Assembly (NCBI RefSeq): GCF_056746865.1
Contig: NZ_CM163382.1
Length of the DNA stretch: 64,000 nucleotides
Direction: 5' to 3' (one strand)
The notes under the pieces were generated by a model. It made no database searches and was not told where the DNA came from. It saw nothing but the letters and a program-made list of their open reading frames with translations. Position 1 is the first letter of the stretch, and the number at the start of each line of letters is the position of its first letter. The translations under genes were made by a program, and so were the position numbers. Of this stretch, positions 1-64,000 are shown in pieces.

Positions 1-1581
1 ATTCAGGAAATCACGCAATATATCCTGAATAATTTCCGCCAGAAAACCCACCGTACTTTCCCTGGTTCCAAAGGTTTTAATGCCATGCTGGCAGTAAGCA
101 GCGTGGATGCTGCAAAAGCCTATTATGCGACGTTTAAACGGTTACAAGAGGAAGCCGCTAATAAATCTGTAACTTATAAACCGCTGCGTGTTGCGACAAT
201 CTTCTCCTTTGCCGCTAATGAAGAACAAAATGCCATTGGTGAAATTTCCGATGAAACTTTTGATACCAGCGCAATGGACAGCAGTGCTAAAGAGTTTCTT
301 GACGCTGCAATTCGTGAGTATAACAGCTATTTTAAAACTAACTTCAGCACCGACGGTAACGGTTTTCAGAACTACTATCGTGATTTAGCCCAACGGGTTA
401 AAAATCAGGATATCGATCTGTTAATTGTCGTGGGAATGTTTTTAACCGGCTTCGATGCTCCAACATTAAACACGCTATTCGTCGATAAAAACTTGCGTTT
501 TCACGGCCTGATGCAGGCATTCTCCCGCACCAACCGCATTTATGACGCGACTAAAACCTTCGGTAATATTGTCACGTTCCGGGATCTGGAACGCTCAACC
601 ATTGATGCCATAACGCTGTTTGGTGATAAAAATACCAAAAATGTGGTTTTAGAAAAGAGTTATGCAGAGTATATGGAAGGCTTTACTGATGCTGCCACTG
701 GTGAAGCTAAACGCGGCTTCATGACAGTAGTTTCAGAACTGGAACAACGGTTCCCTGACCCTACCAGTATTGAAAGTGAAAAAGAGAAGAAAGACTTCGT
801 TAAACTGTTTGGCGAATACCTGCGTGCCGAGAATATCCTGCAAAACTATGATGAATTTGCCACGCTAAAAGCCCTGCAACAAATCGATCTTAGCGATCCT
901 GTTGCGGTAGAAAAATTCAAAGCAGAACATTATGTGGATGATGAAAAGTTCGCTGAATTGCAAACAATTCGTCTCCCTGCTGATCGCAAGATTCAGGATT
1001 ATCGTTCTGCCTATAACGATATTCGCGACTGGCAGCGCCGTGAGAAAGAAGCTGAGAAAAAAGAGAAATCAACCACTGACTGGGATGACGTAGTTTTTGA
1101 GGTCGATTTGCTGAAGTCTCAGGAAATAAACCTGGATTATATCCTTGGACTGATTTTCGAACACAACAGACAAAATAAAGGCAAGGGCGAAATGATCGAA
1201 GAGGTCAAACGCTTAATTCGTTCAAGCCTGGGGAACCGTGCTAAAGAGGGCCTGGTGGTCGATTTTATTCAGCAAACGAACCTGGATGATTTACCGGACA
1301 AAGCCAGCATCATTGACGCATTCTTTACGTTTGCTCAACGCGAACAGCAACGTGAAGCAGAAGCCTTGATCAAAGAAGAAAATCTCAATGAAGAGGCGGC
1401 GAAACGCTATATTCGCACATCTTTAAAACGCGAATACGCCACCGAAAATGGCACGGAATTAAACGAGACACTGCCCAGACTCAGTCCTTTAAATCCGCAA
1501 TATAAAACGAAAAAACAGACTGTTTTTCAAAAAATTAGCGCATTTATTGAAAAATTTAAGGGGGTGGGTGGAAAGATTTAG
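1..1581 (+). CDS. hsdR: Type I restriction enzyme R subunit (HsdR), C-terminal ~526 codons; 5' end lies upstream of the window
   Basis: Reading frame is open from nt 1; helicase motif VI region [31 protein letters not shown]; stop TAG (1579-1581) forms part of the TTAG flank of the adjacent IS5. Confidence 0.8.
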
Positions 1582-1728
1582 GGAAGGTGCGAATAAGCAG
1601 GTCATTTCTTCCCAAGCTGACTCGCTGATTAAAATTTCGCGGATCTGGGCCGATTTTTTTCCCGCAAACACATCGAATCGGCCTGTTTAGGCTATTTTTT
1701 CCACCATTTCTGGCGTTATTTCCGGTTT

Positions 1729-4015
<2,287 letters not shown>

Positions 4016-4184
4016 TCAGGAACTTGTTCGCACCTTCCCTAAAAAAAGCAGATGATTTTCATTATTATCGCAGGATAATTGTGCGCATATTTTCCATGCG
4101 GATAAGAATACTTATTCATGGAAATAATAATTTCCAGGTCATCAAGTGAAATCTGTTAACGCAAAGAGTGTTCCACCCTGCCCC

Positions 4185-4682
4185 TCACACCATCTCAAGT
4201 TTTACCGCGTCATAACCACACTGAACCAAACATTCACCGCAACCATTACATATTGCAGCATCGATTACAGGCATTCCGCTTTCGTTGATTGAGCATGCCT
4301 GAAGTGGGCATAGATCGACACACTGTTTGCAACTGCGCACCGGATTAACACAATTTGCTTTAAAAACGGGACGCAATCCGGTGTCGAAACGAGCCTGCGG
4401 ACGTAATGCCTCAGTGGAACATGCAGCTATACATAAGCCGCAGCCGTCACAACTGGCAAATTCAATCACCAATTGCGGATAGCCATCTTCATGCCGGTTG
4501 AGAATGCCCATGGGACAGGCATTAATACACAAATCACACTGCGTGCACTGCACACGAAACTGCGCATCAGGTAACGCGCCGGGAGGTAAGGAGTGCACAG
4601 GTAATATCGGTGTTGTTACCGGGCGTGCCGCGCTGACAAAGGCCCGAAATAGCCCACGTCGGCTAACATACCGATGAGACAT
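4185..4682 (-). CDS. 4Fe-4S ferredoxin-type protein (NapF/YdhY-like, four Cys clusters); start uncertain (alternative ATG at 4715)
   Basis: Four CxxCxxCxxxCP motifs; N-terminal SRRGLFRAF; last gene of the DMSO-reductase-type operon. Confidence 0.6.
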   Translation of the reverse strand: MSHRYVSRRGLFRAFVSAARPVTTPILPVHSLPPGALPDAQFRVQCTQCDLCINACPMGILNRHEDGYPQLVIEFASCDGCGLCIAACSTEALRPQARFDTGLRPVFKANCVNPVRSCKQCVDLCPLQACSINESGMPVIDAAICNGCGECLVQCGYDAVKLEMV

Positions 4683-4711
4683 TAACTCCTGATAATAATT
4701 TTCTGACTTAC

Positions 4712-5308
4712 TCATCCAAGAAAGAGCCGTTTGGTTGGAGGATTTAGTGCCTGTTGCTGCTGATAATCCTGCAGAAACAGTGTCGCAATCTGCGCCAACT
4801 TCGCGTAAAACGCACTGACAGGGTTGCGCTGTAATAACTCCAGATAACGATATCCCCACGGCAGCAAATGCGTTTCCAGCAATTGATTCGCTGCGCGTTC
4901 TTTCCCCTCTGCCAGCAAGGCGCTACAGGCAAGCAGCATCAGGCCAAACTGATCTTCCGGTTCATTTATACAGGAATCAAACGTCATTCCCTGATCACGA
5001 AGGAACTTCCGGTACTCGGCAGTGCTGTCCCCCATCAACAGATTATCTTTTTCGAGATATACCGAACCCCAGGGTGGTGCTGGCATTTCACCCTGTCCTT
5101 CAAAAAGAACAGAAAATTGCCAGAGATGCTGCTCCTCATCCGGGATTGACCAGTCAGAGCATAATTCAGCCACCTGGCGGGGATCGCGCCAGGGGTATAT
5201 CTCATCCAATGTCGGCAGACAGTCAAACAGTGCCCGAACTTCAGGACGCGTGGGAGAATAGTAAAACAGGGCACCAAGAATACGCACCAGTACGGCTGGG
5301 GAAGGCAT
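4712..5308 (-). CDS. DmsD/TorD-family Tat-proofreading chaperone
   Basis: VRILGALFYY...PWGSVYL...EPEDQFGLMLL similar to E. coli DmsD; SD AGGAG upstream of the ATG at 5308. Confidence 0.65.
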   Translation of the reverse strand: MPSPAVLVRILGALFYYSPTRPEVRALFDCLPTLDEIYPWRDPRQVAELCSDWSIPDEEQHLWQFSVLFEGQGEMPAPPWGSVYLEKDNLLMGDSTAEYRKFLRDQGMTFDSCINEPEDQFGLMLLACSALLAEGKERAANQLLETHLLPWGYRYLELLQRNPVSAFYAKLAQIATLFLQDYQQQQALNPPTKRLFLG

Positions 5309-5362
5309 GATTAAACACTCCTGAAAGCAGAGGTGGCCGGGCAAACACCGGCCACTCACAGG

Positions 5363-6139
5363 TTACATAGGGATGGTCCAGAGGTTGTAGAAACCGATCC
5401 GACCAACCAGTTCAGCAGCAATAACCACCAGTGCAGTCATCGCCAGCACAGCTTGCCCACTTTTCATGCGTGCATAGAGCAGTGCCCCAATAACACCCAG
5501 CGCCAACAGAATGGCCTGAGCGGTAAACCAGGTGGACTGCGCAGCGGTAATAACGCCATCAGCACTCATTAGCGTGGAAATATAACCCGGACGCAAACAG
5601 AAACTCGCCAGAATCGCCAGTACACTTACCAGCAGCCCCAGACGACGAACGCCAAACAACGCCGCCAACATGCCGCCACCGATAAGTGCAGTTAGCACCA
5701 TCATCATGGTGGTGTAAGAGGTACTCCAGGTCGCTACCGTTGCCAACTGGTAAATACGCGGGATGGCAAAGATAAACACGACTCCAATCGCAGCGGCCAG
5801 CCATACCAGTACTTTACAAAGCATTGCACCACCGCGATTTAACAGCAAACCGAGAGATCCCAGTCCTCCGGCTGCGGCAAAACATGCCGAAAGCACGATT
5901 TCGTTACTCATAGGAGAACTGCCGACACGGAATAGCATATTCAGCGCTCGCAGCGGCTGCCCGACATGAATGGTGCCAAGCACAACACCCACACCAAACA
6001 AGCACATCACCGAAAAGAGACCAATCGCCATACGACGTGGCTCAATTAATCCCATGGCACCGCCAATCAGCAGCAGAATAAACGCCCCCACTGCGCTCTG
6101 GGTAAATACGGTGAAAAAGACCAGTGGTAACTCATGCAT
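5363..6139 (-). CDS. DMSO reductase-type membrane anchor subunit (DmsC/YnfH-like)
   Basis: Polytopic hydrophobic 258-aa protein immediately downstream of the Fe-S subunit; SD GGGAGG. Confidence 0.7.
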   Translation of the reverse strand: MHELPLVFFTVFTQSAVGAFILLLIGGAMGLIEPRRMAIGLFSVMCLFGVGVVLGTIHVGQPLRALNMLFRVGSSPMSNEIVLSACFAAAGGLGSLGLLLNRGGAMLCKVLVWLAAAIGVVFIFAIPRIYQLATVATWSTSYTTMMMVLTALIGGGMLAALFGVRRLGLLVSVLAILASFCLRPGYISTLMSADGVITAAQSTWFTAQAILLALGVIGALLYARMKSGQAVLAMTALVVIAAELVGRIGFYNLWTIPM

Positions 6140-6758
6140 GGCGCACCTCCCGAATGTTCATGATCGCCCCTTCTTTGTCGCCCGTAGGTCGCGCCAGCGG
6201 ATGCGGTTTAATTATCAGGTTAGGATGCGTAAACGAAGCGGCAGGTAACGGTGCGATTTCATTTTCACTGCCATATTTCGCCCGCAATTCGTCGATAGGA
6301 CCAAAATCCAAAGCTCGCTGTGGACAGGACTCAACACAAATAGGCGGGAGATTTTTCTCCAGTCGGTCAAGGCAACCATCACACTTACGCATCACTTTAG
6401 CTTGTGTATCAAACTGCGGTGCACCATAAGGGCAGCGCATTTCGCAGTAACGACAGCCCACACAAACACTGTCATCCACCAGCACCAGGCCATCTTCTTC
6501 GCGTTTGTGCATCGCGCCGGTTGGGCAACCTGCCACACAGGTCGGTTCATCGCAGTGATTGCAGGCAATCGACAAATAGTAAGTGAAGGTATTGTTGTGC
6601 CAGCTTTCACCTTCTTTCACCCAGCTACCGCCACCATATTCATACACGCGGCGCAGCTTCGGTCCGACATCCAAATCTTTATTATCCTTGCAGCTTACCT
6701 GGCAGGTTTTGCAGCCAGAGCAACGCGAGGAGTCAACGTAAAAACCATACTGTTTCAT
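6132..6758 (-). CDS. DMSO reductase-type iron-sulfur subunit (DmsB/YnfG-like)
   Basis: MKQYGFYVDSSRCSGCKTCQVSCKDNKDL... with four ferredoxin Cys motifs. Confidence 0.8.
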   Translation of the reverse strand: MKQYGFYVDSSRCSGCKTCQVSCKDNKDLDVGPKLRRVYEYGGGSWVKEGESWHNNTFTYYLSIACNHCDEPTCVAGCPTGAMHKREEDGLVLVDDSVCVGCRYCEMRCPYGAPQFDTQAKVMRKCDGCLDRLEKNLPPICVESCPQRALDFGPIDELRAKYGSENEIAPLPAASFTHPNLIIKPHPLARPTGDKEGAIMNIREVRHA

Positions 6759-6771
6759 TGCGGATCACTCC

Positions 6772-9207
6772 CTAAGCGCGTTTGATTTCAACCAGGTTGG
6801 TATGTTGCGGGTTCCCTTTCGCCAGCGGCGACGGCAGGTGGCTGGTCAATGTGTTAATACATCCACCCACGTCCACACCGTTGCTGTCCAGTCGGGTCCA
6901 CGCGCCTTGCGGCATTGCCACCACGCCCGGCAGGATGCGCTGTGTCACCTTGCAGGGGATCTCCACCACACCGCGATCGTTGAATACATGGACCATATCG
7001 CCTGATTTCAACTGACGCACGCTGGCGTCTATCGGGTTGATCCAGACTTCATCCGGTACCGCTTCATGCAGCATCAGCACACTGGCATATGTTGAGTGCG
7101 TGTGACCTTTGGTGTGAAAACCGCTCATCTGTAGCGGATACTTTGCTGTCAGACTCTTGTTCAGATGGGACTCTGTCACTATACAAAATTCAGGAACAGC
7201 CGGAATGCGATCTCCTTCCGGTAGTGTCCAGGCTTTAGCCAGTTCCGCCAGAGTGTGCGAGTAAATCTCAATCTTCCCGGAAGGTGTCGTCAGTGGACTG
7301 GCAACCGGATCATGGCGGAAATCAGCAAGGATAATACTGTCCTCATCACGAGTACCTTGCTGATCGATAACCCCCATATTCATTGCAACTTCCCATTCAG
7401 GCAGATATGATCGCTTCTCTTTAACTTGTCCGTAATGCTTCGCCATCCACTCTGCCTGAGTACGCCCCTCAGTAAAACGCTCTCTTACCCCAAGATGCCC
7501 CGCAATATCTGCACAGATATCATAGGTACTGCGTACTTCCCACATCGGTGTGATCGTTTTTTGCATTGCAATCATGTAATGGTGAGAACCGGCTGCATAG
7601 GAACTGTCCACCAGATCCTCGGCTTCTAAGTAGCTAGTTTCTGGAAGAAGGATATCGGCAAAGCGGGCACTGGCAGTCATATGATTATCAATAACCACGA
7701 TAGTTTCGCACAGGCTGTCATCTTCAAGTATTTTGCGTGTACGATTGATATTTCCATGTTGATTCAGAAGTGCATTCCCGGCCTGGTTGAAGAACAGTTT
7801 AATACCGGTTTTCAGTTTATCCGCGCCTTTAACCCCCATAGTGGTGGCTGTCATTTTTTCCGGACTTTGAATCGCATCTGTCCACAGATAGCAGGGGATT
7901 GACACCTTAACGGGATTTTCACCAATCGGCAGAGCAGGAACACCATAAGGTGTTCCGTATGTCCAGTTCCCATTGTTGGTTCCTGGCAATCCAAAATGAC
8001 CCGTCAGGGCAGGAAGTATCTGAACCGCTCTGGAAGTCTGTTCACCATTTGCATGACGCTGTGGCCCCCATCCCTGGGCAATGAAACAGGCCCGAGCTTC
8101 GGCCATTTCACGTGCCAACTGGCGAATACGAATAGCCGGGATGCCACAGATATCTGCCGCCCATTCAGGTGTTTTTTCGACGCCGTCATCACCGTTACCC
8201 AGAACATAGTCTTTATAACTGGCATTTGGTTTCGCCGTTTCCGGAAGGGTGCTACGATCATAACCGACACAATAAGTATTGACTCGTTCTTCGTCGATCA
8301 GATTTTCTTTTATCAACGTGTGTGCAATAGCTGCTACCAGTGCAGCATCGGTTGTAGGGCGAATTGGTAACCATTCAGCATGTTCTGTAACAACAGAGTC
8401 TGTATAGCGCGGATCGATGATAATCACCCGGGCGCCTGATATTTCCAGCGCACGGCGCAGTTCTTCAACTTGCCCACCACCGGACATCCGAGTCTCAGAT
8501 AAATTCAGACCAAAAAAAACCACAAGATCAGAATGCGCAATCTGGCTAAAATGACTGGCAAACTGTACTCCTGTAGCACCATACGTGTAAGATGTGGCGG
8601 TAAAGTTTTGAGCGTTTGAGTAATTATTGTAATACTGCAGAAAACCGCCATTCAGGTTCAATAACCTTTTCCATGCGGGTGTTCCTTGGTTATGATAATA
8701 CGCGCCAGATTGATAATTAAAATAGATTGCTTCATTTCCATATTTTTCAGAAACGCGCTTTAATTCAGCGGCAATAAAGGCTGTGGCCTCATCCCATGAA
8801 ATACGTTTAAATTTCCCTTCTCCGCGTTTACCAACACGTTTCATCGGATATTTAATCCGGTCAGGGCTATAAACACGCCAGCGGCTGGAACGACCACGTA
8901 GGCAAGGTCGAATCTGATGTTCACCAAAAACAGAGTCGTCCTTCGCGTCCTCGGCTTCAATACGAACAATGCGTCCGTCTTTTACGATAACTTTTAATGG
9001 ACAACGACTTCCGCAATTCACCAGGCAAGCACTATGCCTGACGGTTTCAGCATTTTCGTTGGTTTTACCGGTATCCGATGTTTCGGCCCTGACGGTTGTG
9101 GAAAAAGGCAAAGTGATGGCGTTGCTTAGTGCAACGGCAGCTCCCAATTTTGCAGTTGTAGTCACCGCATCACGTCGGGAGATTGTTGTATTTAACAACT
9201 CTTTCAT
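6772..9207 (-). CDS. Molybdopterin oxidoreductase catalytic subunit, DMSO reductase family (DmsA/YnfE-like), with Tat signal
   Basis: N-terminal SRRDAV twin-arginine motif; CLVNCGSRCPL Fe-S motif; TRMSGGG and GWGPQRHANGE segments as in DmsA. Confidence 0.8.
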   Translation of the reverse strand: MKELLNTTISRRDAVTTTAKLGAAVALSNAITLPFSTTVRAETSDTGKTNENAETVRHSACLVNCGSRCPLKVIVKDGRIVRIEAEDAKDDSVFGEHQIRPCLRGRSSRWRVYSPDRIKYPMKRVGKRGEGKFKRISWDEATAFIAAELKRVSEKYGNEAIYFNYQSGAYYHNQGTPAWKRLLNLNGGFLQYYNNYSNAQNFTATSYTYGATGVQFASHFSQIAHSDLVVFFGLNLSETRMSGGGQVEELRRALEISGARVIIIDPRYTDSVVTEHAEWLPIRPTTDAALVAAIAHTLIKENLIDEERVNTYCVGYDRSTLPETAKPNASYKDYVLGNGDDGVEKTPEWAADICGIPAIRIRQLAREMAEARACFIAQGWGPQRHANGEQTSRAVQILPALTGHFGLPGTNNGNWTYGTPYGVPALPIGENPVKVSIPCYLWTDAIQSPEKMTATTMGVKGADKLKTGIKLFFNQAGNALLNQHGNINRTRKILEDDSLCETIVVIDNHMTASARFADILLPETSYLEAEDLVDSSYAAGSHHYMIAMQKTITPMWEVRSTYDICADIAGHLGVRERFTEGRTQAEWMAKHYGQVKEKRSYLPEWEVAMNMGVIDQQGTRDEDSIILADFRHDPVASPLTTPSGKIEIYSHTLAELAKAWTLPEGDRIPAVPEFCIVTESHLNKSLTAKYPLQMSGFHTKGHTHSTYASVLMLHEAVPDEVWINPIDASVRQLKSGDMVHVFNDRGVVEIPCKVTQRILPGVVAMPQGAWTRLDSNGVDVGGCINTLTSHLPSPLAKGNPQHTNLVEIKRA

Positions 9208-9287
9208 TTTATTTTCTCACATTGTTTTCATAATTATTATTAATACGACATATGAGGTAATCATAAAGAATTAGTAATTCATCATGA

Positions 9288-9301
9288 TTGATTATGATCA
9301 A
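9288..9301. promoter_or_regulatory. Consensus FNR box (TTGAT-tatg-ATCAA) about 87 bp upstream of the dmsA-like start
   Basis: Perfect TTGATnnnnATCAA palindrome; a TATGAT -10-like hexamer lies ~32 bp downstream on the coding strand; a second near-consensus site GTGATcattATCAA at 9337-9350. Confidence 0.5.
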
Positions 9302-9560
9302 GTGAGATTTGGTGCTTAGCACAAATATAAATATTTGTGATCATTATCAAAATGTAAATGATAACGCATCTTTATTATCATTTGAGATTAAATATCACGC
9401 AGCGTTAATCTAAGGAAGGTGCGAATAAGCAGGTCATTTCTTCCCAAGTTGACTCGCTGATTAAAATTTCGCGGAGCTGGGCCGATTTTTTTCCCGCAAA
9501 CACATCGAATCAGCCTGTTTAGGCTATTTTTTCCACCATTTCTGGCGTTATTTCCGGTTT

Positions 9561-11847
<2,287 letters not shown>

Positions 11848-11870
11848 TCAGGAACTTGTTCGCACCTTCC

Positions 11871-12465
11871 CAAGAGAACGCAACAGCGCACTTGCTTTGC
11901 CACAGTTGAATTTTGTGCCGTAACGATGTGCAAGCATGTAAGCATAAGGAGTCAAGGTATAGCGTGTTACTTAGTTACTCGGATTAACAATCCCAACGTA
12001 CAGAGCGGCGGATTTAGAGAGTCAGCGCAGTCCCTGCTCCGGCAGTCAGTGGCAGGCGGCGTACTGAAGCAAACCATTATCGATACCGGCATCGGCGATA
12101 CCATCGGCATGCTGATGTCACACGGCAATATTTCTCCCTACATCATGGCGTGGTTGATAACCGTGCTGATCCGTCTGGCAACGGGTCAGGGCGTGGTCTC
12201 AGCCATGACGGCGGCGGGGATTATTAGCGCAGCAATCCTCGACCCGGCAACCGGTCAACTGGTGGGCGTCGACCCGGCGTTGCTGGTGCTGGCAACAGCG
12301 GCTGGCTCCAACACGCTGACCCATATCAACGATGCTTCGTTCTGGCTGTTCAAAGGCTACTTTGATCTGTCGGTGAAGGATACGCTGAAAACCTGGGGTC
12401 TGCTGGAGCTGGTAAACTCCGTGGTTGGCCTGATAATCGTGTTGATCATCAGCATGATTGCATAA
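11871..12465 (+). pseudogene. GntP-family permease, 3' fragment truncated by IS5 copy B
   Basis: C-terminal transmembrane sequence ...[34 protein letters not shown]...[27 protein letters not shown]...; the track ORF 11554-12465 reads through from the IS5 end. Confidence 0.6.
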
Positions 12466-12514
12466 CGTTGATACCGCTCTGGCGCACAGCGCCAGAGCGG
12501 TTTTCCATCCTGCC

Positions 12515-13210
12515 TCAACAATCCTCAATAATCAGATATACCGCCTTCACCGGACCATGCACCCCAACCACCTTGATAAGCTCAATATCCGCCGTCGAGC
12601 TGGGTCCACTGATGATATTAATGCACGATGGCATACGCTCACCGGCCTGTGCTTTCTGATGCAGTTTTTCTGCCAGCTGCGCCACGCGCGGCAGGATGGT
12701 GCTTTTACGCAGCACGAAAATAGAGGACTCCGGCAACAGGCTCAGGGAGCGCCCGCGCTCCGGTGCGGAAAACAGCACCACGCCGCCGGACTCGGTCAGG
12801 CCATATTCGGCATACACCACGCCGACTTTCGCCTGCTCGGCCTGGGTAATATTTTCGCTACCACGCGCCGGATCCCAGACCACGGCGTTGCATTCCTGCT
12901 GCAAGCGTTCGGTGATGCCCAGCTCCACCAGCCGGCTGTCGCCGCTCAGCACCACCGGCTGCTGACCCAATTCTTCGCACAGGCGCAGTGCCGCGTCTGC
13001 GGCCTGGTCCTCGCTGGTCAGTTCGCAGCGGGCCAGCATCACTTCGCTGGCAAACTGGATAAACGCAGAGCAGCGCTGCTCGGGGCTAAGCTCGGTCAGG
13101 CGCTCGTTGGCATAGTTGTTAACCGGTGCGGCATCCGCTTGCGGTTCGAAGCGCAGCGGGCGACCCAGCGCCTGGGCGATGGTGTTTAAAAACGCGGTAC
13201 GGTTATCCAT
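12515..13210 (-). CDS. lutC: Lactate utilization protein C (LutC/YkgG family)
   Basis: MDNRTAFLNTIAQALGRPLRFEPQ... matches remembered E. coli YkgG; SD AGGAG; start overlaps lutB stop. Confidence 0.8.
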   Translation of the reverse strand: MDNRTAFLNTIAQALGRPLRFEPQADAAPVNNYANERLTELSPEQRCSAFIQFASEVMLARCELTSEDQAADAALRLCEELGQQPVVLSGDSRLVELGITERLQQECNAVVWDPARGSENITQAEQAKVGVVYAEYGLTESGGVVLFSAPERGRSLSLLPESSIFVLRKSTILPRVAQLAEKLHQKAQAGERMPSCINIISGPSSTADIELIKVVGVHGPVKAVYLIIEDC

Positions 13211-14630
13211 TCTTTTTCTCCTGCGCCTGATGTTTCTTAAACCAGCTGCGGAAGCTCTCGCCGTCAGCATCAGGCAGATCGCGCGCCTCCATCCAGTCAC
13301 CAATCGCGCCAACCTTGAGCGGGGTTTTGCCGCCATTGATAAACCAGCTCGCCGCATGCGCGCCCGCCATCATCCCGACTTTCCACAGCCCCGGATGGCT
13401 ATTGGCATAGGCGAACATCTTGATCGCCCGTCGCTCGGCTTTCGGCGTAATGCCCTCCTCGGCCATCACCCGGCGATGACGCAGGATCAGTTTTGACAAC
13501 GGAATACGCACCGGGCAGACGCTGTCACAAGCCGTGCACAAAGAACAGGCGTACGGCAGGTCTTTAAAATCTTTATAGCCGCCGAGCAGCGGAGAAATCA
13601 CCGCGCCGATAGGGCCGGGATAGATAGAGCCATAGCCGTGCCCGCCGATGTGGCGGTACGCCGGACAGGTGTTCATACAGGCTCCGCAGCGGATGCAGCG
13701 CAGCACATCGCGAAACTCTGAGCCCAGCACCTGCGAGCGACCGTTATCGACAATCACCAGATGGAACTCTTCCGGTCCGTCAACGTTGTCCGCATCACGC
13801 GGGCCGGTCAGCCAGGTGTTGTAGCCCGTCAGACGTGCGCCCACGGCGCTGCGCGCCAGCATGGTAATCAGCACATCCACCTCGGCAAAGGTCGGCGCGA
13901 TACGCTCCATGCCCATCACCGCAATGTGCGTTTTCGGTAGCGTGGTGCACATGCGCGCGTTGCCTTCGTTGGTCACCAGACACACCGAGCCGGTTTCCGC
14001 CACGGCAAAGTTACAGCCAGTAATACCGATTTCGGCACTGAGGAAATCCTCGCGGATCTTCTGACGAATGAACAAGGTCATAGCTTCCGGGGTTTCCGGG
14101 CCGTCGTACCCCAGACGTTCGTTCAGCACGCGGCGGATCTGGTAGCGATCTTTATGAATCGCCGGAACCACGACGTGCGAAGGCGGATCCTGATCCAACT
14201 GCAGGATATATTCCCCGAGATCGGTTTCGATCACCTGGATTCCGGCATCCTGCAACACATGGTTGACGCCGATTTCTTCGGTCACCATCGACTTGGACTT
14301 CACCACCTTCTGCGCATTTTTACTCTGCGCGACCTGCAAAATGTAGCGAGTGGCATCTTCTTTGGTTTTGGCGAAATAGACGTGTCCGCCGTTTTCCGTC
14401 ACTTTCTCGGAGAGTTGGTACAGGTAAGCGTCGAGGTTGCTCAGAACGTGATCGCGGATCTGGCTGGCACGATCGCGCCATTCTTCCCAGTGGCCTAACT
14501 CATCGACCATTTTTTGCCGATTCGCGCCGATACGCTCCTGCGCATTAGCCACGGCTTTGCGCATAATCGGATCTTCTATCTGCTGACGAATACGCAGTTT
14601 AAATTCTACATCGCTGGTTTTTATCGACAT
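13203..14630 (-). CDS. lutB: Lactate utilization iron-sulfur protein B (LutB/YkgF family)
   Basis: MSIKTSDVEFKLRIRQQIEDPIMRKAVANAQERIGANRQ... and CxxCxxC motifs. Confidence 0.85.
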   Translation of the reverse strand: MSIKTSDVEFKLRIRQQIEDPIMRKAVANAQERIGANRQKMVDELGHWEEWRDRASQIRDHVLSNLDAYLYQLSEKVTENGGHVYFAKTKEDATRYILQVAQSKNAQKVVKSKSMVTEEIGVNHVLQDAGIQVIETDLGEYILQLDQDPPSHVVVPAIHKDRYQIRRVLNERLGYDGPETPEAMTLFIRQKIREDFLSAEIGITGCNFAVAETGSVCLVTNEGNARMCTTLPKTHIAVMGMERIAPTFAEVDVLITMLARSAVGARLTGYNTWLTGPRDADNVDGPEEFHLVIVDNGRSQVLGSEFRDVLRCIRCGACMNTCPAYRHIGGHGYGSIYPGPIGAVISPLLGGYKDFKDLPYACSLCTACDSVCPVRIPLSKLILRHRRVMAEEGITPKAERRAIKMFAYANSHPGLWKVGMMAGAHAASWFINGGKTPLKVGAIGDWMEARDLPDADGESFRSWFKKHQAQEKKNG

Positions 14631-14640
14631 CTCTTTCCCC

Positions 14641-15360
14641 TCAGCGGCTCATCAGCACTTCAGCAATATGCATCACTTTGACCGGCTGGCCTTCCCGTTG
14701 CAGTCGACCGCCAATGTTCAGCAGGCAGCTAACGTCTGCGCCAATCAAAAATTCCGGCTTTGCGTCCATCAGATGTAATACTTTCTCTTTCACCATCTCA
14801 CCGGATATCTCGGCCATCTTGACCGAGAACGTCCCGCCAAAGCCGCAACAGGTATCCTGATCGGCAAACGTCAACAGCTCCAGTCCGCGCACGTTTTTCA
14901 GCAGCGTAAGCGGCTCTTCCTTCACTCCCAGTTTGCGGGTCAGGCTACAGGAAGGATGATACACAGCGCGGCCCTGCAGGCTGGCACCAACGTCCACCAC
15001 ACCCAGTTTGTTGACGATAAAGGAGGTGAGATCCTGCATACGCGCGGAAACTTTCTCAGCACGCAGCGCCCATTCCGGTTCATCGGCCAGATACGTCGGG
15101 TAGCTTTTAACCGCGTAGGTGCAGGAGCCCGCCGGGGAGATAATCGGATCGTCGTTGTCTTCCAGCGCGGCGATCAGGTTTTTCATCCCGGGGATCGCCT
15201 CTTTGATGTAACCGCTGTTGATGGCTGGCTGACCGCAACACCCTTGCTTCTCGGGGAAATTAACGCGACAACCCAGTTTTTCCAGCAGCAATACGGAGTC
15301 TCGTGCCATCCGTGATTTCAGTGCGTCACCAATACAGGTGACAAAGAAATTTACATTCAC
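14641..15360 (-). CDS. lutA: Lactate utilization protein A (LutA/YkgE family, Cys-rich)
   Basis: MNVNFFVTCIGDALKSRMARDSV... with CCG motifs. Confidence 0.85.
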   Translation of the reverse strand: MNVNFFVTCIGDALKSRMARDSVLLLEKLGCRVNFPEKQGCCGQPAINSGYIKEAIPGMKNLIAALEDNDDPIISPAGSCTYAVKSYPTYLADEPEWALRAEKVSARMQDLTSFIVNKLGVVDVGASLQGRAVYHPSCSLTRKLGVKEEPLTLLKNVRGLELLTFADQDTCCGFGGTFSVKMAEISGEMVKEKVLHLMDAKPEFLIGADVSCLLNIGGRLQREGQPVKVMHIAEVLMSR

Positions 15361-15434
15361 AATAACTACTCCATTGCTTCATTTCTGTTTATTGCGCTTG
15401 ATATCGCGATATCAAACAAATGTTCATTCGTATT

Positions 15435-17132
15435 TCATGCCCAGTTTTTATGTTTGCTGGTTTTACCAATACCTGGATTCATAGTGTTGGTCGGATCATT
15501 TTCCTGATAAAAACGTGCCAAATTTTCCGGCGCTTTATACAGATGGCCGACATTGTGTTCCGCCGGATATTGCGCTCCGCGTTGGCGCAGTAATTCCAGC
15601 ATCTGTTCTTTTAACGCGTGGGCATCTACGCCTTTTTTAACGATATAATCCTGATGGAATACATGGCACATAAAATGGCCGTAATAGAGTTTATGCACCA
15701 ACTGACTGTCAATTTCCGCAGGTAAATACTCATACCATTCGGTATCATTGCGGCGTAATGCAATATCCAGCGCGAGAATATCCTCAACCTCGTCAGAATG
15801 AACGGCCTGATAACGAATGGCAGCACCCGCGGCGGCAAAACGATGCAGAAACGCCTTACTGCCCTCTTCCGCGGTACAGGTAAAGAACGCGCCCTCGGCC
15901 GATTTAAAATAGTCCGTTAACCATGCCTGGGCTTCGGCCACACCCTCGCCGGACATTTTCAACATCAGATGGTGTTCATAGTTATCGCGCCAGGTCTTCA
16001 TCCGCGCCGGGAGATGGCTCGGGAACAGATGGCTAAAAGCCTGCATCGCGCGGTCAGTAAAGTGCGGGCGAAAGATCTTCACCTTCTCAAGTATGGCCTC
16101 GGTACGCCCCTTCAGGTTGAAGAAGAACGGCATTTTGTCCGTGCCAAGTTTGTCGATCATCAGGAAGGTATCTTTGCTGTATTTCTCTGCAATATCATAG
16201 ATATCGCGGTGCATATACTCCCCAGCAACCGGCAGGTTTGTAAAATTCGCCAGGATGTGGCGGCGAATCTCAGTCAGGACATCAGTCTGATTGGTACCGA
16301 TATAAAAGACCTGCTGGTTCTTCTCGGCTTCAAAGGTATCCAGACGTACGGCAAACACCGCTAACTTGCCCGCGCAGCCAGAGGATTCAAACAGGCGATC
16401 CGGGTCAGCGTTGTAACGTGCTGGCGTGTCGGCATTGATGTCCCGCACGCGGCTAACATAGTCGTGATCGTGCGCGTGACGTCCGTCATGGTTGACGAGC
16501 GCGGCTTCAATCACATTGTTATCCAGCCGGGCAAGGATTTGCTCTGGCGTCTGACCTAGCTCAATGCCAAGGTGATTGACCAGCTGCAAGCGTCCCTGTT
16601 CATCAATGCGGGCAAACAGCGACATCTCGGTGTAAGCCGGGCCTCGCTGGACCAGAGAACCGCCCGAGTTATTACAGATACCGCCGATAACCGACGCGCC
16701 GATGCACGAAGAGCCGATCACCGAATGCGGCTCACGGCCAAACGGCTTCAGCGCCCTTTCCAGCGAGTACAGCGTGGTGCCCGGATAAGCCAGCACCTGC
16801 TTGCCCTCATCCAGCACATGCAGACTGTCCAGCCGCAGCGTGCTGATAATGACGATCTCGCGGTCGTAGTCATTACCATTTGGCGTCGAACCCTCGGCCA
16901 GGCCTGTGTTCGACGCCTGCATCAGGATTATTTTATCAGCCTCAACGCAGGCGCTGAGGACTTTCCAGAGTTCAAGCAAAGAGCCGGGGATAACCACCGC
17001 CAGAGCATCACCCTGACCCGAGCGGAATCCCTTACGGTAACGCGCAGTTTTTGACGGTTCGGTGAGGATATGAGCAGGGCCAACCAATTGGGTAAGAGTC
17101 GTCAAAAAGGTCTTATTATCAGTATGTTTCAT
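15435..17132 (-). CDS. dld: FAD-dependent D-lactate dehydrogenase (Dld paralog)
   Basis: High similarity along the whole length to remembered E. coli Dld (ARYRKGFRSGQGDALAVV...NPGIGKTSK). Confidence 0.8.
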   Translation of the reverse strand: MKHTDNKTFLTTLTQLVGPAHILTEPSKTARYRKGFRSGQGDALAVVIPGSLLELWKVLSACVEADKIILMQASNTGLAEGSTPNGNDYDREIVIISTLRLDSLHVLDEGKQVLAYPGTTLYSLERALKPFGREPHSVIGSSCIGASVIGGICNNSGGSLVQRGPAYTEMSLFARIDEQGRLQLVNHLGIELGQTPEQILARLDNNVIEAALVNHDGRHAHDHDYVSRVRDINADTPARYNADPDRLFESSGCAGKLAVFAVRLDTFEAEKNQQVFYIGTNQTDVLTEIRRHILANFTNLPVAGEYMHRDIYDIAEKYSKDTFLMIDKLGTDKMPFFFNLKGRTEAILEKVKIFRPHFTDRAMQAFSHLFPSHLPARMKTWRDNYEHHLMLKMSGEGVAEAQAWLTDYFKSAEGAFFTCTAEEGSKAFLHRFAAAGAAIRYQAVHSDEVEDILALDIALRRNDTEWYEYLPAEIDSQLVHKLYYGHFMCHVFHQDYIVKKGVDAHALKEQMLELLRQRGAQYPAEHNVGHLYKAPENLARFYQENDPTNTMNPGIGKTSKHKNWA

Positions 17133-17563
17133 GGAGGGCGGCTCTCCGCTCCTTATATCAGGGCCAGTGAAAATGGCTATAAGTTCATTTGTATGACAAA
17201 GCAGAATATTCCCTCAATCAATATCCACATGCAATACCCCATTTTATTTCTTTCGGTACCGCTCACATTTTTTAATGAAATTACCACCGCCATATAATTC
17301 ATACCTCGCCCTTTGAGGGGATGCCAAAACACTTATTTATTGCAAAGATCATCCCATACCTATTAATGATTAACTCTAATGGGTGTTGTAATATTTAGTG
17401 GTTATTCATATTTAATAAAAAAAATAACATTATTTATACAATTATTAACCTTTATAACTTTATTTCACTGAAGCGATTCAGTTAGCATTTTTTATTTTAT
17501 TATTCAGGTAGCTTCCTTCCCCATAAATATAGCTCAGTCTAAAAAAGTAAATCGGGAATTGTA

Positions 17564-19117
17564 ATGCACGAATATTTAATGTTTGCTCTGGCACTCTCTC
17601 CTTTGCTGCTGATGGTATTTTTAATACTGAAATTAAAAATGCCCATCCATTATTCCGTACTGATCTCTTTGGTATTCACCGCTGCACTATCGGCAATATT
17701 CTGGGAAATGCCCGTACAAAATTTGAAAGCCGCGATAGGCTATGGTGCACTGAAGGGACTATGGCCGATCGTAATTGTTATCCTCGGCGCTATCTTCAGT
17801 TATAACGTCATGCAGGCGACCAAAGCGCTGGATATTCTGCGCGATATTCTCGCCAGCATTAGCGAAGATAAGCGTATTCAGGTGCTGCTGATTTCATGGT
17901 GTTTTGGTGGATTTCTTGAAGCCGCTGCGGGCTATGGCACGGCGGTCGCTATTCCGATCGGTATTCTCATTGCGCTGGGATTCAACCCGTTGAAGGCGGC
18001 GATTGCTTCCCTCGTAGCAAATACCGTTCCGACCGCATTTGGCGCGGTTGGGATCCCGGTTTCTATTCTGGCAGAGCAGGTTAATCTGCCGGTTTATACC
18101 TTAGGCGGAACCATTATTTTGCAGCTCGCGCTGTTTAATATCCTGCTGCCGTTTGTGATTGTCTGCATTATTGGCGGTGGCCTGAAAGCCATTCGCGGCG
18201 TATTTCTGATCACGTTGATTTGCGGCATTTCCACGCTGATTCCGCAATATTTTGTCGCCATCCATCTTGGCGCGGAATTACCCGCTTTTGCCGGTAGCCT
18301 GGTCAGCCTGTTTGCCGTGGCGATGGTCAGTCGCCTGCGCAAAGGGAAAACCGATCCAGAGTGGCGCATTGAGGTCAGCCATACCCGCGAAACCACGCCG
18401 CGCTCGGCAAAAGTGTTGTTCCGCGTGGGCTCTATCTATCTGTTTATTTTTGTGTTTATCCTGCTGTGTTCGCCGCTGTTTCCGACAATAAAAGGCGCGG
18501 CATCCCAACTGGCTTCGGTGCTGCATTTCACGTTGGCTGACGGCAAAACGATGGCACTGAAAGTTGAATGGGTGACCACACCAGGGATGCTGATTATCTT
18601 TGCGACCATTATCGGCGGTTTTATTCAGGGAGCGTCCGCACGCGGGATGCTGGAAGTATTTATCAAAACGATTTTCCAGCTTAAAAACTCTATCGTGGCA
18701 ATTATGGCGATCGTCGCGCTGGCCACGGTGATGGATCTCAGCGGGATTATCTCCACACTGGCGCAGTCGATTGTCGATCTGACCGGCAGCTCGTACGTCT
18801 TCCTCGCCCCGGTGATTGGCGCGCTGGGCACGTTCGTTACCGGCAGCGATACCAACTCGAACATTCTGTTTGGCAAGCTGCAAACCATAGCTGCCAGCAA
18901 GTTACATATCGATCCCAACTGGCTGGCGGCGGCCAATACCTCTGGCGCTACGGGGGGCAAAATGATTTCGCCGCAAAGCATCGCCATCGCGGTTTCTGCC
19001 ACCAAAATGGACGGTCAGGCCAATCAGATCATGTCTGGCACCATGAAATACTGCTGTGCCTACATTGTGATCCTTGGCCTGAAAGTCGGTCTCTTTTATT
19101 ACTGGTTTATGGCGTAA
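17564..19117 (+). CDS. Lactate permease (LctP/LldP/GlcA family)
   Basis: 517-aa polytopic protein; conserved GSDTNSNILFGKLQ and GKMISPQSIAIA segments of LctP-family transporters. Confidence 0.8.
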   Translation: MHEYLMFALALSPLLLMVFLILKLKMPIHYSVLISLVFTAALSAIFWEMPVQNLKAAIGYGALKGLWPIVIVILGAIFSYNVMQATKALDILRDILASISEDKRIQVLLISWCFGGFLEAAAGYGTAVAIPIGILIALGFNPLKAAIASLVANTVPTAFGAVGIPVSILAEQVNLPVYTLGGTIILQLALFNILLPFVIVCIIGGGLKAIRGVFLITLICGISTLIPQYFVAIHLGAELPAFAGSLVSLFAVAMVSRLRKGKTDPEWRIEVSHTRETTPRSAKVLFRVGSIYLFIFVFILLCSPLFPTIKGAASQLASVLHFTLADGKTMALKVEWVTTPGMLIIFATIIGGFIQGASARGMLEVFIKTIFQLKNSIVAIMAIVALATVMDLSGIISTLAQSIVDLTGSSYVFLAPVIGALGTFVTGSDTNSNILFGKLQTIAASKLHIDPNWLAAANTSGATGGKMISPQSIAIAVSATKMDGQANQIMSGTMKYCCAYIVILGLKVGLFYYWFMA

Positions 19118-19364
19118 GCCATTGTCAACCCCGTCAAATTCGCGGCAATCGTATTTGACGACACAGTGACCAAAAAGGTTTATACCACCCCAGAAACGGA
19201 ACAAGGCGACAGGCTTTACGATTTGTCGGCGCTGACTAAAATAGCGCCGATGTTTCAAATCGAGGATTGTTGTTATGTTGTTCTGGAAAAAGATGGTGAA
19301 GAAGTTCGACGCCTTTTCCGCGTTGATTCCACCACGCTACTTCCGCGTGTAATACCTGGCACTT

Positions 19365-19470
19365 ATTCCTGATGGCGCTTCGCTTATCAGGCCTACATTT
19401 CACACTCATTTGTAGGCCTGCGTTTCACGCTCATTTATAGGCCGGATAAGGCGCGAGCCGCATCCGGCAG
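19365..19470. repeat. REP/BIME-type repetitive extragenic palindromes
   Basis: GCCGGATAAGGCG...CGCATCCGGCAG and CTGATGGCGCTTCGCTTATCAGGCCTACA units. Confidence 0.7.
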
Positions 19471-19538
19471 CAACAGCAGCGTAAAATGCTCACCCCTTTC
19501 TCTTACGCAGACCGCATGCTCTTAACACCACCACCCAC

Positions 19539-20053
<515 letters not shown>

Positions 20054-20075
20054 CTATTTCCCTGCCTCTCCTCCC

Positions 20076-20109
20076 CGAACCGGACGTGCACCTTTCAGCG
20101 CATCCGGCT
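20076..20109 (-). ncRNA. Group II intron domain V (catalytic hairpin)
   Basis: 34-nt GAGCCGG...GAAA...CCGGTTC hairpin matching the domain V consensus, just 3' of the reverse transcriptase stop. Confidence 0.75.
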
Positions 20110-20115
20110 CTCCAT

Positions 20116-21639
20116 TTAAATGCTGGCGAACGCCATTGCCACTTCTGTAAAGCGCGATGTATACGTGTTTCTGGTCTCCGTCCTCAGATAGGGATTACCT
20201 TCGGGTAGCCGCCAGCGGAACAGCTTCTTGCCTTGCCCCACCAACCGGTACAGTATTTCGCCGCTGAGCTTGCCGTGATTGGTTTTACCAAATAAAACCC
20301 ACGTTTTGCTCTGACCCGGTTTCGGTGATTTACACCACCACCTCATCAGGGAAGCGATACCTGTACGGTATTTGCGGGCCAGCCAGTGAGCCAGCTTCCA
20401 GAACACGACACGGTCGATATAACTGAAGACTTTGGCCTTAAAATCAACGAACTGATAGAACATGGCCCAGCCTTTCAGTTTTCGGTTGAGTTGTTCAGCC
20501 ATATCGACTTTGCTTTCACTGTAGTTGCCTGATAACAGTGCTGTCAGCGATGCGGCGAAGTTTCTGGCTTTCTCCTGCGGGATCGTTGAGACCACTCGCA
20601 TCTCGCCATAACGACTGCGTTTGCGAATGATCCTGTGCCCCAGAAAGATAAAGCCGTCATTAACATGGGTGATTTTAGTCTTATCCATGTTCAGCCTGAG
20701 TTTCAGACTGCCTTCGAGCACACCCCGACACTCCTCCCTGATGGCTTCCGCCTGTGCTTTGGTGCCTTTGACGATGAGGACAAAATCATCGGCATAGCGG
20801 CAGTACGCCACCGCGGGTTTCCACTGCCAGTTTTCTCTGACCGCCGTACTTCGGCCCCGTTGGATACTGTTATTCCAGTACCACCGATCTTTTCTGGCTT
20901 TCCCGCTCAGGTAGCGCTCATGCAGGTATTGATCGAACTCATTCAGCATGATGTTCGATAATAGCGGCGATATAACACCGCCCTGTGGCACACCTTCACT
21001 GGCCGCCCGAAAGAGACCGACATCGATATGTCCCGCCTTGATGGTTTTCCACAGCAGAGTCATGAAACGTGCGTCACTGATCCTGCGGCGTACAGCCTTC
21101 ATCAGCAGTCGATGATGTACGGTGTCGAAGTAACTGGACAGGTCGCCTTCAATCACCCAGCGTCCCCGGGTTTCACCACAGTCTGTGAGCTGTAATTTCA
21201 CCGTGCGGATCGCGTGGTGGACACTGCTCTCAGGCCGGAAGCCATATGAGAGCGTATGAAAATCACTCTCCCATATCGGCTCCATCGCCATCAGCATGGC
21301 CCGCTGAACAATACGATCCCGCAACGCGGGGATACCCAGTGGTCGCAGTTTGCCGTTGCTTTTAGGGATGTAAACCCGTCTGGCGGGCAAGGGCTGGTAG
21401 TGGCCTGAGAGTAATTCATCCCTGAGGATTTGCAGCTCAACAGCCAGTCTGGCCTGTAGCATTGTTTTGTTCACGCCATCAACGCCGGGGGTATGGGCCC
21501 CCTTTGATGAAAGCGTGATCCGCGCCGCTTCAGCCAGCCATTCTGGTTGTGTTATCAGACGCAGCAGCCGTTGAATCCGTAGGGACGGATCGGTGGCTGC
21601 CCATGTGGCAAGCTTGCGTTGCATTTCGCTGATTATCAA
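20116..21639 (-). CDS. Group II intron-encoded protein (reverse transcriptase with maturase domain); TTG start
   Basis: RT motifs including the YADD box (AVAYCRYADDFVLIV) and GKLRPLGIPALRDRIVQ; located in intron domain IV. Confidence 0.85.
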   Translation of the reverse strand: MIISEMQRKLATWAATDPSLRIQRLLRLITQPEWLAEAARITLSSKGAHTPGVDGVNKTMLQARLAVELQILRDELLSGHYQPLPARRVYIPKSNGKLRPLGIPALRDRIVQRAMLMAMEPIWESDFHTLSYGFRPESSVHHAIRTVKLQLTDCGETRGRWVIEGDLSSYFDTVHHRLLMKAVRRRISDARFMTLLWKTIKAGHIDVGLFRAASEGVPQGGVISPLLSNIMLNEFDQYLHERYLSGKARKDRWYWNNSIQRGRSTAVRENWQWKPAVAYCRYADDFVLIVKGTKAQAEAIREECRGVLEGSLKLRLNMDKTKITHVNDGFIFLGHRIIRKRSRYGEMRVVSTIPQEKARNFAASLTALLSGNYSESKVDMAEQLNRKLKGWAMFYQFVDFKAKVFSYIDRVVFWKLAHWLARKYRTGIASLMRWWCKSPKPGQSKTWVLFGKTNHGKLSGEILYRLVGQGKKLFRWRLPEGNPYLRTETRNTYTSRFTEVAMAFASI

Positions 21640-22295
21640 AGGTCTTCACCTCGTTAGGTCAGTTAATTCACGTCGCAAACACATTCAAACTGCTTCCCTT
21701 CGCCATGTAATGGGCTTTCCCCATCGCGGACTACTACGGAAGCTCCGCCAGCCAGCGCGTCATCGGAGCCATGCCCCCTTAACATCCGTCGCTGACCTTC
21801 CCCGGTTTACCGGCCTGGACTCAGGCATACTGAGGAGGCTGCCCGTCGCACTCTTTATCCTTGCTTGCCGCAAGTTGGCAGAAGTCAGCAATGCAAGCGT
21901 GATAGACGCTGCTGCCCCGGTGTTTCGCATACATGTCAAAACACCTTCGACCGGCAGTGCTTACGTATCACTGCCAGTTCCTCCTGCACGGCCTGTCAGA
22001 TCACGTAGGCCGTGGTGACGTTTTCAACCCACAGAGGCGGATTAACGGGTTCATGTTCTTCAGCCTTTCAGTACTTAACCTTGAGGATCATCTCGGCTTA
22101 GTGATCTCGCCTCAATCCCCGTTGTCAGCGGGTTACATCACCCTGCGGGCATGCCGCAGGTCACTGCCGCTCAGGTTCTCCACCGTCACACCCGGTGGGA
22201 TTGTTGGGTTTCTCATCGTGAGTTACCGGTTCAATATTCCAGACAGACTCGCGGTTCATTTAAGCATCCATGCCCGCCCTGAACTCCGGGCACAC

Positions 22296-22713
22296 CGTAA
22301 GTAAAATCAGCCACCCACAACTGGTCAGGACGTTCTGCCACAAACTGACGGTTTACGCGGTCGCCTGCGGCAACGGCTTTCCGGCTGACGGTAGTGCGGA
22401 CCTTTTTACCCCGGAGAACACCGGCAAGTCCCATAACCGCCATGAGGCGCGCCACTGTACATCTGGCTACCCTGATTCCTTCCCGTAACAACTGACGCCA
22501 GACTTTACGCACACCGTATACCTGATGATTCCCATCGTATACGCGCAGTATCTCTTTCTTCAGCCAGTCATCGCGCTGCGCACGGGCACTGCGTTTATCA
22601 GGATGATGTCGCTGTTGCTGACAGTGGTAATACGTTGACGGGGCAATATGTAGTTCACTGCATACCGGTCCGACCCCGTACAGCTTACGCAGCTTATCCA
22701 GCAGTGGCATCAC
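22296..22713 (-). pseudogene. IS629-like transposase OrfB, N-terminal ~139 codons, interrupted by the intron after ...QLWVADFTY
   Basis: [33 protein letters not shown]...; the track ORF continues 22 codons into intron sequence. Confidence 0.75.
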
Positions 22714-23036
22714 TTTTTCCAGAGGCGGTCGAACTCCACCTTCGCAAAATAAGCGGAAGCCTGGCGAAGGATATCGTTACTGCGGCGCAGTTCACGATTT
22801 TCACGTTCCAGCTCTTTCAGACGCTGACGTTCAGCGGTGGTGAGCCCGCCATCACCGCCTCCGGTATCCCGCTCATGCTGGCGCACCCAGACACGCAGAG
22901 TCTCCGGTGTACAGCCAATCTTTGGGGCAATGGAACAAATTGCCGCCCACTGTGAGTCATATTCGCCCTGACTTTCCAGAACCATACGAATCGCCCTCTG
23001 ACGGACTTCGGGGGAAAAACGAGTATTTTTAGTCAT
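22710..23036 (-). CDS. IS629-like OrfA (HTH)
   Basis: [50 protein letters not shown]... matches remembered IS629/IS1203-type OrfA. Confidence 0.8.
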
Positions 23037-23090
23037 TCTGTTTACCTCTTTCTCAGGGAGTTTAGTCTCCAGGATTCCCGGGGCGGCTCA

Positions 23091-23883
23091 GGTCACCGAT
23101 GCCGTGATGGAGCAGGTTGTAGAATGGCAAAACAGACCACTGGATGCTGTTTACCCCATTGTTTATCTTGACTGTATCGTCCTGAAAGTTCGGCAGGACA
23201 GTCGCGTCATCAACAAATCGGTGTTCCTGGCACTGGGCATCAATATCGAAGGTCAGAAGGAACTGCTGGGTATGTGGCTGGCCGAAAATGAAGGGGCGAA
23301 GTTCTGGCTCAATGTGCTGACTGAACTGAAAAACCGCGGTCTGAACGATATCCTCATCGCCTGTGTGGATGGCCTGAAAGGCTTCCCGGATGCCATCAAC
23401 ACAGTATATCCGAAGGCCCGCATCCAGTTATGCATCGTGCATATGGTGCGCAACAGCCTGCGCTTCGTGTCATGGAAGGACTACAAGGCCGTCACTCGCG
23501 ACCTGAAAGCGATTTATCAAGCTCCCACGGAAGAGGCAGGTCAGCAGGCACTGGAAGCGTTCGCTGCGGCCTGGGACAGTCGCTATCCTCAGATAAGCCG
23601 AAGCTGGCAGGCTAACTGGCCGAATCTTGCCACGTTCTTCGCTTATCCAACGGACATCCGCAAAGTGATCTATACGACGAATGCCATCGAGTCGCTAAAC
23701 AGCGTGATCCGCCATGCGATCAAAAAGCGTAAAGTGTTCCCGACAGACGACTCGGTGAAAAAAGTGGTGTGGCTGGCAATCCAGTCTGCGTCCCAGAAAT
23801 GGACGATGCCGTTGAAGGACTGGCGAATGGCAATGAGCCGCTTTATTATCGAGTTCGGTGACCGCCTGGACGGTCACTTCTGA
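23091..23883 (+). pseudogene. IS256-family (mutator-type) transposase, C-terminal ~264 codons; 5' part removed at the IS629-like insertion
   Basis: Coding ...VTDAVMEQVVEWQNRPLDAVYPIVYLDCIVLKVRQDSRV... begins immediately at the IS629-like end with no start codon or N-terminal domain. Confidence 0.7.
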
Positions 23884-24119
23884 GAAAAGGCATTTACACA
23901 GAATCCTAAACAGGCTCCCGTCACGATACCCGGTATCAATCAATGAAGTCCATTTAATTGATGACGTCGAAGTTATGGCATGTGTGACGATGCTGAGAAA
24001 GCGCCCTTTTTCAGGTGTTTTTTTAATCTTTTTGGGGTTTAAATTCCTATTGATGAACAACGCTTTCATTTACGGGACAATGACCGGCAACGCTCCCGGT
24101 ACACCGGGAGCGTTAGTGT

Positions 24120-25667
<1,548 letters not shown>

Positions 25668-25715
25668 TCACCCGCAACAAAAATGACGTGCACAACGGTT
25701 ACGGGCAGGAAACGG

Positions 25716-26642
25716 TCAGGGGTGTTTCAGTAAATCCTGGCGACGGGGTAACGCTGTCATGGCACCTTTTGCTGTCGTGGCAAGCGCACCACAGCGCTGG
25801 GCCTGTTCGATGACGGATGCGAGTGCCTGCTCACCGGAGGGCATCCCCTCTGCCGCCAGCGCCGCCAGCAGACCTGCCACGAAGGCGTCACCGGCACCGG
25901 TCGTGTCCACACTCACCACCGGTGTTGCCGGGAAGTACAGGTTTTTTCCCTGCCAGCGAGCCATCACGCCATCCTTTCCTTGGGTTACCAGCAGCAGTGC
26001 CAGGGGATAATGTGATGCCAGAACATCGGTTCCCTTCCGGACATCCTGTTCACCGCTGATAAAGAACAGTTCCTCTTCCGATACCTTTGCCACATCCGCC
26101 AGCATGAGCGCCCGGTGCAGACACTCACGCAGTTGCGATGTGCTCTGCCACAGGTCAGTCCGGATGTTGGGGTCAAAGCTGACCCTGCCGCCAGCCTGCC
26201 GGATGTTCTCCATGGCCTGAAACGTGGCGCTGCGGCAGGGCTCTGCACTCAGGGCATTGGAGCAGGTATGCAGCCATTCACCGGCACGAAAGGGCGGTAA
26301 ATCATCAGGGGTAAGGAAAAGGTCTGCCGAAGGGCGCACCATAAATGTGAAGGTTCGTTCACCACCCGGCACCAGCGACACCACCACTGTGGAAGTCCGG
26401 TACAGAGGGTCGGTATGCATATACGCCGTGTCCACACCCTCATCAGCCAGGGTTTTGCGCATAAAACGCCCGAAAGGGTCATCCCCCACACACCCGACAA
26501 ACCCGCTCAGGCCCCCCAGTCGGGCCACGCCCACGGCAACATTGGCAGGCGCACCACCAGGGCACTGCAACAGCGTGCCCGGCTTCTCCGGTAATAAATC
26601 CACCACGGCATCACCGAGACCCCATACTTTTACTGTACTCAT
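25716..26642 (-). CDS. PfkB-family fructokinase (ScrK/CscK-like)
   Basis: GDAVVDLLP...CPGGAPANVAVGVARLGG...DTTGAGDAFVAGLLA ribokinase-family motifs. Confidence 0.75.
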   Translation of the reverse strand: MSTVKVWGLGDAVVDLLPEKPGTLLQCPGGAPANVAVGVARLGGLSGFVGCVGDDPFGRFMRKTLADEGVDTAYMHTDPLYRTSTVVVSLVPGGERTFTFMVRPSADLFLTPDDLPPFRAGEWLHTCSNALSAEPCRSATFQAMENIRQAGGRVSFDPNIRTDLWQSTSQLRECLHRALMLADVAKVSEEELFFISGEQDVRKGTDVLASHYPLALLLVTQGKDGVMARWQGKNLYFPATPVVSVDTTGAGDAFVAGLLAALAAEGMPSGEQALASVIEQAQRCGALATTAKGAMTALPRRQDLLKHP

Positions 26643-26671
26643 TCATACTCCATGATTTTCATCAGTCATAT

Positions 26672-26983
26672 TCAGCGGATGACAGACAGCTCAAACATCG
26701 CCATATCCGTGGTTCCGGCTGGAATTGGATACCAACCCGCATTCCGGAGCAGGGCAGCGAGGGCAGACACATCGCCGGTCAGGGGATGCAGCAACCTCCC
26801 CTGATAATCAAATGCCGCCTCAAGACGTGAGCGGGAAAGATAAAAGCTGCCGGCATCCCCGTTCGGAACCACGACATTACGCCCCTCCCATTTCCGGTCG
26901 CTCAGTATCCGCCAGCACCAGCCCTGCTCCCTGATGGTTTCCAGGGCGAATGTCAGGCGGAACAGGTCAGTCTGTACCGACAC
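26672..26983 (-). CDS. Hypothetical protein (103 aa) within the sugar cluster
   Basis: ORF co-oriented and tightly spaced with neighbours; no family recognised. Confidence 0.4.
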   Translation of the reverse strand: MSVQTDLFRLTFALETIREQGWCWRILSDRKWEGRNVVVPNGDAGSFYLSRSRLEAAFDYQGRLLHPLTGDVSALAALLRNAGWYPIPAGTTDMAMFELSVIR

Positions 26984-27253
26984 ATCACCAGAGCAGGCCT
27001 GCCACAGATACTCCAGCCTGCTGCGGATATCTTTCGCCCCGCTTTCACTCTGCAGGGCTCTGATATGTGCGGGGAAAACGGTGCTGTTTCAGTGCTGTGC
27101 TCCGCCAGCGGTTTAGAAACAGGTTTTCCTGGATTTTTGACGCAATCCGGCCATCCCGGCGGGCCAGATGCAGGGCTACCAGCCCGCACCAGGCCAGATG
27201 TGCGGCTTTCCCTGATACCAGCTGCCCGCTGGCGATATTGTCACTCATGGCGC

Positions 27254-27769
27254 TTACTGGCTGCTGATATCAAAAACCGGTGTTTCTCCGGCGATGACCG
27301 GGCCGGAGAACAGGGTTATCTCCTGGACACGGTCAGAGTCCGCCACAATCACCGGTGTCAGCGTGGACTGTGCTTTCTGCTGAAGTAACGCAAGGTCAAA
27401 CCCGATGACGGGGTCACCGGTGCTGATCAGCTGGCCTTCCTGGGCAATACGCCGGAAACCCTCTCCCCTGAGGTCAACTGTGTTAATACCGAAGTGCACG
27501 AACAGTTCAGTGCCACTGTCGGTGCGGATGGAAAACGCGTGGTTTGTCTCCAGTATTTTACCGATAGTGCCGCTGACAGGAGCCATCAAGGTATCGCCGC
27601 CGGAAGGACGGATAGCAATACCATCCCCCACTATTTTCCCGGCAAACACAGCATCCGGAACCGTGTCCAGAGGGACAATTTCACCGGACAGCGGTGCCAT
27701 CACGCGGGTGACTTCCGCCGGTTTCTCATTTTCACTTATCAGTTGTTTAATCCTGCCCAGTAATCCCAT
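27254..27769 (-). CDS. PTS EIIA component, glucose family (Crr-like)
   Basis: MGLLGRIKQ...VFAGKIVGDGIAIRP...GKILETNHAFSI...ELFVHFGINTV resembles E. coli Crr. Confidence 0.8.
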   Translation of the reverse strand: MGLLGRIKQLISENEKPAEVTRVMAPLSGEIVPLDTVPDAVFAGKIVGDGIAIRPSGGDTLMAPVSGTIGKILETNHAFSIRTDSGTELFVHFGINTVDLRGEGFRRIAQEGQLISTGDPVIGFDLALLQQKAQSTLTPVIVADSDRVQEITLFSGPVIAGETPVFDISSQ

Positions 27770-27832
27770 TGTGCTTTCCTTCATTACGGGTGAACCGAAA
27801 GTACTGCCGTCACCGACGGCAGTGGAATTATT

Positions 27833-29263
27833 TCAGGCCAGCGTCCACAGTGAGCCGTCCGTCAGCACAGCCTCGCCGTGAGCTGCATATAGCGACAACC
27901 GGCGGGTTCCGGGCTGCGGGTAAATACGGCTGGACAGGGTGGCATCGCCATCGTTAACGAACACTTCCACCGATGAACGGTCCAGGAAAACCCGTAGCGT
28001 CAGATATTCTGCGCCAGGCAGCGCGATACTGCGGTAACCGTCCAGCCCCTCATCCGGGTAGTGACGCCAAAGCACCAGCCGTCCTGCCTGGTTATCCACA
28101 TACAGCCGGAGCCCGTCTCCCAGGTGGATGCCGTAATGCTCTGCCTGACTGTCGAGGGTATGCCACGTCAGCACCAGTTCCACGGCCTGTGCGTCCTCAG
28201 CCAGCAACTGCGTGCCACTGAGCCTTACAGGGTGTAACGGCTGGCACGTCCCGCGAAGGGATTCGGCTTCGCGAACCGGACGCTGACACAGACGACCATG
28301 GCGTTCAAAAAGTTCCCTCGGCAGGGTCAGACATCCGGCCCAGGCCTCACGCTTTGTAGGCATCGGGGAGTCCCACATATTCATCCAGGCCATGATGATG
28401 CGCCGTCCGTCCTCCGCGACCAGGGACTGCGGGGCATAAAAATCATGACCGTGATCCAGTTCTTCAAATGCCCCGCTCAGGGCAAAGGCGGCCCCCGGCT
28501 GCCAGTGACCCGGTAAAACTCCGCTCTGAAAGCGGTTGCGGAACCGGTATCCGCCGGGCGTCATCCCCTGCGGGGAGAACATCAGCCAGTGATGGTCGCC
28601 ACAGCGGAAAAAGTCCGGACATTCCCACATATAGCTTTCTCCGGCTGCCGACTGCGCTAGAACCCGTTCCTGGCGCCAGTCCCGCAGGGATGTGCCGCGA
28701 TACAGCAGCACCTGACCGGTGTCAGAGGTATCCCGCGCGCCGATAACCATCCACCAGTATCCCCCTTCCCGCCAGACCTTCGGGTCACGGAAATGCATGA
28801 TGCCTTCCGGTGGCGTCAGCACGCAGCCCTGTTTCTCAAAGTGAATGCCGTCACGGCTGGTTGCCAGACACTGGACTTCGCGGATGATGCTGTCATCCCC
28901 CCGATCCTCCAGACAGAGATGACCGGTGTAGATAAGCGACAGCACGCCGTTGTCGTCCACTGCGCTGCCGGAAAAACAGCCATCCCGGTCATATTCATCA
29001 CCGGGTGCCAGCGCAACCGGCTCATGCTGCCAGTGCAGCATGTCCGGACTGGTGGCATGTCCCCAGTGCATCGGCCCCTGATGTTCACTTGCCGGATGGT
29101 GCTGAAAGAATGCGTGATAGCGACCGCTGAAATAAATAAGCCCGTTCGGATCATTCATCCATCCGGCAGGTGGAGCCAGATGAAAAACCGGGTACCAGGT
29201 ATCACCACGACGGGCGCGGAGTGTATCAAGTGCAACCTGTGCAGAGGCAAGACGCTGTTTCAT
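27833..29263 (-). CDS. rafD: GH32 sucrose/raffinose hydrolase (invertase; RafD/ScrB/CscA family)
   Basis: WMNDPNGL, FRDPKVW and ECPD GH32 catalytic motifs. Confidence 0.8.
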   Translation of the reverse strand: MKQRLASAQVALDTLRARRGDTWYPVFHLAPPAGWMNDPNGLIYFSGRYHAFFQHHPASEHQGPMHWGHATSPDMLHWQHEPVALAPGDEYDRDGCFSGSAVDDNGVLSLIYTGHLCLEDRGDDSIIREVQCLATSRDGIHFEKQGCVLTPPEGIMHFRDPKVWREGGYWWMVIGARDTSDTGQVLLYRGTSLRDWRQERVLAQSAAGESYMWECPDFFRCGDHHWLMFSPQGMTPGGYRFRNRFQSGVLPGHWQPGAAFALSGAFEELDHGHDFYAPQSLVAEDGRRIIMAWMNMWDSPMPTKREAWAGCLTLPRELFERHGRLCQRPVREAESLRGTCQPLHPVRLSGTQLLAEDAQAVELVLTWHTLDSQAEHYGIHLGDGLRLYVDNQAGRLVLWRHYPDEGLDGYRSIALPGAEYLTLRVFLDRSSVEVFVNDGDATLSSRIYPQPGTRRLSLYAAHGEAVLTDGSLWTLA

Positions 29264-30552
29264 AAGCGAACCTCCGTCTGTGCTGTAGCGGTTTCTGCTG
29301 ACGGGGCAGCCGTTTTACGGGTACTGCTCAGGGTGAAAGCCGATAACACGGTGACCGCAAGGACAATACCGCCCAGAACCAGATAGGTGTTCTGGAACCC
29401 CATGCGGTCATACAGGTGACCTGCAAAGGTTGAGAGGAATATCGCCGCCAGTTGTTTGGAGAACTGAAAGCCAATCAGATAAATGGTGGCCGACAGCCGG
29501 GTATCAAACACGCCGGTGATATACTTGAACGCACCAACCAGCAGGAATGGGACTTCAAGGGCATGCAGCATTTTCAGGATCACCACTTCAGTAGCCGTGG
29601 TGGCAAAGGCCGACCCTGTGATGCGGATGGTCATAATCAGACCCGCGACAAGCAGTGTGTTTTTGGCACCAATGCGGTTGATTATCCAGGGGGAGCAGAA
29701 CATGATGATGGCATTGCAAATCTCGCCAGCCGTGGTGGCAAAACCAAATGCCCGGATCCCCGCCTGCGGCGTGTCAAAAAATGCACGGAAGAACGTGGCA
29801 AACTGCTGGTCAAACACGTCATAGACGCAGGCCACCCCAATCATGTAAAGCACGAACATCCACATCTGACGCATACGAAACAGACTGAACACCATTCCGG
29901 CGGAAATCACGGGCGAGTTGGCACCCAGCGCATTCATGACCATCGCTGTCTGACTGGTTCCGGGACGCGCCAGCGCCACCAGAAGGACCAGCAGCAATGC
30001 GCAGCCGGACCCCATCCAGAATACCAGGGACGGATCCACGTTGAAAAGCAGCCCTGCCGTGGTGGCACACAGCGCCCAGCCCAGACAGCCGAACATCCGG
30101 GCCTTACCGTATTCAAATCCGCTGCTGCGGCTGACACGTTCAATATAGGCTTCGATGGCACCGGCTCCCGCAGAAAAAACGAAGCCGATAAAAATCCCGC
30201 CGCTCAGTGCTCCGGCCCAGATGTTGAACCGCAGCAGCGGCGCAAAAACGTACAGAAAGAACGGTGCAAACAGGACCAGCAGCAGGCTGATGATCCACAT
30301 CAGGTGTTTTTTCAGGCCAAGACGGTCTGAGATGACCCCCAGCAGCGGCTGGAAGCTGATGGCAAACAGGGAGAGGCATGAAAAAACAATCCCGGTATCC
30401 GTTTTACTCAGCCCCACAATGTCTGACAGCCAGACGGGCAGAAACGGGAAACAGGTTGCCATGATGAAAAAGTAGAGAAAAAAGAACAGACCAAATATCC
30501 AGAAATCGGGGTTTTTATGAGTACTGACAGTATTCATTATTGTTATCCTCAC
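29260..30552 (-). CDS. rafB: LacY-family oligosaccharide:H+ symporter (raffinose permease RafB-like); start may be the ATG at 30537
   Basis: 12-TM MFS protein with strong similarity to LacY (NPDFWIFGLFFFLYFFI...). Confidence 0.8.
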   Translation of the reverse strand: MRITIMNTVSTHKNPDFWIFGLFFFLYFFIMATCFPFLPVWLSDIVGLSKTDTGIVFSCLSLFAISFQPLLGVISDRLGLKKHLMWIISLLLVLFAPFFLYVFAPLLRFNIWAGALSGGIFIGFVFSAGAGAIEAYIERVSRSSGFEYGKARMFGCLGWALCATTAGLLFNVDPSLVFWMGSGCALLLVLLVALARPGTSQTAMVMNALGANSPVISAGMVFSLFRMRQMWMFVLYMIGVACVYDVFDQQFATFFRAFFDTPQAGIRAFGFATTAGEICNAIIMFCSPWIINRIGAKNTLLVAGLIMTIRITGSAFATTATEVVILKMLHALEVPFLLVGAFKYITGVFDTRLSATIYLIGFQFSKQLAAIFLSTFAGHLYDRMGFQNTYLVLGGIVLAVTVLSAFTLSSTRKTAAPSAETATAQTEVRL

Positions 30553-30591
30553 GGGACTGAGTGCAGGGAGCCGTGACCGGCTCCGGTCCTT

Positions 30592-32718
30592 TTATGCCAA
30601 ACGTTCAAGGGCAATCAGCATGGCGCTTTCCGGATCCAGTACGGGAAGCTGAATACCGGCCTGCGCCAGCCATTCCCCACTGATGTCGGAGGTCTGGTTC
30701 ATCCAGCCGGGCAGCCTGCGCATGGTATGCCCGCCTTCACCGACCAGCTGAATATCCGGATGGTCAACAACACGAAGCCGGTAACGGGCCTGTGGTGCCA
30801 GCCCCGGAAAACGTAGAGCACCCGGCAGGGTGTGATCCGGCATGGCAAGCTGGCTCACCAGGAAGAGCGCCTGCGACTGATCCGGGCTGACCACCCCCTG
30901 CACCTGTGTCGCCGCATCCGGCATATCCACCCGCCATAGGGTGCCCGTGTGGATAAGCTGCCGCCATTCTTTGTAGAGCGAGGCATAGCGGCGGTAACCG
31001 GCGGATTCCTCTTCTCCGGCCGTTACCGGATCCAGCTCCAGTCCCATATGACCGAACAGGGCCGTCAGACCGCGAAAGGCAATGCTGTGCTGCCGGAAGG
31101 TGGCATGGCAGCGATGATGACCGATGTGTGCCCCCATAACCTCCGGCGGGAAAAAGTAACTCATGCCACGCTGTATGGTGCAGCGCTCCAGGGCGTCATT
31201 GTTGTCAGAAGCCCAGAAGCGGTGCGTGCGGGTCAGAACCTCAAAGTCGATACGTCCACCGCCGGAAGCGCAGGACTCAAACTCAACACGGGGAAAACGT
31301 TCGCGCAGGAGATCCAGCAGCCGGTAAAACTGACGGGTCTGCGCGTCCGCCGCCGCCCGACCTTCATGCCCGGCCTGGACCAGCTCGCGGTTCATGTCCC
31401 ATTTCACATAGTCAACTGGGTGTTCGCCCAGCAGCCATAAACAGCGTTCATAAATGTAAGCAAAGGCCTCAGGAATGTTCAGGTTGAGAACATACTGATG
31501 TCTCCCGGTTGGTTGTGTGTACCCCGGCATTGACAGTACCCAGTCAGGATGGCGGCGAAAGAGGTCAGAGTCCGGGTTAATCATTTCCGGTTCCACCCAG
31601 ATACCGAACTCCATGCCGAGTGATTTCACATGGTTAATCACCGGCATCAGTCCGTCCGGATACTTCTGTTCATCCAGATACCAGTCGCCCAGAGCCGCAT
31701 GGTCATCATTGCGTCCCTTAAACCAGCCGTCGTCGATAATGAAACGTTCAACGCCAAGCGCTGCCGCACGTCCGGCCATCTGCATGATGTAGTTCGGGTC
31801 GTGGTCAAAATAAATACCTTCCCAGGTATTGAGGTGCACCGGACGGGGTTTCTGCTCAGGAAAACGGATGATTTCATCGCGCAGAAAACGGTGGTACTGC
31901 TGACTCATACCATTGAGCCCCTCCGGGGAATAGCTGGCGTACAGCCACGGCGTGTACACGGTCTCATCCTTCTTCAGGGCTTTTTCTCCGGGCATCCACA
32001 GTGCTTCCGCCTGGAGGTAACGCCGTCCGTCAGTTTTGACCTCACATTTCATGCGATGGTTGCCACTCCAGCCCAGATGTACGGCCCACACCTCGCCCTG
32101 CTGTTCTGAGAAACCGGGGGCACCGGCAATCAGTGCCGGAAAATGCTCATGGGACGTGCGGCCCCGGCGGTTCTCCAGCACAAAACCGTCATGTGTGAGA
32201 CGGACCCTGTGCGGCTGAAACTCACGAGTCCAGCGTCCGTGGAAGGCCATGACTTCCTCTGCCCTTTCAGCCACAGGGAGCGTGATGGCGAAGCGGTTCA
32301 CCTGCCAGTCCCCTTCACGGAGGTTCGTCAGGGCATGACGCATCTTCAGCACACCGGACGATGTCAGCACCAGTTCACTGACCATGCGCAGACCCGCCAC
32401 TGCATCCTCACTGGTCAGGGTGAGTGATTCTCCGGCCTGTACCACGCTGATGGTACGGAACACAGGGGACGCATCCAGCCCGTTGCGGTGTCCCTCCAGC
32501 CCCGGCGAGCCAAAAAGTCCCGCGCCGTTTTCGGCCATCAGCGTCAGTGGGGTGTCGGTATCCAGACGACCATTCGCAACCGGCCTTTCCAGGCTGATAC
32601 AGTCATCCGGTGAAAAGTGTTTCAGGGTGGATCCCCACCAGACAATCTCTGCATACGGGTGGGTTTTAATAATCAGGTCTGAGTGGGGACTGGTCAGCCT
32701 GCGGTACATCGGTTCCAT
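30592..32718 (-). CDS. rafA: GH36 alpha-galactosidase (RafA-like)
   Basis: 708-aa protein; KWDMNR and CASGGGR segments of family 36 alpha-galactosidases. Confidence 0.8.
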   Translation of the reverse strand: MEPMYRRLTSPHSDLIIKTHPYAEIVWWGSTLKHFSPDDCISLERPVANGRLDTDTPLTLMAENGAGLFGSPGLEGHRNGLDASPVFRTISVVQAGESLTLTSEDAVAGLRMVSELVLTSSGVLKMRHALTNLREGDWQVNRFAITLPVAERAEEVMAFHGRWTREFQPHRVRLTHDGFVLENRRGRTSHEHFPALIAGAPGFSEQQGEVWAVHLGWSGNHRMKCEVKTDGRRYLQAEALWMPGEKALKKDETVYTPWLYASYSPEGLNGMSQQYHRFLRDEIIRFPEQKPRPVHLNTWEGIYFDHDPNYIMQMAGRAAALGVERFIIDDGWFKGRNDDHAALGDWYLDEQKYPDGLMPVINHVKSLGMEFGIWVEPEMINPDSDLFRRHPDWVLSMPGYTQPTGRHQYVLNLNIPEAFAYIYERCLWLLGEHPVDYVKWDMNRELVQAGHEGRAAADAQTRQFYRLLDLLRERFPRVEFESCASGGGRIDFEVLTRTHRFWASDNNDALERCTIQRGMSYFFPPEVMGAHIGHHRCHATFRQHSIAFRGLTALFGHMGLELDPVTAGEEESAGYRRYASLYKEWRQLIHTGTLWRVDMPDAATQVQGVVSPDQSQALFLVSQLAMPDHTLPGALRFPGLAPQARYRLRVVDHPDIQLVGEGGHTMRRLPGWMNQTSDISGEWLAQAGIQLPVLDPESAMLIALERLA

Positions 32719-32811
32719 AAGACATCTCCGTTTTCGGGTATGCCTTACTGTTGATCCGAATCGTTTCGGATAGCAACCGAAACGATTCGAATTTGTGAGC
32801 GGGATTAAAAA

Positions 32812-33822
32812 TCAGGCGGAGGGAGCAAGCGTTGTCTTGCCAGGATGAAATTCCGGCTGCCAGAGTACTTGTAGCATTTCAGGTGAAACATTCGTGACCA
32901 GCTGGCGTATCATGTCGTCAATCTGACGACCGACGCGATGTCGTGTTGACTGAAGAACTGCAGCCACATCCTGTTCAATAATACTGTCCTGCGGCAGACC
33001 ATCATAAACCACAAGAGAGACGGCATCCTCTCCGGACAGATGACCGGATAACTGCAGCGACATGGCCGCGCCATCACCGATCAGGTCACTGTCGGTAATA
33101 ATGGCCGTCGGGGGAAGCGGAAGTGACATTAACTCAGTCACTGCCTGGAAACCTGAGCGTCGGGTGGGAGAGACCCGGCGTAGCCAGGTCTCAGGCAGAC
33201 CATGTTCACTCAGGGCATCGCGCCATCCCTGACGTCGTGCAGTGACATAGGCACGGGAGTTGTCCTCACTCAGCAGGGCAATTCGCTGATGGCCCAGGGC
33301 AATCAGGTGCTGTGTGGCCTGCCAGGTTCCTGCATGGTTATCAAAGTCAAACCAGGCACAGGGAAGACCGGACGGCACCTGACCGAGTGCCAGAAACGGA
33401 ATACCGGCCTCCTGCAGGTGTGTAAGACGCGGGTCATTATCCATCGTGTGCGCCACGATAAGGGCATCAACCCGGCGGCTTTCGACCAGACGCATATAGC
33501 TGTGGCTGTCAGCCCGTTCATCATCGGCTATCAGCAGTAAGTCAATATCATGGCGGGCCAGTTCCCGGCTGATACAACTGACCATATCCACAAACACACT
33601 ACTGCTGAACAGTACAGCATGTTCAGGGAAGACCAGGCCGACCGCATCGGTTTTACCGGTTTTGAGACGTCTTGCCAGGGTATTCGGGCGATAACCACGA
33701 CGCCGAGCTTCCGCTTCTACACGTGCACGGGTCGAAGCGGAAACGTCCGAAAATCCGCCAAGCGCCCGGCTGACTGTGGTGACAGAGATCCCGAGTTCGG
33801 CGGCGATAGCCTTGAGTGACAT
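32812..33822 (-). CDS. rafR: LacI-family transcriptional repressor (RafR-like)
   Basis: N-terminal HTH LKAIAAELGISVTTVSRAL plus periplasmic-binding-fold effector domain. Confidence 0.8.
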   Translation of the reverse strand: MSLKAIAAELGISVTTVSRALGGFSDVSASTRARVEAEARRRGYRPNTLARRLKTGKTDAVGLVFPEHAVLFSSSVFVDMVSCISRELARHDIDLLLIADDERADSHSYMRLVESRRVDALIVAHTMDNDPRLTHLQEAGIPFLALGQVPSGLPCAWFDFDNHAGTWQATQHLIALGHQRIALLSEDNSRAYVTARRQGWRDALSEHGLPETWLRRVSPTRRSGFQAVTELMSLPLPPTAIITDSDLIGDGAAMSLQLSGHLSGEDAVSLVVYDGLPQDSIIEQDVAAVLQSTRHRVGRQIDDMIRQLVTNVSPEMLQVLWQPEFHPGKTTLAPSA

Positions 33823-34156
33823 ATTTTCTCCTGCGGATAACTGAACAGCCCTGTCCCTGATGCGGGTGATCCGGGCAACAAACCTGACAGAGACGCCTGC
33901 ATAAGTGGTCGCGCTGTACCAGTATGAGCCTCCATCATCCTGATTTGTGTATTAACTTTCAATACCGGAGGACGATTTGATTACCGGTTGTTAGCAGGAG
34001 TGCGAATATTAGACCGACGGTGGAGATCTAAGACTCAGTGAGCATAGCGATACACTATATTACTGTAATTAAGCCAGTAAACTTCCTGTTCACTGGCTTA
34101 AACGCTAATGATGTATGCAGTTGAACAAGCTTTTAAACTAATGATTAATTGATATA

Positions 34157-35245
34157 TAGACTGGCCCCCTGAATCTCCAGACAATCAATATCACTTAAAT
34201 AAGTGATAGTCTTAATACTAGTTTCTAGACTAGTCATTGGAGAATAGATGATTGATGTCTTAGGGCCGGAGAAACGCAGACGGCGTACTACACAGGAAAA
34301 GATCGCTATTGTTCAGCAGAGCTTTGAACCGGGAATGACGGTCTCCCTTGTTGCCCGGGGATGGGGAGTAAGCTTAGTCAGCCGTTGTCTCCGGGTGTCG
34401 CGTGCGCAGTTGCACGTCATTCTCAGACGAACCGATGACTGGAAAGATGGTCGCCGCAGCCGTCACTCAGATGATACGGATGTGCTTCTCCGTATACACC
34501 ATGTTATCGGAGAGCTGCCCACGTATGGTTATCGTCGGGTATGGGCGCTGCTTCGCAGACAGGCCGAACTTGATGGTATGCCTGCTATCAATGCCAAACG
34601 TGTTTACCGGATCATGCGCCAGAATGCGCTGTTGCTTGAGCGAAAAACCGCTGTACCGCCATCGAAACGGGCACATACTGGCAAAGTGGCCGTGAAAGAA
34701 AGCAATCAACGATGGTGCTCTGACGGGTTCGAGTTCCGCTGTGATAACGGAGAAAAACTGGGGGTCACGTTCGCGCTGGACTGCTGTGACCGTGAGGCAC
34801 TGCACTGGGCGGTCACTACGGGCGGCTTCGACAGTGAAACAGTACAGGACGTCATGCTGGGAGCGGTGGAACGCCGCTTCGGCAGCGAGCTTCCGACATC
34901 TCCAGTGGAGTGGCTGACGGATAATGGTTCATGCTACCGGGCTAATGAAACACGCCAGTTCGCCCGGATGCTGGGACTTGAACCGAAGAACACGGCGGTG
35001 CGGAGTCCGGAGAGTAACGGCATAGCAGAGAGCTTCGTGAAAACGATAAAGCGTGATTACATCAGTATCATGCCCAAACCAGACGGGTTAACGGCAGCAA
35101 AGAACCTTGCAGAGGCGTTCGAGCATTATAACGAATGGCATCCGCATAGTGCACTGGGTTATCGCTCGCCACGGGAATATCTACGGCAGCGGGCCAGTAA
35201 TGGGTTAAGTGATAACAGGTGTCTGGAAATATAGGGGCAAATCCA
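34157..35245 (+). mobile_element. IS2 deletion derivative (1,089 bp instead of ~1,331 bp)
   Basis: IS2 ends TAGACTGGCCCCCTGAATCTCCAGACAA... and ...CTGGAAATATAGGGGCAAATCCA; internal deletion between two TTGCCCGG repeats. Confidence 0.85.
34248..35234 (+). CDS. IS2 InsC(1-37)::InsD in-frame fusion transposase created by the internal deletion
   Basis: [37 protein letters not shown] joined directly to [21 protein letters not shown]... (InsD). Confidence 0.8.
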
Positions 35246-35440
35246 ATGGCGCAGATACGCTTGCGGATCGATACCATTCAGACAGCAGGTCCGTTCACTA
35301 CCGTAATCGCTGCCGAAGAACACATTGATTGCCCCTCAATAATCCTGCCGTCAACGTCAAAATTGCTGGTCGGGCTCGACTTATTTAATTGTGTAAACAG
35401 GGCCTCTCAGCGAAAGGCCCTTATGCATCACCTGACGTCG

Positions 35441-36007
35441 TTAAAAGTCACTACACCCAAGATGACGTTCAATGGCACCATGCGATTCAATGTAAGCCTG
35501 GGCCGTCTGTTCCAGTACACCAGGCTCAGCGTTGTATGTGTTAGCTGCATCAAATACCAACGACAGCACTTCAGGATACACAACCAGATGTGTAATGGAG
35601 TTATCTTCACCCAATACTTTTCCCCACGCCTGCTCAATCAGATTTCTGAGAGCCACCACCTCACGACTCTTACACCAGACATCGTTATTAAGTAGCAGTA
35701 CCATAAGATAAGGAGTGGTATCGTTAGCCACAGCTTCCCTACTCCAGAGATAATATAAAGGGGCGGGCTCAACAGATTTATCTTTACGTCGCTTGCACTG
35801 CAAATATTCAGAAATTAGTCTATGCAGTTCACCAGTAAAATCAGCCATCAGAGAGGGAATTGCCTTGTTCATACCTGGGCAAGGTATTAATTTAAATTGT
35901 AATAATTTAATTTTAGGATGTGTAGCTGCAGCCCGATACAGAGTTGCAAGGACATACTTTTGCCAGAGGGCGTTACAGGAAAGCTTAACGTTTGATTCTG
36001 TATACAT
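35441..36007 (-). CDS. Hypothetical protein (188 aa), AT-rich island gene
   Basis: ORF followed by a hairpin (35398-35422); no family recognised. Confidence 0.45.
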   Translation of the reverse strand: MYTESNVKLSCNALWQKYVLATLYRAAATHPKIKLLQFKLIPCPGMNKAIPSLMADFTGELHRLISEYLQCKRRKDKSVEPAPLYYLWSREAVANDTTPYLMVLLLNNDVWCKSREVVALRNLIEQAWGKVLGEDNSITHLVVYPEVLSLVFDAANTYNAEPGVLEQTAQAYIESHGAIERHLGCSDF

Positions 36008-36034
36008 AATAAATCACCTTACAGTTACAATAGG

Positions 36035-36649
36035 TCAAAAACCGCTGTAGCCAAAGTTACGCTGGCCTGATGCTTTAGTGTCGAGCTTCGTCAGATAATC
36101 CAGACGTGCCAATAAGCGCTGATATTGCTCAGGGAAATCAGGATCGTTAATATCCAGGATGTAACGTCCATTAGCAGGGAAATGAACTAGTCCCTGGTGA
36201 TCTTCCAGTTCTAACCCTAAGGCACTGTACCAGGCTCCGGTAATTAACCCTCTCAGGGTGTCAGAGCGCTCATAGTCTCCCAGGTGGTAATAGGCGTCTT
36301 TGTTAAAAAAAAGGCAGACGTGATAATGACATTTAAAGGACTGCGTATATTCTTTCGCCCAGATAATACAAACCGACGTTGCGTAGGTGCGTTTGCCTTG
36401 TTGTTTTTTACGGTGTTGATCTGCATTAATTTTCGCATTCAGCGAGTTACGGAAACGAGATATCTCTCCGGGACTCAGGTTAGGAAAACAGGTAATGGTA
36501 TCCCCGTTGTCAATCACGGGAGGATAATGGAGATCCACCCGTATTGCCGTTATTCTGGGATGTTTCTGGAAGAGGTTATTCACCTGGTTTCTTATTTTTA
36601 ACCCGTGAGCCTCATGACATTCACCGTAAAGAGTTTCAATCGTAATCAT
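36035..36649 (-). CDS. YagK/YfjJ-like (inovirus Gp2-type) prophage protein, tentative
   Basis: Size (~204 aa) and position match the yagK/yfjJ genes of CP4-type elements; family call from memory only. Confidence 0.45.
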   Translation of the reverse strand: MITIETLYGECHEAHGLKIRNQVNNLFQKHPRITAIRVDLHYPPVIDNGDTITCFPNLSPGEISRFRNSLNAKINADQHRKKQQGKRTYATSVCIIWAKEYTQSFKCHYHVCLFFNKDAYYHLGDYERSDTLRGLITGAWYSALGLELEDHQGLVHFPANGRYILDINDPDFPEQYQRLLARLDYLTKLDTKASGQRNFGYSGF

Positions 36650-36739
36650 GTTAATATTCCTTTTGCTTTCAGAGATAAGCTAATAGTTAACCTACCCAAT
36701 ACACAACAGAAGCAGATATTAATATTCGTATCAGTAGTT

Positions 36740-36845
36740 CCCAGAGGGATATATAACCCTCTGGGCGTCAATTAAGAAAAACGCTACTGCCTATTGTTAC
36801 ATTAGAGAACAGGATGATGTTACACAGTTACATTAGAACGTTCTA
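36740..36845. promoter_or_regulatory. Iteron/operator-like repeat cluster in a 380-bp AT-rich intergenic region
   Basis: Palindrome CCCAGAGGG-atatataa-CCCTCTGGG (36740-36765); direct repeats GTTACATTAGA(G)AAC at 36796 and 36827; 12-bp palindrome TAGAACGTTCTA (36834-36845). Confidence 0.45.
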
Positions 36846-37030
36846 AAACATTAAACAGAGTTATGATCTACACACAACTAATTATTTGGTATCAGAATAC
36901 CATTAGCTCTATTAGTACATCATATCCATCATTACACATATACTATACATCACAGATATAATATATATTACCTATCCAACGCACATGTATTTATAACTCC
37001 ATTGCCAATAGCTACAAGGACTATAAAATG

Positions 37031-37591
37031 TTACTCTGCAGTTAGATCAACAATACCTTTATCCCAGTGTCTTTTTACAGTGGATAAACTGATGCTTAAT
37101 TTTCTGGCTGTTTGTGACTGACTGAACCCCTGCAATTTCAACTGTCTGATATTTTTACTATGAATACTCCCTTCTTTCCTTCCTGGTTTTCTTTTAATTT
37201 TCCGGATACTGATGTCGGGAATTTTTCCTCTAATATCTGTAGGTAAAATCATCCCGGTGAGTACCACAGGAATATCATCACCATCCGGCAACTCTGATGA
37301 CGTAAAAAAGCAAATATTAATACCTTGTCTGATACTTAAAGATAAAACCTCCTGTATTTTTTCCGGCGTATTACCAAAACAAGTTAACGATTTAGTAATC
37401 AGAATATCACCCCTTTGCATATCCTGCGTCAGGAGTCGAACTAACCGTTTTCTGTCTGCCAGAGTATAATCCGGGCGACCCAATTCGCCTGTTAACTGCA
37501 ATAGTGGTTCTTTAAAATATCTCTGAATCATGGATTTTAAGCGATTAAGTTTTGACCATTTTTCAGAGTCTATGTATGCAAAACTCGCCAT
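37031..37591 (-). CDS. Serine-recombinase (resolvase/invertase) homolog with C-terminal HTH, lacking the catalytic residues
   Basis: Aligns to gamma-delta resolvase (GDILITKSLTCFGN vs GDVILVKKLDRLGR; C-terminal HTH ...QTARKLSISLSTVKRHW) but YARVST is replaced by YIDSEK and DR..R by TC..N. Confidence 0.6.
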   Translation of the reverse strand: MASFAYIDSEKWSKLNRLKSMIQRYFKEPLLQLTGELGRPDYTLADRKRLVRLLTQDMQRGDILITKSLTCFGNTPEKIQEVLSLSIRQGINICFFTSSELPDGDDIPVVLTGMILPTDIRGKIPDISIRKIKRKPGRKEGSIHSKNIRQLKLQGFSQSQTARKLSISLSTVKRHWDKGIVDLTAE

Positions 37592-37812
37592 AATGCCTCA
37601 AACTGGTGTCATGAATTAATTATTGAACCTGTTTTTTCCTGAGTCGCATTACTCTTTTCTAAGGGAGGCTCTCCAGATACATCGGAAAAGTACTCGATAA
37701 AAGAGTTGGCCACTCCCGGGTAATGATTGCTCTCTTTAACCTCAGAAAGCGGTTTCTGTTCATCATTTACACCACGATTTCTGGGTTATGAATAAATCTA
37801 CGCGGGCCATAA

Positions 37813-38559
37813 TCATTCATCTTCAAATGGGTTAATAATAATAACATCTCCACCTGTTCTGGAACTTTGTGAAACTTCCTCTGTTCTCAGAACAGGCACT
37901 ATTACAGCCTTATTATTGATATAAAAAATCGGAATATGAAAAGTACAAAATCCTGTACTACGAATCTGATGTCGCCTCACTGTTTCTTTCGTACCATACT
38001 CAATCAACTCATCTATCGGCAGGCAAACTGAATTGCAAAAGTCAAAAAAATAATCCCCAAAAACACTGGTTTTAATCAGAATGGTTTTATAAAACCCTCC
38101 TGCACGATTCAGGGTATGGGAAACTTTTCTGTTCGTGTAAATACAAATTGCCTTCTCAACTTTATAATATTCCAGCATTAAGGTCGCATTCTCTTTAATT
38201 CCCTTTTTCTCTGCAACTCCCATAGCATTTCTGGTGCTTTCATGAGGAAATATCTTTCTATCGAGAACATCATATTCATATTTGATATGCGATTTATAAA
38301 TGCTATGAAAAAACTCTCCTTTTGTTATTTCAGGCTTTGTCCGTTGCACAAATGGTTCCTCATTAAAAAACTGACGTAGCTTATCCTCTATATCAGTTAT
38401 AGCAGCAATATTTTCATTTATCCTGTTTAAAACAGGAGCCCCTAGCTTTAAACACTCTTTAATCGCTGCTGAAAATGAGCATTTTTTTAAATGCTGATAC
38501 TTTTTAATTACATCAGCTTCATATGTTTCTGCAAGAGAGAAAGAGACACGTTTCATCAT
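37813..38559 (-). CDS. Hypothetical protein with N-terminal ribbon-helix-helix-like domain (248 aa)
   Basis: N-terminus MMKRVSFSLAETYEADVIKKYQHLKKCSFSAAIKECLKLG has the beta-strand/helix pattern of RHH (CopG/Arc) domains; the remainder is unassigned. Confidence 0.45.
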   Translation of the reverse strand: MMKRVSFSLAETYEADVIKKYQHLKKCSFSAAIKECLKLGAPVLNRINENIAAITDIEDKLRQFFNEEPFVQRTKPEITKGEFFHSIYKSHIKYEYDVLDRKIFPHESTRNAMGVAEKKGIKENATLMLEYYKVEKAICIYTNRKVSHTLNRAGGFYKTILIKTSVFGDYFFDFCNSVCLPIDELIEYGTKETVRRHQIRSTGFCTFHIPIFYINNKAVIVPVLRTEEVSQSSRTGGDVIIINPFEDE

Positions 38560-38621
38560 GAAACTCCTTTTTAATTATAAAATTAAAATATAGAAATATA
38601 TATTATTCTGATACTATAAGG

Positions 38622-38849
38622 TTAATACTGACTAATCCACCACAATAGATCACTTAATAACCACCCACAGGATTTCTTTCCAATAGTTTTACGTGGCGGG
38701 AATTTTCCTTCACGTTCCAGTTTCCAGGCTTGTGAACGAGAAATAGACGTAATTTTCTGGCGTTCCTTTTCTCGTACCAGTCTGTCACAGGTGTATCCAT
38801 AGATCTTCAAAATTGATAAACGGTTCTCATCTCTTAACGGCTTCCACAT
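38622..38849 (-). CDS. AlpA-family prophage transcriptional regulator
   Basis: ...ITSISRSQAWKLEREGKFPPRKTIGKKSCGWLLSDLLWWI matches the AlpA pattern (SRSTIYRL..GKFP.P.KLG.RSV.W...V..WI). Confidence 0.65.
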   Translation of the reverse strand: MWKPLRDENRLSILKIYGYTCDRLVREKERQKITSISRSQAWKLEREGKFPPRKTIGKKSCGWLLSDLLWWISQY

Positions 38850-39628
38850 ATTGCTCTCCTTATATATTCATGATTTTCAGATTGTATATGCATGTGAGCT
38901 GCTCAAATCACTACATCTATCTGTAGTGGTATGCTGTTGAACAGCACCAGCAACTCACGAGCAAAACAATACATTTGCACAACCAAGAAATCAAATTGCG
39001 AGAAATGATTTAATTAACTGACTTCTAATAACACAATAACAACAAAGAAAGTCACAATATAAAAATAACTTAAACAATGCTTTTTGGTATACAAAATAAA
39101 AATCAAAATCACAATATTCGTAGGTTATTTTATGCAGACAAAAACAAAAAAAATCTTGTTATAATCTATGATATCAAGAGGAGGGGTAGTGACCAAAAAT
39201 TCTCCCCAGAAAAGCCCCCACAACATTAGTTTGAAAACGTGACGAAGTTCACAAAATTATCTTCTGGCGATAATAGAACTTGTAAGAGGGAGTTGATTTT
39301 TGCCAACTTTCTAAAGCTAAAGTGCAGACAAAAGATAATAATTGAATGAAAACGATACATATTTTCAGATGAAAGTGACGTGACTGTAGAGGGCTATAAC
39401 CGTAAAATCATTTGCGTCCTGAGCAATATGCAACAAAAGGGAATGCTCGTAAAAAAATCAGGAATAAACGCTAAGGATATCGTATTAGATTCAGCATCGT
39501 ATAATGCCACTGCATAACTGATTCCCATTTCGTAGAGGCTGTTAACTCTGTATCAATGTCCTGACAAAGGACTGTATCAAGTTTCTCTACTGGAAACAGC
39601 TATGCAATAGACGGAAGAATTTAACATT

Positions 39629-41233
39629 ATGGTAACTAAAAAGGTAAAAACAAACCACCCGTACTATCGTGTTTTATCCGGCACCTCCATGCCGTTTCCC
39701 CACATACATGAAGCTGTTTCCGAACAGTTGCTTCTACTCATTTTCAAAGCACGCAGATTGTATCTGGATCCAGAATATCGTCCTTGGTTTGATGAACAAC
39801 ATCGGATTCTCTCGGCATTACGCGCTAACACAAAACTCCAAAGTATTTTAGAGAAAAACAGAGAGAACTACTCCATAAGTGAGACCGATAATCCACTATC
39901 TAAAGATCTGTATGCTGCTTTTCAGGTTATGTGCCATTTATACAATGGTTTTGATAACAGACTCGTCAGCCTGAAAACCTGGGGAGATATGAACAGGGAA
40001 CCAACAGCAAAATTTGTCGGCCAAAATAGTGGTGGCTGGAAAACACCTGAGATGGAAGAATTCGTCAGAAACGATTTGTTCAATATTCTGACAGATTGTA
40101 AAGCTCATTGCTCACCACTTCCCGCTCTGGTTCGACAAGGATATTGCCATCAGGATCTTTCTGTTGCGCACTCATGTACTAAAGAATTACTGGAACAACT
40201 GAACCGATACCATCAAATTGATGAATCAGCGATACTTGCCAGAACCCTTGGTTTGGCTATTAACAACTGCTATCACTCAGAAACAGAGATTCCTGAATGG
40301 CTTTCTCCTTTTGAAAATGAATACAAAAGTCCCTGGAATTGTGAGAAACCAGATACTAACGATGTGAGTAAACTTAGAAAACAATTGCTAACAATCGGGC
40401 GTACAGAATTCGTGGACAAAATGTTTTCGCTAGCCAACAAAAATGCAACAAAGATAATATATGATGGATACGTTAAACTTTATGCTCTGGAAATATATGA
40501 ATGGTTAAATAAATTAGTGCAATATTTTAAAGGAAATGATTTTATTCGTTACACCTGGAAGTTCACAACAATTATTTCCGATGAAAGTGACACGATTGAA
40601 AACACCACCGCATGGGAAAAAGACTATTGTCAAATCACTATACAGCGTGATGAACTTCTGAAACTGATTTATACCAATACCCTGCAGGATGCAGCAATGA
40701 ATCTTGCTGATTGCCTGCAACAGGCATACACAGAACCGTTAAAAATGGAAATAAATTATCCAGGAATAAACATTGATGCAAAAGAGCGTAAAATTAGAAA
40801 ATCTATTGAATTCAGGAGCGAACTGAATAACTTCACAAACATCATGAAACAACTGGAAATATTTGAAAAATGGTATAACGCCAATAAAATTCTGTTGGTA
40901 AGTAACAAAAAGATACGTACAGAAAAGATTGACGTGAATATTCGTCTTGCAGGACTAAAAGGCTATGATCTGAATGAAGGTATACCTGATGGTCAGGGAC
41001 GCAGAATTAAAGATGGTGTAAATGAACTTGTCAAGGCAGATGGCAGTCTACAACTTCCACAAGATATCAGTGACACTTCGCTTAACCGTTACCGTCAAGC
41101 AGTTCAACACATTATTAAGGATGAGATCGACACGTTGCTGATAGCACAGAGGGAAAAAAATAAAATAAATCCATATAGCGAAGATAGATACTCGATACGA
41201 CCTTTATGGGGAAAATGTCTGGTCGAACAGTAA
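39629..41233 (+). CDS. Hypothetical protein (534 aa), AT-rich, in the integrase-proximal cargo slot; function unknown
   Basis: Long ORF with SD GGAAG upstream; no recognisable catalytic motifs apart from a possible R-x4-H (RQAVQH) near the C-terminus. Confidence 0.6.
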   Translation: MVTKKVKTNHPYYRVLSGTSMPFPHIHEAVSEQLLLLIFKARRLYLDPEYRPWFDEQHRILSALRANTKLQSILEKNRENYSISETDNPLSKDLYAAFQVMCHLYNGFDNRLVSLKTWGDMNREPTAKFVGQNSGGWKTPEMEEFVRNDLFNILTDCKAHCSPLPALVRQGYCHQDLSVAHSCTKELLEQLNRYHQIDESAILARTLGLAINNCYHSETEIPEWLSPFENEYKSPWNCEKPDTNDVSKLRKQLLTIGRTEFVDKMFSLANKNATKIIYDGYVKLYALEIYEWLNKLVQYFKGNDFIRYTWKFTTIISDESDTIENTTAWEKDYCQITIQRDELLKLIYTNTLQDAAMNLADCLQQAYTEPLKMEINYPGINIDAKERKIRKSIEFRSELNNFTNIMKQLEIFEKWYNANKILLVSNKKIRTEKIDVNIRLAGLKGYDLNEGIPDGQGRRIKDGVNELVKADGSLQLPQDISDTSLNRYRQAVQHIIKDEIDTLLIAQREKNKINPYSEDRYSIRPLWGKCLVEQ

Positions 41234-41315
41234 CTCACTGAGAAAGGGGATAGCAGTTCGCTATCCCCAAAGGAGACTTTCCAGCAAGATCTCAAAAAAT
41301 GAGACACTCAGCAAA

Positions 41316-41942
41316 TTATGCGGCTTTACCATTAACAGATTCAGCCACAAGAACGACAGCGTGTCTGTTTCGCTCAGGATGTTCACTCCAGATTTCTGAT
41401 TCCGGGATGCTTTTCCCGTCATAACTGATCCGTTCGCCATCAAACGGGTAATACCGTGCGGAATCAGTATCTAAAATAAACACCTTCAGATTCGTTGAAC
41501 GACGCGCAATATGCTGCCAGAGAGCTTTACCTCCTTCATATTGCTCGTTATCACTTAATAGTACAACGCCCGCTTTTGTGACTATCGTTTCATAAACAAA
41601 CGTTGCAAGACCAACATCACGTACAGCGCCATCGACAACAATCCCTTCAATCTGAGCAACATCCTGTTCTTCCCAGAATTTCTGGACAAACACGCCTTCA
41701 AGCCGGGGACGACGCTGAAGCTCCAGAGTGGCAACAACCTTATGGCGAACATCACCATCAATAACAGAAGGTGCAGCTTCGATTACCGCAGCAAACGGAG
41801 TCTTTGGATCCCAGATGATCTGGTAAAGCACGCCCTGAATAGTTACTCCATCCAGTATCGAAAAACGACGAGCTACAGTAGCAGGGGAGTAAGACATTGG
41901 AATTACAGCCATTTTTGAATCCCCTCTGAGTAATACCGGCAC
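41316..41942 (-). CDS. Hypothetical protein (198-208 aa); GTG start at 41942 or ATG at 41912
   Basis: ORF convergent with the 534-aa gene; both candidate starts have an SD; no family recognised. Confidence 0.5.
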   Translation of the reverse strand: MPVLLRGDSKMAVIPMSYSPATVARRFSILDGVTIQGVLYQIIWDPKTPFAAVIEAAPSVIDGDVRHKVVATLELQRRPRLEGVFVQKFWEEQDVAQIEGIVVDGAVRDVGLATFVYETIVTKAGVVLLSDNEQYEGGKALWQHIARRSTNLKVFILDTDSARYYPFDGERISYDGKSIPESEIWSEHPERNRHAVVLVAESVNGKAA

Positions 41943-42041
41943 GAAAATTTACCTCAATAATTATAGTAAACAATACAAGAACCAAGTGCATCAACAATAC
42001 CCATCAATTGTACACAATTCGTACAGCAACCAGGAACTCCC

Positions 42042-43358
42042 TCACCTTCTGCCAAACAGATTGACAACATTATTGCCTGTTTGCTGTTGATAGTTATTAA
42101 CCCGGTCCTCCCAGATCTCAAGTGCTCTGCGTTTTTCTGGCAAATAATCGTATCGATCATAATGTTTTGAACTGACATCGTTCAACGCATGATTTTGAAT
42201 ACGATCGCGGATTTCCTTACTGATCCCAGCTTCTCCCATTAACGTTTTACAGGTCCGACGTAAGTCACGTGCTGTAAAAATTTTAAAGTCAGGATTAAAA
42301 GCCCGGAAATACATGATAGCGCGAGCCAGACTGTCCGTACGAACCGGACGCTTACCATTAGTCGAAAGTGGAAAAATGTAAGGGCTGGATTTTTCTTTTG
42401 TTAACTCCTGCACACAGGATAATTCCTGTAATGCTGATTCAGTCAACGGTATCAAATGCTCTCGTTTATTTTTAGAGACATCAGCAGTCACCAGCAGCGT
42501 TTTTTGTTGAAAATCAACATCACACCACTGACTGGCGATCATTTCGAAAGGACGTTGCCCTCCGGTATAGATACAGAATCGGATCAAATGTTGCATCAAT
42601 AATCCAACGTTGGTTGCTTCAGCAAAATGTTCCATTAGAAAACGCAACTCTTCAAGTGTCAGCCAGGTATCACCGACTTTTTCAGCAGATGACTGTTTCG
42701 GTATCACTGACACCGGATTTGCCTCCAGCCCAAAAGTAATCCCTACACTTGTGTTCATCGGATCGTTATCTGCTTTCAGTCCATAGTTAAATGCAGCCAT
42801 CAGGTAAGAACGGATCCGGTTAGAGTGAACCACAGCACCGCGCTGAATGATCCCGGCCAGGATATGTTTAATCTGTCCGGAAGTCACATCTTTAGCTTTA
42901 GTTTCACGGGGGATCACTGTATAGCATTCATTTTCAAGGCGTTTCAGAACATCCTGCCATGTCCTCTTATTATCAATTTTCATTTTGTTAACATAACCAT
43001 GAATCAATGCTTCAAATGAGCCCTGTGATTGATGGAGTTGTATCCGCTGCTGTTCTGCAAACTGTTGTCGTTCCAGTTCTGCCTGGGGATCCTTTCCTTC
43101 AATGAGCCAGGCACCATACTTTTTTGTCAGTTCATTCGCTGTGGCCAGTTTCATCTCAGGCCATATACCCAATTGAATGAATCTTTCTTTTTTCCCTTTT
43201 TCCACGTAATAGCGGAAATAGAAAATCTTGCTGCCAGAAGGCTGAACTTTGACACCAAGTCGTCCAGTGCCACGTTGAGAGCTGTTGCTCCAGACATAGA
43301 ACGATGTCTTTTTTGCTTTCAATGCTCGGATGGCTGTTTCAGTAAGATTGACGGCCAT
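42042..43358 (-). CDS. int: P4-type tyrosine integrase
   Basis: 438-aa protein with N-terminal arm-binding domain (KIFYFRYY...) and C-terminal tyrosine-recombinase domain; adjacent to the tRNA-derived attachment core. Confidence 0.85.
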   Translation of the reverse strand: MAVNLTETAIRALKAKKTSFYVWSNSSQRGTGRLGVKVQPSGSKIFYFRYYVEKGKKERFIQLGIWPEMKLATANELTKKYGAWLIEGKDPQAELERQQFAEQQRIQLHQSQGSFEALIHGYVNKMKIDNKRTWQDVLKRLENECYTVIPRETKAKDVTSGQIKHILAGIIQRGAVVHSNRIRSYLMAAFNYGLKADNDPMNTSVGITFGLEANPVSVIPKQSSAEKVGDTWLTLEELRFLMEHFAEATNVGLLMQHLIRFCIYTGGQRPFEMIASQWCDVDFQQKTLLVTADVSKNKREHLIPLTESALQELSCVQELTKEKSSPYIFPLSTNGKRPVRTDSLARAIMYFRAFNPDFKIFTARDLRRTCKTLMGEAGISKEIRDRIQNHALNDVSSKHYDRYDYLPEKRRALEIWEDRVNNYQQQTGNNVVNLFGRR

Positions 43359-43405
43359 AGAACCTCTTTTCTAAACCAGTAACAATCAGAATAACTCGTG
43401 ATTTT

Positions 43406-43428
43406 GGGTCAGGTAATGGGTCAGGTAA
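43406..43428. repeat. Tandem direct repeats GGGTCAGGTAA x2 between integrase and the att core (candidate integrase arm sites)
   Basis: Two 11-bp copies separated by 1 bp, located 48 bp upstream of the integrase start. Confidence 0.5.
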
Positions 43429-43554
43429 CGATCGTACAATGAAGAAAAAACGGAACCAAGCGGAGACAGGGAAAATCACATAATTTATTGATTACAAACA
43501 ACTAATAAAGCAATCACGAACAAACAAAAACAATATAGAACGAACTTGCCTCAT

Positions 43555-43601
43555 GACTCATAATCGCTTGGTCGCTGGTTCAAGTCCAGCAGGGGCCACC
43601 A
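43555..43601 (+). other. ileX: 3' 47 nt of tRNA-Ile(CAU) (ileX-type): island/backbone junction (att core); the 5' part of the tRNA is absent here
   Basis: GACTCATAATCGCTTGGTCGCTGGTTCAAGTCCAGCAGGGGCCACCA matches the remembered 3' portion of E. coli tRNA-Ile2 from the anticodon loop to CCA; sequence upstream does not match the tRNA. Confidence 0.7.
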
Positions 43602-43610
43602 GATATAGCA

Positions 43611-43645
43611 AAGGCTGACGAGAAATCGTCAGCCTTTTTCTTTTT
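43611..43645 (+). terminator. Rho-independent terminator (native ileX terminator)
   Basis: Hairpin AAGGCTGACG-agaaat-CGTCAGCCTT followed by TTTTTCTTTTT. Confidence 0.75.
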
Positions 43646-43654
43646 ATATATCAG

Positions 43655-44419
43655 TTACTTTGCGTGCCAGTAAGCCGCTGCACGTACCCGCTGTGGATCA
43701 TACTGTTCCGCTTCAAAGCGGCGGCTTAAATTCTTAACGACTTTGCCTTCGCCGGTTATCCAGATGAAGTAATCATCGGCAGGGATTTGCATCTGCGCCA
43801 GACGCGCATCTACCGCCTGCTCATCATGTGCCAGCCATTCGATATTAAAACCATCAAGGTGCGCGAGATAATCCTGACAGGCGTGATCCCGCACGCTAAC
43901 CAGCGCGCTAACTTGCGGTTTAACAGCAAGTTTGCTCAACGTTTCCAGGCGGCGGCGCAGTGCGGGCATTCCGGATTCATCGCAGACATACAGCTGATAC
44001 GCGTAATCCTCTGGCATCACCAGCGAACCGCGCGGACCTGCCACCGTGAGTTTATCGCCCGGTTGCGCCTGCATTGCCCAGCTGCTGGCGACGCCACCTT
44101 CGTGAATAAAGAAATCAATCGCCAGTTCATGGCGTAGTTCGTCATACAGCGGCGTATAGTCACGCGACGGTGGGCGTGGTCCTTCCGGCCAGACGATGCC
44201 CTCTTCCGTTACCGTTGGCGGCACAAAGTGAGCATCAGATTGAGGAAAGAAGAGTTTGCTGTGATCGTCAAAGCCGCGCGATGTAAAACCGTCCAGCGCC
44301 TCGCCGCCAAGGACAATGCGCTGAAAACCGGCGCTAATACGCTCAGCGCGTAGCACAGTCAGTTCACGGAAGCGCAGATCATTGCGAACGCGCTGCGGGT
44401 AGCGGGGGGAGTTATTCAT
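43655..44419 (-). CDS. yqjH: Siderophore-interacting protein / NADPH-dependent ferric chelate reductase
   Basis: 254-aa protein matching remembered E. coli K-12 YqjH; conserved position after ileX. Confidence 0.9.
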   Translation of the reverse strand: MNNSPRYPQRVRNDLRFRELTVLRAERISAGFQRIVLGGEALDGFTSRGFDDHSKLFFPQSDAHFVPPTVTEEGIVWPEGPRPPSRDYTPLYDELRHELAIDFFIHEGGVASSWAMQAQPGDKLTVAGPRGSLVMPEDYAYQLYVCDESGMPALRRRLETLSKLAVKPQVSALVSVRDHACQDYLAHLDGFNIEWLAHDEQAVDARLAQMQIPADDYFIWITGEGKVVKNLSRRFEAEQYDPQRVRAAAYWHAK

Positions 44420-44564
44420 TGTTATCGCCTTCGTGATAGTAATCAGATATATCTAAATAAATTTCGCAAATGATAATGATTGTTAATCATGATAAATGCA
44501 AGCGATTTGTAGAACTGATATATCTGAAGTATGAGAAGACATTCAGCGTCGTAGCAAGGCTGTT

Positions 44565-44595
44565 GGATGCGGCGTGAACGAATTATCCGGCCTGG
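44565..44595. repeat. REP element
   Basis: GGATGCGGCGTGAACGAATTATCCGGCCTGG. Confidence 0.6.
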
Positions 44596-44695
44596 ATGTG
44601 AGGTGTATTCACGTTTAAAAATCATTTTTATACTTGCAAAAGCGCTCATATCAGATATAAATTAGATATATCTAATTAAGCAAAAGGAGGCTGAT

Positions 44696-45319
44696 ATGAG
44701 CCATCATCACGAAGGGTGTTGTAAACATGAAGGCCAGCCACGCCATGAAGGCTGCTGCAAAGGTGAGAAGTCAGAACATGAGCACTGCGGACACGGTCAC
44801 CAGCATGAACACGGTCAATGCTGCGGTGGTCGCCACGGTCGCGGCGGCGGTCGTCGGCAGCGTTTCTTTGGTCACGGTGAATTGCGTCTGGTGATTCTGG
44901 ATATTCTCTCGCGCGATGACAGCCACGGTTACGAATTGATTAAAGCGATTGAGAATCTAACCCAGGGGAATTACACCCCAAGCCCGGGTGTCATCTACCC
45001 GACGCTGGATTTTCTGCAGGAGCAGTCGCTGATTACCATCCGCGAAGAGGAAGGTGGTAAGAAGCAGATTGCGTTGACCGAACAGGGCGCGCAGTGGCTG
45101 GAAGAAAACCGCGAACAGGTGGAGATGATCGAAGAACGCATCAAAGCGCGTTGCGTTGGTGCTGCACTCCGCCAGAACCCGCAAATGAAGCGGGCGCTGG
45201 ATAATTTTAAAGCGGTGCTGGATTTACGCGTCAACCAGAGCGATATCACTGATGCACAAATAAAAAAGATCATTGCGGTGATCGACCGCGCCGCTTTTGA
45301 TATTACGCAACTGGATTAA
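44696..45319 (+). CDS. yqjI: PadR-family transcriptional regulator with His/Cys-rich N-terminus
   Basis: MSHHHEGCCKHEGQPRHEGCCKGEK... matches remembered K-12 YqjI. Confidence 0.9.
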   Translation: MSHHHEGCCKHEGQPRHEGCCKGEKSEHEHCGHGHQHEHGQCCGGRHGRGGGRRQRFFGHGELRLVILDILSRDDSHGYELIKAIENLTQGNYTPSPGVIYPTLDFLQEQSLITIREEEGGKKQIALTEQGAQWLEENREQVEMIEERIKARCVGAALRQNPQMKRALDNFKAVLDLRVNQSDITDAQIKKIIAVIDRAAFDITQLD

Positions 45320-45325
45320 TCACCG

Positions 45326-45412
45326 ATTGCCGGATGTGGCGTGCCCTACCCCCCCGTAGGCCTGATAAGATGCGCCGCATCGCATCAGGCATTGTGCGCC
45401 AACCGCCGGATG
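45326..45412. repeat. REP/BIME cluster
   Basis: Repeated GCCGGATG.GGCG / CGCATCAGGC palindromic units. Confidence 0.6.
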
Positions 45413-45423
45413 CGGCATATCGA

Positions 45424-64000: not shown

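Follow-up and report, generated by a model that had tools for sequence, protein, structure and literature searches.

A polymorphic repeat cluster lies between a conserved promoter-like box and a predicted HUH nuclease gene of the YagK/YfjJ family in an Escherichia coli genomic island

Gene content of the island

The window, by which we mean the whole 64-kb stretch of DNA that was analysed, carries a genomic island adjoining nfeF/yqjH, and an identical annotated island is present in APEC O2-211. The backbone of the island is encoded entirely on the minus strand and comprises, in order, a tyrosine integrase (42042-43358, minus), an AlpA-family regulator (38622-38849, minus), a 248-amino acid protein with no assigned function (minus, between the AlpA gene and the gene that follows), a 186-amino acid YagL-like protein with a resolvase-type HTH_7 domain (37031-37591, minus), a non-coding spacer, a YagK/YfjJ-family gene ("inovirus Gp2 family") whose product is a predicted HUH nuclease (36035-36649, minus; Pfam PF11726, E = 4e-55), and a diverged second YagK-like paralog (35441-36007, minus; Pfam match 6.6e-10). 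Because the genes follow one another in this order on the minus strand, the spacer forms the 5′ side of the YagK-like gene. It extends from 36650 to 37030 and is 381 bp long with a GC content of 32.5%, in agreement with the AT-rich spacer of about 380 bp given in a preliminary description of the locus.

The 186-amino acid protein is 36% identical to K-12 YagL, the alignment starting only at residue 43, and its sole family match is to HTH_7. A domain search gave no match to the Resolvase domain, and no recognisable catalytic resolvase N-terminus was found in the protein. K-12 YagL itself matches Resolvase below threshold and over profile positions 50-141 only, the catalytic N-terminal part (1-49) being absent. 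Since the YagL match is sub-threshold and does not include the catalytic N-terminal part, the label "degenerate resolvase" given earlier to the 186-amino acid protein is reasonable for a YagL homolog of this kind. The protein matches HTH_7 and no Resolvase domain, and for that reason a recombination site in the spacer, which had been proposed, is unlikely; a serine-recombinase res or inversion site was rejected as an identity for the repeats, as no catalytically competent recombinase adjoins them. The RHH protein that had been placed next to the spacer was confirmed by no tool.

The YagK-like protein as a predicted HUH nuclease

From its predicted fold and its motifs, the product of the YagK-like gene appears to be an HUH nuclease of the rolling-circle Rep type. 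The HxH and YxxK motifs are invariant in an alignment of the YagK/YfjJ family, and a gene predicted from these motifs and the modelled fold to encode an HUH nuclease, with both the HUH motif and a putative catalytic tyrosine, lies immediately beside the spacer. Similarity of the YagK-like protein to the Rep_ORF2/G2P family (PF23343) was marginal (E = 2.6e-4, under the family cut-off), and the sole phage-side signal was a weak match to a microvirus replication initiator. When the PDB was searched with a YagK-like sequence profile, nothing informative was returned, and the fold comparison alone was informative. In the second paralog, read by eye against the family alignment, PYLMV stands in place of the family CHYHV, so that this copy appears to have lost HxH.

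One study counts "inovirus Gp2-like" proteins as probable core components of Pseudomonas integrase/AlpA islands that a jumbo phage can transduce (PMC12595487). In the literature searched, mostly without subscription journals, nothing was found on the mechanism or function of YagK/YfjJ proteins and no demonstration of nuclease activity of the family was encountered. No small plasmid or phage was seen to rely on a YagK-like protein as its one Rep: the plasmid copies were in large plasmids, and AlpA adjoined the family gene in two of the three plasmid-borne members examined.

Repeat features of the spacer

The cluster first reported at 36740-36845 begins with a GC-rich stem-loop (36740-36765, assigned to no strand), in which perfect 9-bp stems, CCCAGAGGG (36740-36748) and CCCTCTGGG (36757-36765), enclose the AT loop ATATATAA (36749-36756). 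The inverted repeat is present where it had been reported, and its loop, given earlier as 7-8 nt, is 8 nt. The sequence GTTACATTAGA occurs at 36796 and again at 36827, forming a direct repeat with the 31-bp spacing previously noted. As read from the sequence, copy 1 is GTTACATTAGAGAAC (36796-36810) and copy 2 is GTTACATTAGAAC (36827-36839), and a partial third copy, GTTACA (36819-36824), can be added to the earlier observations. Overlapping repeat copy 2 is the perfect palindrome TTAGAACGTTCTAA (36833-36846), which is 14 bp long and not 12 bp as first described. The half-site TTAGA(G)AAC is found three times, and two of these occurrences build the palindrome.

Chance levels were obtained from 1000 shuffles of the 381-bp spacer in which dinucleotides were preserved. 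A perfect hairpin of at least 9 bp was present in 3.5% of the shuffled spacers, a direct repeat of at least 11 bp inside 60 bp in 1.8%, and a palindrome of at least 12 bp in 19%, while two or more of these three features occurred jointly in 0.9%. In the 64-kb window there is a single match to the hairpin pattern, against an expectation of 0. Since the shuffle rates are low and the hairpin pattern is unique in 64 kb, the repeat features are genuine and their joint occurrence is improbable by chance; the palindrome by itself is unremarkable. A copy of the 15-mer with one mismatch (GTTCCATTAGAAAAC) lies within the integrase gene at 42629-42643, where ~0.01-0.03 such matches would be expected by chance according to our own rough estimate.

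Several identities for the cluster were considered and rejected. Iteron origins contain at least three tandem direct repeats of ~17-22 bp with regular helical spacing, adjoined by the cognate iteron-binding initiator; the copies here are 11-15 bp long, two in number and 31 bp apart, accompanied by a 6-bp fragment, and the adjoining protein has a predicted HUH fold. A Rho-independent terminator was dismissed, as the stem lacks a following T run on both strands, and a terminator scan of 36000-39700 on both strands detected no terminator-like site. The cluster is no dispersed repeat of the REP/BIME or MITE type: E. coli carriers have it at one place per genome, or two at most, and the window holds a single copy. 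A known RNA family was likewise rejected, since a search of 35000-44000 and four homologous loci against Rfam 15 gave no relevant match up to E = 1.

Variation within E. coli

Ten E. coli haplotypes were aligned over both flanking genes and the spacer. The spacer contains 20 SNP sites in 381 bp together with four indel or repeat-number events, against 10 SNP sites/615 bp and 10 SNP sites/561 bp in the flanking genes, and thus evolves ~3 times faster than these. Conservation of the cluster is no higher than that of the remainder of the spacer. The palindrome is broken in half of the haplotypes, by 36842 T>A in 3/10 and by 36843 C>T in 2/10, and the yagK-like gene is intact in four of these five. 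Repeat copy 1 is invariant across the ten haplotypes, and copy 2 is altered by T36829C in one of them (strain ETEC1722). In strain EC17CM13 the alignment to the window stops just past GTTACAT (36802), beside an annotated IS3-family transposase pseudogene.

The stems of the GC hairpin are invariant in all ten haplotypes, although 18 invariant bases are insignificant at such divergence (probability ~0.4 by our own estimate). The hairpin loop is flipped to TTATATAT, the exact reverse complement of ATATATAA, in one of the ten haplotypes, and the flipped form is carried by 9 of 259 genomes. Further length variation is concentrated in a slippage-prone tract at 36937-36968, just downstream of the conserved Box B described below, which contains (CAGATAC)n in one to five copies, an (AT)n run and, in one strain, a 14-bp duplication.

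Distribution of the cluster beyond E. coli

A distant BLAST search of the spacer against E. coli genomes recovered the same island only (259/5426) and nothing more diverged. Of the plasmid collection only CP101363.1 matched, and the phage collection gave no match. CP101363.1 is a linear contig of 11.7 kb that carries aer, nfeR and nfeF, and is therefore a chromosomal fragment and not an episome. When the spacer was compared by BLAST with 42 fetched loci of other species, the coding regions and the area around the conserved Box A aligned and the cluster did not. The protein database gave no relative at 64%-98% identity, so intermediates are probably absent from current data. Candidate intermediates were rejected individually: in the E. 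albertii copy (L028) the sequence 5′ of about codon 23 has undergone rearrangement, P0069 proved to be a CP4-6-type copy, and the contig of P0115 begins within the gene. A scan of viral contigs yielded 15 family loci on contigs of 18-80 kb, none with a leader like that of the window.

Direct repeats comparable to those of the window are absent from nearly all leaders of ~30 homologous loci from other genera; hairpins, unlike the direct repeats, recur 5′ of family genes. The preliminary description had called for a conservation check across related islands and had named absence of the repeats from homologous islands as one half of what would speak against a protein-binding locus. This half was observed: conservation of the repeats does not extend to homologous islands, and even inside its own lineage the palindrome varies.

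Conserved boxes upstream of the YagK/YfjJ family

The comparison set consisted of the 42 loci of other species and the 15 loci of viral-contig predictions. Many of these loci share the order AlpA, 248-amino acid homolog, YagL homolog, YagK homolog, and the spacer between the YagL and YagK homologs measures 194-506 bp in 18 of the 19 loci measured. Two elements, Box A (family consensus CTAAYTNCAGAGTRA) and Box B (family consensus TGTWGGAWAGGTAWTATA), are present 5′ of almost every family member, down to ~47% protein identity (~50 loci, many genera), including loci where the upstream gene differs. Both are in gene orientation, and their starts lie 63-65 bp apart, mostly 64, in nearly all loci. 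There is one pair per 8-10-kb locus; extra copies of Box A or Box B, which would be possible termination sites, were found neither in the window nor in the other loci.

In the window, Box A is CTAACTGCAGAGTAAC (37030-37045, minus) and overlaps the last codons of the 186-amino acid gene, while in most other loci it lies directly past the stop codon of the upstream gene. Box B is GTTGGATAGGTAATATA (36964-36980, minus) and has a promoter-like −10 region. These family-conserved elements fall outside the originally reported 36740-36845. The reported cluster lies between Box B and the ATG, ~120-230 bp downstream of the box, inside a leader whose length varies: the distance from Box B to the ATG is 84-332 nt across clades, the longest leader being that of the window. 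Box A/B is the sole repeated non-coding motif identified beside the gene family-wide, in a scan for such motifs that was not systematic. As candidates for a nick site, the reported hairpin is lineage-specific, and Box A/B is family-wide but also promoter-like.

In genomic SELEX, the K-12 yagL/yagK spacer binds RNA polymerase and H-NS, and an RpoD promoter, TTTAGA-16-TATAAT, was assigned to it (PMC3946193). The K-12 spacer carries Box A/B, and this SELEX hexamer pair coincides with Box B. The Rho-dependent terminators 5′ of yagM and yagL rank with the strongest that have been measured in E. coli (PMC9160355). In the window allele the −35 equivalent is poor, and a simple promoter scan of the spacer found no minus-strand promoter. 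The Box A/B module and the long-range helices reported below were found undescribed in the literature searched, which leaves out most subscription journals, and earlier descriptions may exist.

Predicted folding of the spacer

The stretch 36640-37050 (411 nt) was folded on both strands with RNA and with DNA parameters. The sense RNA fold had a free energy of −108.7 kcal/mol (z = −3.49, with 0/100 shuffles as good), compared with −68.9 kcal/mol (z = −0.91) for the antisense RNA; with DNA parameters the values were −37.0 kcal/mol (z = −2.6) for the sense strand and −32.2 kcal/mol (z = −1.9) for the antisense strand. The folding thus exceeds that of shuffled sequences and is strand-specific, both of which are expected of a structured 5′ leader. 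The GC hairpin has a pair probability of ~1 in the sense RNA fold, and its stem persists on either strand whether RNA or DNA parameters are used. In the minimum-free-energy folds it is surrounded by a predicted three-way junction (36732-36789, minus), closed by pairing of CAGTAG (36789-36784) with CTACTG (36737-36732) and including a small CGTT/GACG helix. Adjacent to it is a predicted long imperfect hairpin (36790-36859, minus), formed in part by pairing between repeat copy 1 and the left half of the palindrome. The variants at 36842 and 36843 would also disrupt pairs of this hairpin, and the 36790-36859 part may therefore be functionless. The leader hairpins leave the ribosome-binding site unoccluded.

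Across 38 family loci, the 300 nt 5′ of the ATG gave a mean z of −2.5 for the sense strand and −1.75 for the antisense strand. In two clades, the K-12-type and the L030-type (a short-leader clade of Siccibacter, Dickeya, Pectobacterium and others), a helix of 30-40 bp is predicted between the stretch that separates Box A from Box B and a segment lying 20-55 nt 5′ of the ATG (z = −3 to −6 relative to shuffles). This helix is absent from the window lineage (z = +0.5). Its variable positions in the two clades show mostly one-sided changes, nearly all of them to sense-strand G.U, and this bias indicates a single-stranded, sense-strand structure. Since part of the helix lies upstream of Box B, a read-through transcript or single-stranded DNA would be needed to form it. 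The idea that Box B supplies the 5′ arm of a conserved hairpin was rejected, its best downstream pairing being at the level of shuffles (mean z ~−0.2).

Discussion

The reading that we favour, tentatively and with somewhat less than even confidence, is that the cluster is the lineage-specific middle of a ~330-nt, hairpin-rich untranslated leader of the HUH gene and acts as RNA. Transcription would start at or near Box B, as suggested by the K-12 ortholog, and the leader RNA would fold on the sense strand, with the GC stem-loop held within a three-way junction and the direct repeats and palindrome forming the longer imperfect hairpin. Such structures could determine how stable the nuclease mRNA is, or how it is processed or translated, within an island silenced by H-NS and Rho. 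We judge the GC stem-loop to be most likely the single robust element of this leader, while local duplication and slippage in a weakly constrained tract probably gave rise to the direct repeats and palindrome, which would then not be protein-binding iterons. Leader lengths of 84 to 332 nt are in keeping with modular assemblies of hairpins, and less so with protein sites of fixed geometry. Also counted for a leader were the restriction of the cluster to one E. coli lineage and its polymorphism there, the recurrence of hairpins but not of direct repeats in the family, and, for a leader structured on the sense strand, the strand asymmetry of folding together with the G.U-biased stems. The poor −35 equivalent, the failure of the scan to find a promoter, the fast evolution of the spacer, the palindrome variants that would disrupt predicted pairs, the unoccluded ribosome-binding site and the lack of an Rfam match count against it, as does the long-range helix of two clades, which cannot form in RNA started at Box B and favours read-through or single-stranded DNA.

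That helix, which encloses Box B and includes the K-12 yagL/yagK spacer among its examples, would form more easily in single-stranded DNA, and it is one of the points in favour of the spacer being the DNA target of the HUH nuclease, namely a rolling-circle or transfer origin of the excised island. Box A/B would then be the nick or binding core, and the sense hairpins would serve in recognition or in priming on the displaced strand in the manner of a single-strand origin. We regard this reading, the leading alternative, as somewhat unlikely. The predicted HUH fold, the invariant HxH and YxxK and the weak matches to Rep_ORF2/G2P and a microvirus initiator are consistent with it; an active HUH enzyme requires a site in cis, and Box A/B is the repeated motif identified there. 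The two orientations of the GC-hairpin loop in the population point to an inverted repeat that is active at the DNA level, although ordinary template switching can explain the flip, and the DNA-parameter fold of the sense strand also beats shuffles. Nick sites, however, are normally conserved within a Rep family, whereas the hairpin and repeats are lineage-specific; each box is present once per locus, with no second copy resembling a terminator; pairing downstream of Box B is at chance level and the window clade is without the long-range helix; no small plasmid or phage was seen with a family member as its only Rep; and activity is reported nowhere in the literature searched. The earlier suggestion of a satellite-type origin accordingly survives in part: the adjoining HUH-like protein keeps an origin or nuclease target alive as a candidate, especially for the GC hairpin, and the iterons are not supported, there being two full copies only and no counterpart in the ~30 homologous loci. 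In a broader form, which we consider unlikely as a whole, spacers of the yagL-yagK type would be the replication or transfer origins of widespread, uncharacterised integrase/AlpA islands, K-12 CP4-6 included, and an active HUH initiator YagK/YfjJ would nick the sense strand at the Box A/B core; the sense hairpins, among them the GC stem-loop with its two loop orientations, would then aid recognition and priming on the displaced strand. If this were true, chromosomal islands would possess an intergenic region like that of inoviruses, and "cryptic prophages" would be rolling-circle replicons or satellites.

It is quite unlikely, in our estimate, that the cluster has no function and is an AT-rich, weakly constrained spacer in which repeats arose by slippage, small duplications and template switching. 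The spacer is indeed the fastest-evolving part of the region, with its heptamer VNTR, (AT)n run, 14-bp duplication and loop inversion, the cluster is private to one lineage, and the invariance of its 18 nt of stem is expected by chance. The joint chance of the repeats (0.9%), the sense folding (z = −3.5) with its strong strand asymmetry, and the recurrence of hairpin-rich leaders in independent clades of the family argue for more than this. Very unlikely is the proposal that the direct repeats and palindrome are double-stranded operators or iterons for the 186-amino acid protein, the 248-amino acid protein, AlpA or the inactive YagK paralog. Three TTAGA(G)AAC half-sites, two of them arranged as a 14-bp palindrome, are typical of dimeric HTH proteins, genes for HTH proteins lie immediately upstream, and the one-mismatch 15-mer is found in the integrase gene. 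Against these stand the loss of the palindrome in half of the haplotypes, mostly with an intact gene, the mutation of repeat 2 in one, the lack of equivalent repeats in homologous islands, the presence of two full copies only at 31-bp spacing, the frequency of palindromes of at least 12 bp in shuffles and the location of the sites far downstream of the promoter-like box. A dimeric HTH/RHH operator was rejected on the same grounds, the palindrome being neither at a promoter nor conserved among carriers, and the operator first proposed is not supported for a palindrome that is so often broken and lies ~120 bp downstream of Box B. What stands of the protein-binding locus originally put forward is a cis-acting non-coding region beside genes for DNA-binding and DNA-processing proteins; what does not is the interpretation of its repeats as iterons or operators.

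Many integrase/AlpA islands in Enterobacterales have YagK/YfjJ genes in their core, and an HUH-like protein, strictly spaced Box A/B and a sense-biased, hairpin-rich leader make the family experimentally approachable. The reported cluster is private and polymorphic and of modest interest, and attention belongs rather to the conserved boxes and the single GC hairpin.

By analogy, the spacer and its surroundings resemble the control or origin regions found beside HUH Rep genes. In the Ff filamentous phages, the intergenic region upstream of gene II holds the origins and hairpins. As in that region and in rolling-circle plasmid origins, a non-coding region of a few hundred bases lies directly upstream of a small HUH/Rep-like gene, and a conserved core, here Box A/B, stands beside lineage-specific structures; as in Ff, the hairpins of the window and family fold best on the sense strand of the gene. 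Unlike Ff, the element in the window is a chromosomal integrase/AlpA island and not a small replicon, and the similarity of its YagK-like protein to gene II proteins is marginal. Iteron origins of plasmids and phage-inducible chromosomal islands share with the window short repeats in AT-rich DNA beside a putative replication gene, in this case on an integrase/AlpA island, but the repeats of the window comprise two full copies, are unconserved and adjoin an HUH-type protein and not an iteron-binding initiator.

A further counterpart is that of K-12, and the spacer in the window is a diverged variant of the K-12 yagL-yagK spacer. The K-12 leader, of ~200 nt, is unrelated to that of the window after Box B and has none of the reported repeats; it forms the predicted long-range helix of 30-40 bp around Box B that is absent from the window lineage. 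Both CP4-6 and the window have an HTH-family regulator, a protein with no assigned function, a YagL-like protein, the spacer and a YagK-like protein in this order, with the same spacing of Box A and Box B.

Conserved boxes and long-range helix

Two conserved boxes, CTAAYTNCAGAGTRA and TGTWGGAWAGGTAWTATA, were found upstream of almost every gene of the YagK/YfjJ family, which are predicted HUH nucleases (in the window, Box B at 36964-36980 and Box A at 37030-37045). The start-to-start distance of the boxes is 63-65 bp, usually 64, and a single pair is present per locus in the fetched loci L006-L047, L050, L051 and L053-L066. The pair is kept even where the upstream gene is different. In K-12, the RpoD promoter assigned to the yagL/yagK spacer coincides with Box B (PMC3946193).

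In other clades, the interval between Box A and Box B (CAGTCATCRCAGGCTG...) pairs with a segment lying 20-55 nt upstream of the ATG, forming a long-range helix of 30-40 bp that encloses Box B. This helix was found in L006-L012, L021, L023-L026, L050 (K-12 yagL-yagK) and the short-leader clade L030-L047, with z = -3 to -6 vs shuffles, and nearly all of the changes within it create G.U pairs on the sense strand. The window lineage is without the 30-40-bp helix. Formation of this helix requires read-through RNA or single-stranded DNA.

Variation in the spacer among strains

In 9 of 259 E. coli genomes, the 8-nt loop (36749-36756) of the GC hairpin reads TTATATAT instead of its reverse complement ATATATAA, and the stems of the hairpin are unchanged in these genomes; the loop change is a flip-flop-type inversion. 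Just downstream of Box B, a slippage hotspot at 36937-36968 contains a (CAGATAC)n heptamer, present in 1-5 copies among strains, and an (AT)n run that lies within the -10-like tract and varies in length; in strain XD35 the hotspot carries a 14-bp duplication. Such slippage variants could change promoter or leader geometry. For strain EC17CM13 (L005), the alignment to the window stops just past GTTACAT of the first copy of the 15-bp repeat (window 36802), an IS3-family transposase pseudogene is annotated ~10 bp beyond the end of the alignment, and no yagL-like gene is annotated in the fetched stretch. An IS insertion appears to have removed the remainder of the spacer in this strain.

Neighboring reading frames and a distant repeat copy

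A 41-codon ORF on the minus strand (36646-36771) runs across the hairpin, with a TTG start just before it and a TGA stop that overlaps the ATG of the yagK-like gene (ATGA). Because no obvious ribosome-binding site lies ahead of it, the ORF is probably spurious. A second YagK-like paralog is encoded on the minus strand at 35441-36007 and follows the first after a gap of 27 bp. By our reading of the sequence, it has PYLMV where CHYHV is expected, and the invariant HxH motif of the family has therefore apparently been lost; the protein may be an inactive, DNA-binding partner. Within the integrase gene, the 15-bp repeat unit recurs on the plus strand with one mismatch (GTTCCATTAGAAAAC, 42629-42643), for which we estimate a chance expectation of ~0.01-0.03 matches in 64 kb.

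Island setting and cargo

The island (~20000-43400 of the window; fetched locus L001) adjoins nfeF/yqjH, and no tRNA gene was detected across the window. Among the cargo of the island are genes for an alpha-galactosidase, a glycoside hydrolase family 32 enzyme, an MFS transporter and a carbohydrate porin, and remnants of IS3, IS1414 and a group II intron are present. In carrier genomes, the same backbone occurs beside other cargo; in O111 strain 8D, for example, its neighbors are haemolysin/two-partner secretion genes. In the Providencia locus (L039), positions 5467-5536, downstream of the YagK homolog, gave a strong match (91 bits) to RNA-OUT, the IS10 antisense RNA; the match marks an IS10-type element and has no relation to the spacer cluster.

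Follow-up and report, generated by a model that had tools for sequence, protein, structure and literature searches.

A YagL-family protein in the core of an Escherichia coli genomic island is probably a non-catalytic descendant of the small serine recombinases

Introduction

Islands of the CP4-6/CP4-57 type and their relatives harbour a large part of the metabolic and defence genes that travel as cargo in Enterobacterales. To our knowledge, nobody knows the function of the conserved core genes of these islands beyond int and alpA. One of these core genes lies on a genomic island of E. coli, in a 64-kb stretch of DNA (the window in what follows), and its product looks like a serine recombinase in which the catalytic residues have been replaced. 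The locus raises the question of whether such a protein still cuts DNA and, if not, what it could do in the island.

Results and Discussion

Identity of the ORF and organization of the island core

The genes of the island core in the window are the following:

36035..36649, (-) strand, YagK/YfjJ ("inovirus Gp2 family") gene, directly downstream partner, HUH-type nuclease/Rep-like
37031..37591, (-) strand, YagL-family ORF, 186 aa, RefSeq WP_000135718.1 (ORF call, BLASTP to K-12 YagL)
37813..38559, (-) strand, YagM-like gene, directly upstream partner (31% identity to K-12 YagM, E 2e-32)
38622..38849, (-) strand, AlpA-family regulator gene, which opens the co-directional run (Pfam Phage_AlpA, E 2.5e-14)
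42042..43358, (-) strand, island tyrosine integrase (Pfam Arm-DNA-bind_3 and Phage_integrase), RefSeq WP_001696226.1

The ORF at 37031-37591 is intact, with an ATG start codon and a GAGG sequence 4 nt 5' of it. By BLASTP, its 186-aa product shared 36% identity with K-12 YagL over 142 aa (E 2e-25), and it could be aligned with eight other representatives in a single family alignment. Sequence similarity places it, as a distant member, in the YagL family, a small and so far little-explored family of the Enterobacterales. An exhaustive HMMER scan was required to find the relatives, as a word-indexed protein search gave only the clusters of the protein itself. In all, 256 complete E. coli genomes carry an undisrupted ORF with 99% identity or more. 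Below these copies there is a gap in the identities, as the next relatives follow at about 38%. The phage collection searched gave no match to the protein, and on plasmids the only matches were one small Salmonella record and F-primes that carry yagL of K-12.

The gene order integrase - AlpA - YagM - YagL - YagK is not particular to this island. The order YagM - YagL - YagK was present in six metagenome or genome loci (L005, L007, L009, L011 and L012/L013; five distinct proteins) and in about 18 of 25 species genomes. The YagM-like gene was syntenic in all loci with sufficient context, an integrase and an AlpA/HTH_17 gene were located upstream of it wherever the contig extended far enough, and the island cores adjoin defence or metabolic cargo. 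Relatives of the YagM-like protein belong to Pfam PF27701/UCP007319, and its N-terminus has a weak likeness to CopG ribbon-helix-helix proteins (E 0.05), while YagK is HUH-like. Neither an Rfam scan of 34-46 kb nor PADLOC on the five core proteins found anything, a promoter and terminator scan gave signals no better than those of shuffled sequences, and a literature search on pseudo- or inactive resolvases and on the function of YagK/YfjJ/YagM found nothing relevant.

Loss of the catalytic residues

Alignments with gamma-delta resolvase and Hin placed YIDSEK (residues 6-11, 37559-37576) over the nucleophile motif YARVST, and LTCFGN (residues 69-74, 37370-37387) over LDRLGR. In these alignments the catalytic Arg/Asp positions hold D, T, C and N, the complete set of replacements being R8 to D, S10 to E, D67 to T (T69), R68 to C (C70) and R71 to N (N74). 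Y6, R45 (here R47) and D59 (here D62) are kept, and D36 is conservatively changed to E36. The loss of both motifs, which a first-pass annotation of this DNA had described, is therefore borne out at the same positions. Residues Y6, R8, S10, D36, R68 and R71 are crucial for catalysis in serine recombinases (Olorunniji and Stark, 2009; PMC2794168), and four of these six (R8, S10, R68 and R71) are replaced in the 186-aa protein. Tn3 resolvase mutants at crucial catalytic residues retain site binding, and those at R8, S10, R68 or R71 are essentially dead (PMC2794168).

The loss is family-wide. Neither D67 nor R68 was found in any of the 21 full-length relatives, and no member has R8 and S10 together; Ser at position 10 was limited to the subclade of K-12 YagL, which lacks R8. 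Y6 is kept by 21 of the 22 full-length members, with Phe instead in L005, and all have an acidic residue at position 36. As judged from the alignment, the complete catalytic set is absent from every member of the YagL family. Since the nucleophile and the catalytic arginines have been lost, the 186-aa protein should not cut DNA, as the first-pass annotation had anticipated.

We considered that the protein could still be an active recombinase with its catalytic residues at shifted places, for instance with Ser9 as nucleophile. This serine adjoins Glu10, only one residue before the position of S10 and in the loop after strand 1, and Y6, the acidic residue 36 and R45 are retained. However, serine at position 9 is not conserved in the family, in which positions 9 and 10 vary among A, R, T, Q, K, V, C, P or E, and R8, D67, R68 and R71 have become D, T, C and N. 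In addition, no candidates for paired recombination sites were found around the gene. Together with the behaviour of the Tn3 resolvase mutants and with the prolines and the short homologues described below, these data make an active enzyme extremely improbable. The suggestion that the protein is instead a partner for another recombinase found no support in the 64-kb window, which contains no second ORF for a serine recombinase and in which the tyrosine integrase is the sole nearby site-specific recombinase.

Domain architecture

The ORF was divided into three parts:

37238..37591, (-) strand, N-terminal resolvase-fold pseudo-catalytic domain (residues 1-118)
37166..37237, (-) strand, linker in the place of the E-helix and Gly-Arg arm, PGRKEGS (residues 119-142)
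37058..37165, (-) strand, HTH_7 DNA-binding domain with recognition helix STVKRHW (residues 143-178; Pfam, AlphaFold)

With the single protein, Pfam HTH_7 slightly exceeded its cut-off (E 3.7e-5) and Pfam Resolvase remained below its own (E 0.073; 13.6 bits against a cut-off of 23.3). At family level, Resolvase matched seven of ten members and HTH_7 all ten, and the family profile was collinear with gamma-delta resolvase over its full length (E 1.6e-11), which upholds the assignment as a serine-recombinase homologue with resolvase and HTH domains. The AlphaFold model of the 186-aa protein is of only moderate confidence overall (pLDDT 71). As the first-pass annotation had proposed to check by structure prediction, it contains a complete resolvase-type sheet in residues 1-100 (pLDDT 68-86 as means of 10-residue blocks) and three helices in residues 143-176 (pLDDT 78-94). 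Both the resolvase-type N-terminal alpha/beta fold and the Gly-Arg arm with HTH_7 are thus present.

The region between them is different. Of the 32 residues that correspond to the E-helix in the alignment (~102-133), four are prolines and three are glycines, whereas the relatives have from none to three prolines there and gamma-delta resolvase and Hin have none. The low-confidence model of this region gives a strand at 109-115 followed by pLDDT values below 50 for residues 119-139. In this model, which is too uncertain to prove absence, the long dimerising E-helix of real recombinases appears to be missing, and the four prolines, which would interrupt a helix needed for dimer and tetramer formation, also count against an active recombinase.

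RefSeq names the protein either "hypothetical protein" or, in newer records, "type I phosphoribosyltransferase", a name used by PGAP in several genomes. This label has some local basis: when solved structures were searched with the single sequence, hypoxanthine phosphoribosyltransferases came first (E 2.6e-4, residues 46-119), ahead of Tn3/gamma-delta resolvase (E 0.04-0.12), and in that alignment DILITKSLTCFGNT resembles the PRPP loop VLIVEDIIDSGNT. However, the acidic ED pair of this loop is TK in our protein (ILITKSLTCFGNT against VLIVEDIIDSGNT), so that the PRPP motif is not there, and neither the phosphoribosyltransferase fold nor a similarity at family level was found. We regard it as very hard to believe that the protein is such an enzyme, and the label looks like a misannotation.

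Conservation and selection

The arm and HTH are, by sequence comparison, the most conserved part of the YagL family, with 45-71% identity between clades compared with 12-51% for the N-domain. The invariant columns of the family are G137, R138, S142, S170, T171, V172, K173, R174 and W176; G137 and R138 correspond to G141 and R142 of gamma-delta resolvase, the arm follows the pattern G-R-x-x-x-S and the recognition helix is invariantly STVKR[HNY]W. In addition, Aeromonas, Serratia and Arsenophonus have, between yagM and yagK, proteins of 58-78 aa that consist only of the HTH, and another HTH-only protein lies ahead of yagK on a short Kluyvera contig. As HTH-only versions occupy the yagL slot, catalysis cannot be the conserved function, a further point against an active recombinase.

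Selection was estimated from informative pairs of orthologs in which dS was not saturated. The estimates were restricted to relatives because nothing lies between the E. coli copies, with 99% identity or more, and the next sequences at about 38%. In these pairs dN/dS was 0.10-0.39 for the N-domain and 0.05-0.20 for the linker plus the arm and HTH. These ratios indicate that the YagL family is maintained by selection and that its N-domain is under purifying selection.

The HTH-only forms of other genera suggested a different reading, namely that in the present lineage the N-domain is a decaying relic, that the HTH alone works, if anything does, and that the gene is heading to an HTH-only form or to loss. 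The richness of the E-helix region in proline and glycine (four and three residues) is unique to this copy, its stop codon lies five residues beyond the family C-terminus so that the frame reads into a noncoding motif, and there are no relatives between 38 and 99% identity, all of which would fit with decay. On the other side, the ORF is intact in the 256 genomes, a complete resolvase-type sheet is still predicted and the N-domains of the relatives are under purifying selection. The divergence of the N-domain from the other clades (16-27% identity) is within the range found between those clades. We consider the relic reading rather unlikely.

Noncoding elements and search for a target

The noncoding sequences between the ORF and yagK contain these features:

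37030..37045, (-) strand, conserved noncoding motif A (CTAACTGCAGAGTAAC), from the aligned post-stop regions of 26 loci
36964..36980, (-) strand, conserved noncoding motif B (GTTGGATAGGTAATATA), single exact copy in the window
36740-36765, no strand assigned, locus-specific palindrome CCCAGAGGGATAT/ATAACCCTCTGGG, part of the repeat cluster 36740..36837
36796 and 36827, no strand assigned, direct repeat GTTACATTAGA, two copies, part of the same cluster

Motif A, a hairpin and motif B (GTTGGAWAGGTAWTATA) form an element that begins at the yagL stop. Motif A spans the last five codons and the stop of the ORF, because the frame runs five residues (DLTAE) beyond the usual C-terminus of the family. 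Of the 13 loci compared, 11 had a single exact copy of motif B. It was located 67-81 nt 3' of the yagL stop in most loci (50 nt in L028). On its opposite strand it resembles a Gin/Hin-type half-site (TTATCCAAAACC), and its TTG(G)ATA core resembles CTTGATA, the sequence at which Rep proteins of the pC194/phiX174 type nick.

A YagL operator was searched for from 2.6-3.5 kb upstream of yagL to the start of yagK by comparing shared 9-mers and best-match 12-mers among divergent loci. Only the post-stop element was recovered, the rest being AT-rich noise at the level of shuffled sequences. The possibility that this element travels with the YagL HTH was rejected on three loci: CP4-57 has a degenerate element (14 of 17 positions of motif B) upstream of yfjJ and neither a YagL homologue nor a YagL-like HTH, and L021 and L027 have YagL and a different yagK type and lack the element. 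No covariation was seen between the recognition-helix variants (H, N or Y) and the variants of motif B. The post-stop element thus goes with the yagK type and not with yagL. The repeat cluster, which the first-pass annotation had proposed as target (36740-36845), is a poor candidate, as its sequence is not conserved elsewhere and other loci have, by eye, different palindromes before yagK, whereas the recognition helix is invariant. Of the proposal of a site-specific DNA-binding regulator, then, the DNA binding fits with the conservation pattern and the HTH-only forms; the specific site did not come out of the operator search.

The same scan bears on whether the protein is an accessory or directionality factor of the tyrosine integrase, rather than one acting with the HUH nuclease or in transcription. 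The yagL-type gene is always separated by no more than a few kb from the integrase and AlpA, and a preprint cites members of the AlpA family as tied to integrase expression and excision (bioRxiv 10.1101/2024.08.29.610337). However, within the scanned stretch neither the integrase promoter nor the island ends had a conserved site nearby, and CP4-57 has the int-alpA-...-yfjJ layout without YagL. A dedicated integrase factor seems improbable to us.

Proposed function

The most probable explanation is that the 186-aa protein, as a member of the YagL family, is a non-catalytic descendant of the small serine recombinases acting as a DNA-binding accessory factor or regulator of the island core. It would bind nucleic acid, most likely duplex DNA, with the arm in the minor groove and the STVKRHW helix in the major groove, an assignment made by analogy with the C-terminal domains of resolvases. 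The dead N-domain could be the scaffold through which the protein oligomerises or meets a YagM-like or YagK-like partner. The protein may control the operon or yagK or, alternatively, serve the HUH nuclease or the integrase by helping to assemble a nucleoprotein complex; it would not perform strand exchange itself.

The sole experimental work on the family concerns RNA binding and RNA chaperone activity, not sequence-specific DNA binding, and the isolated HTH of K-12 YagL was found to bind nucleic acid in vitro (PMC11587861). In that study both ssRNA and dsRNA were bound by purified YagL, and a misfolded group I ribozyme refolded faster in its presence, which could mean that the main job of the protein is that of a general RNA chaperone or RNA-binding protein. 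However, the affinities were micromolar and non-specific and the substrate was heterologous (PMC11587861), K-12 yagL is normally barely expressed because it follows a Rho-dependent terminator that ranks among the strongest (PMC9160355), and the activity was reported only for K-12 YagL, to which our protein is 36% identical. Moreover, the family is restricted to one fixed slot in mobile-island cores, and this slot, adjoining the HUH nuclease and the integrase, suggests a role in some DNA transaction of the element. An RNA chaperone is in our opinion quite unlikely as the main role.

A bolder form of the accessory role is that the dead resolvase serves as DNA-recognition or architectural subunit for the YagK-like HUH nuclease by binding the post-stop element or a place close to it, and that with the ribbon-helix-helix YagM-like protein they form an origin or nicking complex which replicates or mobilises the islands after excision. 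We hold this to be speculative and on balance unlikely. If it were true, a serine-recombinase scaffold would have been recruited into a rolling-circle-type initiation machine, and widespread "non-autonomous" defence and metabolic islands would be replicated or mobilised by such a complex.

A pseudo-enzyme with an HTH, taken alone, is of modest interest. Here the YagL slot holds a recombinase derivative which is selected yet catalytically dead, its neighbour YagK is an HUH-type nuclease by likeness, and a sharply conserved noncoding element lies between the two genes. These are parts with which the regulation, replication and mobilisation of the islands can be studied. The names "recombinase family protein" and "type I phosphoribosyltransferase" imply activities that are almost certainly absent, and the lost catalysis should be borne in mind where YagL is described in print as a "predicted resolvase".

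Comparison with known systems

K-12 YagL is the closest known system. It has the same resolvase-like N-domain, GRKEGS arm and ISLSTVKRHW HTH, its gene is likewise preceded by YagM and followed by YagK, and the post-stop noncoding motifs are shared. It keeps Ser at the nucleophile position and R71, without R8, D67 and R68, whereas the 186-aa protein has lost Ser and R71 too. The E-helix region of K-12 YagL is, in contrast, proline-poor, and its annotated ORF has an N-terminal extension of 43 residues.

Gamma-delta/Tn3 resolvase and Hin/Gin/Pin share with our protein the fold, the order of domains, the arm plus HTH_7 and the S-T-V/L start of the recognition helix. Unlike these small serine recombinases, the 186-aa protein has neither the nucleophile, nor the catalytic arginines, nor flanking paired sites, its E-helix looks degenerate, and its setting is an integrase/HUH-nuclease island core instead of a transposon or an invertible segment. 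Tn3/gamma-delta resolvase represses transcription at res, and is thus a precedent for regulation purely by site binding; that enzyme also recombines, whereas only a non-catalytic role would apply to our protein. The likeness to type I phosphoribosyltransferases is limited to one locally similar strand-loop-helix element, and profile, fold and motif tests fail.

Finally, the tmRNA-associated defence islands of Pseudomonas have a core of IntY, AlpA, an "inovirus Gp2-like protein" and an "HTH-containing protein" (bioRxiv 10.1101/2024.08.29.610337). They are likewise non-autonomous integrative elements in which int, alpA, a Gp2-like (YagK/YfjJ) gene and an HTH protein accompany defence cargo. Their gene order and host group differ.

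Identity of the YagL-like protein

The ORF encoding the YagL-like protein and two strings within it were located as follows:
37031-37591, minus strand: intact ORF of 186 aa, with an ATG start and GAGG 4 nt upstream of it
37559-37576, minus strand: YIDSEK, residues 6-11, the string quoted by the first-pass annotation
37370-37387, minus strand: LTCFGN, residues 69-74, containing the TC..N also quoted there

The protein is identical to RefSeq WP_000135718.1, labelled 'hypothetical protein', and in some records (e.g., NZ_CP073943.1, NZ_CP051001.1 and NZ_CP103557.1) it carries the newer RefSeq/PGAP name 'type I phosphoribosyltransferase'; K-12 YagL homologues are named 'recombinase family protein' in RefSeq. 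With YagL of the K-12 cryptic prophage CP4-6 it shares 36% identity (E 2e-25). The gene was found in 257 of 5,426 complete E. coli genomes, every complete copy being at least 99% identical, while the phage collection had no copy of the protein and plasmids almost none. When 1.84 billion cluster representatives were scanned exhaustively with HMMER, just 33 proteins reached E<=1e-3, including about nine full-length relatives (181-194 aa) and about a dozen short HTH-only clusters. Since databases already note the resolvase likeness of YagL, the window protein is a new divergent member of a known, functionally unassigned family.

Taken as a single sequence, its resolvase identity appeared ambiguous. 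Pfam HTH_7 was barely over the cut-off (E 3.7e-5), the Resolvase catalytic domain gave E 0.073, and the search of solved structures placed hypoxanthine phosphoribosyltransferases (HPRT) at the top (E 2.6e-4), with Tn3 and gamma-delta resolvases behind (E 0.04-0.12). The ambiguity was settled in favour of a resolvase by a profile built from ten family members (alignment A3), which matched gamma-delta resolvase with E 1.6e-11, collinearly and over the full length (1-182 versus 1-175), as well as Tn3 resolvase (6e-11), Gin (1e-5) and Sin (3e-4). Pfam Resolvase was matched singly by 7 of the 10 members (best 1.2e-6) and HTH_7 by all of them. The proposal that the protein is a serine-recombinase homologue with a resolvase fold was thus upheld. 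With the same profile, HPRT matches weakened to E 0.003-0.14 and were confined to a patch of 50-60 residues. The phosphoribosyltransferase name is based on one strand-loop-helix element, DILITKSLTCFGNT versus VLIVEDIIDSGNT, that lacks the acidic pair, and is contradicted by the profile, fold and motif tests. We regard this label as a misannotation, a genuine phosphoribosyltransferase being extremely improbable.

Loss of the catalytic residues

In Tn3 resolvase Y6, R8, S10, D36, R68 and R71 are crucial for catalysis, and none of those mutations prevents binding to the site (Olorunniji & Stark, PMC2794168). Alignment with gamma-delta resolvase and Hin gave the following correspondences.

Resolvase residues and their counterparts in the window protein
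Y6: Y6, kept
R8: D8
S10: E10
D36: E36, conservative
R45: R47, kept
D59: D62, kept
D67: T69
R68: C70
R71: N74

The loss asserted by the first-pass annotation is borne out by the changes at R8, S10, D67, R68 and R71. Its reading of YARVST as YIDSEK was also in the correct register, as residues 1-36 align with gamma-delta resolvase without gaps and in the predicted model S9-E10-K11 occupy the loop that follows strand 1, the location of S10. The loss is family-wide. Another 21 full-length members, which come from E. coli K-12, Citrobacter, Photorhabdus, Yersinia, Mixta, Cedecea, Enterobacter, Winslowiella, Erwinia, Edaphovirga, Providencia and metagenomes, all lacked D67 and R68; just four had R8, and Ser at position 10 was seen only in the K-12 YagL subclade, where position 8 is I or M. 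An active enzyme with shifted catalytic residues is hardly conceivable because of this family-wide loss and the aligned register; Ser9 neighbours position 10, yet it lacks both conservation and surrounding arginines. We are highly confident that the protein derives from a recombinase and does not cut DNA.

Conservation of the two domains

The Gly-Arg arm plus HTH_7 domain (arm+HTH) is intact and the most conserved part of the protein, with 45-71% identity between clades versus 12-51% for the core of the resolvase-fold N-terminal domain. Invariant family columns are G137, R138, S142 and S170-T-V-K-R-x-W176. The family is under purifying selection: in ortholog pairs with unsaturated dS (Nei-Gojobori), dN/dS ranged from 0.10 to 0.39 in the N-terminal domain and from 0.05 to 0.20 in the linker plus arm+HTH. 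In the family, selection maintains the dead domain. In other loci, HTH-only versions of 58-78 aa, consisting of arm plus HTH without the resolvase-like domain, were found:
L028 (Aeromonas dhakensis), 4986-5177: between yagM-like and yagK-like genes
L029 (Arsenophonus), 4935-5171: between yagM-like and yagK-like genes
L031 (Serratia grimesii), 4977-5153: between yagM-like and yagK-like genes
L037 (Kluyvera georgiana), 214-390: short contig, with the yagK side alone visible

In the first three, the yagM-yagK gap leaves no space for an N-terminal domain. These forms and the conservation of the arm+HTH indicate that the latter carries the conserved function, the N-terminal domain being an optional yet selected add-on.

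Of the full-length forms, the window copy is the most eroded. Its stretch aligned with the E-helix contains four Pro and three Gly (resolvases have none, and relatives 0-3 Pro), and the model shows a short strand there and then a low-confidence region; in addition, the stop codon is displaced, and the ORF runs 5 residues beyond the usual family C-terminus into a conserved noncoding motif. That the N-terminal domain is decaying in this lineage seems unlikely, though worth considering, and would overlap with a regulatory or accessory role and not exclude it.

Genomic context

The neighbours of the gene are the following:
36035-36649, downstream: YagK/YfjJ protein, 'inovirus Gp2 family' (Pfam E 4e-55)
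37813-38559, minus strand, upstream: YagM homologue (31% identity, E 2e-32)
38622-38849, further upstream: AlpA-family gene
39629-41233, plus strand, between alpA and integrase: 534-aa ORF
41316-41942, minus strand, between alpA and integrase: 208-aa ORF
42042-43358, further upstream: tyrosine integrase, WP_001696226.1

Neither the 534-aa nor the 208-aa ORF had a Pfam or PADLOC match; the latter matched PHROG families of unknown function (E 2e-129). Every metagenomic or genomic locus extending far enough upstream showed the order (int) - AlpA/HTH_17 - YagM (PF27701) - YagL-like - YagK, even with family members just 23-38% identical to the window protein. Of the 25 species genomes that the genome scan returned, about 18 had the YagM - YagL - YagK triplet. 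Cargo follows the module (type I restriction-modification, CBASS or toxins elsewhere; raffinose/sucrose-type sugar genes in the window). The YagL-like gene is therefore an island core gene and not cargo. A second, more divergent YagK/YfjJ-domain ORF (35441-36007, minus strand; Pfam E 6.6e-10) immediately follows the first; next comes an IS3-family transposase gene (34248-35234, plus strand) that parts the core from the sugar-utilisation cargo.

The 64-kb window contains no other serine recombinase, which speaks against the suggestion that the protein partners one. Neither does it contain a tRNA or tmRNA gene; in this genome the island adjoins nfeF (region 42042-44420). In strain SLK172 (L001, 26043-35735) the same integrase and module are found in the ssrA-proximal region, beside ypjA, which points to insertion in two different contexts or to a rearrangement.

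In the YagK family, the columns R-V-D, H-x-H and Y-x-x-K are invariant and form the HUH endonuclease signature; the family also gives weak matches to a PHROG replication-initiation family (E 7e-5) and to Pfam REP_ORF2-G2P (E 2.6e-4). Relatives of the YagM-like protein are assigned to UCP007319/PF27701; the N-terminus of the YagM-like protein and its family weakly resembles a CopG-like ribbon-helix-helix repressor (profile E 0.05), and the remainder had no detectable relatives among solved structures.

Noncoding sequences of the module

A conserved noncoding element of about 100 nt, the only one detected in the module, begins at the YagL stop codon. It comprises motif A (CTAATTGCAGAGTAAC), a hairpin (CAGCCATCACAGGCTG; some loci have a different hairpin in its place) and motif B (GTTGGAWAGGTAWTATA, with TATAATGGC as a frequent continuation). 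It was located at:
36964-37045, minus strand: window
8130-8146: L002 (K-12)
4044-4060: L005
8653-8669: L007
8646-8662: L009
4428-4444: L011
2716-2732: L012
7472-7488: L014

Motif B was present as a single exact copy in 11 of 13 loci examined, 67-81 nt past the yagL stop in most loci (50 nt in L028) and 120-460 nt from the yagK start, so that the spacing is near-constant from the upstream stop and variable to yagK. That the element tracks YagL was ruled out: CP4-57, without a YagL-like HTH, has a degenerate copy (motif B 14/17) after yfjI and upstream of yfjJ, whereas L021 and L027 lack the element and keep a YagL of the usual type with a different yagK type. On these patterns the element was assigned to the yagK/yfjJ type, as a candidate yagK promoter or HUH-protein site; possible identities are an origin/nick site and a promoter whose -10 is perfect. 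The TTG(G)ATA core is similar to the CTTGATA nick site of pC194/phiX174, and the reverse strand of motif B to a Gin/Hin half-site.

The repeat cluster upstream of the yagK-like gene consists of:
36740-36765: near-perfect palindrome with 13-nt arms
36796-36806 and 36827-36837: 11-nt direct repeat

This cluster, earlier put forward as the target of the protein, is a poor candidate since palindromes in other yagL-yagK spacers differ in sequence (by eye) and the recognition helix never does. These differences suggest a locus-specific operator or RNA hairpin.

Possible function and related systems

Tn3 and gamma-delta resolvases also serve as repressors. Together with the binding-competent catalytic mutants of resolvase, this is a supporting precedent for a role through DNA binding. 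The window protein would bind duplex DNA like resolvase C-terminal domains, the arm lying in the minor groove and the recognition helix in the major one, and the N-terminal domain may be an interaction scaffold. We consider it probable that the protein serves the island core as a non-cutting, resolvase-derived regulator or architectural accessory; the particular process is much less certain. That it works with the tyrosine integrase instead of YagK, which would overlap with this reading, has a low likelihood.

RNA chaperoning is the one activity that experiments have reported for a family member: purified K-12 YagL, still treated there as a predicted resolvase, binds ssRNA and dsRNA through its HTH with micromolar affinity and accelerates ribozyme refolding (PMC11587861). 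However, some of the strongest Rho-dependent terminators of K-12 precede yagM and yagL (and yfjI), and yagL rises 66-fold in a Rho mutant (PMC9160355), so the K-12 module (L002, 8221-9800: yagL, yagM) is normally silenced. Because of this silencing and the strict mobile-element context of the family, RNA chaperoning is doubtful as the function and was rated a side activity. Relatives lack the 43-residue N-terminal extension of the annotated K-12 YagL.

In the searchable literature we found no mention of the whole YagL family being catalytically dead, of selection on it, of HTH-only forms replacing YagL, or of YagL being confined to the slot between YagM-like protein and HUH nuclease. A related class, the tmRNA-linked defence islands of Pseudomonas, has a probable core of int, alpA, a Gp2-like gene and an HTH protein, the role of these core genes being given as unknown (bioRxiv 10.1101/2024.08.29.610337). 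The window case, solid and modest on its own, is a useful entry point to how such islands work.

Follow-up and report, generated by a model that had tools for sequence, protein, structure and literature searches.

The locus analyzed here raises the question of why a rare orphan gene carried on a genomic island of E. coli is preceded by several hundred base pairs of DNA in which no gene is found. In the window (the whole stretch of 64,000 nucleotides that was analyzed), this gap covers positions 38850–39628 (779 bp) and separates alpA from the orphan cargo gene that it serves. The alpA gene (38622–38849, minus strand) reads away from the gap and encodes a 75-aa AlpA/Vis-type HTH protein (Pfam Phage_AlpA PF05930, E = 2.5e-14), for which the RefSeq product name is 'helix-turn-helix transcriptional regulator'. 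The cargo gene (39629–41233, plus strand) encodes a 534-aa protein and is followed by a gene for a 198/208-aa protein (41316–41942, minus strand) and an integrase gene (42042–43358, minus strand). The host DNA is an E. coli chromosome, and the gap sits at the integrase end of a low-G+C, CP4-57-like island of ~35 kb that lies between tRNA-Ile (ileX) and nfeF. This island also carries a type I restriction-modification system, Ag43, an antirestriction gene, RadC, and CbtA/YeeU; near the gap are a gene for a 248-aa protein, a gene for a 186-aa HTH protein (37031–37591), two YagK/YfjJ ('inovirus Gp2') genes, and IS elements. The G+C content of the gap is 34% overall and 30–37% in 300-bp windows, compared with ~55% in the flanking core genes. 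The gap is also the longest in the annotated neighborhood, which bears out the preliminary description of an unusually long, AT-rich, gene-free interval ahead of the 534-aa gene. Among 5426 complete E. coli genomes, 259 carry the gap at an identity of at least 95%, and RefSeq places no annotation within it in any of these 259.

Comparisons among related islands indicate how much of this DNA has been maintained. Type A is the island of the window; types B (L004, L019, L027, and L042) and C (L006, L028, L030, L036, and L043) occupy the same chromosomal site and encode cargo proteins that are 57–61% identical to that of the window. Between types, nucleotide identity is ~97% for the integrase and 198-aa genes, ~77% for alpA, and ~70% for the cargo gene, compared with 20–47% for the gap interior, which is unalignable; over the whole gap, type A shares 50% identity with type B or C, and types B and C share 59%. 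Among the six type-A islands, 5.3% of the gap columns vary, compared with 4.0% at the 4-fold degenerate sites of the flanking genes. A hypervariable, A-rich, low-complexity patch (38921–39150), with CAAAAT repeats and a duplicated AATCACAATAT motif, varies in 10% of its columns among these near-identical islands, well above the value for the 4-fold sites. The equivalent patch is also the most divergent segment when type B is compared with L042 (57–70% identity) and type C with L043 (72–82%). The near-neutral column variation and the unalignable interior together indicate that most of the gap is under little or no constraint.

Because the surrounding DNA has been randomized, the blocks that still align stand out. 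These are the region of the alpA Shine-Dalgarno (SD) sequence, an extended −10 element, a purine tract, a CRP-type palindrome, a second tract of the GGAGG type, and the last ~90 bp before the cargo ATG. On the alpA side, only the block at 38850–38920 (minus strand; the alpA SD reads CTCTCCTT on the plus strand, at ~38854–38861) can be aligned with types B and C, and one of its 71 positions (1.4%) varies among the six type-A islands. The cargo-proximal block (39541–39628, plus strand; cargo SD GGAAGAA at ~39613–39619) is 58% identical between type A and type B or C and 72–77% identical between types B and C, on a par with the cargo gene itself. The sole partial BLAST match to the gap keeps just this cargo-proximal block, adjoining an IS3 insertion. 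Taken alone, the gap is an ordinary long, poorly constrained AT-rich regulatory spacer in an acquired island. The more specific reading that we favor, and to which we would give about an even chance, is that of a composite regulatory spacer in which AT-rich filler is combined with short control elements, divergent promoters, and a probable cAMP-CRP operator. The control elements amid the filler would be the ribosome-binding and promoter-proximal region of alpA, a type-specific palindrome cluster, a sigma-70 promoter, the CRP palindrome, and the cargo-proximal region of ~90 bp.

The type-A alpA is always found with the type-A gap (257 genomes, as against 259 for the gap). An island at the same nfeF site with another cargo (Fic/DOC and a gene for a 337-aa protein) has just 92 bp upstream of alpA, whereas the gap is 690–779 bp in every island with this cargo family and 904 bp where a remote cargo homolog adjoins an alpA gene. 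These lengths indicate that the long gap belongs to the cargo rather than to alpA. The possibility that the gap is a decayed gene was rejected after four tests. Searches of the gap by tblastn found nothing significant with the small proteins encoded divergently from other family members, and likewise nothing with the family proteins, such that no decayed 5′ end of a cargo gene was recovered. The family HMM reached at best 0.1 bits against six-frame translations of the gap (−0.9 ± 1.6 in shuffles), and tblastx between island types across the gap gave nothing significant. A short stretch that seems to repeat the N-terminus of the cargo within the proximal block of type B (QTQYQRILSGDNIDF compared with QNQYYRILSGESRPF, E ~0.02) was also dismissed, as type A does not have it.

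Scans for other kinds of elements gave a similar picture. Neither tRNA nor tmRNA genes were detected in the gap or in two related gaps. Tandem and dispersed repeat scans of the gap returned only short A-rich repeats, with no iterons and no terminal inverted repeats of MITEs. Types A and B each contain one copy of the P2/P4 late-promoter dyad TGT-N12-ACA, but the two positions are not homologous, and type C has none. BLAST searches with the gap found no match among phages and a single match among plasmids, a linear Salmonella record of 11.7 kb. This record was considered as an excised island and rejected, because it also carries aer, nfeR, and nfeF and thus looks like a chromosomal fragment.

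The preliminary description had drawn attention to a strong SD sequence and to short reading frames in the gap, and these are present where it placed them, to within one base in the case of the SD tract. The tract, AAGAGGAGGGG (39176–39186, plus strand), was read directly from the sequence; it is purine-rich and lies 4 nt before the GTG at 39189, and types B and C have a purine-rich tract at the corresponding position. Micro-ORF 1 (39189–39242, plus strand) opens with this GTG and has 17 codons, or 24 in an ATG variant (39168–39242), and thus combines an SD, a start codon, and an open frame. ORF2 (39380–39517, plus strand) has 45 codons from a GTG and contains an ORF of 29 codons that opens with the ATG at 39428 (39428–39517). 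One explanation for the gap is that it encodes one or more small proteins at these two places (39189–39242 and 39380/39428–39517), whose role would be that of leader peptides or cargo partners. The strong tract ahead of the GTG and the recurrence of purine tracts in types B and C speak for this explanation, yet the reading frames themselves are at chance level. The gap holds 19 ORFs of at least 15 codons, compared with 17.2 ± 2.7 in dinucleotide shuffles, and its longest ORF has 50 codons, compared with a shuffle mean of 62.5. Two distinct ORFs are preceded by an SD, compared with 0.46 expected, and this number was reached by 73 of 1000 shuffles.

An alignment across related islands, which the preliminary description had suggested, shows that the micro-ORFs are not kept in types B and C. 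Micro-ORF 1 is interrupted there by a 20-nt deletion, and the three types share neither a reading frame nor a peptide for the micro-ORFs. ORF2 is cut short in the close relative L009 (strain VTB97432v) by a 4-nt deletion (39502–39505). The peptides of the gap matched nothing in Pfam or PHROG, and none has the hydrophobicity of a type I toxin. ORF2 does resemble, at the same residue offset, an 88-aa HTH protein whose gene is the divergent partner of a remote cargo homolog (residues 8–25 in both, 10/18 identical, a weak match with a pairwise E of 2e-4). However, this score was reached by 4 of 200 shuffles once the choice of the best of 17 queries was allowed for (p ~0.02), and the HTH protein is a singleton from which no profile can be built. 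ORF2 may be a relic. Micro-ORF 1 is accordingly judged not to be a gene and ORF2 not to be functional, and we consider a small-protein gene in this gap, as had been proposed, very improbable. A 99-aa ORF called in the type-B gap of L004 was likewise rejected, as it is absent from types A and C, lacks a plausible pair of SD and start codon, and matches no family. A second SD-like tract, AAGAGGGAG (39287–39295, plus strand), lies ~35 nt after the palindrome. Tracts of this GGAGG type follow the palindrome in types A, B, and C, with no conserved ORF downstream of them among the three, and stand directly before the ATG in other family members.

The alpA side of the gap has its own distinctive feature, a Y-shaped cluster of palindromes (38888–38966) in which an outer 10-bp stem encloses two hairpins, CACTACA-N6-TGTAGTG (38909–38928) and a palindrome centered on GCTGTT-G-AACAGC (38933–38945). 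The cluster lies 39–117 bp upstream of the alpA start codon. On the minus strand, which is the alpA sense, its predicted folding energy is −35.9 kcal/mol (z = −4.6, with 0 of 200 shuffles as good), and on the plus strand the z-score is −4.8; it is the sole strong signal of the sliding fold scan. Its single polymorphic position (38937, T/C) still pairs on the minus strand, as G.U. The cluster is confined to type A, with no counterpart in types B and C, and has no match in Rfam. It may represent a structured portion of the alpA leader or, alternatively, paired operators of the 186-aa HTH protein, which is also type-A-specific. The P4 immunity region offers a comparison, in that its CI RNA, of the Rfam C4 antisense RNA family, lies downstream of a Vis/AlpA-type gene. 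Both cases involve a non-coding control region with an AlpA/Vis-type gene in a P4-related element. However, no part of the gap matches Rfam, and the Y element is upstream of alpA and lacks detectable relatives.

A comparison relevant to the base composition of this region is the CP4-57-like prophage CP4So of Shewanella oneidensis, in which H-NS binds and silences the alpA promoter (PMC8034616). The promoter fragment in that study is 237 bp long, with sites at 104 and 183 bp from alpA (PMC8034616). The two elements share an integrase, an AlpA-type excision regulator, AT-rich DNA ahead of alpA, and a low-G+C setting gained by horizontal transfer; they differ in that the 779-bp gap is much longer than the CP4So fragment and belongs mostly to a neighboring cargo gene, and in that H-NS is here a prediction. 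The AT content of the gap is above the host average, as expected for H-NS targets in acquired DNA (30–37% G+C compared with ~55%). By analogy, the gap is probably coated by H-NS, and silencing by nucleoid proteins, as raised in the preliminary description, is plausible.

On the cargo side, a predicted extended −10 element (39157–39165, plus strand) aligns in all three types, reading TGTTATAAT in type A and TGTTATGTT and TGTAAAATT in types B and C, respectively, within DNA that is otherwise unalignable. The best PWM promoters of type B (TTGACA-17-TAGTAT) and type C (TTGACT-17-TATAAA) are just upstream of this block. The corresponding sigma-70 start in the window is predicted near 39172, ~457 nt before the cargo ATG. 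A generic promoter scan found three sites in the gap compared with 5.2 in shuffles, which is fewer than chance. The distal position of the promoter block and of the palindrome implies a long 5′ leader. The preliminary description had proposed a regulatory leader, and this proposal is upheld in part: the conserved promoter-like block and the family-wide palindrome with a CRP consensus are there, and the leader itself is implied by them. Alternatively, the cargo promoter may lie within the proximal 90 bp, in which case the long leader would be irrelevant.

A long implied leader invites a second explanation, namely that it is a structured cis-regulatory RNA, such as a riboswitch or thermosensor, or that it hosts an sRNA needed by the cargo protein. 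Some defense systems use upstream non-coding RNAs, which we count in favor of this explanation together with the strong fold of the Y-shaped element. However, that element is on the alpA side, outside the cargo leader, and confined to type A. The putative leader (39172–39640) folds with a z-score of −0.73 relative to shuffles, and 100-nt sliding windows give values near 0 in the cargo leaders of all three types, the palindrome itself excepted. No terminator is predicted on either strand of the gap. An Infernal/Rfam covariance search, also suggested in the preliminary description, found no family in the gap at E ≤ 1; at E ≤ 5, every family returned was eukaryotic or irrelevant and fell well short of its gathering score, and the same was true for the gaps of L004 and L041. 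As the gap is unalignable between types, nothing is conserved there that could fold, and covariation cannot be assessed. These results do not support the earlier suggestion of a structured RNA controlling the cargo gene, to which we now give hardly any credence. Neither the micro-ORFs nor the supposed RNA element appears to be worth pursuing.

The element that does merit attention is the palindrome cGTGA-cgaagt-TCACA (39238–39253). The classical CRP site is TGTGA-N6-TCACA, and a CRP operator that overlaps or follows a promoter can repress, as at cyaA P2 and crp. The window palindrome matches 9 of the 10 bases of this core, its one mismatch being replaced by a perfect TGTGA in strain D10. At the aligned position, types B and C (including L019, L027, L042, and L043) have a palindrome without mismatches, and perfect copies also occur upstream of family members elsewhere. 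In total, 7 of 16 non-redundant family members have a perfect palindrome upstream, compared with 0.013 expected from shuffles. Within the 64-kb window as a whole, near-matches with one mismatch are not enriched (4 compared with 1.95 expected). The arms are invariant and the 6-bp spacer varies. An RNA hairpin was considered and rejected, since it would be weak (−3 kcal/mol) and the arms do not covary. Fixed arms, a free spacer, and a weak hairpin together form the pattern of a protein-binding DNA site rather than of an RNA stem.

The position of the palindrome differs among lineages. In five of them, its center precedes the start codon by 22–29 bp, immediately in front of the SD, whereas in the island clade of E. 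coli and E. albertii, it is 311–383 bp upstream. The N-termini of the cargo-family proteins align; therefore, the start codons have not been misplaced. In the P2-prophage clade, the palindrome has decayed to a half-site, and it is absent from four remote homologs, which indicates that it is not essential to the family. Judged from this sequence pattern, the palindrome is the ancestral 5′ operator of the cargo gene family and a probable cAMP-CRP operator. It shares with classical CRP sites an identical palindromic 16-bp core, invariant arms, a free spacer, and a host range within Enterobacterales, and in most family members, where it adjoins the SD and start codon, overlap with the core promoter or the 5′ end would follow. 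It differs in its flanks, which are TTT/AAA rather than the AAA/TTT of the 22-bp CRP consensus, and in the E. coli islands by its distance from the start codon and the lack of canonical activation spacing. For CRP, a center near −41.5 or −61.5 was taken to indicate activation, and overlap with the promoter or start was taken to indicate repression. The window palindrome is at about +74 relative to the predicted start at 39172, and its spacing to candidate −10 elements fits no class I or class II activation in all three types. The location 22–29 bp before the ATG in the five lineages is compatible with promoter overlap.

As the neighboring genes differ between contexts, the factor that binds the palindrome should be either a host protein or the cargo protein itself, a host factor being the simplest choice. 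The latter possibility leads to another explanation, in which a regulator different from CRP uses the palindrome as its operator; the cargo protein, for instance, might repress its own gene. Of all gene products, only the cargo protein is shared by every context that bears the palindrome, and the TTT...AAA flanks are more conserved than is typical of CRP sites. However, the core is the exact CRP consensus, all carriers are Enterobacterales, and Pfam detects no DNA-binding domain in the cargo protein. We therefore consider such a regulator rather improbable.

A further explanation is that the interior of the gap, palindrome included, is a recombination scar left over from cassette swapping and that function is limited to ~100 bp next to each start codon. 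The near-neutral or faster evolution of the interior, the mismatch in the window palindrome, and a proximal block conserved at the level of the gene are all consistent with this explanation. Hotspots of P2/P4-type elements are reported to be full of short intergenic recombination remnants (bioRxiv 10.64898/2026.02.27.708500), and this also counts in its favor. In contrast, a pure scar does not readily accommodate a palindrome and a −10 block that are at aligned positions in three types amid randomized DNA, nor a palindrome that is intact in B-like and C-like variants differing by ~10% over the rest of the gap. Moreover, neither the cargo family nor its partner genes have left a detectable remnant in the gap. 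On balance, a pure scar seems somewhat unlikely.

Returning to the composite regulatory spacer, we infer transcription starts, binding proteins, and a sign of regulation from the anatomy of the gap, its conservation pattern, and the family-wide palindrome. The cargo gene would be transcribed from the distal promoter region, giving an mRNA leader of ~380–460 nt. Binding of cAMP-CRP to the palindrome would lower transcription, so that expression would follow carbon status. Control of an immune system by CRP has a precedent in the type I-F CRISPR-Cas system of Pectobacterium (PMC4499141). In most family members, where the palindrome would overlap the core promoter or 5′ end, bound CRP would act as a repressor; in the E. 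coli island, where it would be inside the leader, it may act as a roadblock or be partly vestigial. With H-NS coating the AT-rich tract, basal expression of alpA and of the cargo gene would stay low. The palindrome is one short, testable element, found with a rare orphan family in mobile elements of several kinds. If cAMP-CRP binds it, an uncharacterized accessory gene would be tied to carbon status, and this would point to growth conditions in which to look for the function of the cargo.

The family of the 534-aa protein is tiny and found mainly in Enterobacterales; grouping at 90% identity gives 20 clusters, and a set of 1.84 billion proteins contains 42 representatives. Its members occur in diverse settings, including the interval between gpS and gpV of a Klebsiella P2-like prophage, viral contigs in which they are beside umuDC and SRAP genes, an ICE-like region, and a three-gene islet adjoining mnmE. 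Outside the island, the cargo gene is 269–375 bp from small divergent genes that encode an acidic 145–150-aa protein, a 78–88-aa HTH protein, or a strikingly conserved Gly/Ala-rich protein of ~100 aa. Accessory-gene cassettes ('morons' or defense genes) are described, in the portions of two studies used here, as occupying hotspots of P2-like phages, P4-like satellites, and related islands (PMC9122126; bioRxiv 10.64898/2026.02.27.708500). The likeness is twofold: a single orphan gene with its own upstream region is placed between backbone genes and swapped as a block, and the cargo family is found in a P2-like prophage, ICE-like elements, and small chromosomal islets. However, the slots described in those portions were not matched to the ones used here, which are integrase to alpA in the CP4-57-like island and gpS to gpV in P2, and the cargo gene matches no known defense family.

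There is also a bolder extension, which we offer as speculation with a low probability of being correct. The family would be a mobile cassette of one gene, sometimes three, that travels with its own catabolite-responsive operator through P2-like prophages, ICE-like elements, islets beside mnmE, and CP4-57-like islands. Displacement of the operator to more than 300 bp from the start codon in the E. coli island would have created the long leader, in which CRP binding, possibly with Rho or AlpA-type antitermination, would gate a new kind of gene for phage defense or exclusion. The cargo protein has no match in Pfam or PADLOC. One remote homolog is flanked by a pPIWI_RE_REase gene and a HEPN gene, and this neighborhood suggests that the family may be involved in phage defense.

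The island that carries the 534-aa orphan gene (39629–41233, plus strand; hereafter the cargo gene) is CP4-57-like and spans tRNA-Ile (ileX, beside mug) to nfeF, corresponding to approximately 6000–43600 of the window (compared locus L014; NZ_CP032989.1, 662472–697015). Its integrase lies at the tRNA-distal end, and the interior contains IS3 and IS5 insertions, a DMSO-reductase operon, and a type I restriction-modification system. These features indicate that the island is probably composite or rearranged. Between island types (type A, the window; types B and C, sister versions of the island), identity switches from about 97% to about 70% at the 3' end of the cargo gene (41245–41300). The variable block (36700–41290) extends via alpA as far as the YagK/YfjJ gene, where identity returns to 95%. 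Based on these boundaries, alpA, the gene-free interval upstream of the cargo gene (38850–39628), and the cargo gene itself diverge or are exchanged as a single cassette.

Hypervariability falls in the same A-rich, low-complexity section of the interval in all three island types, namely 38921–39150 in the window, interval positions 133–292 in L004 (type B), and interval positions 172–330 in L006 (type C). In type A, this patch evolves faster than 4-fold degenerate sites. Slippage or patchy recombination could account for the pattern. Also in the interval, 39–117 bp upstream of alpA, is a Y-shaped cluster of palindromes (38888–38966), in which a 10-bp outer stem encloses two hairpins. The predicted folding energy of this cluster is −35.9 kcal/mol (z = −4.6), a value equalled by none of 200 shuffles, and an Rfam search of the segment returned no match. 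Comparison of the island types showed that the cluster is confined to type A. One candidate reading is a leader structure of alpA; the other is a set of operators for the type-A-specific 186-aa HTH protein (37031–37591). At the other end of the interval, type-B islands have an in-frame open extension in the 90 bp leading up to the cargo ATG (5908–6000 in L004, with equivalent positions in L019 and L027), and an in-frame stop is found at this position in type A. The extension encodes QTQYQRILSGDNIDF, which is similar to the N-terminus of the cargo protein itself, QNQYYRILSGESRPF, and may represent a short tandem duplication of the cargo 5' end or an alternative start.

The module of alpA, interval, cargo gene, and 198-aa gene is also present in a tRNA-Thr island adjoining proA in E. 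coli L73 (L043; NZ_CP033378.1), where the cargo gene is frameshifted. The sites of this module are thus not confined to nfeF. A further copy of the interval, with 100% identity to that of the window, is found in the Salmonella enterica "plasmid" pIndS102_4 (L002; CP101363.1). This record is linear (11,755 bp), contains aer, nfeR, and nfeF in addition to island genes, and has the appearance of a fragment of an E. coli-type chromosome deposited as a plasmid. An excised circular island is disfavoured by the linearity of the record and the presence of these three genes.

The orphan family of the 534-aa protein is very small, with 42 representatives among 1.84 billion proteins. In addition to the window gene, members were found in L007, L016–L018, L024, L034, and L038–L041. 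The predicted structure is all-alpha, and its comparison with solved structures gave no match. Family members occupy accessory positions in P2-like prophages (the gpS/gpV gap), ICE-like regions, mnmE-adjacent islets, and integrase-AlpA islands. Several loci encode on the minus strand a Gly/Ala-rich protein about 100 aa long (L017, 4344–4667; L018, 2274–2588; L039, 1891–2217; L040, 1261–1560), with 75–85% identity across loci. Divergence from the window protein is far greater for the cargo proteins of these loci, two of which share 37 and 33% identity with it. The Gly/Ala-rich gene is recurrently divergent from the adjoining cargo-family gene, often together with a small gene of 78–88 aa (HTH-like in L038 and L039). 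This recurrence suggests a two- or three-gene system, which is absent from the E. coli island. Finally, one remote family member is flanked by pPIWI_RE_REase and HEPN genes.

What the first reader, a model, noticed from the sequence alone, without database searches (positions are those of the whole stretch)
41316..41942. Convergent 208-aa orphan of different base composition abutting the integrase
A second unassigned ORF lies tail-to-tail with the 534-aa gene, separated by an 82-bp spacer containing the hairpin GGGGATAGC-agttc-GCTATCCCC (41247-41268). It ends 100 bp from the integrase stop. Its GC content looks clearly higher than the 534-aa gene, suggesting independent acquisition. It could be a separate cargo gene, an immunity/antitoxin-like partner, or a gene belonging to the integrase unit; I recognise no domain.
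Basis: seen in the sequence. Interest (0 to 1): 0.45.

Follow-up and report, generated by a model that had tools for sequence, protein, structure and literature searches.

The report
Mobile-element acetyltransferase-like gene beside an integrase
The "orphan" is a real, strongly conserved gene for an acetyltransferase-fold (GNAT) protein of untested function that travels on P1-like phage-plasmids, plasmids, phages and E. coli genomic islands, so it is an uncharacterised accessory gene of mobile DNA rather than a one-off oddity.

Summary
The ORF, the tail-to-tail layout, the 82-nt spacer, the hairpin and the GC difference are all present. It is not an orphan. It matches phage family phrog_7522 (E 6e-124). 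It occurs in 805 of 5,426 complete E. coli genomes, and 87%-identical copies fill the pmgF slot of P1-like phage-plasmids. P1's own PmgF matches only residues 4-66. dN/dS is 0.03-0.16.

The GC excess (46.6% vs 38.3%) lies in codon positions 1-2. GC3 is the same (0.36 vs 0.35), so composition does not show separate acquisition. Recombination boundaries do: identity to sister islands is 85-100% across integrase plus this gene and falls to 60-79% at its stop codon.

In E. coli the 534-aa neighbour is almost always adjacent (679 of 689 genomes). Outside this island family each gene occurs without the other.

Best reading: a stand-alone acetyl-CoA-dependent acyltransferase carried as cargo, possibly for counter-defence or host takeover. 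The substrate is unknown. The 10-codon N-terminal extension (GTG 41942) is probably genuine, so RefSeq's 198-aa call looks short.

The parts
41316..41942 (-). Coding sequence for a 208-aa GNAT-fold protein (family phrog_7522). RefSeq calls the 198-aa form starting at ATG 41912 (WP_000268404.1, 'hypothetical protein').
41913..41942 (-). Ten-codon N-terminal extension (V/M)PVLLRGDSK. It is probably translated, which makes GTG 41942 the likely true start.
   Evidence: Homologues at about 44-73% amino-acid identity (Enterobacter plasmid L007, L005, Buttiauxella L023) start with ATG at this position behind AAGGA/AGGA. They encode MPVL(L/Y)xGDSxM with synonymous codon changes. The same N-terminal residues are kept in the 50%-level representatives. 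The thrW allele lacks the extension and must start at the internal ATG.
41951..41955 (-). Shine-Dalgarno-like GAGGT, 8 nt before GTG 41942. A perfect TATAAT lies at 41960-41965 on the same strand and is a possible -10 box.
   Evidence: Read directly from the sequence. The equivalent sequence in SJ46/RCS47 is TTGAGGTAGATGTTTGTG. Promoter function is inferred. The consensus scan found no full -35/-10 pair here.
41234..41315 (.). 82-nt convergent intergenic spacer. Sequence similarity to sister islands breaks here.
   Evidence: Coordinates. Identity to L012, L011 and L013 is 60-63% in 41200-41299, 85-90% in 41300-41399 and 86-94% in 41400-41799.
41246..41268 (.). Perfect 9-bp stem with a 5-nt loop; a possible two-way transcription stop.
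   Evidence: Sequence. Fold of the minus-strand RNA: -36.3 kcal/mol, z -5.4. Not called a terminator by the T-run criterion.
39629..41233 (+). Convergent 534-aa neighbour. It is an all-helical protein with no family assignment and no structural relative. It is linked to this gene in E. coli islands only.
42042..43358 (-). P4-type tyrosine integrase, on the same strand and immediately upstream.
   Evidence: Arm-DNA-bind_3, Phage_int_M and Phage_integrase domains. 98% identical in E. albertii and O103:H2 islands.
43556..43601 (+). The 3' 46 nt of tRNA-Ile (ileX-type, running from the CAU anticodon loop to CCA). This is the attachment-site repeat that marks the island's right end.
   Evidence: Unique exact match in the window. 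ARAGORN finds no intact tRNA anywhere in the window. Assignment to ileX rests on my own knowledge of the E. coli tRNA sequence and on the mug-ileX-nfeF gene order.

Best explanation
The ORF encodes a stand-alone enzyme of the GNAT (GCN5-related N-acyltransferase) fold. The enzyme most probably uses acetyl-CoA (or another acyl-CoA) to modify a target in the cell that the mobile element enters or lives in.

The gene is self-contained accessory cargo (a 'moron'). It recombines as a roughly 0.65-kb cassette among P1-like phage-plasmids (where it fills the pmgF slot), plasmids, lytic-phage-like genomes and the int-proximal end of the AlpA/YfjI/Gp2-type islands at ileX and thrW in Escherichia.

My preferred biological role is host takeover or counter-defence, meaning chemical inactivation of a host or rival-element protein or nucleic acid. 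Phage GNATs such as AcrVA5, Rac and Mom work this way.

Shown here: the gene is real and under strong purifying selection; the fold is GNAT; the cofactor-type motif is present; the gene is distributed independently of any fixed neighbour.

Inferred: catalytic activity, acyl donor, substrate, and the counter-defence role.
For: Fold:
- BFVD matches are about 200-aa phage proteins. The strongest four have no informative name or 'NAT_SF domain' (one of them is 878 aa); 'Putative GCN5-related N-acetyltransferase' appears only at E 0.056 and above.

Sequence:
- R98-D-V-G101-L-A103 fits the GNAT motif A, Q/R-x-x-G-x-G/A. R98, G101 and A103 are invariant in 18 relatives at 65-97% identity.
- Inspection of the displayed rows of the 57-member alignment suggests an [RQK]xxGx[GA]-like pattern is often kept.
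- The family-wide invariant residues Q87, S120 and W132, with near-invariant D121 and G128, lie on or just after the predicted beta4, beta5 and alpha4 elements that frame the GNAT active site.
- Pfam Acetyltransf_1 matches weakly here (E 0.05). It reaches E < 0.01 in 5 of 57 members.
- Some submitters already label members 'N-acetyltransferase'.

Selection: dN/dS is 0.03-0.16.

Stand-alone and mobile:
- The SJ46 and RCS47 copies sit after bplB, where P1 has pmgF.
- rlfA-rlfB-pmgF is one of eight hypervariable regions of P1-like phage-plasmids (PMC9603915).
- P1 pmgF is non-essential (PMC10695390).
- Another P1/P7-like contig has it next to lpa.
- An Enterobacter F-like plasmid carries it about 3 kb from TraM/SLT, beside a KlcA/ArdB-type anti-restriction gene.
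- A Salmonella element carries it next to a NikA-like gene.
- A phage-like contig has it among denV, dCMP deaminase and NADAR genes.
- Ralstonia jumbo phage RsoM2USA has a relative.
- In Buttiauxella it is a single-gene insert.

Precedents for phage GNATs that act on host or defence targets: Rac (PMC7552054) and Mom (PMC7261163).
Against: - No biochemical or genetic data exist for any family member.
- The Pfam GNAT score is below the curated cut-off (14.3 vs 20.7 bits). No PDB relative is detectable by sequence.
- The N-terminal arm is beta-rich and lacks the usual alpha1-alpha2 helices of GNATs. A 55-residue C-terminal extension is modelled only at moderate confidence.
- Motif A is not strictly conserved in the distant members, so some may not bind CoA.
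- In the Enterobacter plasmid the gene is on the strand opposite the KlcA-like gene. Samuel et al. report that leading-region anti-defence genes all share one orientation (PMC11541004), so that context is weak support.
- Fifteen percent of E. coli genomes keep the gene in resident islands. That fits a host-beneficial (defence or resistance) role as well as a counter-defence role.
- Near-perfect adjacency to the 534-aa gene in E. coli could reflect functional coupling.
Confidence: 0.4

Rival explanations
1. It is one half of a two-gene system with the convergent 534-aa protein. It might modify and thereby silence or activate that protein, or act as the effector of a sensor. Together they would form a defence or addiction module of the island.
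For: - Of the 689 E. coli genomes with a 534-aa homologue, 679 have it adjacent to this gene in the same arrangement.
- The pair is kept at two different tRNA sites, ileX and thrW, and in E. albertii.
- The pair persists although the 534-aa allele differs by about 40% in amino-acid sequence.
- The 534-aa family sits in moron or hotspot-type positions elsewhere, for example the gpV-gpS gap of a P2-like prophage.
Against: - All E. coli cases belong to one family of related islands (AlpA, YfjI, Gp2 backbone), so adjacency may be inherited rather than selected.
- Divergence is discordant: 93% vs 57-61% identity, with the identity break exactly between the two genes. Co-evolving partners would not be expected to show this.
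- Each gene occurs without the other in every context sampled outside these islands.
- In Klebsiella and Citrobacter the 534-aa family instead has a conserved acidic 145-aa neighbour that is absent from the window.
- Neither protein matches a PADLOC model.
Confidence: 0.15
2. It is a host-protective gene. It could be a prophage- or island-borne superinfection-exclusion or abortive-infection acetyltransferase, for example one that acetylates aminoacyl-tRNA as the GNAT toxins TacT, AtaT and KacT do. Alternatively it could modify a phage component.
For: - Carried by temperate elements and by islands that also carry defence cargo, such as a TOTE conflict-system protein and a KAP NTPase in sister islands.
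- Retained in 15% of E. coli genomes.
Against: - There is no conserved adjacent antitoxin-like small gene. Upstream neighbours differ in every context.
- The toxin structures score no better than generic GNATs.
- There is no PADLOC hit.
- Relatives occur in lytic-phage-like and jumbo-phage genomes, where a host-defence gene is less expected.
Confidence: 0.15
3. It detoxifies a small molecule. It would be an acetyltransferase conferring resistance to an antibiotic, microcin or other toxic metabolite, carried as ordinary resistance cargo.
For: - One chromosomal homologue abuts a bacteriocin-type export cluster: a C39-peptidase ABC exporter, an RND adaptor, two glycosyltransferases and two small ORFs.
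Against: - There is no sequence match to any named resistance family in NCBIfam or Pfam.
- The gene is not associated with resistance cassettes or integrons in any context seen.
- Its presence in lytic-phage-like genomes is hard to explain this way.
Confidence: 0.1
4. It is a non-catalytic GNAT-fold protein. It could be a binding or structural protein, in line with the old 'putative morphogenetic function' label of P1 pmgF.
For: - P1, P7 and many phage-plasmids keep only a 98-aa PmgF that matches residues 4-66 and lacks the cofactor-binding core. This suggests the N-terminal part may have a function of its own.
- In P1-like genomes the gene follows the tail and baseplate operon.
Against: - pmgF is non-essential for P1 growth (PMC10695390).
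- The strongest family-wide conservation is in the catalytic-core region, not the N-terminal arm.
- The gene occurs in non-phage contexts, such as islands, a conjugative plasmid and the Buttiauxella chromosome, where there is no virion to build.
Confidence: 0.08
5. It is an accessory factor of the integrase, such as an excisionase or directionality factor.
For: - It lies 99 nt downstream of int on the same strand.
- It falls in the same high-identity block as int in ileX islands.
Against: - The fold is GNAT, not HTH or Xis.
- An AlpA-family gene is present elsewhere in the island.
- The gene occurs at thrW with no integrase, and in phage-plasmids that do not integrate.
Confidence: 0.02

Closest known systems
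GNAT (GCN5-related N-acyltransferase) superfamily, Pfam clan Acetyltrans / PF00583
   Different: The score is below Pfam's gathering threshold. The N-terminal arm is beta-rich in place of alpha1-alpha2. There is an extra beta-rich segment of about 55 residues after alpha4, with invariant Y164 and W175. No member has been characterised and the substrate is unknown.
Bacteriophage P1 PmgF (P1_gp053) and PHROG families phrog_7522 / phrog_7349
   Same: SJ46 and RCS47 carry an 87%-identical full-length copy exactly where P1 has pmgF, after bplB and facing the rlf/repL region. P1 PmgF is 45% identical over residues 4-66. The protein matches phrog_7522 at E 5.7e-124 and phrog_7349 at E 1.2e-11.
   Different: P1 PmgF is only 98 aa and lacks the whole cofactor-binding core. 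The window copy is in a chromosomal island, not a phage-plasmid. The 'putative morphogenetic function' label has no experimental basis, and pmgF is non-essential (PMC10695390).
Phage or mobile-element GNAT-fold effectors: AcrVA5 (acetylates Cas12a; from my own knowledge), Rac of phiKMV-like phages (PMC7552054), Mom of phage Mu (PMC7261163)
   Different: No detectable sequence relationship was seen, and Mom scores no better than generic GNATs. No target, phenotype or regulator (such as Com for Mom) is known here. The resemblance is one of kind, not of membership.
Type II toxin-antitoxin GNAT toxins (TacT, AtaT, ItaT, KacT)
   Different: No cognate antitoxin gene is conserved next to it in any context. 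No sequence match was found.

Membership tests
GNAT acyltransferase superfamily | Mixed alpha/beta GNAT fold with the beta4-alpha3-beta5-alpha4 core | tested here: met
   [not shown]
GNAT acyltransferase superfamily | Motif A, Q/R-x-x-G-x-G/A (pyrophosphate-binding loop for CoA) | tested here: met
   R98-D-V-G101-L-A103. R98, G101 and A103 are invariant in alignment A1. By eye, the displayed rows of A2 often keep an [RQK]xxGx[GA]-like pattern.
GNAT acyltransferase superfamily | Sequence match to a curated GNAT profile above its threshold | tested here: not met
   Acetyltransf_1 scores 14.3 bits against a 20.7-bit cut-off, E 0.05. The best E among 57 members is 6e-4. A PDB profile search gives only one GNAT, at E 0.6.
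GNAT acyltransferase superfamily | Acyl-CoA binding and acyl transfer to an amine or other acceptor | not testable with these tools
   Needs biochemistry.
phrog_7522 (phage protein family, unknown function) | Full-length profile match | tested here: met
   E 5.7e-124, protein residues 1-198 against profile positions 13-210. All 57 members of A2 match.
P1 PmgF (phrog_7349) | Homology to PmgF and the same genomic slot in P1-like genomes | tested here: inconclusive
   Only residues 4-66 match (45% identity; phrog_7349 at E 1.2e-11). Close full-length homologues occupy the pmgF slot in SJ46 and RCS47. The window gene itself is in an island and is twice as long.
Type II TA GNAT toxin (TacT/AtaT/KacT type) | Adjacent co-oriented cognate antitoxin gene (RHH/DUF1778 type) | tested here: not met
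   Upstream here is the integrase. Neighbours differ in every context and none is conserved. Unrelated small ORFs upstream in L007 and L027 have no Pfam match.
Excisionase / recombination directionality factor | Small HTH or winged-helix Xis/AlpA-type protein | tested here: not met
   There is no HTH or Xis family hit and the fold is GNAT. AlpA (PF05930, E 2.5e-14) is a different gene, at 38622-38849.
Known anti-phage defence systems (PADLOC-DB v2) | Match to a defence-system protein model | tested here: not met
   No hit at E <= 0.1 for this protein or for the 534-aa neighbour.
Plasmid leading-region anti-defence genes (Samuel et al. 2024) | Location in the leading region next to oriT, in the same orientation as the other anti-defence genes | tested here: inconclusive
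   In Enterobacter plasmid L007 the gene is about 3 kb from TraM/SLT and beside an Antirestrict-family gene, but on the opposite strand. No F-type nic site was found. The orientation rule comes from PMC11541004.

The most novel reading that the evidence does not exclude
phrog_7522 could be a new family of single-gene, enzymatic counter-defence or host-takeover effectors. On this reading they would be acyltransferases that chemically disable a host immune or core component, shared by P1-like phage-plasmids, lytic and jumbo phages, plasmids and integrative islands. In Escherichia islands the enzyme might additionally be wired to the novel-fold 534-aa protein. The short P1 PmgF would then be a decayed or repurposed remnant of this effector.
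Probability: 0.2. Interest if true: 0.65.

Novelty: new member of a known kind. Interest (0 to 1): 0.35.

Why it matters
One E. coli genome in seven carries this gene, as do roughly half of the plasmid records with any match (135 of 270 are full-length, mostly P1-like phage-plasmids), yet it is annotated 'hypothetical'.

Three practical results follow from recognising it as a conserved GNAT-fold enzyme that moves as a cassette between phage-plasmids, plasmids, phages and islands.
1. P1's long-unexplained pmgF gets a concrete, testable identity.
2. A short list of residues is available for mutagenesis: R98, G101, S120, D121, Y164 and W175.
3. The gene is a candidate when screening for enzymatic anti-defence or host-modifying factors.

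The work also shows that the neighbouring 534-aa protein has no detectable structural relative. Its pairing with this gene is confined to one island lineage, and that should guide how the pair is tested.

Tried and rejected
- Sequence libraries gave no function. Pfam gave only sub-threshold GNAT. NCBIfam and PADLOC gave nothing. PHROGs gave only 'unknown function' families. A PDB profile search gave nothing significant.
- The scan of GTDB species-representative genomes found a single locus, in E. albertii. It gave no breadth.
- Rfam found nothing at 35000-45000.
- The consensus terminator scan did not call the spacer hairpin.
- A search for an F-type oriT nic sequence in the Enterobacter plasmid found nothing. 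The 'leading region' placement therefore rests on gene order only.
- An 11.7-kb Salmonella 'plasmid' with a 100%-identical copy looked like a possible excised island. It is a linear contig that also carries aer, nfeR and nfeF, so it is chromosomal DNA.
- The excisionase idea was rejected.
- The toxin-antitoxin idea was rejected for lack of any conserved partner.
- A 210-aa gene downstream of the Citrobacter 534-aa homologue is not a hidden relative (hhalign probability 0.4%).
- The acidic 145-aa partner of the Klebsiella and Citrobacter 534-aa genes has no counterpart in the window or the E. coli islands.
- A literature search by accession numbers and PHROG id returned nothing.
- Base composition was rejected as evidence of separate acquisition, because GC3 is equal.
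Full report
WHAT IS THERE

The window is Escherichia coli chromosome. The 4.7 kb around the finding is 100% identical to many complete E. coli genomes.

The ORF 41316..41942 (minus strand, 208 aa, GTG start) exists as described. It lies 99 nt downstream of a same-strand P4-type tyrosine integrase at 42042..43358, which has Arm-DNA-bind_3, Phage_int_M and Phage_integrase domains. It is tail-to-tail with the 534-aa ORF at 39629..41233. The spacer between them is 82 nt (41234-41315).

The spacer holds a perfect 9-bp/5-nt hairpin at 41246-41268. As RNA the spacer folds far better than shuffles: -36.3 kcal/mol, z -5.4. The consensus scan does not class it as an intrinsic terminator, because the T-tail is weak.

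To the right of the integrase is the 3' 46 nt of an ileX-type tRNA-Ile (43556-43601), then nfeF, nfeR and aer. ARAGORN finds no intact tRNA in the window. The segment is therefore the integrase-proximal end of a large composite island inserted at ileX. The island backbone here is int, this gene, the 534-aa gene, AlpA, a 248-aa gene, a 186-aa HTH protein and two YagK/YfjJ (inovirus Gp2-type) genes.

IT IS A REAL GENE AND NOT AN ORPHAN

RefSeq annotates it as a 198-aa hypothetical protein, WP_000268404.1, starting at ATG 41912.

- It has 159 relatives at E <= 1e-3 in the 90%-clustered database.
- It has 343 representatives in the 50%-clustered library, of which 92 are at E <= 1e-10.
- It matches PHROG family phrog_7522 end to end at E 5.7e-124. 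So do all 57 diverse relatives that I aligned.
- The gene is present in 805 of 5,426 complete E. coli genomes, at 731 chromosomal and 129 plasmid places.
- It is full-length in 135 PLSDB plasmid records, mostly about 90-100-kb non-mobilizable replicons.
- Pairwise dN/dS against six alleles is 0.03-0.16. Against the P1-like copies dS is saturated (about 2) while dN is only 0.06-0.08. This indicates strong purifying selection on the protein.

THE START CODON

In homologues at about 44-73% identity (Enterobacter plasmid L007, locus L005, Buttiauxella L023) the equivalent upstream codon is ATG, preceded by AAGGA or AGGA. The ten codons encode MPVL(L/Y)xGDSxM with synonymous differences. The same residues recur in the 50%-level representatives.

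In the window, GAGGT (41951-41955) precedes GTG 41942 by 8 nt, and a TATAAT lies at 41960-41965. The thrW allele has unrelated sequence with stop codons upstream, so it must use the internal ATG. The extension is therefore dispensable in at least one lineage.

WHAT THE PROTEIN IS

No curated sequence family claims it. Pfam gives only Acetyltransf_1 at E 0.05, below threshold. NCBIfam and PADLOC give nothing. A profile search of PDB sequences gives nothing significant.

In the sequence, R98-D-V-G101-L-A103 fits the GNAT CoA-pyrophosphate motif Q/R-x-x-G-x-G/A, at the predicted beta4-alpha3 junction. R98, G101 and A103 are invariant among close relatives. By eye, the displayed rows of the distant alignment often keep an [RQK]xxGx[GA]-like pattern.

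The columns invariant across 57 sequences at 22-87% identity are Q87, S120, W132, Y164 and W175. S9, R15, Y107, D121 and G128 are nearly invariant. Q87, S120, D121, G128 and W132 lie on or just after the predicted beta4, beta5 and alpha4 elements that frame the active site in GNATs. That mapping is my inference from the model's secondary structure and the standard GNAT topology.

Five of the 57 members reach E < 0.01 on Pfam Acetyltransf_1. Some submitters already call members 'N-acetyltransferase'.

The protein departs from textbook GNATs in two ways. Its N-terminal arm is beta-rich. It also has an extra segment of about 55 residues after alpha4.

I conclude that it has a GNAT fold and is probably an active acyl-CoA-dependent transferase. 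Activity and substrate are untested.

WHERE ELSE IT LIVES

- P1-like phage-plasmids SJ46 and RCS47. An 87%-identical copy sits directly after the structural genes 23-22-21-pmgG-bplB and faces the repL region. This is the slot that holds pmgF in P1. P1 and P7 PmgF (98 aa) match only residues 4-66, at 45% identity. They correspond to phrog_7349, so they lack the cofactor-binding core.
- The literature lists rlfA-rlfB-pmgF as one of eight hypervariable regions of P1-like phage-plasmids (PMC9603915). It reports replacements of this region (PMC6906374) and scores pmgF as non-essential (PMC10695390).
- A second P1/P7-like contig, next to lpa.
- An Enterobacter F-like plasmid, about 3 kb from TraM/SLT and next to an Antirestrict (KlcA/ArdB-type) gene, but on the opposite strand.
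- A Salmonella element, next to a NikA-like gene and a Cas3-like helicase.
- An Atlantibacter plasmid.
- A chromosomal site beside a bacteriocin-type exporter cluster.
- A single-gene insertion between rsmI and an aga-type cluster in Buttiauxella.
- A phage-like contig, among denV, dCMP deaminase and NADAR genes.
- Ralstonia jumbo phage RsoM2USA.

No neighbour is shared among these contexts. The gene works, or at least travels, on its own.

RELATION TO THE INTEGRASE AND TO THE 534-AA GENE

I aligned the window to sister islands in E. coli O103:H2 and E. albertii, both at ileX.

- Nucleotide identity is 85-100% from the tRNA fragment through int and this gene. It then falls to 60-79% at about 41300, which is this gene's stop codon, and stays low through the 534-aa gene and AlpA.
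- At the protein level, int is 98% identical, this gene 93-94% and the 534-aa protein 60-61%.

In islands at thrW (strains RSHH22 and EC93) the gene is again 92-93% identical and convergent with a 57%-identical 534-aa homologue. In EC93 the two are separated by an IS256-family insertion. There is no integrase there: tRNA-Thr is 310 bp away, and similarity stops just upstream of ATG 41912. The gene is thus a cassette of about 0.65 kb with sharp boundaries.

Counts across the complete E. coli genomes:
- 689 genomes have a 534-aa homologue.
- 679 have the two genes adjacent, with at least 80% of the 2,284-nt span matched in one place.
- The 129 plasmid copies of this gene lack the 534-aa gene.

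Linkage in E. coli chromosomes is therefore almost complete. However, all cases belong to one family of related AlpA/YfjI/Gp2 islands.

Outside that family the 534-aa protein occurs without this gene:
- In the gpV-gpS gap of Klebsiella P2-like prophages.
- Next to IS110 in Serratia.
- At a chromosomal site near mnmE.
- On Klebsiella, Citrobacter and Raoultella plasmids.
- It is absent from sequenced phages.

In Klebsiella and Citrobacter its conserved neighbour is a divergent, very acidic 145-149-aa protein (64% identical between the two contexts). That protein has no counterpart in the window or in the E. coli islands.

I read the E. coli pairing as mainly inherited island architecture. A functional link is possible but unsupported.

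BASE COMPOSITION

The GC difference is real (46.6% vs 38.3%) but it sits in codon positions 1 and 2: GC1 0.636 vs 0.475 and GC2 0.397 vs 0.327. It follows amino-acid content. G+A+R+P make up 27% of this protein vs 18% of the 534-aa protein, and F+Y+M+I+N+K make up 21% vs 32%.

GC3 is 0.364 vs 0.346. The flanking core genes have GC3 of 0.57-0.63. Both genes are equally 'foreign' at silent sites. Composition does not show separate acquisition; the recombination boundaries do.

HOW IT MOST LIKELY WORKS

Shown: a conserved, selected, GNAT-fold protein with a CoA-type motif, encoded by a gene that moves independently among several classes of mobile element.

Inferred: it transfers an acyl group from acyl-CoA to a macromolecular or small-molecule target in the host cell.

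Three observations favour a role that serves the element on entry, meaning host takeover or counter-defence. The gene recurs in variable accessory slots of phage-plasmids. It occurs near transfer origins and next to an anti-restriction gene on plasmids. It occurs in gene arrays that look like those of lytic phages. The precedents are phage GNATs: Rac (PMC7552054), Mom (PMC7261163) and, from my own knowledge, AcrVA5.

Three observations count against that reading. In the Enterobacter plasmid the gene has the opposite orientation to the anti-restriction gene, whereas leading-region anti-defence genes are reported to share one orientation (PMC11541004). The gene is stably retained in resident islands. 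There is no experimental evidence at all.

The rivals (partner of the 534-aa protein, host-protective or abortive-infection enzyme, small-molecule detoxification, non-catalytic protein, integrase accessory factor) are weighed in the structured fields.

COMPARISON WITH WHAT IS KNOWN, AND NOVELTY

The protein belongs to the GNAT superfamily by fold and motif, although it fails the curated sequence threshold. It is a member of phrog_7522, whose function is unknown. It is the full-length relative of P1 PmgF. It is not an excisionase, not a recognisable GNAT toxin (no antitoxin is conserved), and not part of any PADLOC defence system.

It is best filed as a new, uncharacterised member family of a known kind. 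Its value lies in giving pmgF an identity, in flagging a widespread candidate effector enzyme, and in showing how the neighbouring novel-fold gene should and should not be coupled to it.

Noticed in passing
[not shown]
   Followed up: partly
L003 (phage P1) 5995-6291; window 41715-41903 equivalent: P1/P7 PmgF (98 aa, 'putative morphogenetic function') matches only residues 4-66 of this GNAT-fold protein. SJ46, RCS47 and 135 plasmid records carry the full-length gene, in the same slot in SJ46 and RCS47. P1's pmgF therefore looks like an N-terminal remnant or a shortened variant lacking the cofactor-binding core.
   Followed up: partly
window 41913-41942: RefSeq starts the protein at ATG 41912 (198 aa). 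The upstream 10 codons are conserved as coding sequence, with ATG plus a Shine-Dalgarno sequence in homologues at about 44-73% identity. GTG 41942 (208 aa) is therefore probably the true start.
   Followed up: yes
window 43556-43601: Only the 3' 46 nt of an ileX-type tRNA-Ile gene is present next to the integrase, and no intact tRNA gene is found anywhere in the 64-kb window. The intact tRNA and the other island end must lie beyond the window. The island is therefore more than 43 kb long and composite.
   Followed up: partly
window 1729-3570 and 9561-11402: There are two copies of the same pair of adjacent transposase ORFs (348 aa with rve-type integrase core, 261 aa with DDE_Tnp_1). They flank a molybdopterin-oxidoreductase operon (811-aa catalytic subunit at 6772-9207). 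This may be a composite-transposon-like arrangement.
   Followed up: no
window 20116-21639 (-): A group II intron reverse transcriptase/maturase ORF (RVT_1 + GIIM) lies within the island. RefSeq marks the equivalent gene in a sister genome as a pseudogene with an internal stop.
   Followed up: no
window 37813-38559 (-) and 37031-37591 (-): Two further island genes are unassigned. One is a 248-aa protein with no family hit in any library. The other is a 186-aa protein with only a C-terminal resolvase-type HTH (HTH_7, E 3.7e-5) and a sub-threshold resolvase N-terminal match.
   Followed up: no
L009 (E. coli EC93 'plasmid' pCP127) and L013 (RSHH22 chromosome): A sister island at tRNA-Thr (thrW, next to proA) carries the same convergent gene pair but has no integrase between the tRNA and the GNAT-fold gene. 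In EC93 an IS256-family transposase is inserted between the two genes, and the proBA-thrW region is recorded on a 127-kb IncFIB replicon.
   Followed up: partly
L008 (CP101363.1, Salmonella enterica 'plasmid' pIndS102_4, 11,755 bp linear): This PLSDB record is 100% identical in all three proteins compared (integrase, GNAT-fold gene and the 534-aa gene) and carries the same island genes plus aer, nfeR and nfeF equivalents. It looks like a chromosomal contig filed as a plasmid, possibly of E. coli-like origin.
   Followed up: partly

What the first reader, a model, noticed from the sequence alone, without database searches (positions are those of the whole stretch)
43406..43601. Island/backbone junction: truncated ileX att core beside the integrase, with tandem arm-like repeats
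Only the 3' 47 nt of tRNA-Ile(CAU) are present, anticodon loop to CCA, followed by the native ileX terminator and yqjH. Everything to the left, at least 43.5 kb to the window start, is therefore inserted DNA. The integrase start faces this partial copy, whereas in most tRNA-borne islands the integrase lies beside the intact tRNA. The intact ileX and the other att junction must lie beyond the left edge. Two 11-bp direct repeats GGGTCAGGTAA lie between integrase and core and may be arm-type binding sites.
Basis: partly seen in the sequence, partly recalled or inferred. Interest (0 to 1): 0.5.

Follow-up and report, generated by a model that had tools for sequence, protein, structure and literature searches.

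The report
Island end in tRNA-Ile gene ileX
This is the right-hand attachment site of a large mobile genomic island that inserted into the E. coli tRNA gene ileX; the short tandem repeats next to it are very probably the docking sites of the island's own integrase, and the whole arrangement is an ordinary, well-conserved example of a known kind of element.

Summary
Window 43555-43601 is an exact copy of the last 47 nt of K-12 ileX (tRNA positions 30-76), followed by the native ileX terminator and nfeF/yqjH. No intact tRNA lies in the window.

The DNA to the left is an island. K-12 and 4955 of 5426 complete E. coli genomes have mug-ileX-nfeF contiguous; 357 carry this integrase-nfeF junction. 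In close relatives the intact ileX sits at the far end, 44-60 kb away. Its 3' half is island-derived, with four T-arm differences, so exact attL/attR identity is only 20 nt.

The tandem GGGTCAGGTAA pair is very probably a set of integrase arm-type sites:
- A second identical pair lies on the other arm, 59 nt after CCA.
- The pair is invariant in 20 genera.
- More distant integrases keep the 12-bp-period layout with their own motif, and one has it on both arms.
- A conserved IHF consensus lies between the pair and the core.
- The integrase has an arm-binding N-domain.

The "integrase beside the fragment" layout is a family trait (about 60 species) and also occurs in K-12 CP4-6. Binding and excision were not tested. 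Verdict: an ordinary island junction, correctly read; low interest.

The parts
1..43554 (.). Island DNA, right-hand 43.5 kb of a roughly 44-60 kb ileX island. Cargo includes a type I R-M remnant, an IS5-flanked dms-like operon, lactate-utilisation genes, IS3 and group II intron remnants, and a fos/raf-like sugar locus.
   Evidence: Absent from the K-12 mug-ileX-nfeF site. Positions 19539-48766 are 99.9% identical to the JSWP006 island. Positions 1582-20000 match the C21 island at 99.2%.
38622..38849 (-). Candidate excisionase / recombination directionality factor, 75 aa, AlpA-like
   Evidence: phrog_2790 'excisionase and transcriptional regulator', E 3e-22. Annotated as an HTH regulator in JSWP006.
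42042..43358 (-). Tyrosine integrase, 438 aa, with its start codon facing the att core
   Evidence: Pfam Arm-DNA-bind_3 (residues 5-97), Phage_int_M and Phage_integrase. phrog_1 integrase. Full-length homologues at 84-87% identity in many Enterobacterales.
43359..43554 (.). P arm of the attachment site (island side of attR). It must also contain the integrase promoter.
   Evidence: Alignment of 20 P arms. No sigma-70 consensus promoter was found.
43406..43416 (+). Arm-type site, copy 1 (GGGTCAGGTAA)
43418..43428 (+). Arm-type site, copy 2 (GGGTCAGGTAA), 12-bp period
   Evidence: An identical tandem pair lies on the P' arm at attL in JSWP006 and C21.
43481..43493 (-). IHF consensus site (AATCAATAAATTA = WATCAANNNNTTR)
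   Evidence: One of only 2 matches in 64 kb. It sits at the same position (-74 from the core) in 18 of 19 close relatives, with the N positions varying.
43555..43601 (+). Displaced native 3' 47 nt of ileX (tRNA positions 30-76). Positions 43557-43563 are the anticodon loop CTCATAA, the presumed crossover/overlap region. Positions 43555-43574 are the 20-nt block exactly shared with attL.
43610..43647 (+). Native ileX intrinsic terminator (hairpin 43610-43637 plus T-run)
   Evidence: Identical to K-12.
43655..44419 (-). nfeF (yqjH), the first backbone gene

Best explanation
Window 43359-43647 is attR, the integrase-proximal junction of an integrative genomic island sitting in the tRNA-Ile2 gene ileX.

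Shown:
- The island's attP carries its own copy of the ileX 3' part plus a terminator. Integration therefore left a functional chimeric ileX at the far end (attL). It pushed the native 47-nt 3' part and the native terminator to this end.
- Exact identity between the two junctions is 20 nt, running from the last two bases of the 5' strand of the anticodon stem into the first T-stem base. The identity starts at tRNA position 29/30 in about 60 species.

Inferred:
- The crossover is in or next to the 7-nt anticodon loop, with the anticodon-stem halves acting as core-type sites.
- The 438-aa integrase is heterobivalent. Its catalytic and core-binding domains act at the core.
- Its N-terminal Arm-DNA-binding domain docks on GGGTCAGGTAA sites. 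Two tandem copies lie on the P arm, 129-151 nt from the loop; most relatives add a third, inverted copy. Two more tandem copies lie on the P' arm, 59-81 nt beyond CCA.
- IHF bends the P arm at a consensus site between the arm sites and the core.
- The P-arm sites lie 48-70 nt upstream of the integrase ATG, so they probably also repress the integrase promoter, as in P4 and KplE1.
- Excision would need the AlpA-like protein encoded at 38622-38849.

The placement of the integrase beside the displaced fragment, divergent from it, is the normal polarity of attP in this integrase family.
For: **Junction**
- The fragment is 47/47 identical to K-12 ileX and unique in the window.
- The downstream DNA equals the K-12 empty site, including the terminator.
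- The empty site occurs in 4955 of 5426 E. coli genomes, this attR in 357, and the matching attL in 347.
- In JSWP006 and C21 an intact ileX lies at the far end. It differs at tRNA positions 50, 59, 60 and 64, with C50-G64 changed to U50-A64, and has a different terminator. This shows an island-supplied 3' half.

**Family layout**
- In 61 of 79 loci from other species, the integrase start lies 170-300 nt from a tRNA-Ile2 3' fragment that begins at position 29/30, in the same orientation.
- The fragments carry species-specific T-arms.
- No intact tRNA sits next to the integrase, except in two Aeromonas loci.

**Arm sites**
- The same tandem pair occurs on the P' arm of attL.
- The pair is invariant in all 20 P arms of the group with 84% identity or more, while the flanks vary.
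- 50 of 61 loci have a tandem pair, always with period 12. 38 of 61 pairs have at most 1 mismatch, against 0.6% of shuffled arms. 34 have an inverted copy nearer the integrase. At least 8 lineage-specific motifs occur.
- Motilimonas L041, a complete 4-kb island, has its own motif as an identical 30-nt block on both arms.
- The integrase has PF13356, an Arm DNA-binding domain.

**Accessory elements**
- IHF consensus site.
- Candidate directionality factor.
- Autoregulation precedent: PMC2951348.
Against: Nothing here demonstrates binding, cleavage positions or mobility.

- No sigma-70-like promoter was found in the P arm, so the autoregulation step rests on position only.
- The E. coli and E. 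albertii lineage has lost the inverted third arm copy that 18 of 20 relatives keep. This could mean reduced activity.
- No contiguous attP (circular form or tandem array) is present in complete E. coli genomes.
- The integrase family has Arg where tyrosine recombinases normally have the box II His: RDLRR instead of HxLRR. Its catalytic competence is assumed from conservation, not shown.
- The window itself does not reach attL.
Confidence: 0.85

Rival explanations
1. The tandem GGGTCAGGTAA repeats are binding sites for a different protein, not integrase arm-type sites. Candidates are the AlpA-like directionality factor or a repressor of the integrase promoter.
For: The repeats lie 48-70 nt upstream of the integrase ATG, where an operator would sit. 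Directionality factors such as Xis and TorI also bind short tandem direct repeats in att arms (established knowledge; PMC2951348). An AlpA-like gene is present.
Against: The same tandem pair is present on both arms of attP. That is typical of integrase arm sites and not of directionality-factor sites, which cluster on one arm. The motif co-varies with integrase lineage in loci whose other island genes differ. The integrase carries a dedicated arm-binding domain.
Confidence: 0.08
2. The DNA between ileX and this junction is not one element. It is a tandem or composite array, and the integrase and att site at this end belong only to a small right-hand module.
For: Tandem arrays at this site exist in other species. 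P'-type repeats follow the fragment in L039, L057, L059 and L089. The island interior is a mosaic with many IS remnants and differs between strains.
Against: Only one integrase gene is annotated in the JSWP006 island. No internal ileX fragment exists in the window, even with 3 mismatches allowed. No further GGGTCAGGTAA pair lies inside it. The P' arm at the far end carries exactly the motif of this integrase, so the two ends are a matched pair.
Confidence: 0.05
3. The repeats are a chance or slippage duplication without function, and the 47-nt segment is a decayed tRNA pseudogene rather than an att site.
For: A single 12-bp duplication could arise by slippage. One 1-mismatch copy elsewhere in the window (751-761) is at chance level.
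Against: The pair is invariant across 20 genera and present on both arms, with conserved architecture in 50 of 61 loci. The fragment is 47/47 identical to the native gene, starts at the same tRNA position in about 60 species, and has an intact partner gene at the other end.
Confidence: 0.01

Closest known systems
E. coli K-12 cryptic prophage CP4-6 (thrW / intF)
   Same: Identical layout. The intact tRNA gene lies next to the toxin-antitoxin/RadC/antirestriction end module. The integrase is at the far end on the opposite strand, with its start about 100 nt from a displaced tRNA 3' fragment that begins in the anticodon stem. A short motif (GCTGGTGTAAGTAAAT) is repeated near both junctions. The same family of end-module genes occurs next to ileX in JSWP006 and C21.
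   Different: The target tRNA differs (thrW, not ileX). IntF is only 25% identical over part of the catalytic domain.
P4-type integrases and CP4-57 IntA islands (tRNA or tmRNA followed by the integrase)
   Same: Same domain plan: an N-terminal arm-binding DUF4102/PF13356 domain plus a tyrosine recombinase catalytic domain. Same island class, with a 3' tDNA fragment as direct repeat.
   Different: 24% identity to IntA. The score is far below the NCBIfam PRK09692 cutoff (75.6 against 434 bits). The polarity is opposite: in CP4-57 the integrase follows the intact gene, here it sits beside the displaced fragment. The box II His is replaced by Arg.
Lambda / KplE1-type attP with arm-type sites, IHF site and a self-repressed integrase promoter (Panis et al. 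2010, PMC2951348)
   Same: Repeated arm motifs lie on both sides of a core, with an IHF consensus between arm and core. Arm sites lie just upstream of an integrase gene that is transcribed away from the att site.
   Different: In KplE1 the promoter/att overlap is at attL, beside the intact argW. Here it is at attR, beside the fragment. No binding or expression data exist for this family.
Vibrio 'tRNA-Met' islands (VPaI-1, and VSP-II and VVI-I at the homologous site; Hurley et al. 2006, PMC1464126)
   Same: VPaI-1 is published with a P4-like integrase (VP0380) as the first gene, next to VP0379. The 'tRNA-Met' gene lies at the other end, with 45-bp direct repeats. A V. parahaemolyticus member of the present family (52% identity) lies next to VP0379: the published VP0379 primers match. 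It has a tRNA-Ile2(CAU) 3' fragment 197 nt from its start.
   Different: The published VP0380 primers did not match that locus, so identity with VP0380 itself is unproven. Cargo is unrelated. No circular intermediate was detected for VPaI-1.

Membership tests
tDNA-integrated genomic island (Islander signature) | A displaced tDNA end fragment in the same orientation as, and downstream of, an intact cognate tDNA, with the island between them | tested here: met
   The fragment is in the window. The intact ileX is at the other end in JSWP006 and C21, in the same orientation. The window's own attL is outside the window.
tDNA-integrated genomic island (Islander signature) | A tyrosine integrase gene inside the island | tested here: met
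   42042-43358 (-), Pfam PF13356 + PF22022 + PF00589.
tDNA-integrated genomic island (Islander signature) | An unoccupied site exists in conspecific genomes | tested here: met
   mug-ileX-nfeF is contiguous in 4955 of 5426 complete E. coli genomes and in K-12.
tDNA-integrated genomic island (Islander signature) | Excision to a circular form and a repaired attB | not testable with these tools
   No contiguous attP was found in complete E. coli genomes. PCR or long-read data are needed.
P4-like (DUF4102-type) tyrosine integrase | N-terminal arm-type DNA-binding domain (PF13356) | tested here: met
   Residues 5-97, E 8e-14.
P4-like (DUF4102-type) tyrosine integrase | Catalytic domain with the canonical R...HxxR...Y signature | tested here: inconclusive
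   PF00589 matches. The box II Arg and the C-terminal H...Y region are conserved. The box II His is Arg (RDLRR), invariant in 15 family members.
P4-like (DUF4102-type) tyrosine integrase | Reaches the curated score of the CP4-57/P4-type NCBIfam model PRK09692 | tested here: not met
   75.6 bits against a cutoff of 434. 24% identity to IntA. This is a distinct clade.
Heterobivalent-integrase attP (arm-type sites + core + IHF) | The same short motif repeated on both arms flanking the core | tested here: met
   2 copies on the P arm (window) and 2 on the P' arm (attL of JSWP006 and C21). The same holds with a different motif in L041.
Heterobivalent-integrase attP (arm-type sites + core + IHF) | The motif is conserved among close integrases and changes with integrase lineage | tested here: met
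   Invariant in 20 of 20 close relatives. At least 8 lineage-specific motifs share the 12-bp-period architecture, seen in 50 of 61 loci.
Heterobivalent-integrase attP (arm-type sites + core + IHF) | A host bending-factor site between arm and core | tested here: met
   IHF consensus at 43481-43493. Positionally conserved in 18 of 19 close relatives. 25 of 61 loci overall have one, against 0.76 expected. This is a consensus match only.
Heterobivalent-integrase attP (arm-type sites + core + IHF) | The integrase N-domain physically binds the arm motif | not testable with these tools
   Requires EMSA or footprinting.

The most novel reading that the evidence does not exclude
The integrase belongs to a so far uncharacterised clade spread across Gammaproteobacteria that is dedicated to tRNA-Ile2(CAU). 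Three features define it:
- reversed att polarity, with the integrase always beside the displaced fragment;
- an invariant Arg in place of the box II His;
- a rigid arm-site architecture (an inverted copy plus a 12-bp-period tandem pair on the P arm, and a tandem pair on the P' arm) whose sequence co-evolves with the integrase.

The clade would then be a natural set of mutually orthogonal integrase/arm-site pairs that all use one universal attB.
Probability: 0.3. Interest if true: 0.35.

Novelty: new member of a known kind. Interest (0 to 1): 0.22.

Why it matters
The result precisely delimits one end of a 44-60 kb accessory island that about 6.5% of complete E. coli genomes carry. It also shows that these strains use a chimeric tRNA-Ile2.

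It supplies a testable attP map for an integrase clade found from Escherichia to Vibrio, Aeromonas and Colwellia: the core, four arm sites and an IHF site. Lineage-specific arm motifs on a shared attB could be useful for integrase engineering.

For genome annotation, it is a reminder that the integrase can mark the fragment end of a tDNA island as a family rule, not only the intact-tRNA end. None of this changes current understanding of how such islands work.

Tried and rejected
- **Promoter.** The sigma-70 scan of 43300-43700 found nothing, so I make no promoter assignment.
- **Contiguous attP.** I searched complete E. coli genomes for the reconstructed 341-bp attP. Only attR sites were returned, extended through the homologous terminator to query position 291. 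None included the P' repeats.
- **Williams 2002** (tRNA sublocation paper) is not held. The Islander paper gives no statistics on which island end carries the integrase.
- **NCBIfam** gave no specific family for the integrase or its neighbours.
- **CP4-6 relatedness.** I tested whether the integrase is a close relative of IntF, because the layout is the same. It is not: 25% identity over part of the catalytic domain.
- **VP0380 identity.** I tested whether the V. parahaemolyticus homologue is VP0380 itself. The VP0379 primers match the neighbouring gene, but the VP0380 primers do not match.
- **Window 751-761.** The 1-mismatch motif copy there is at chance level and was dismissed.
- **JSWP006 as source.** I first assumed the window came from a JSWP006-like genome. 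Only 19539-48766 matches. The left 19.5 kb resembles C21-type islands.

Full report
**1. What is in the sequence**

Window 43555-43601 (+) reads GACTCATAATCGCTTGGTCGCTGGTTCAAGTCCAGCAGGGGCCACCA. This equals positions 30-76 of the annotated K-12 ileX (tRNA-Ile, anticodon CAU) at 47 of 47 positions. It is the only match in the 64-kb window even with three mismatches allowed, and none is expected by chance.

It covers the last two bases of the 5' anticodon-stem strand, the anticodon loop CTCATAA (43557-43563), the 3' stem strand, the variable loop, the T-arm, the acceptor 3' strand and CCA. ARAGORN finds no tRNA gene anywhere in the window, and Rfam finds no tRNA.

From 43555 rightward the window is collinear with the K-12 empty site. 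The features in order are the terminator hairpin at 43610-43637 with its T-run, nfeF (yqjH) at 43655-44419 (-), nfeR (yqjI) and aer.

To the left, a 438-aa ORF at 42042-43358 (-) starts 196 nt from the fragment. The 11-mer GGGTCAGGTAA occurs exactly twice in the window, at 43406-43416 and 43418-43428.

**2. It is an island junction**

K-12 has mug-ileX-nfeF adjacent. A 601-bp probe spanning that site is contiguous in 4955 of 5426 complete E. coli genomes. The integrase-nfeF junction of the window is present in 357 genomes.

The window's exact genome is not in the collection. Positions 19539-48766 are 99.9% identical to strain JSWP006, and positions 1582-20000 are 99.2% identical to strain C21.

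In both strains the island runs from this junction to an intact ileX next to mug. That is 43.9 kb in JSWP006 and about 60 kb in C21. The gene order from the ileX end is:
- DUF4942, DUF957, cbtA/cbeA toxin-antitoxin pair
- JAB/RadC protein, antirestriction protein, DUF932
- Ag43 adhesin and a GTPase
- variable cargo
- YfjJ-like genes, an HTH protein, and the integrase next to the fragment.

The attL-type junction is present in 347 genomes, consistent with the 357 that carry attR. It rests on close relatives rather than on the strain itself.

**3. Anatomy of the two junctions**

Aligning the K-12 attB, the two attL sequences and the window attR shows that the intact ileX in occupied genomes is a chimera. 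Its 5' part is native.

From the T-stem onward it differs from K-12 at tRNA positions 50 (C to T), 59-60 (GT to AC) and 64 (G to A). Positions 50 and 64 pair, so C-G becomes U-A and the stem is preserved. It is followed by a different, though recognisably homologous, terminator hairpin.

The island therefore supplies its own 3' half of the gene plus a terminator, and the native 3' half is what sits in the window. Exact identity between attL and attR is only 20 nt (GACTCATAATCGCTTGGTCG, window 43555-43574), not 47.

The crossover must lie within those 20 nt. The identity begins at position 29/30 in about 60 species. This fits the anticodon-loop class of tRNA integration sites listed in the Islander paper. 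In that class the two strands of the anticodon stem are generally taken to serve as inverted core-type sites around a 7-nt overlap. The exact cleavage positions are inferred.

**4. The tandem repeats**

On the island side of attL, 59 and 71 nt after CCA, the same GGGTCAGGTAA-T-GGGTCAGGTAA pair occurs in the same orientation, in both JSWP006 and C21. The reconstructed 341-bp attP, from the integrase ATG to the DUF4942 stop, therefore has two copies on each arm.

Several lines of comparative evidence point the same way.

- **Domain content.** The integrase has an N-terminal Arm DNA-binding domain (PF13356, residues 5-97), a central domain and a catalytic domain.
- **Invariance among close relatives.** I fetched 79 loci encoding relatives from one genome per species. 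In all 20 P arms of integrases at 84% identity or more, across many genera including Yersinia, Kluyvera, Citrobacter, Photorhabdus, Brenneria and Cedecea, the 23-bp tandem block is invariant except for the spacer base. The surrounding sequence varies.
- **A third copy.** Eighteen of those 20 also have an inverted copy (TTACCTGACCC) about 12 nt nearer the integrase. The window and E. albertii have lost it.
- **Covariation with lineage.** More distant lineages (39-58% identity) keep the architecture but use a different motif. Examples are GGGTGAYGTAA, GGGTGTAGTTA, GGGTGATCTAA, TTAGTCAAACA, TTAGTCAAGTA, ATTACTGCAGT, AAGTGTACTTG and GGGTCAAGTAA.
- **Counts.** Over the 61 loci with an Ile2 core beside the integrase, 50 have a tandem pair, and every one has a period of exactly 12. 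38 pairs have at most one mismatch, against 0.6% of shuffled arms. 34 loci have the inverted copy.
- **Both arms in a second lineage.** In Motilimonas L041, a complete 4-kb island, the lineage's own motif forms an identical 30-nt block on both arms.

Conservation within a lineage, covariation between lineages, presence on both arms and a dedicated binding domain together make integrase arm-type sites the best reading. The alternative, sites for the directionality factor or a repressor, is less likely because such sites are normally confined to one arm.

**5. IHF site**

The consensus WATCAANNNNTTR occurs only twice in the 64-kb window. One copy is at 43481-43493 (-), between the arm sites and the core. 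In 18 of 19 close relatives a match sits at the same distance, -74 from the core. The four N positions vary while the specified positions are kept. Overall 25 of 61 P arms have a match, against 0.76 expected from the density elsewhere in the same loci.

**6. The "wrong-end" integrase**

That is the commonly catalogued arrangement: 1273 integrase genes adjacent to tRNA genes were tabulated by Panis et al..

For this family the opposite polarity is the rule. In 61 of 79 loci the integrase start lies 170-300 nt from a tRNA-Ile2 3' fragment, always divergent from it. The fragment's T-arm differs between species, as expected for displaced native sequence. ARAGORN finds no intact tRNA next to the integrase, except in two Aeromonas loci.

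In four short islands (L035, L041, L053, L081) the intact gene is seen on the far side of the integrase, as in E. coli.

K-12 itself has a precedent. In CP4-6 the intact thrW abuts the ykfI/yafW end module, and intF sits at the far end about 100 nt from a thrW 3' fragment. IntF is only distantly related to this integrase (25% identity).

The published V. parahaemolyticus island VPaI-1 has the same layout, with the integrase VP0380 at one end and 'tRNA-Met' at the other. A family member occupies that same site beside VP0379.

The consequence is that the integrase promoter and the P-arm sites stay together in attR. Read-through from the tRNA promoter cannot enter the integrase gene.

**7. How it most likely works**

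Shown:
- the site, the chimeric tRNA and the matched arm repeats;
- their conservation and covariation;
- the IHF consensus and the domain content of the integrase.

Inferred:
- The integrase bridges arm and core sites with IHF bending.
- Strand exchange occurs in or beside the anticodon loop.
- The P-arm sites, 48-70 nt upstream of the ATG, also down-regulate the integrase gene, by analogy with P4 and KplE1. No consensus promoter was detected.
- Excision needs the 75-aa AlpA-like protein at 38622-38849 (phrog_2790).

Whether this copy is still mobile is unknown. The integrase is full length, but the third P-arm site is missing. No attP junction is visible in complete genomes.

**8. Comparison with known systems and novelty**

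The integrase is a distant member of the P4-like, DUF4102-type tyrosine integrases.
- It is 24% identical to CP4-57 IntA.
- It scores 75.6 bits against a cutoff of 434 for NCBIfam PRK09692.
- The best phage integrase match is 38.7% identical.
- The family has an invariant Arg where the box II His normally sits.

ileX is already listed as an island insertion site in E. coli. The att architecture follows the lambda/P4/KplE1 paradigm.

I found no description of the arm sites of this clade. What is there is a new, well-resolved member of a known kind, not a new mechanism. Interest is low (0.22). The first-stage reading was essentially correct.

Noticed in passing
L001 47735-47810 (JSWP006) and L004 1514-1589 (C21); corresponds to the unseen attL of the window's island: Strains carrying the island express a chimeric tRNA-Ile2. 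The T-arm is island-derived (U50-A64 instead of C50-G64, and A59 C60 instead of G59 U60), and the island also brings its own terminator. The same T-arm variant is the native one in Kluyvera, Escherichia sp. ESNIH1 and Enterobacter sp. Bisph1 fragments.
   Followed up: partly
window 42042-43358 (-), residue R364: The integrase family has RDLRR where tyrosine recombinases normally have HxLRR. Arg replaces the box II His. The Arg is invariant in 15 members down to 52% identity, and it aligns to the His of IntA and IntF.
   Followed up: partly
window 43359-43405 compared with L007-L022, L024, L064 and L072: The 47 nt between the integrase ATG and the tandem pair are replaced in the E. coli and E. 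albertii lineage. The inverted third arm copy (TTACCTGACCC), present in 18 of 20 relatives, is therefore missing. This may affect integrase regulation or recombination efficiency.
   Followed up: no
window 1574-4050 and 9406-11882: Two 2.47-kb direct copies, 99.4% identical, are bounded by IS5-type terminal repeats (GGAAGGTGCGAA...). They are annotated as ISKpn26-family in C21. Each contains an Rfam 'isrC' hit, at 3583-3705 and 11415-11537. They flank a DMSO/selenate-reductase-like operon, giving a composite-transposon-like module inside the island.
   Followed up: partly
window about 19540-23000: A group II intron (Rfam domain hit at 20026-20112; ltrA in relatives) is inserted in an IS3 remnant that also gives the ALIL pseudoknot hit at 22639-22755.
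   Followed up: no
window about 24100-33800: A sugar-utilisation cargo cluster: carbohydrate porin, fructokinase-like kinase, DUF2913 proteins, an EIIA-like protein, a GH32 hydrolase, an MFS transporter, alpha-galactosidase and a LacI-type regulator. From memory it resembles the fos/raf type of locus. This was not tested.
   Followed up: no
L039 (Salinivibrio), L057, L059, L089 (V. parahaemolyticus): The tRNA fragment next to the integrase is followed by a terminator and then by P'-type tandem repeats. In some of these loci the repeats carry another lineage's motif, for example GGGTCAGGTAA x2 after an integrase whose own motif is TTAGTCAAACA. This indicates tandem arrays or remnants of different family members at one tRNA.
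   Followed up: partly
L038 2754-2829 and L040 2752-2828 (Aeromonas): These are exceptions. A full-length tRNA(CAU)-like sequence, with imperfections in the T-stem or acceptor stem, sits where other loci have only the 3' fragment. The crossover position is at the usual distance from the integrase. The attP of these elements may carry a whole tRNA copy. This is unexplained.
   Followed up: no
L011 (MAG labelled Flavobacterium psychrophilum) and L058 (MAG labelled Flavobacteriales): These contigs carry an Enterobacterales-type (86% identity) or Aliivibrio-type integrase with the matching ileX fragment and arm sites. They are probably mis-binned or contaminant contigs in those MAGs.
   Followed up: no
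L006 35062-35082 and 1000-1020 (K-12 CP4-6): CP4-6 has a shared motif (TAAC(T/A)GCTGGTGTAAGTAAAT) near both of its junctions. One copy overlaps the start of intF and one lies about 55 nt after thrW. These may be its own arm-type sites.
   Followed up: no
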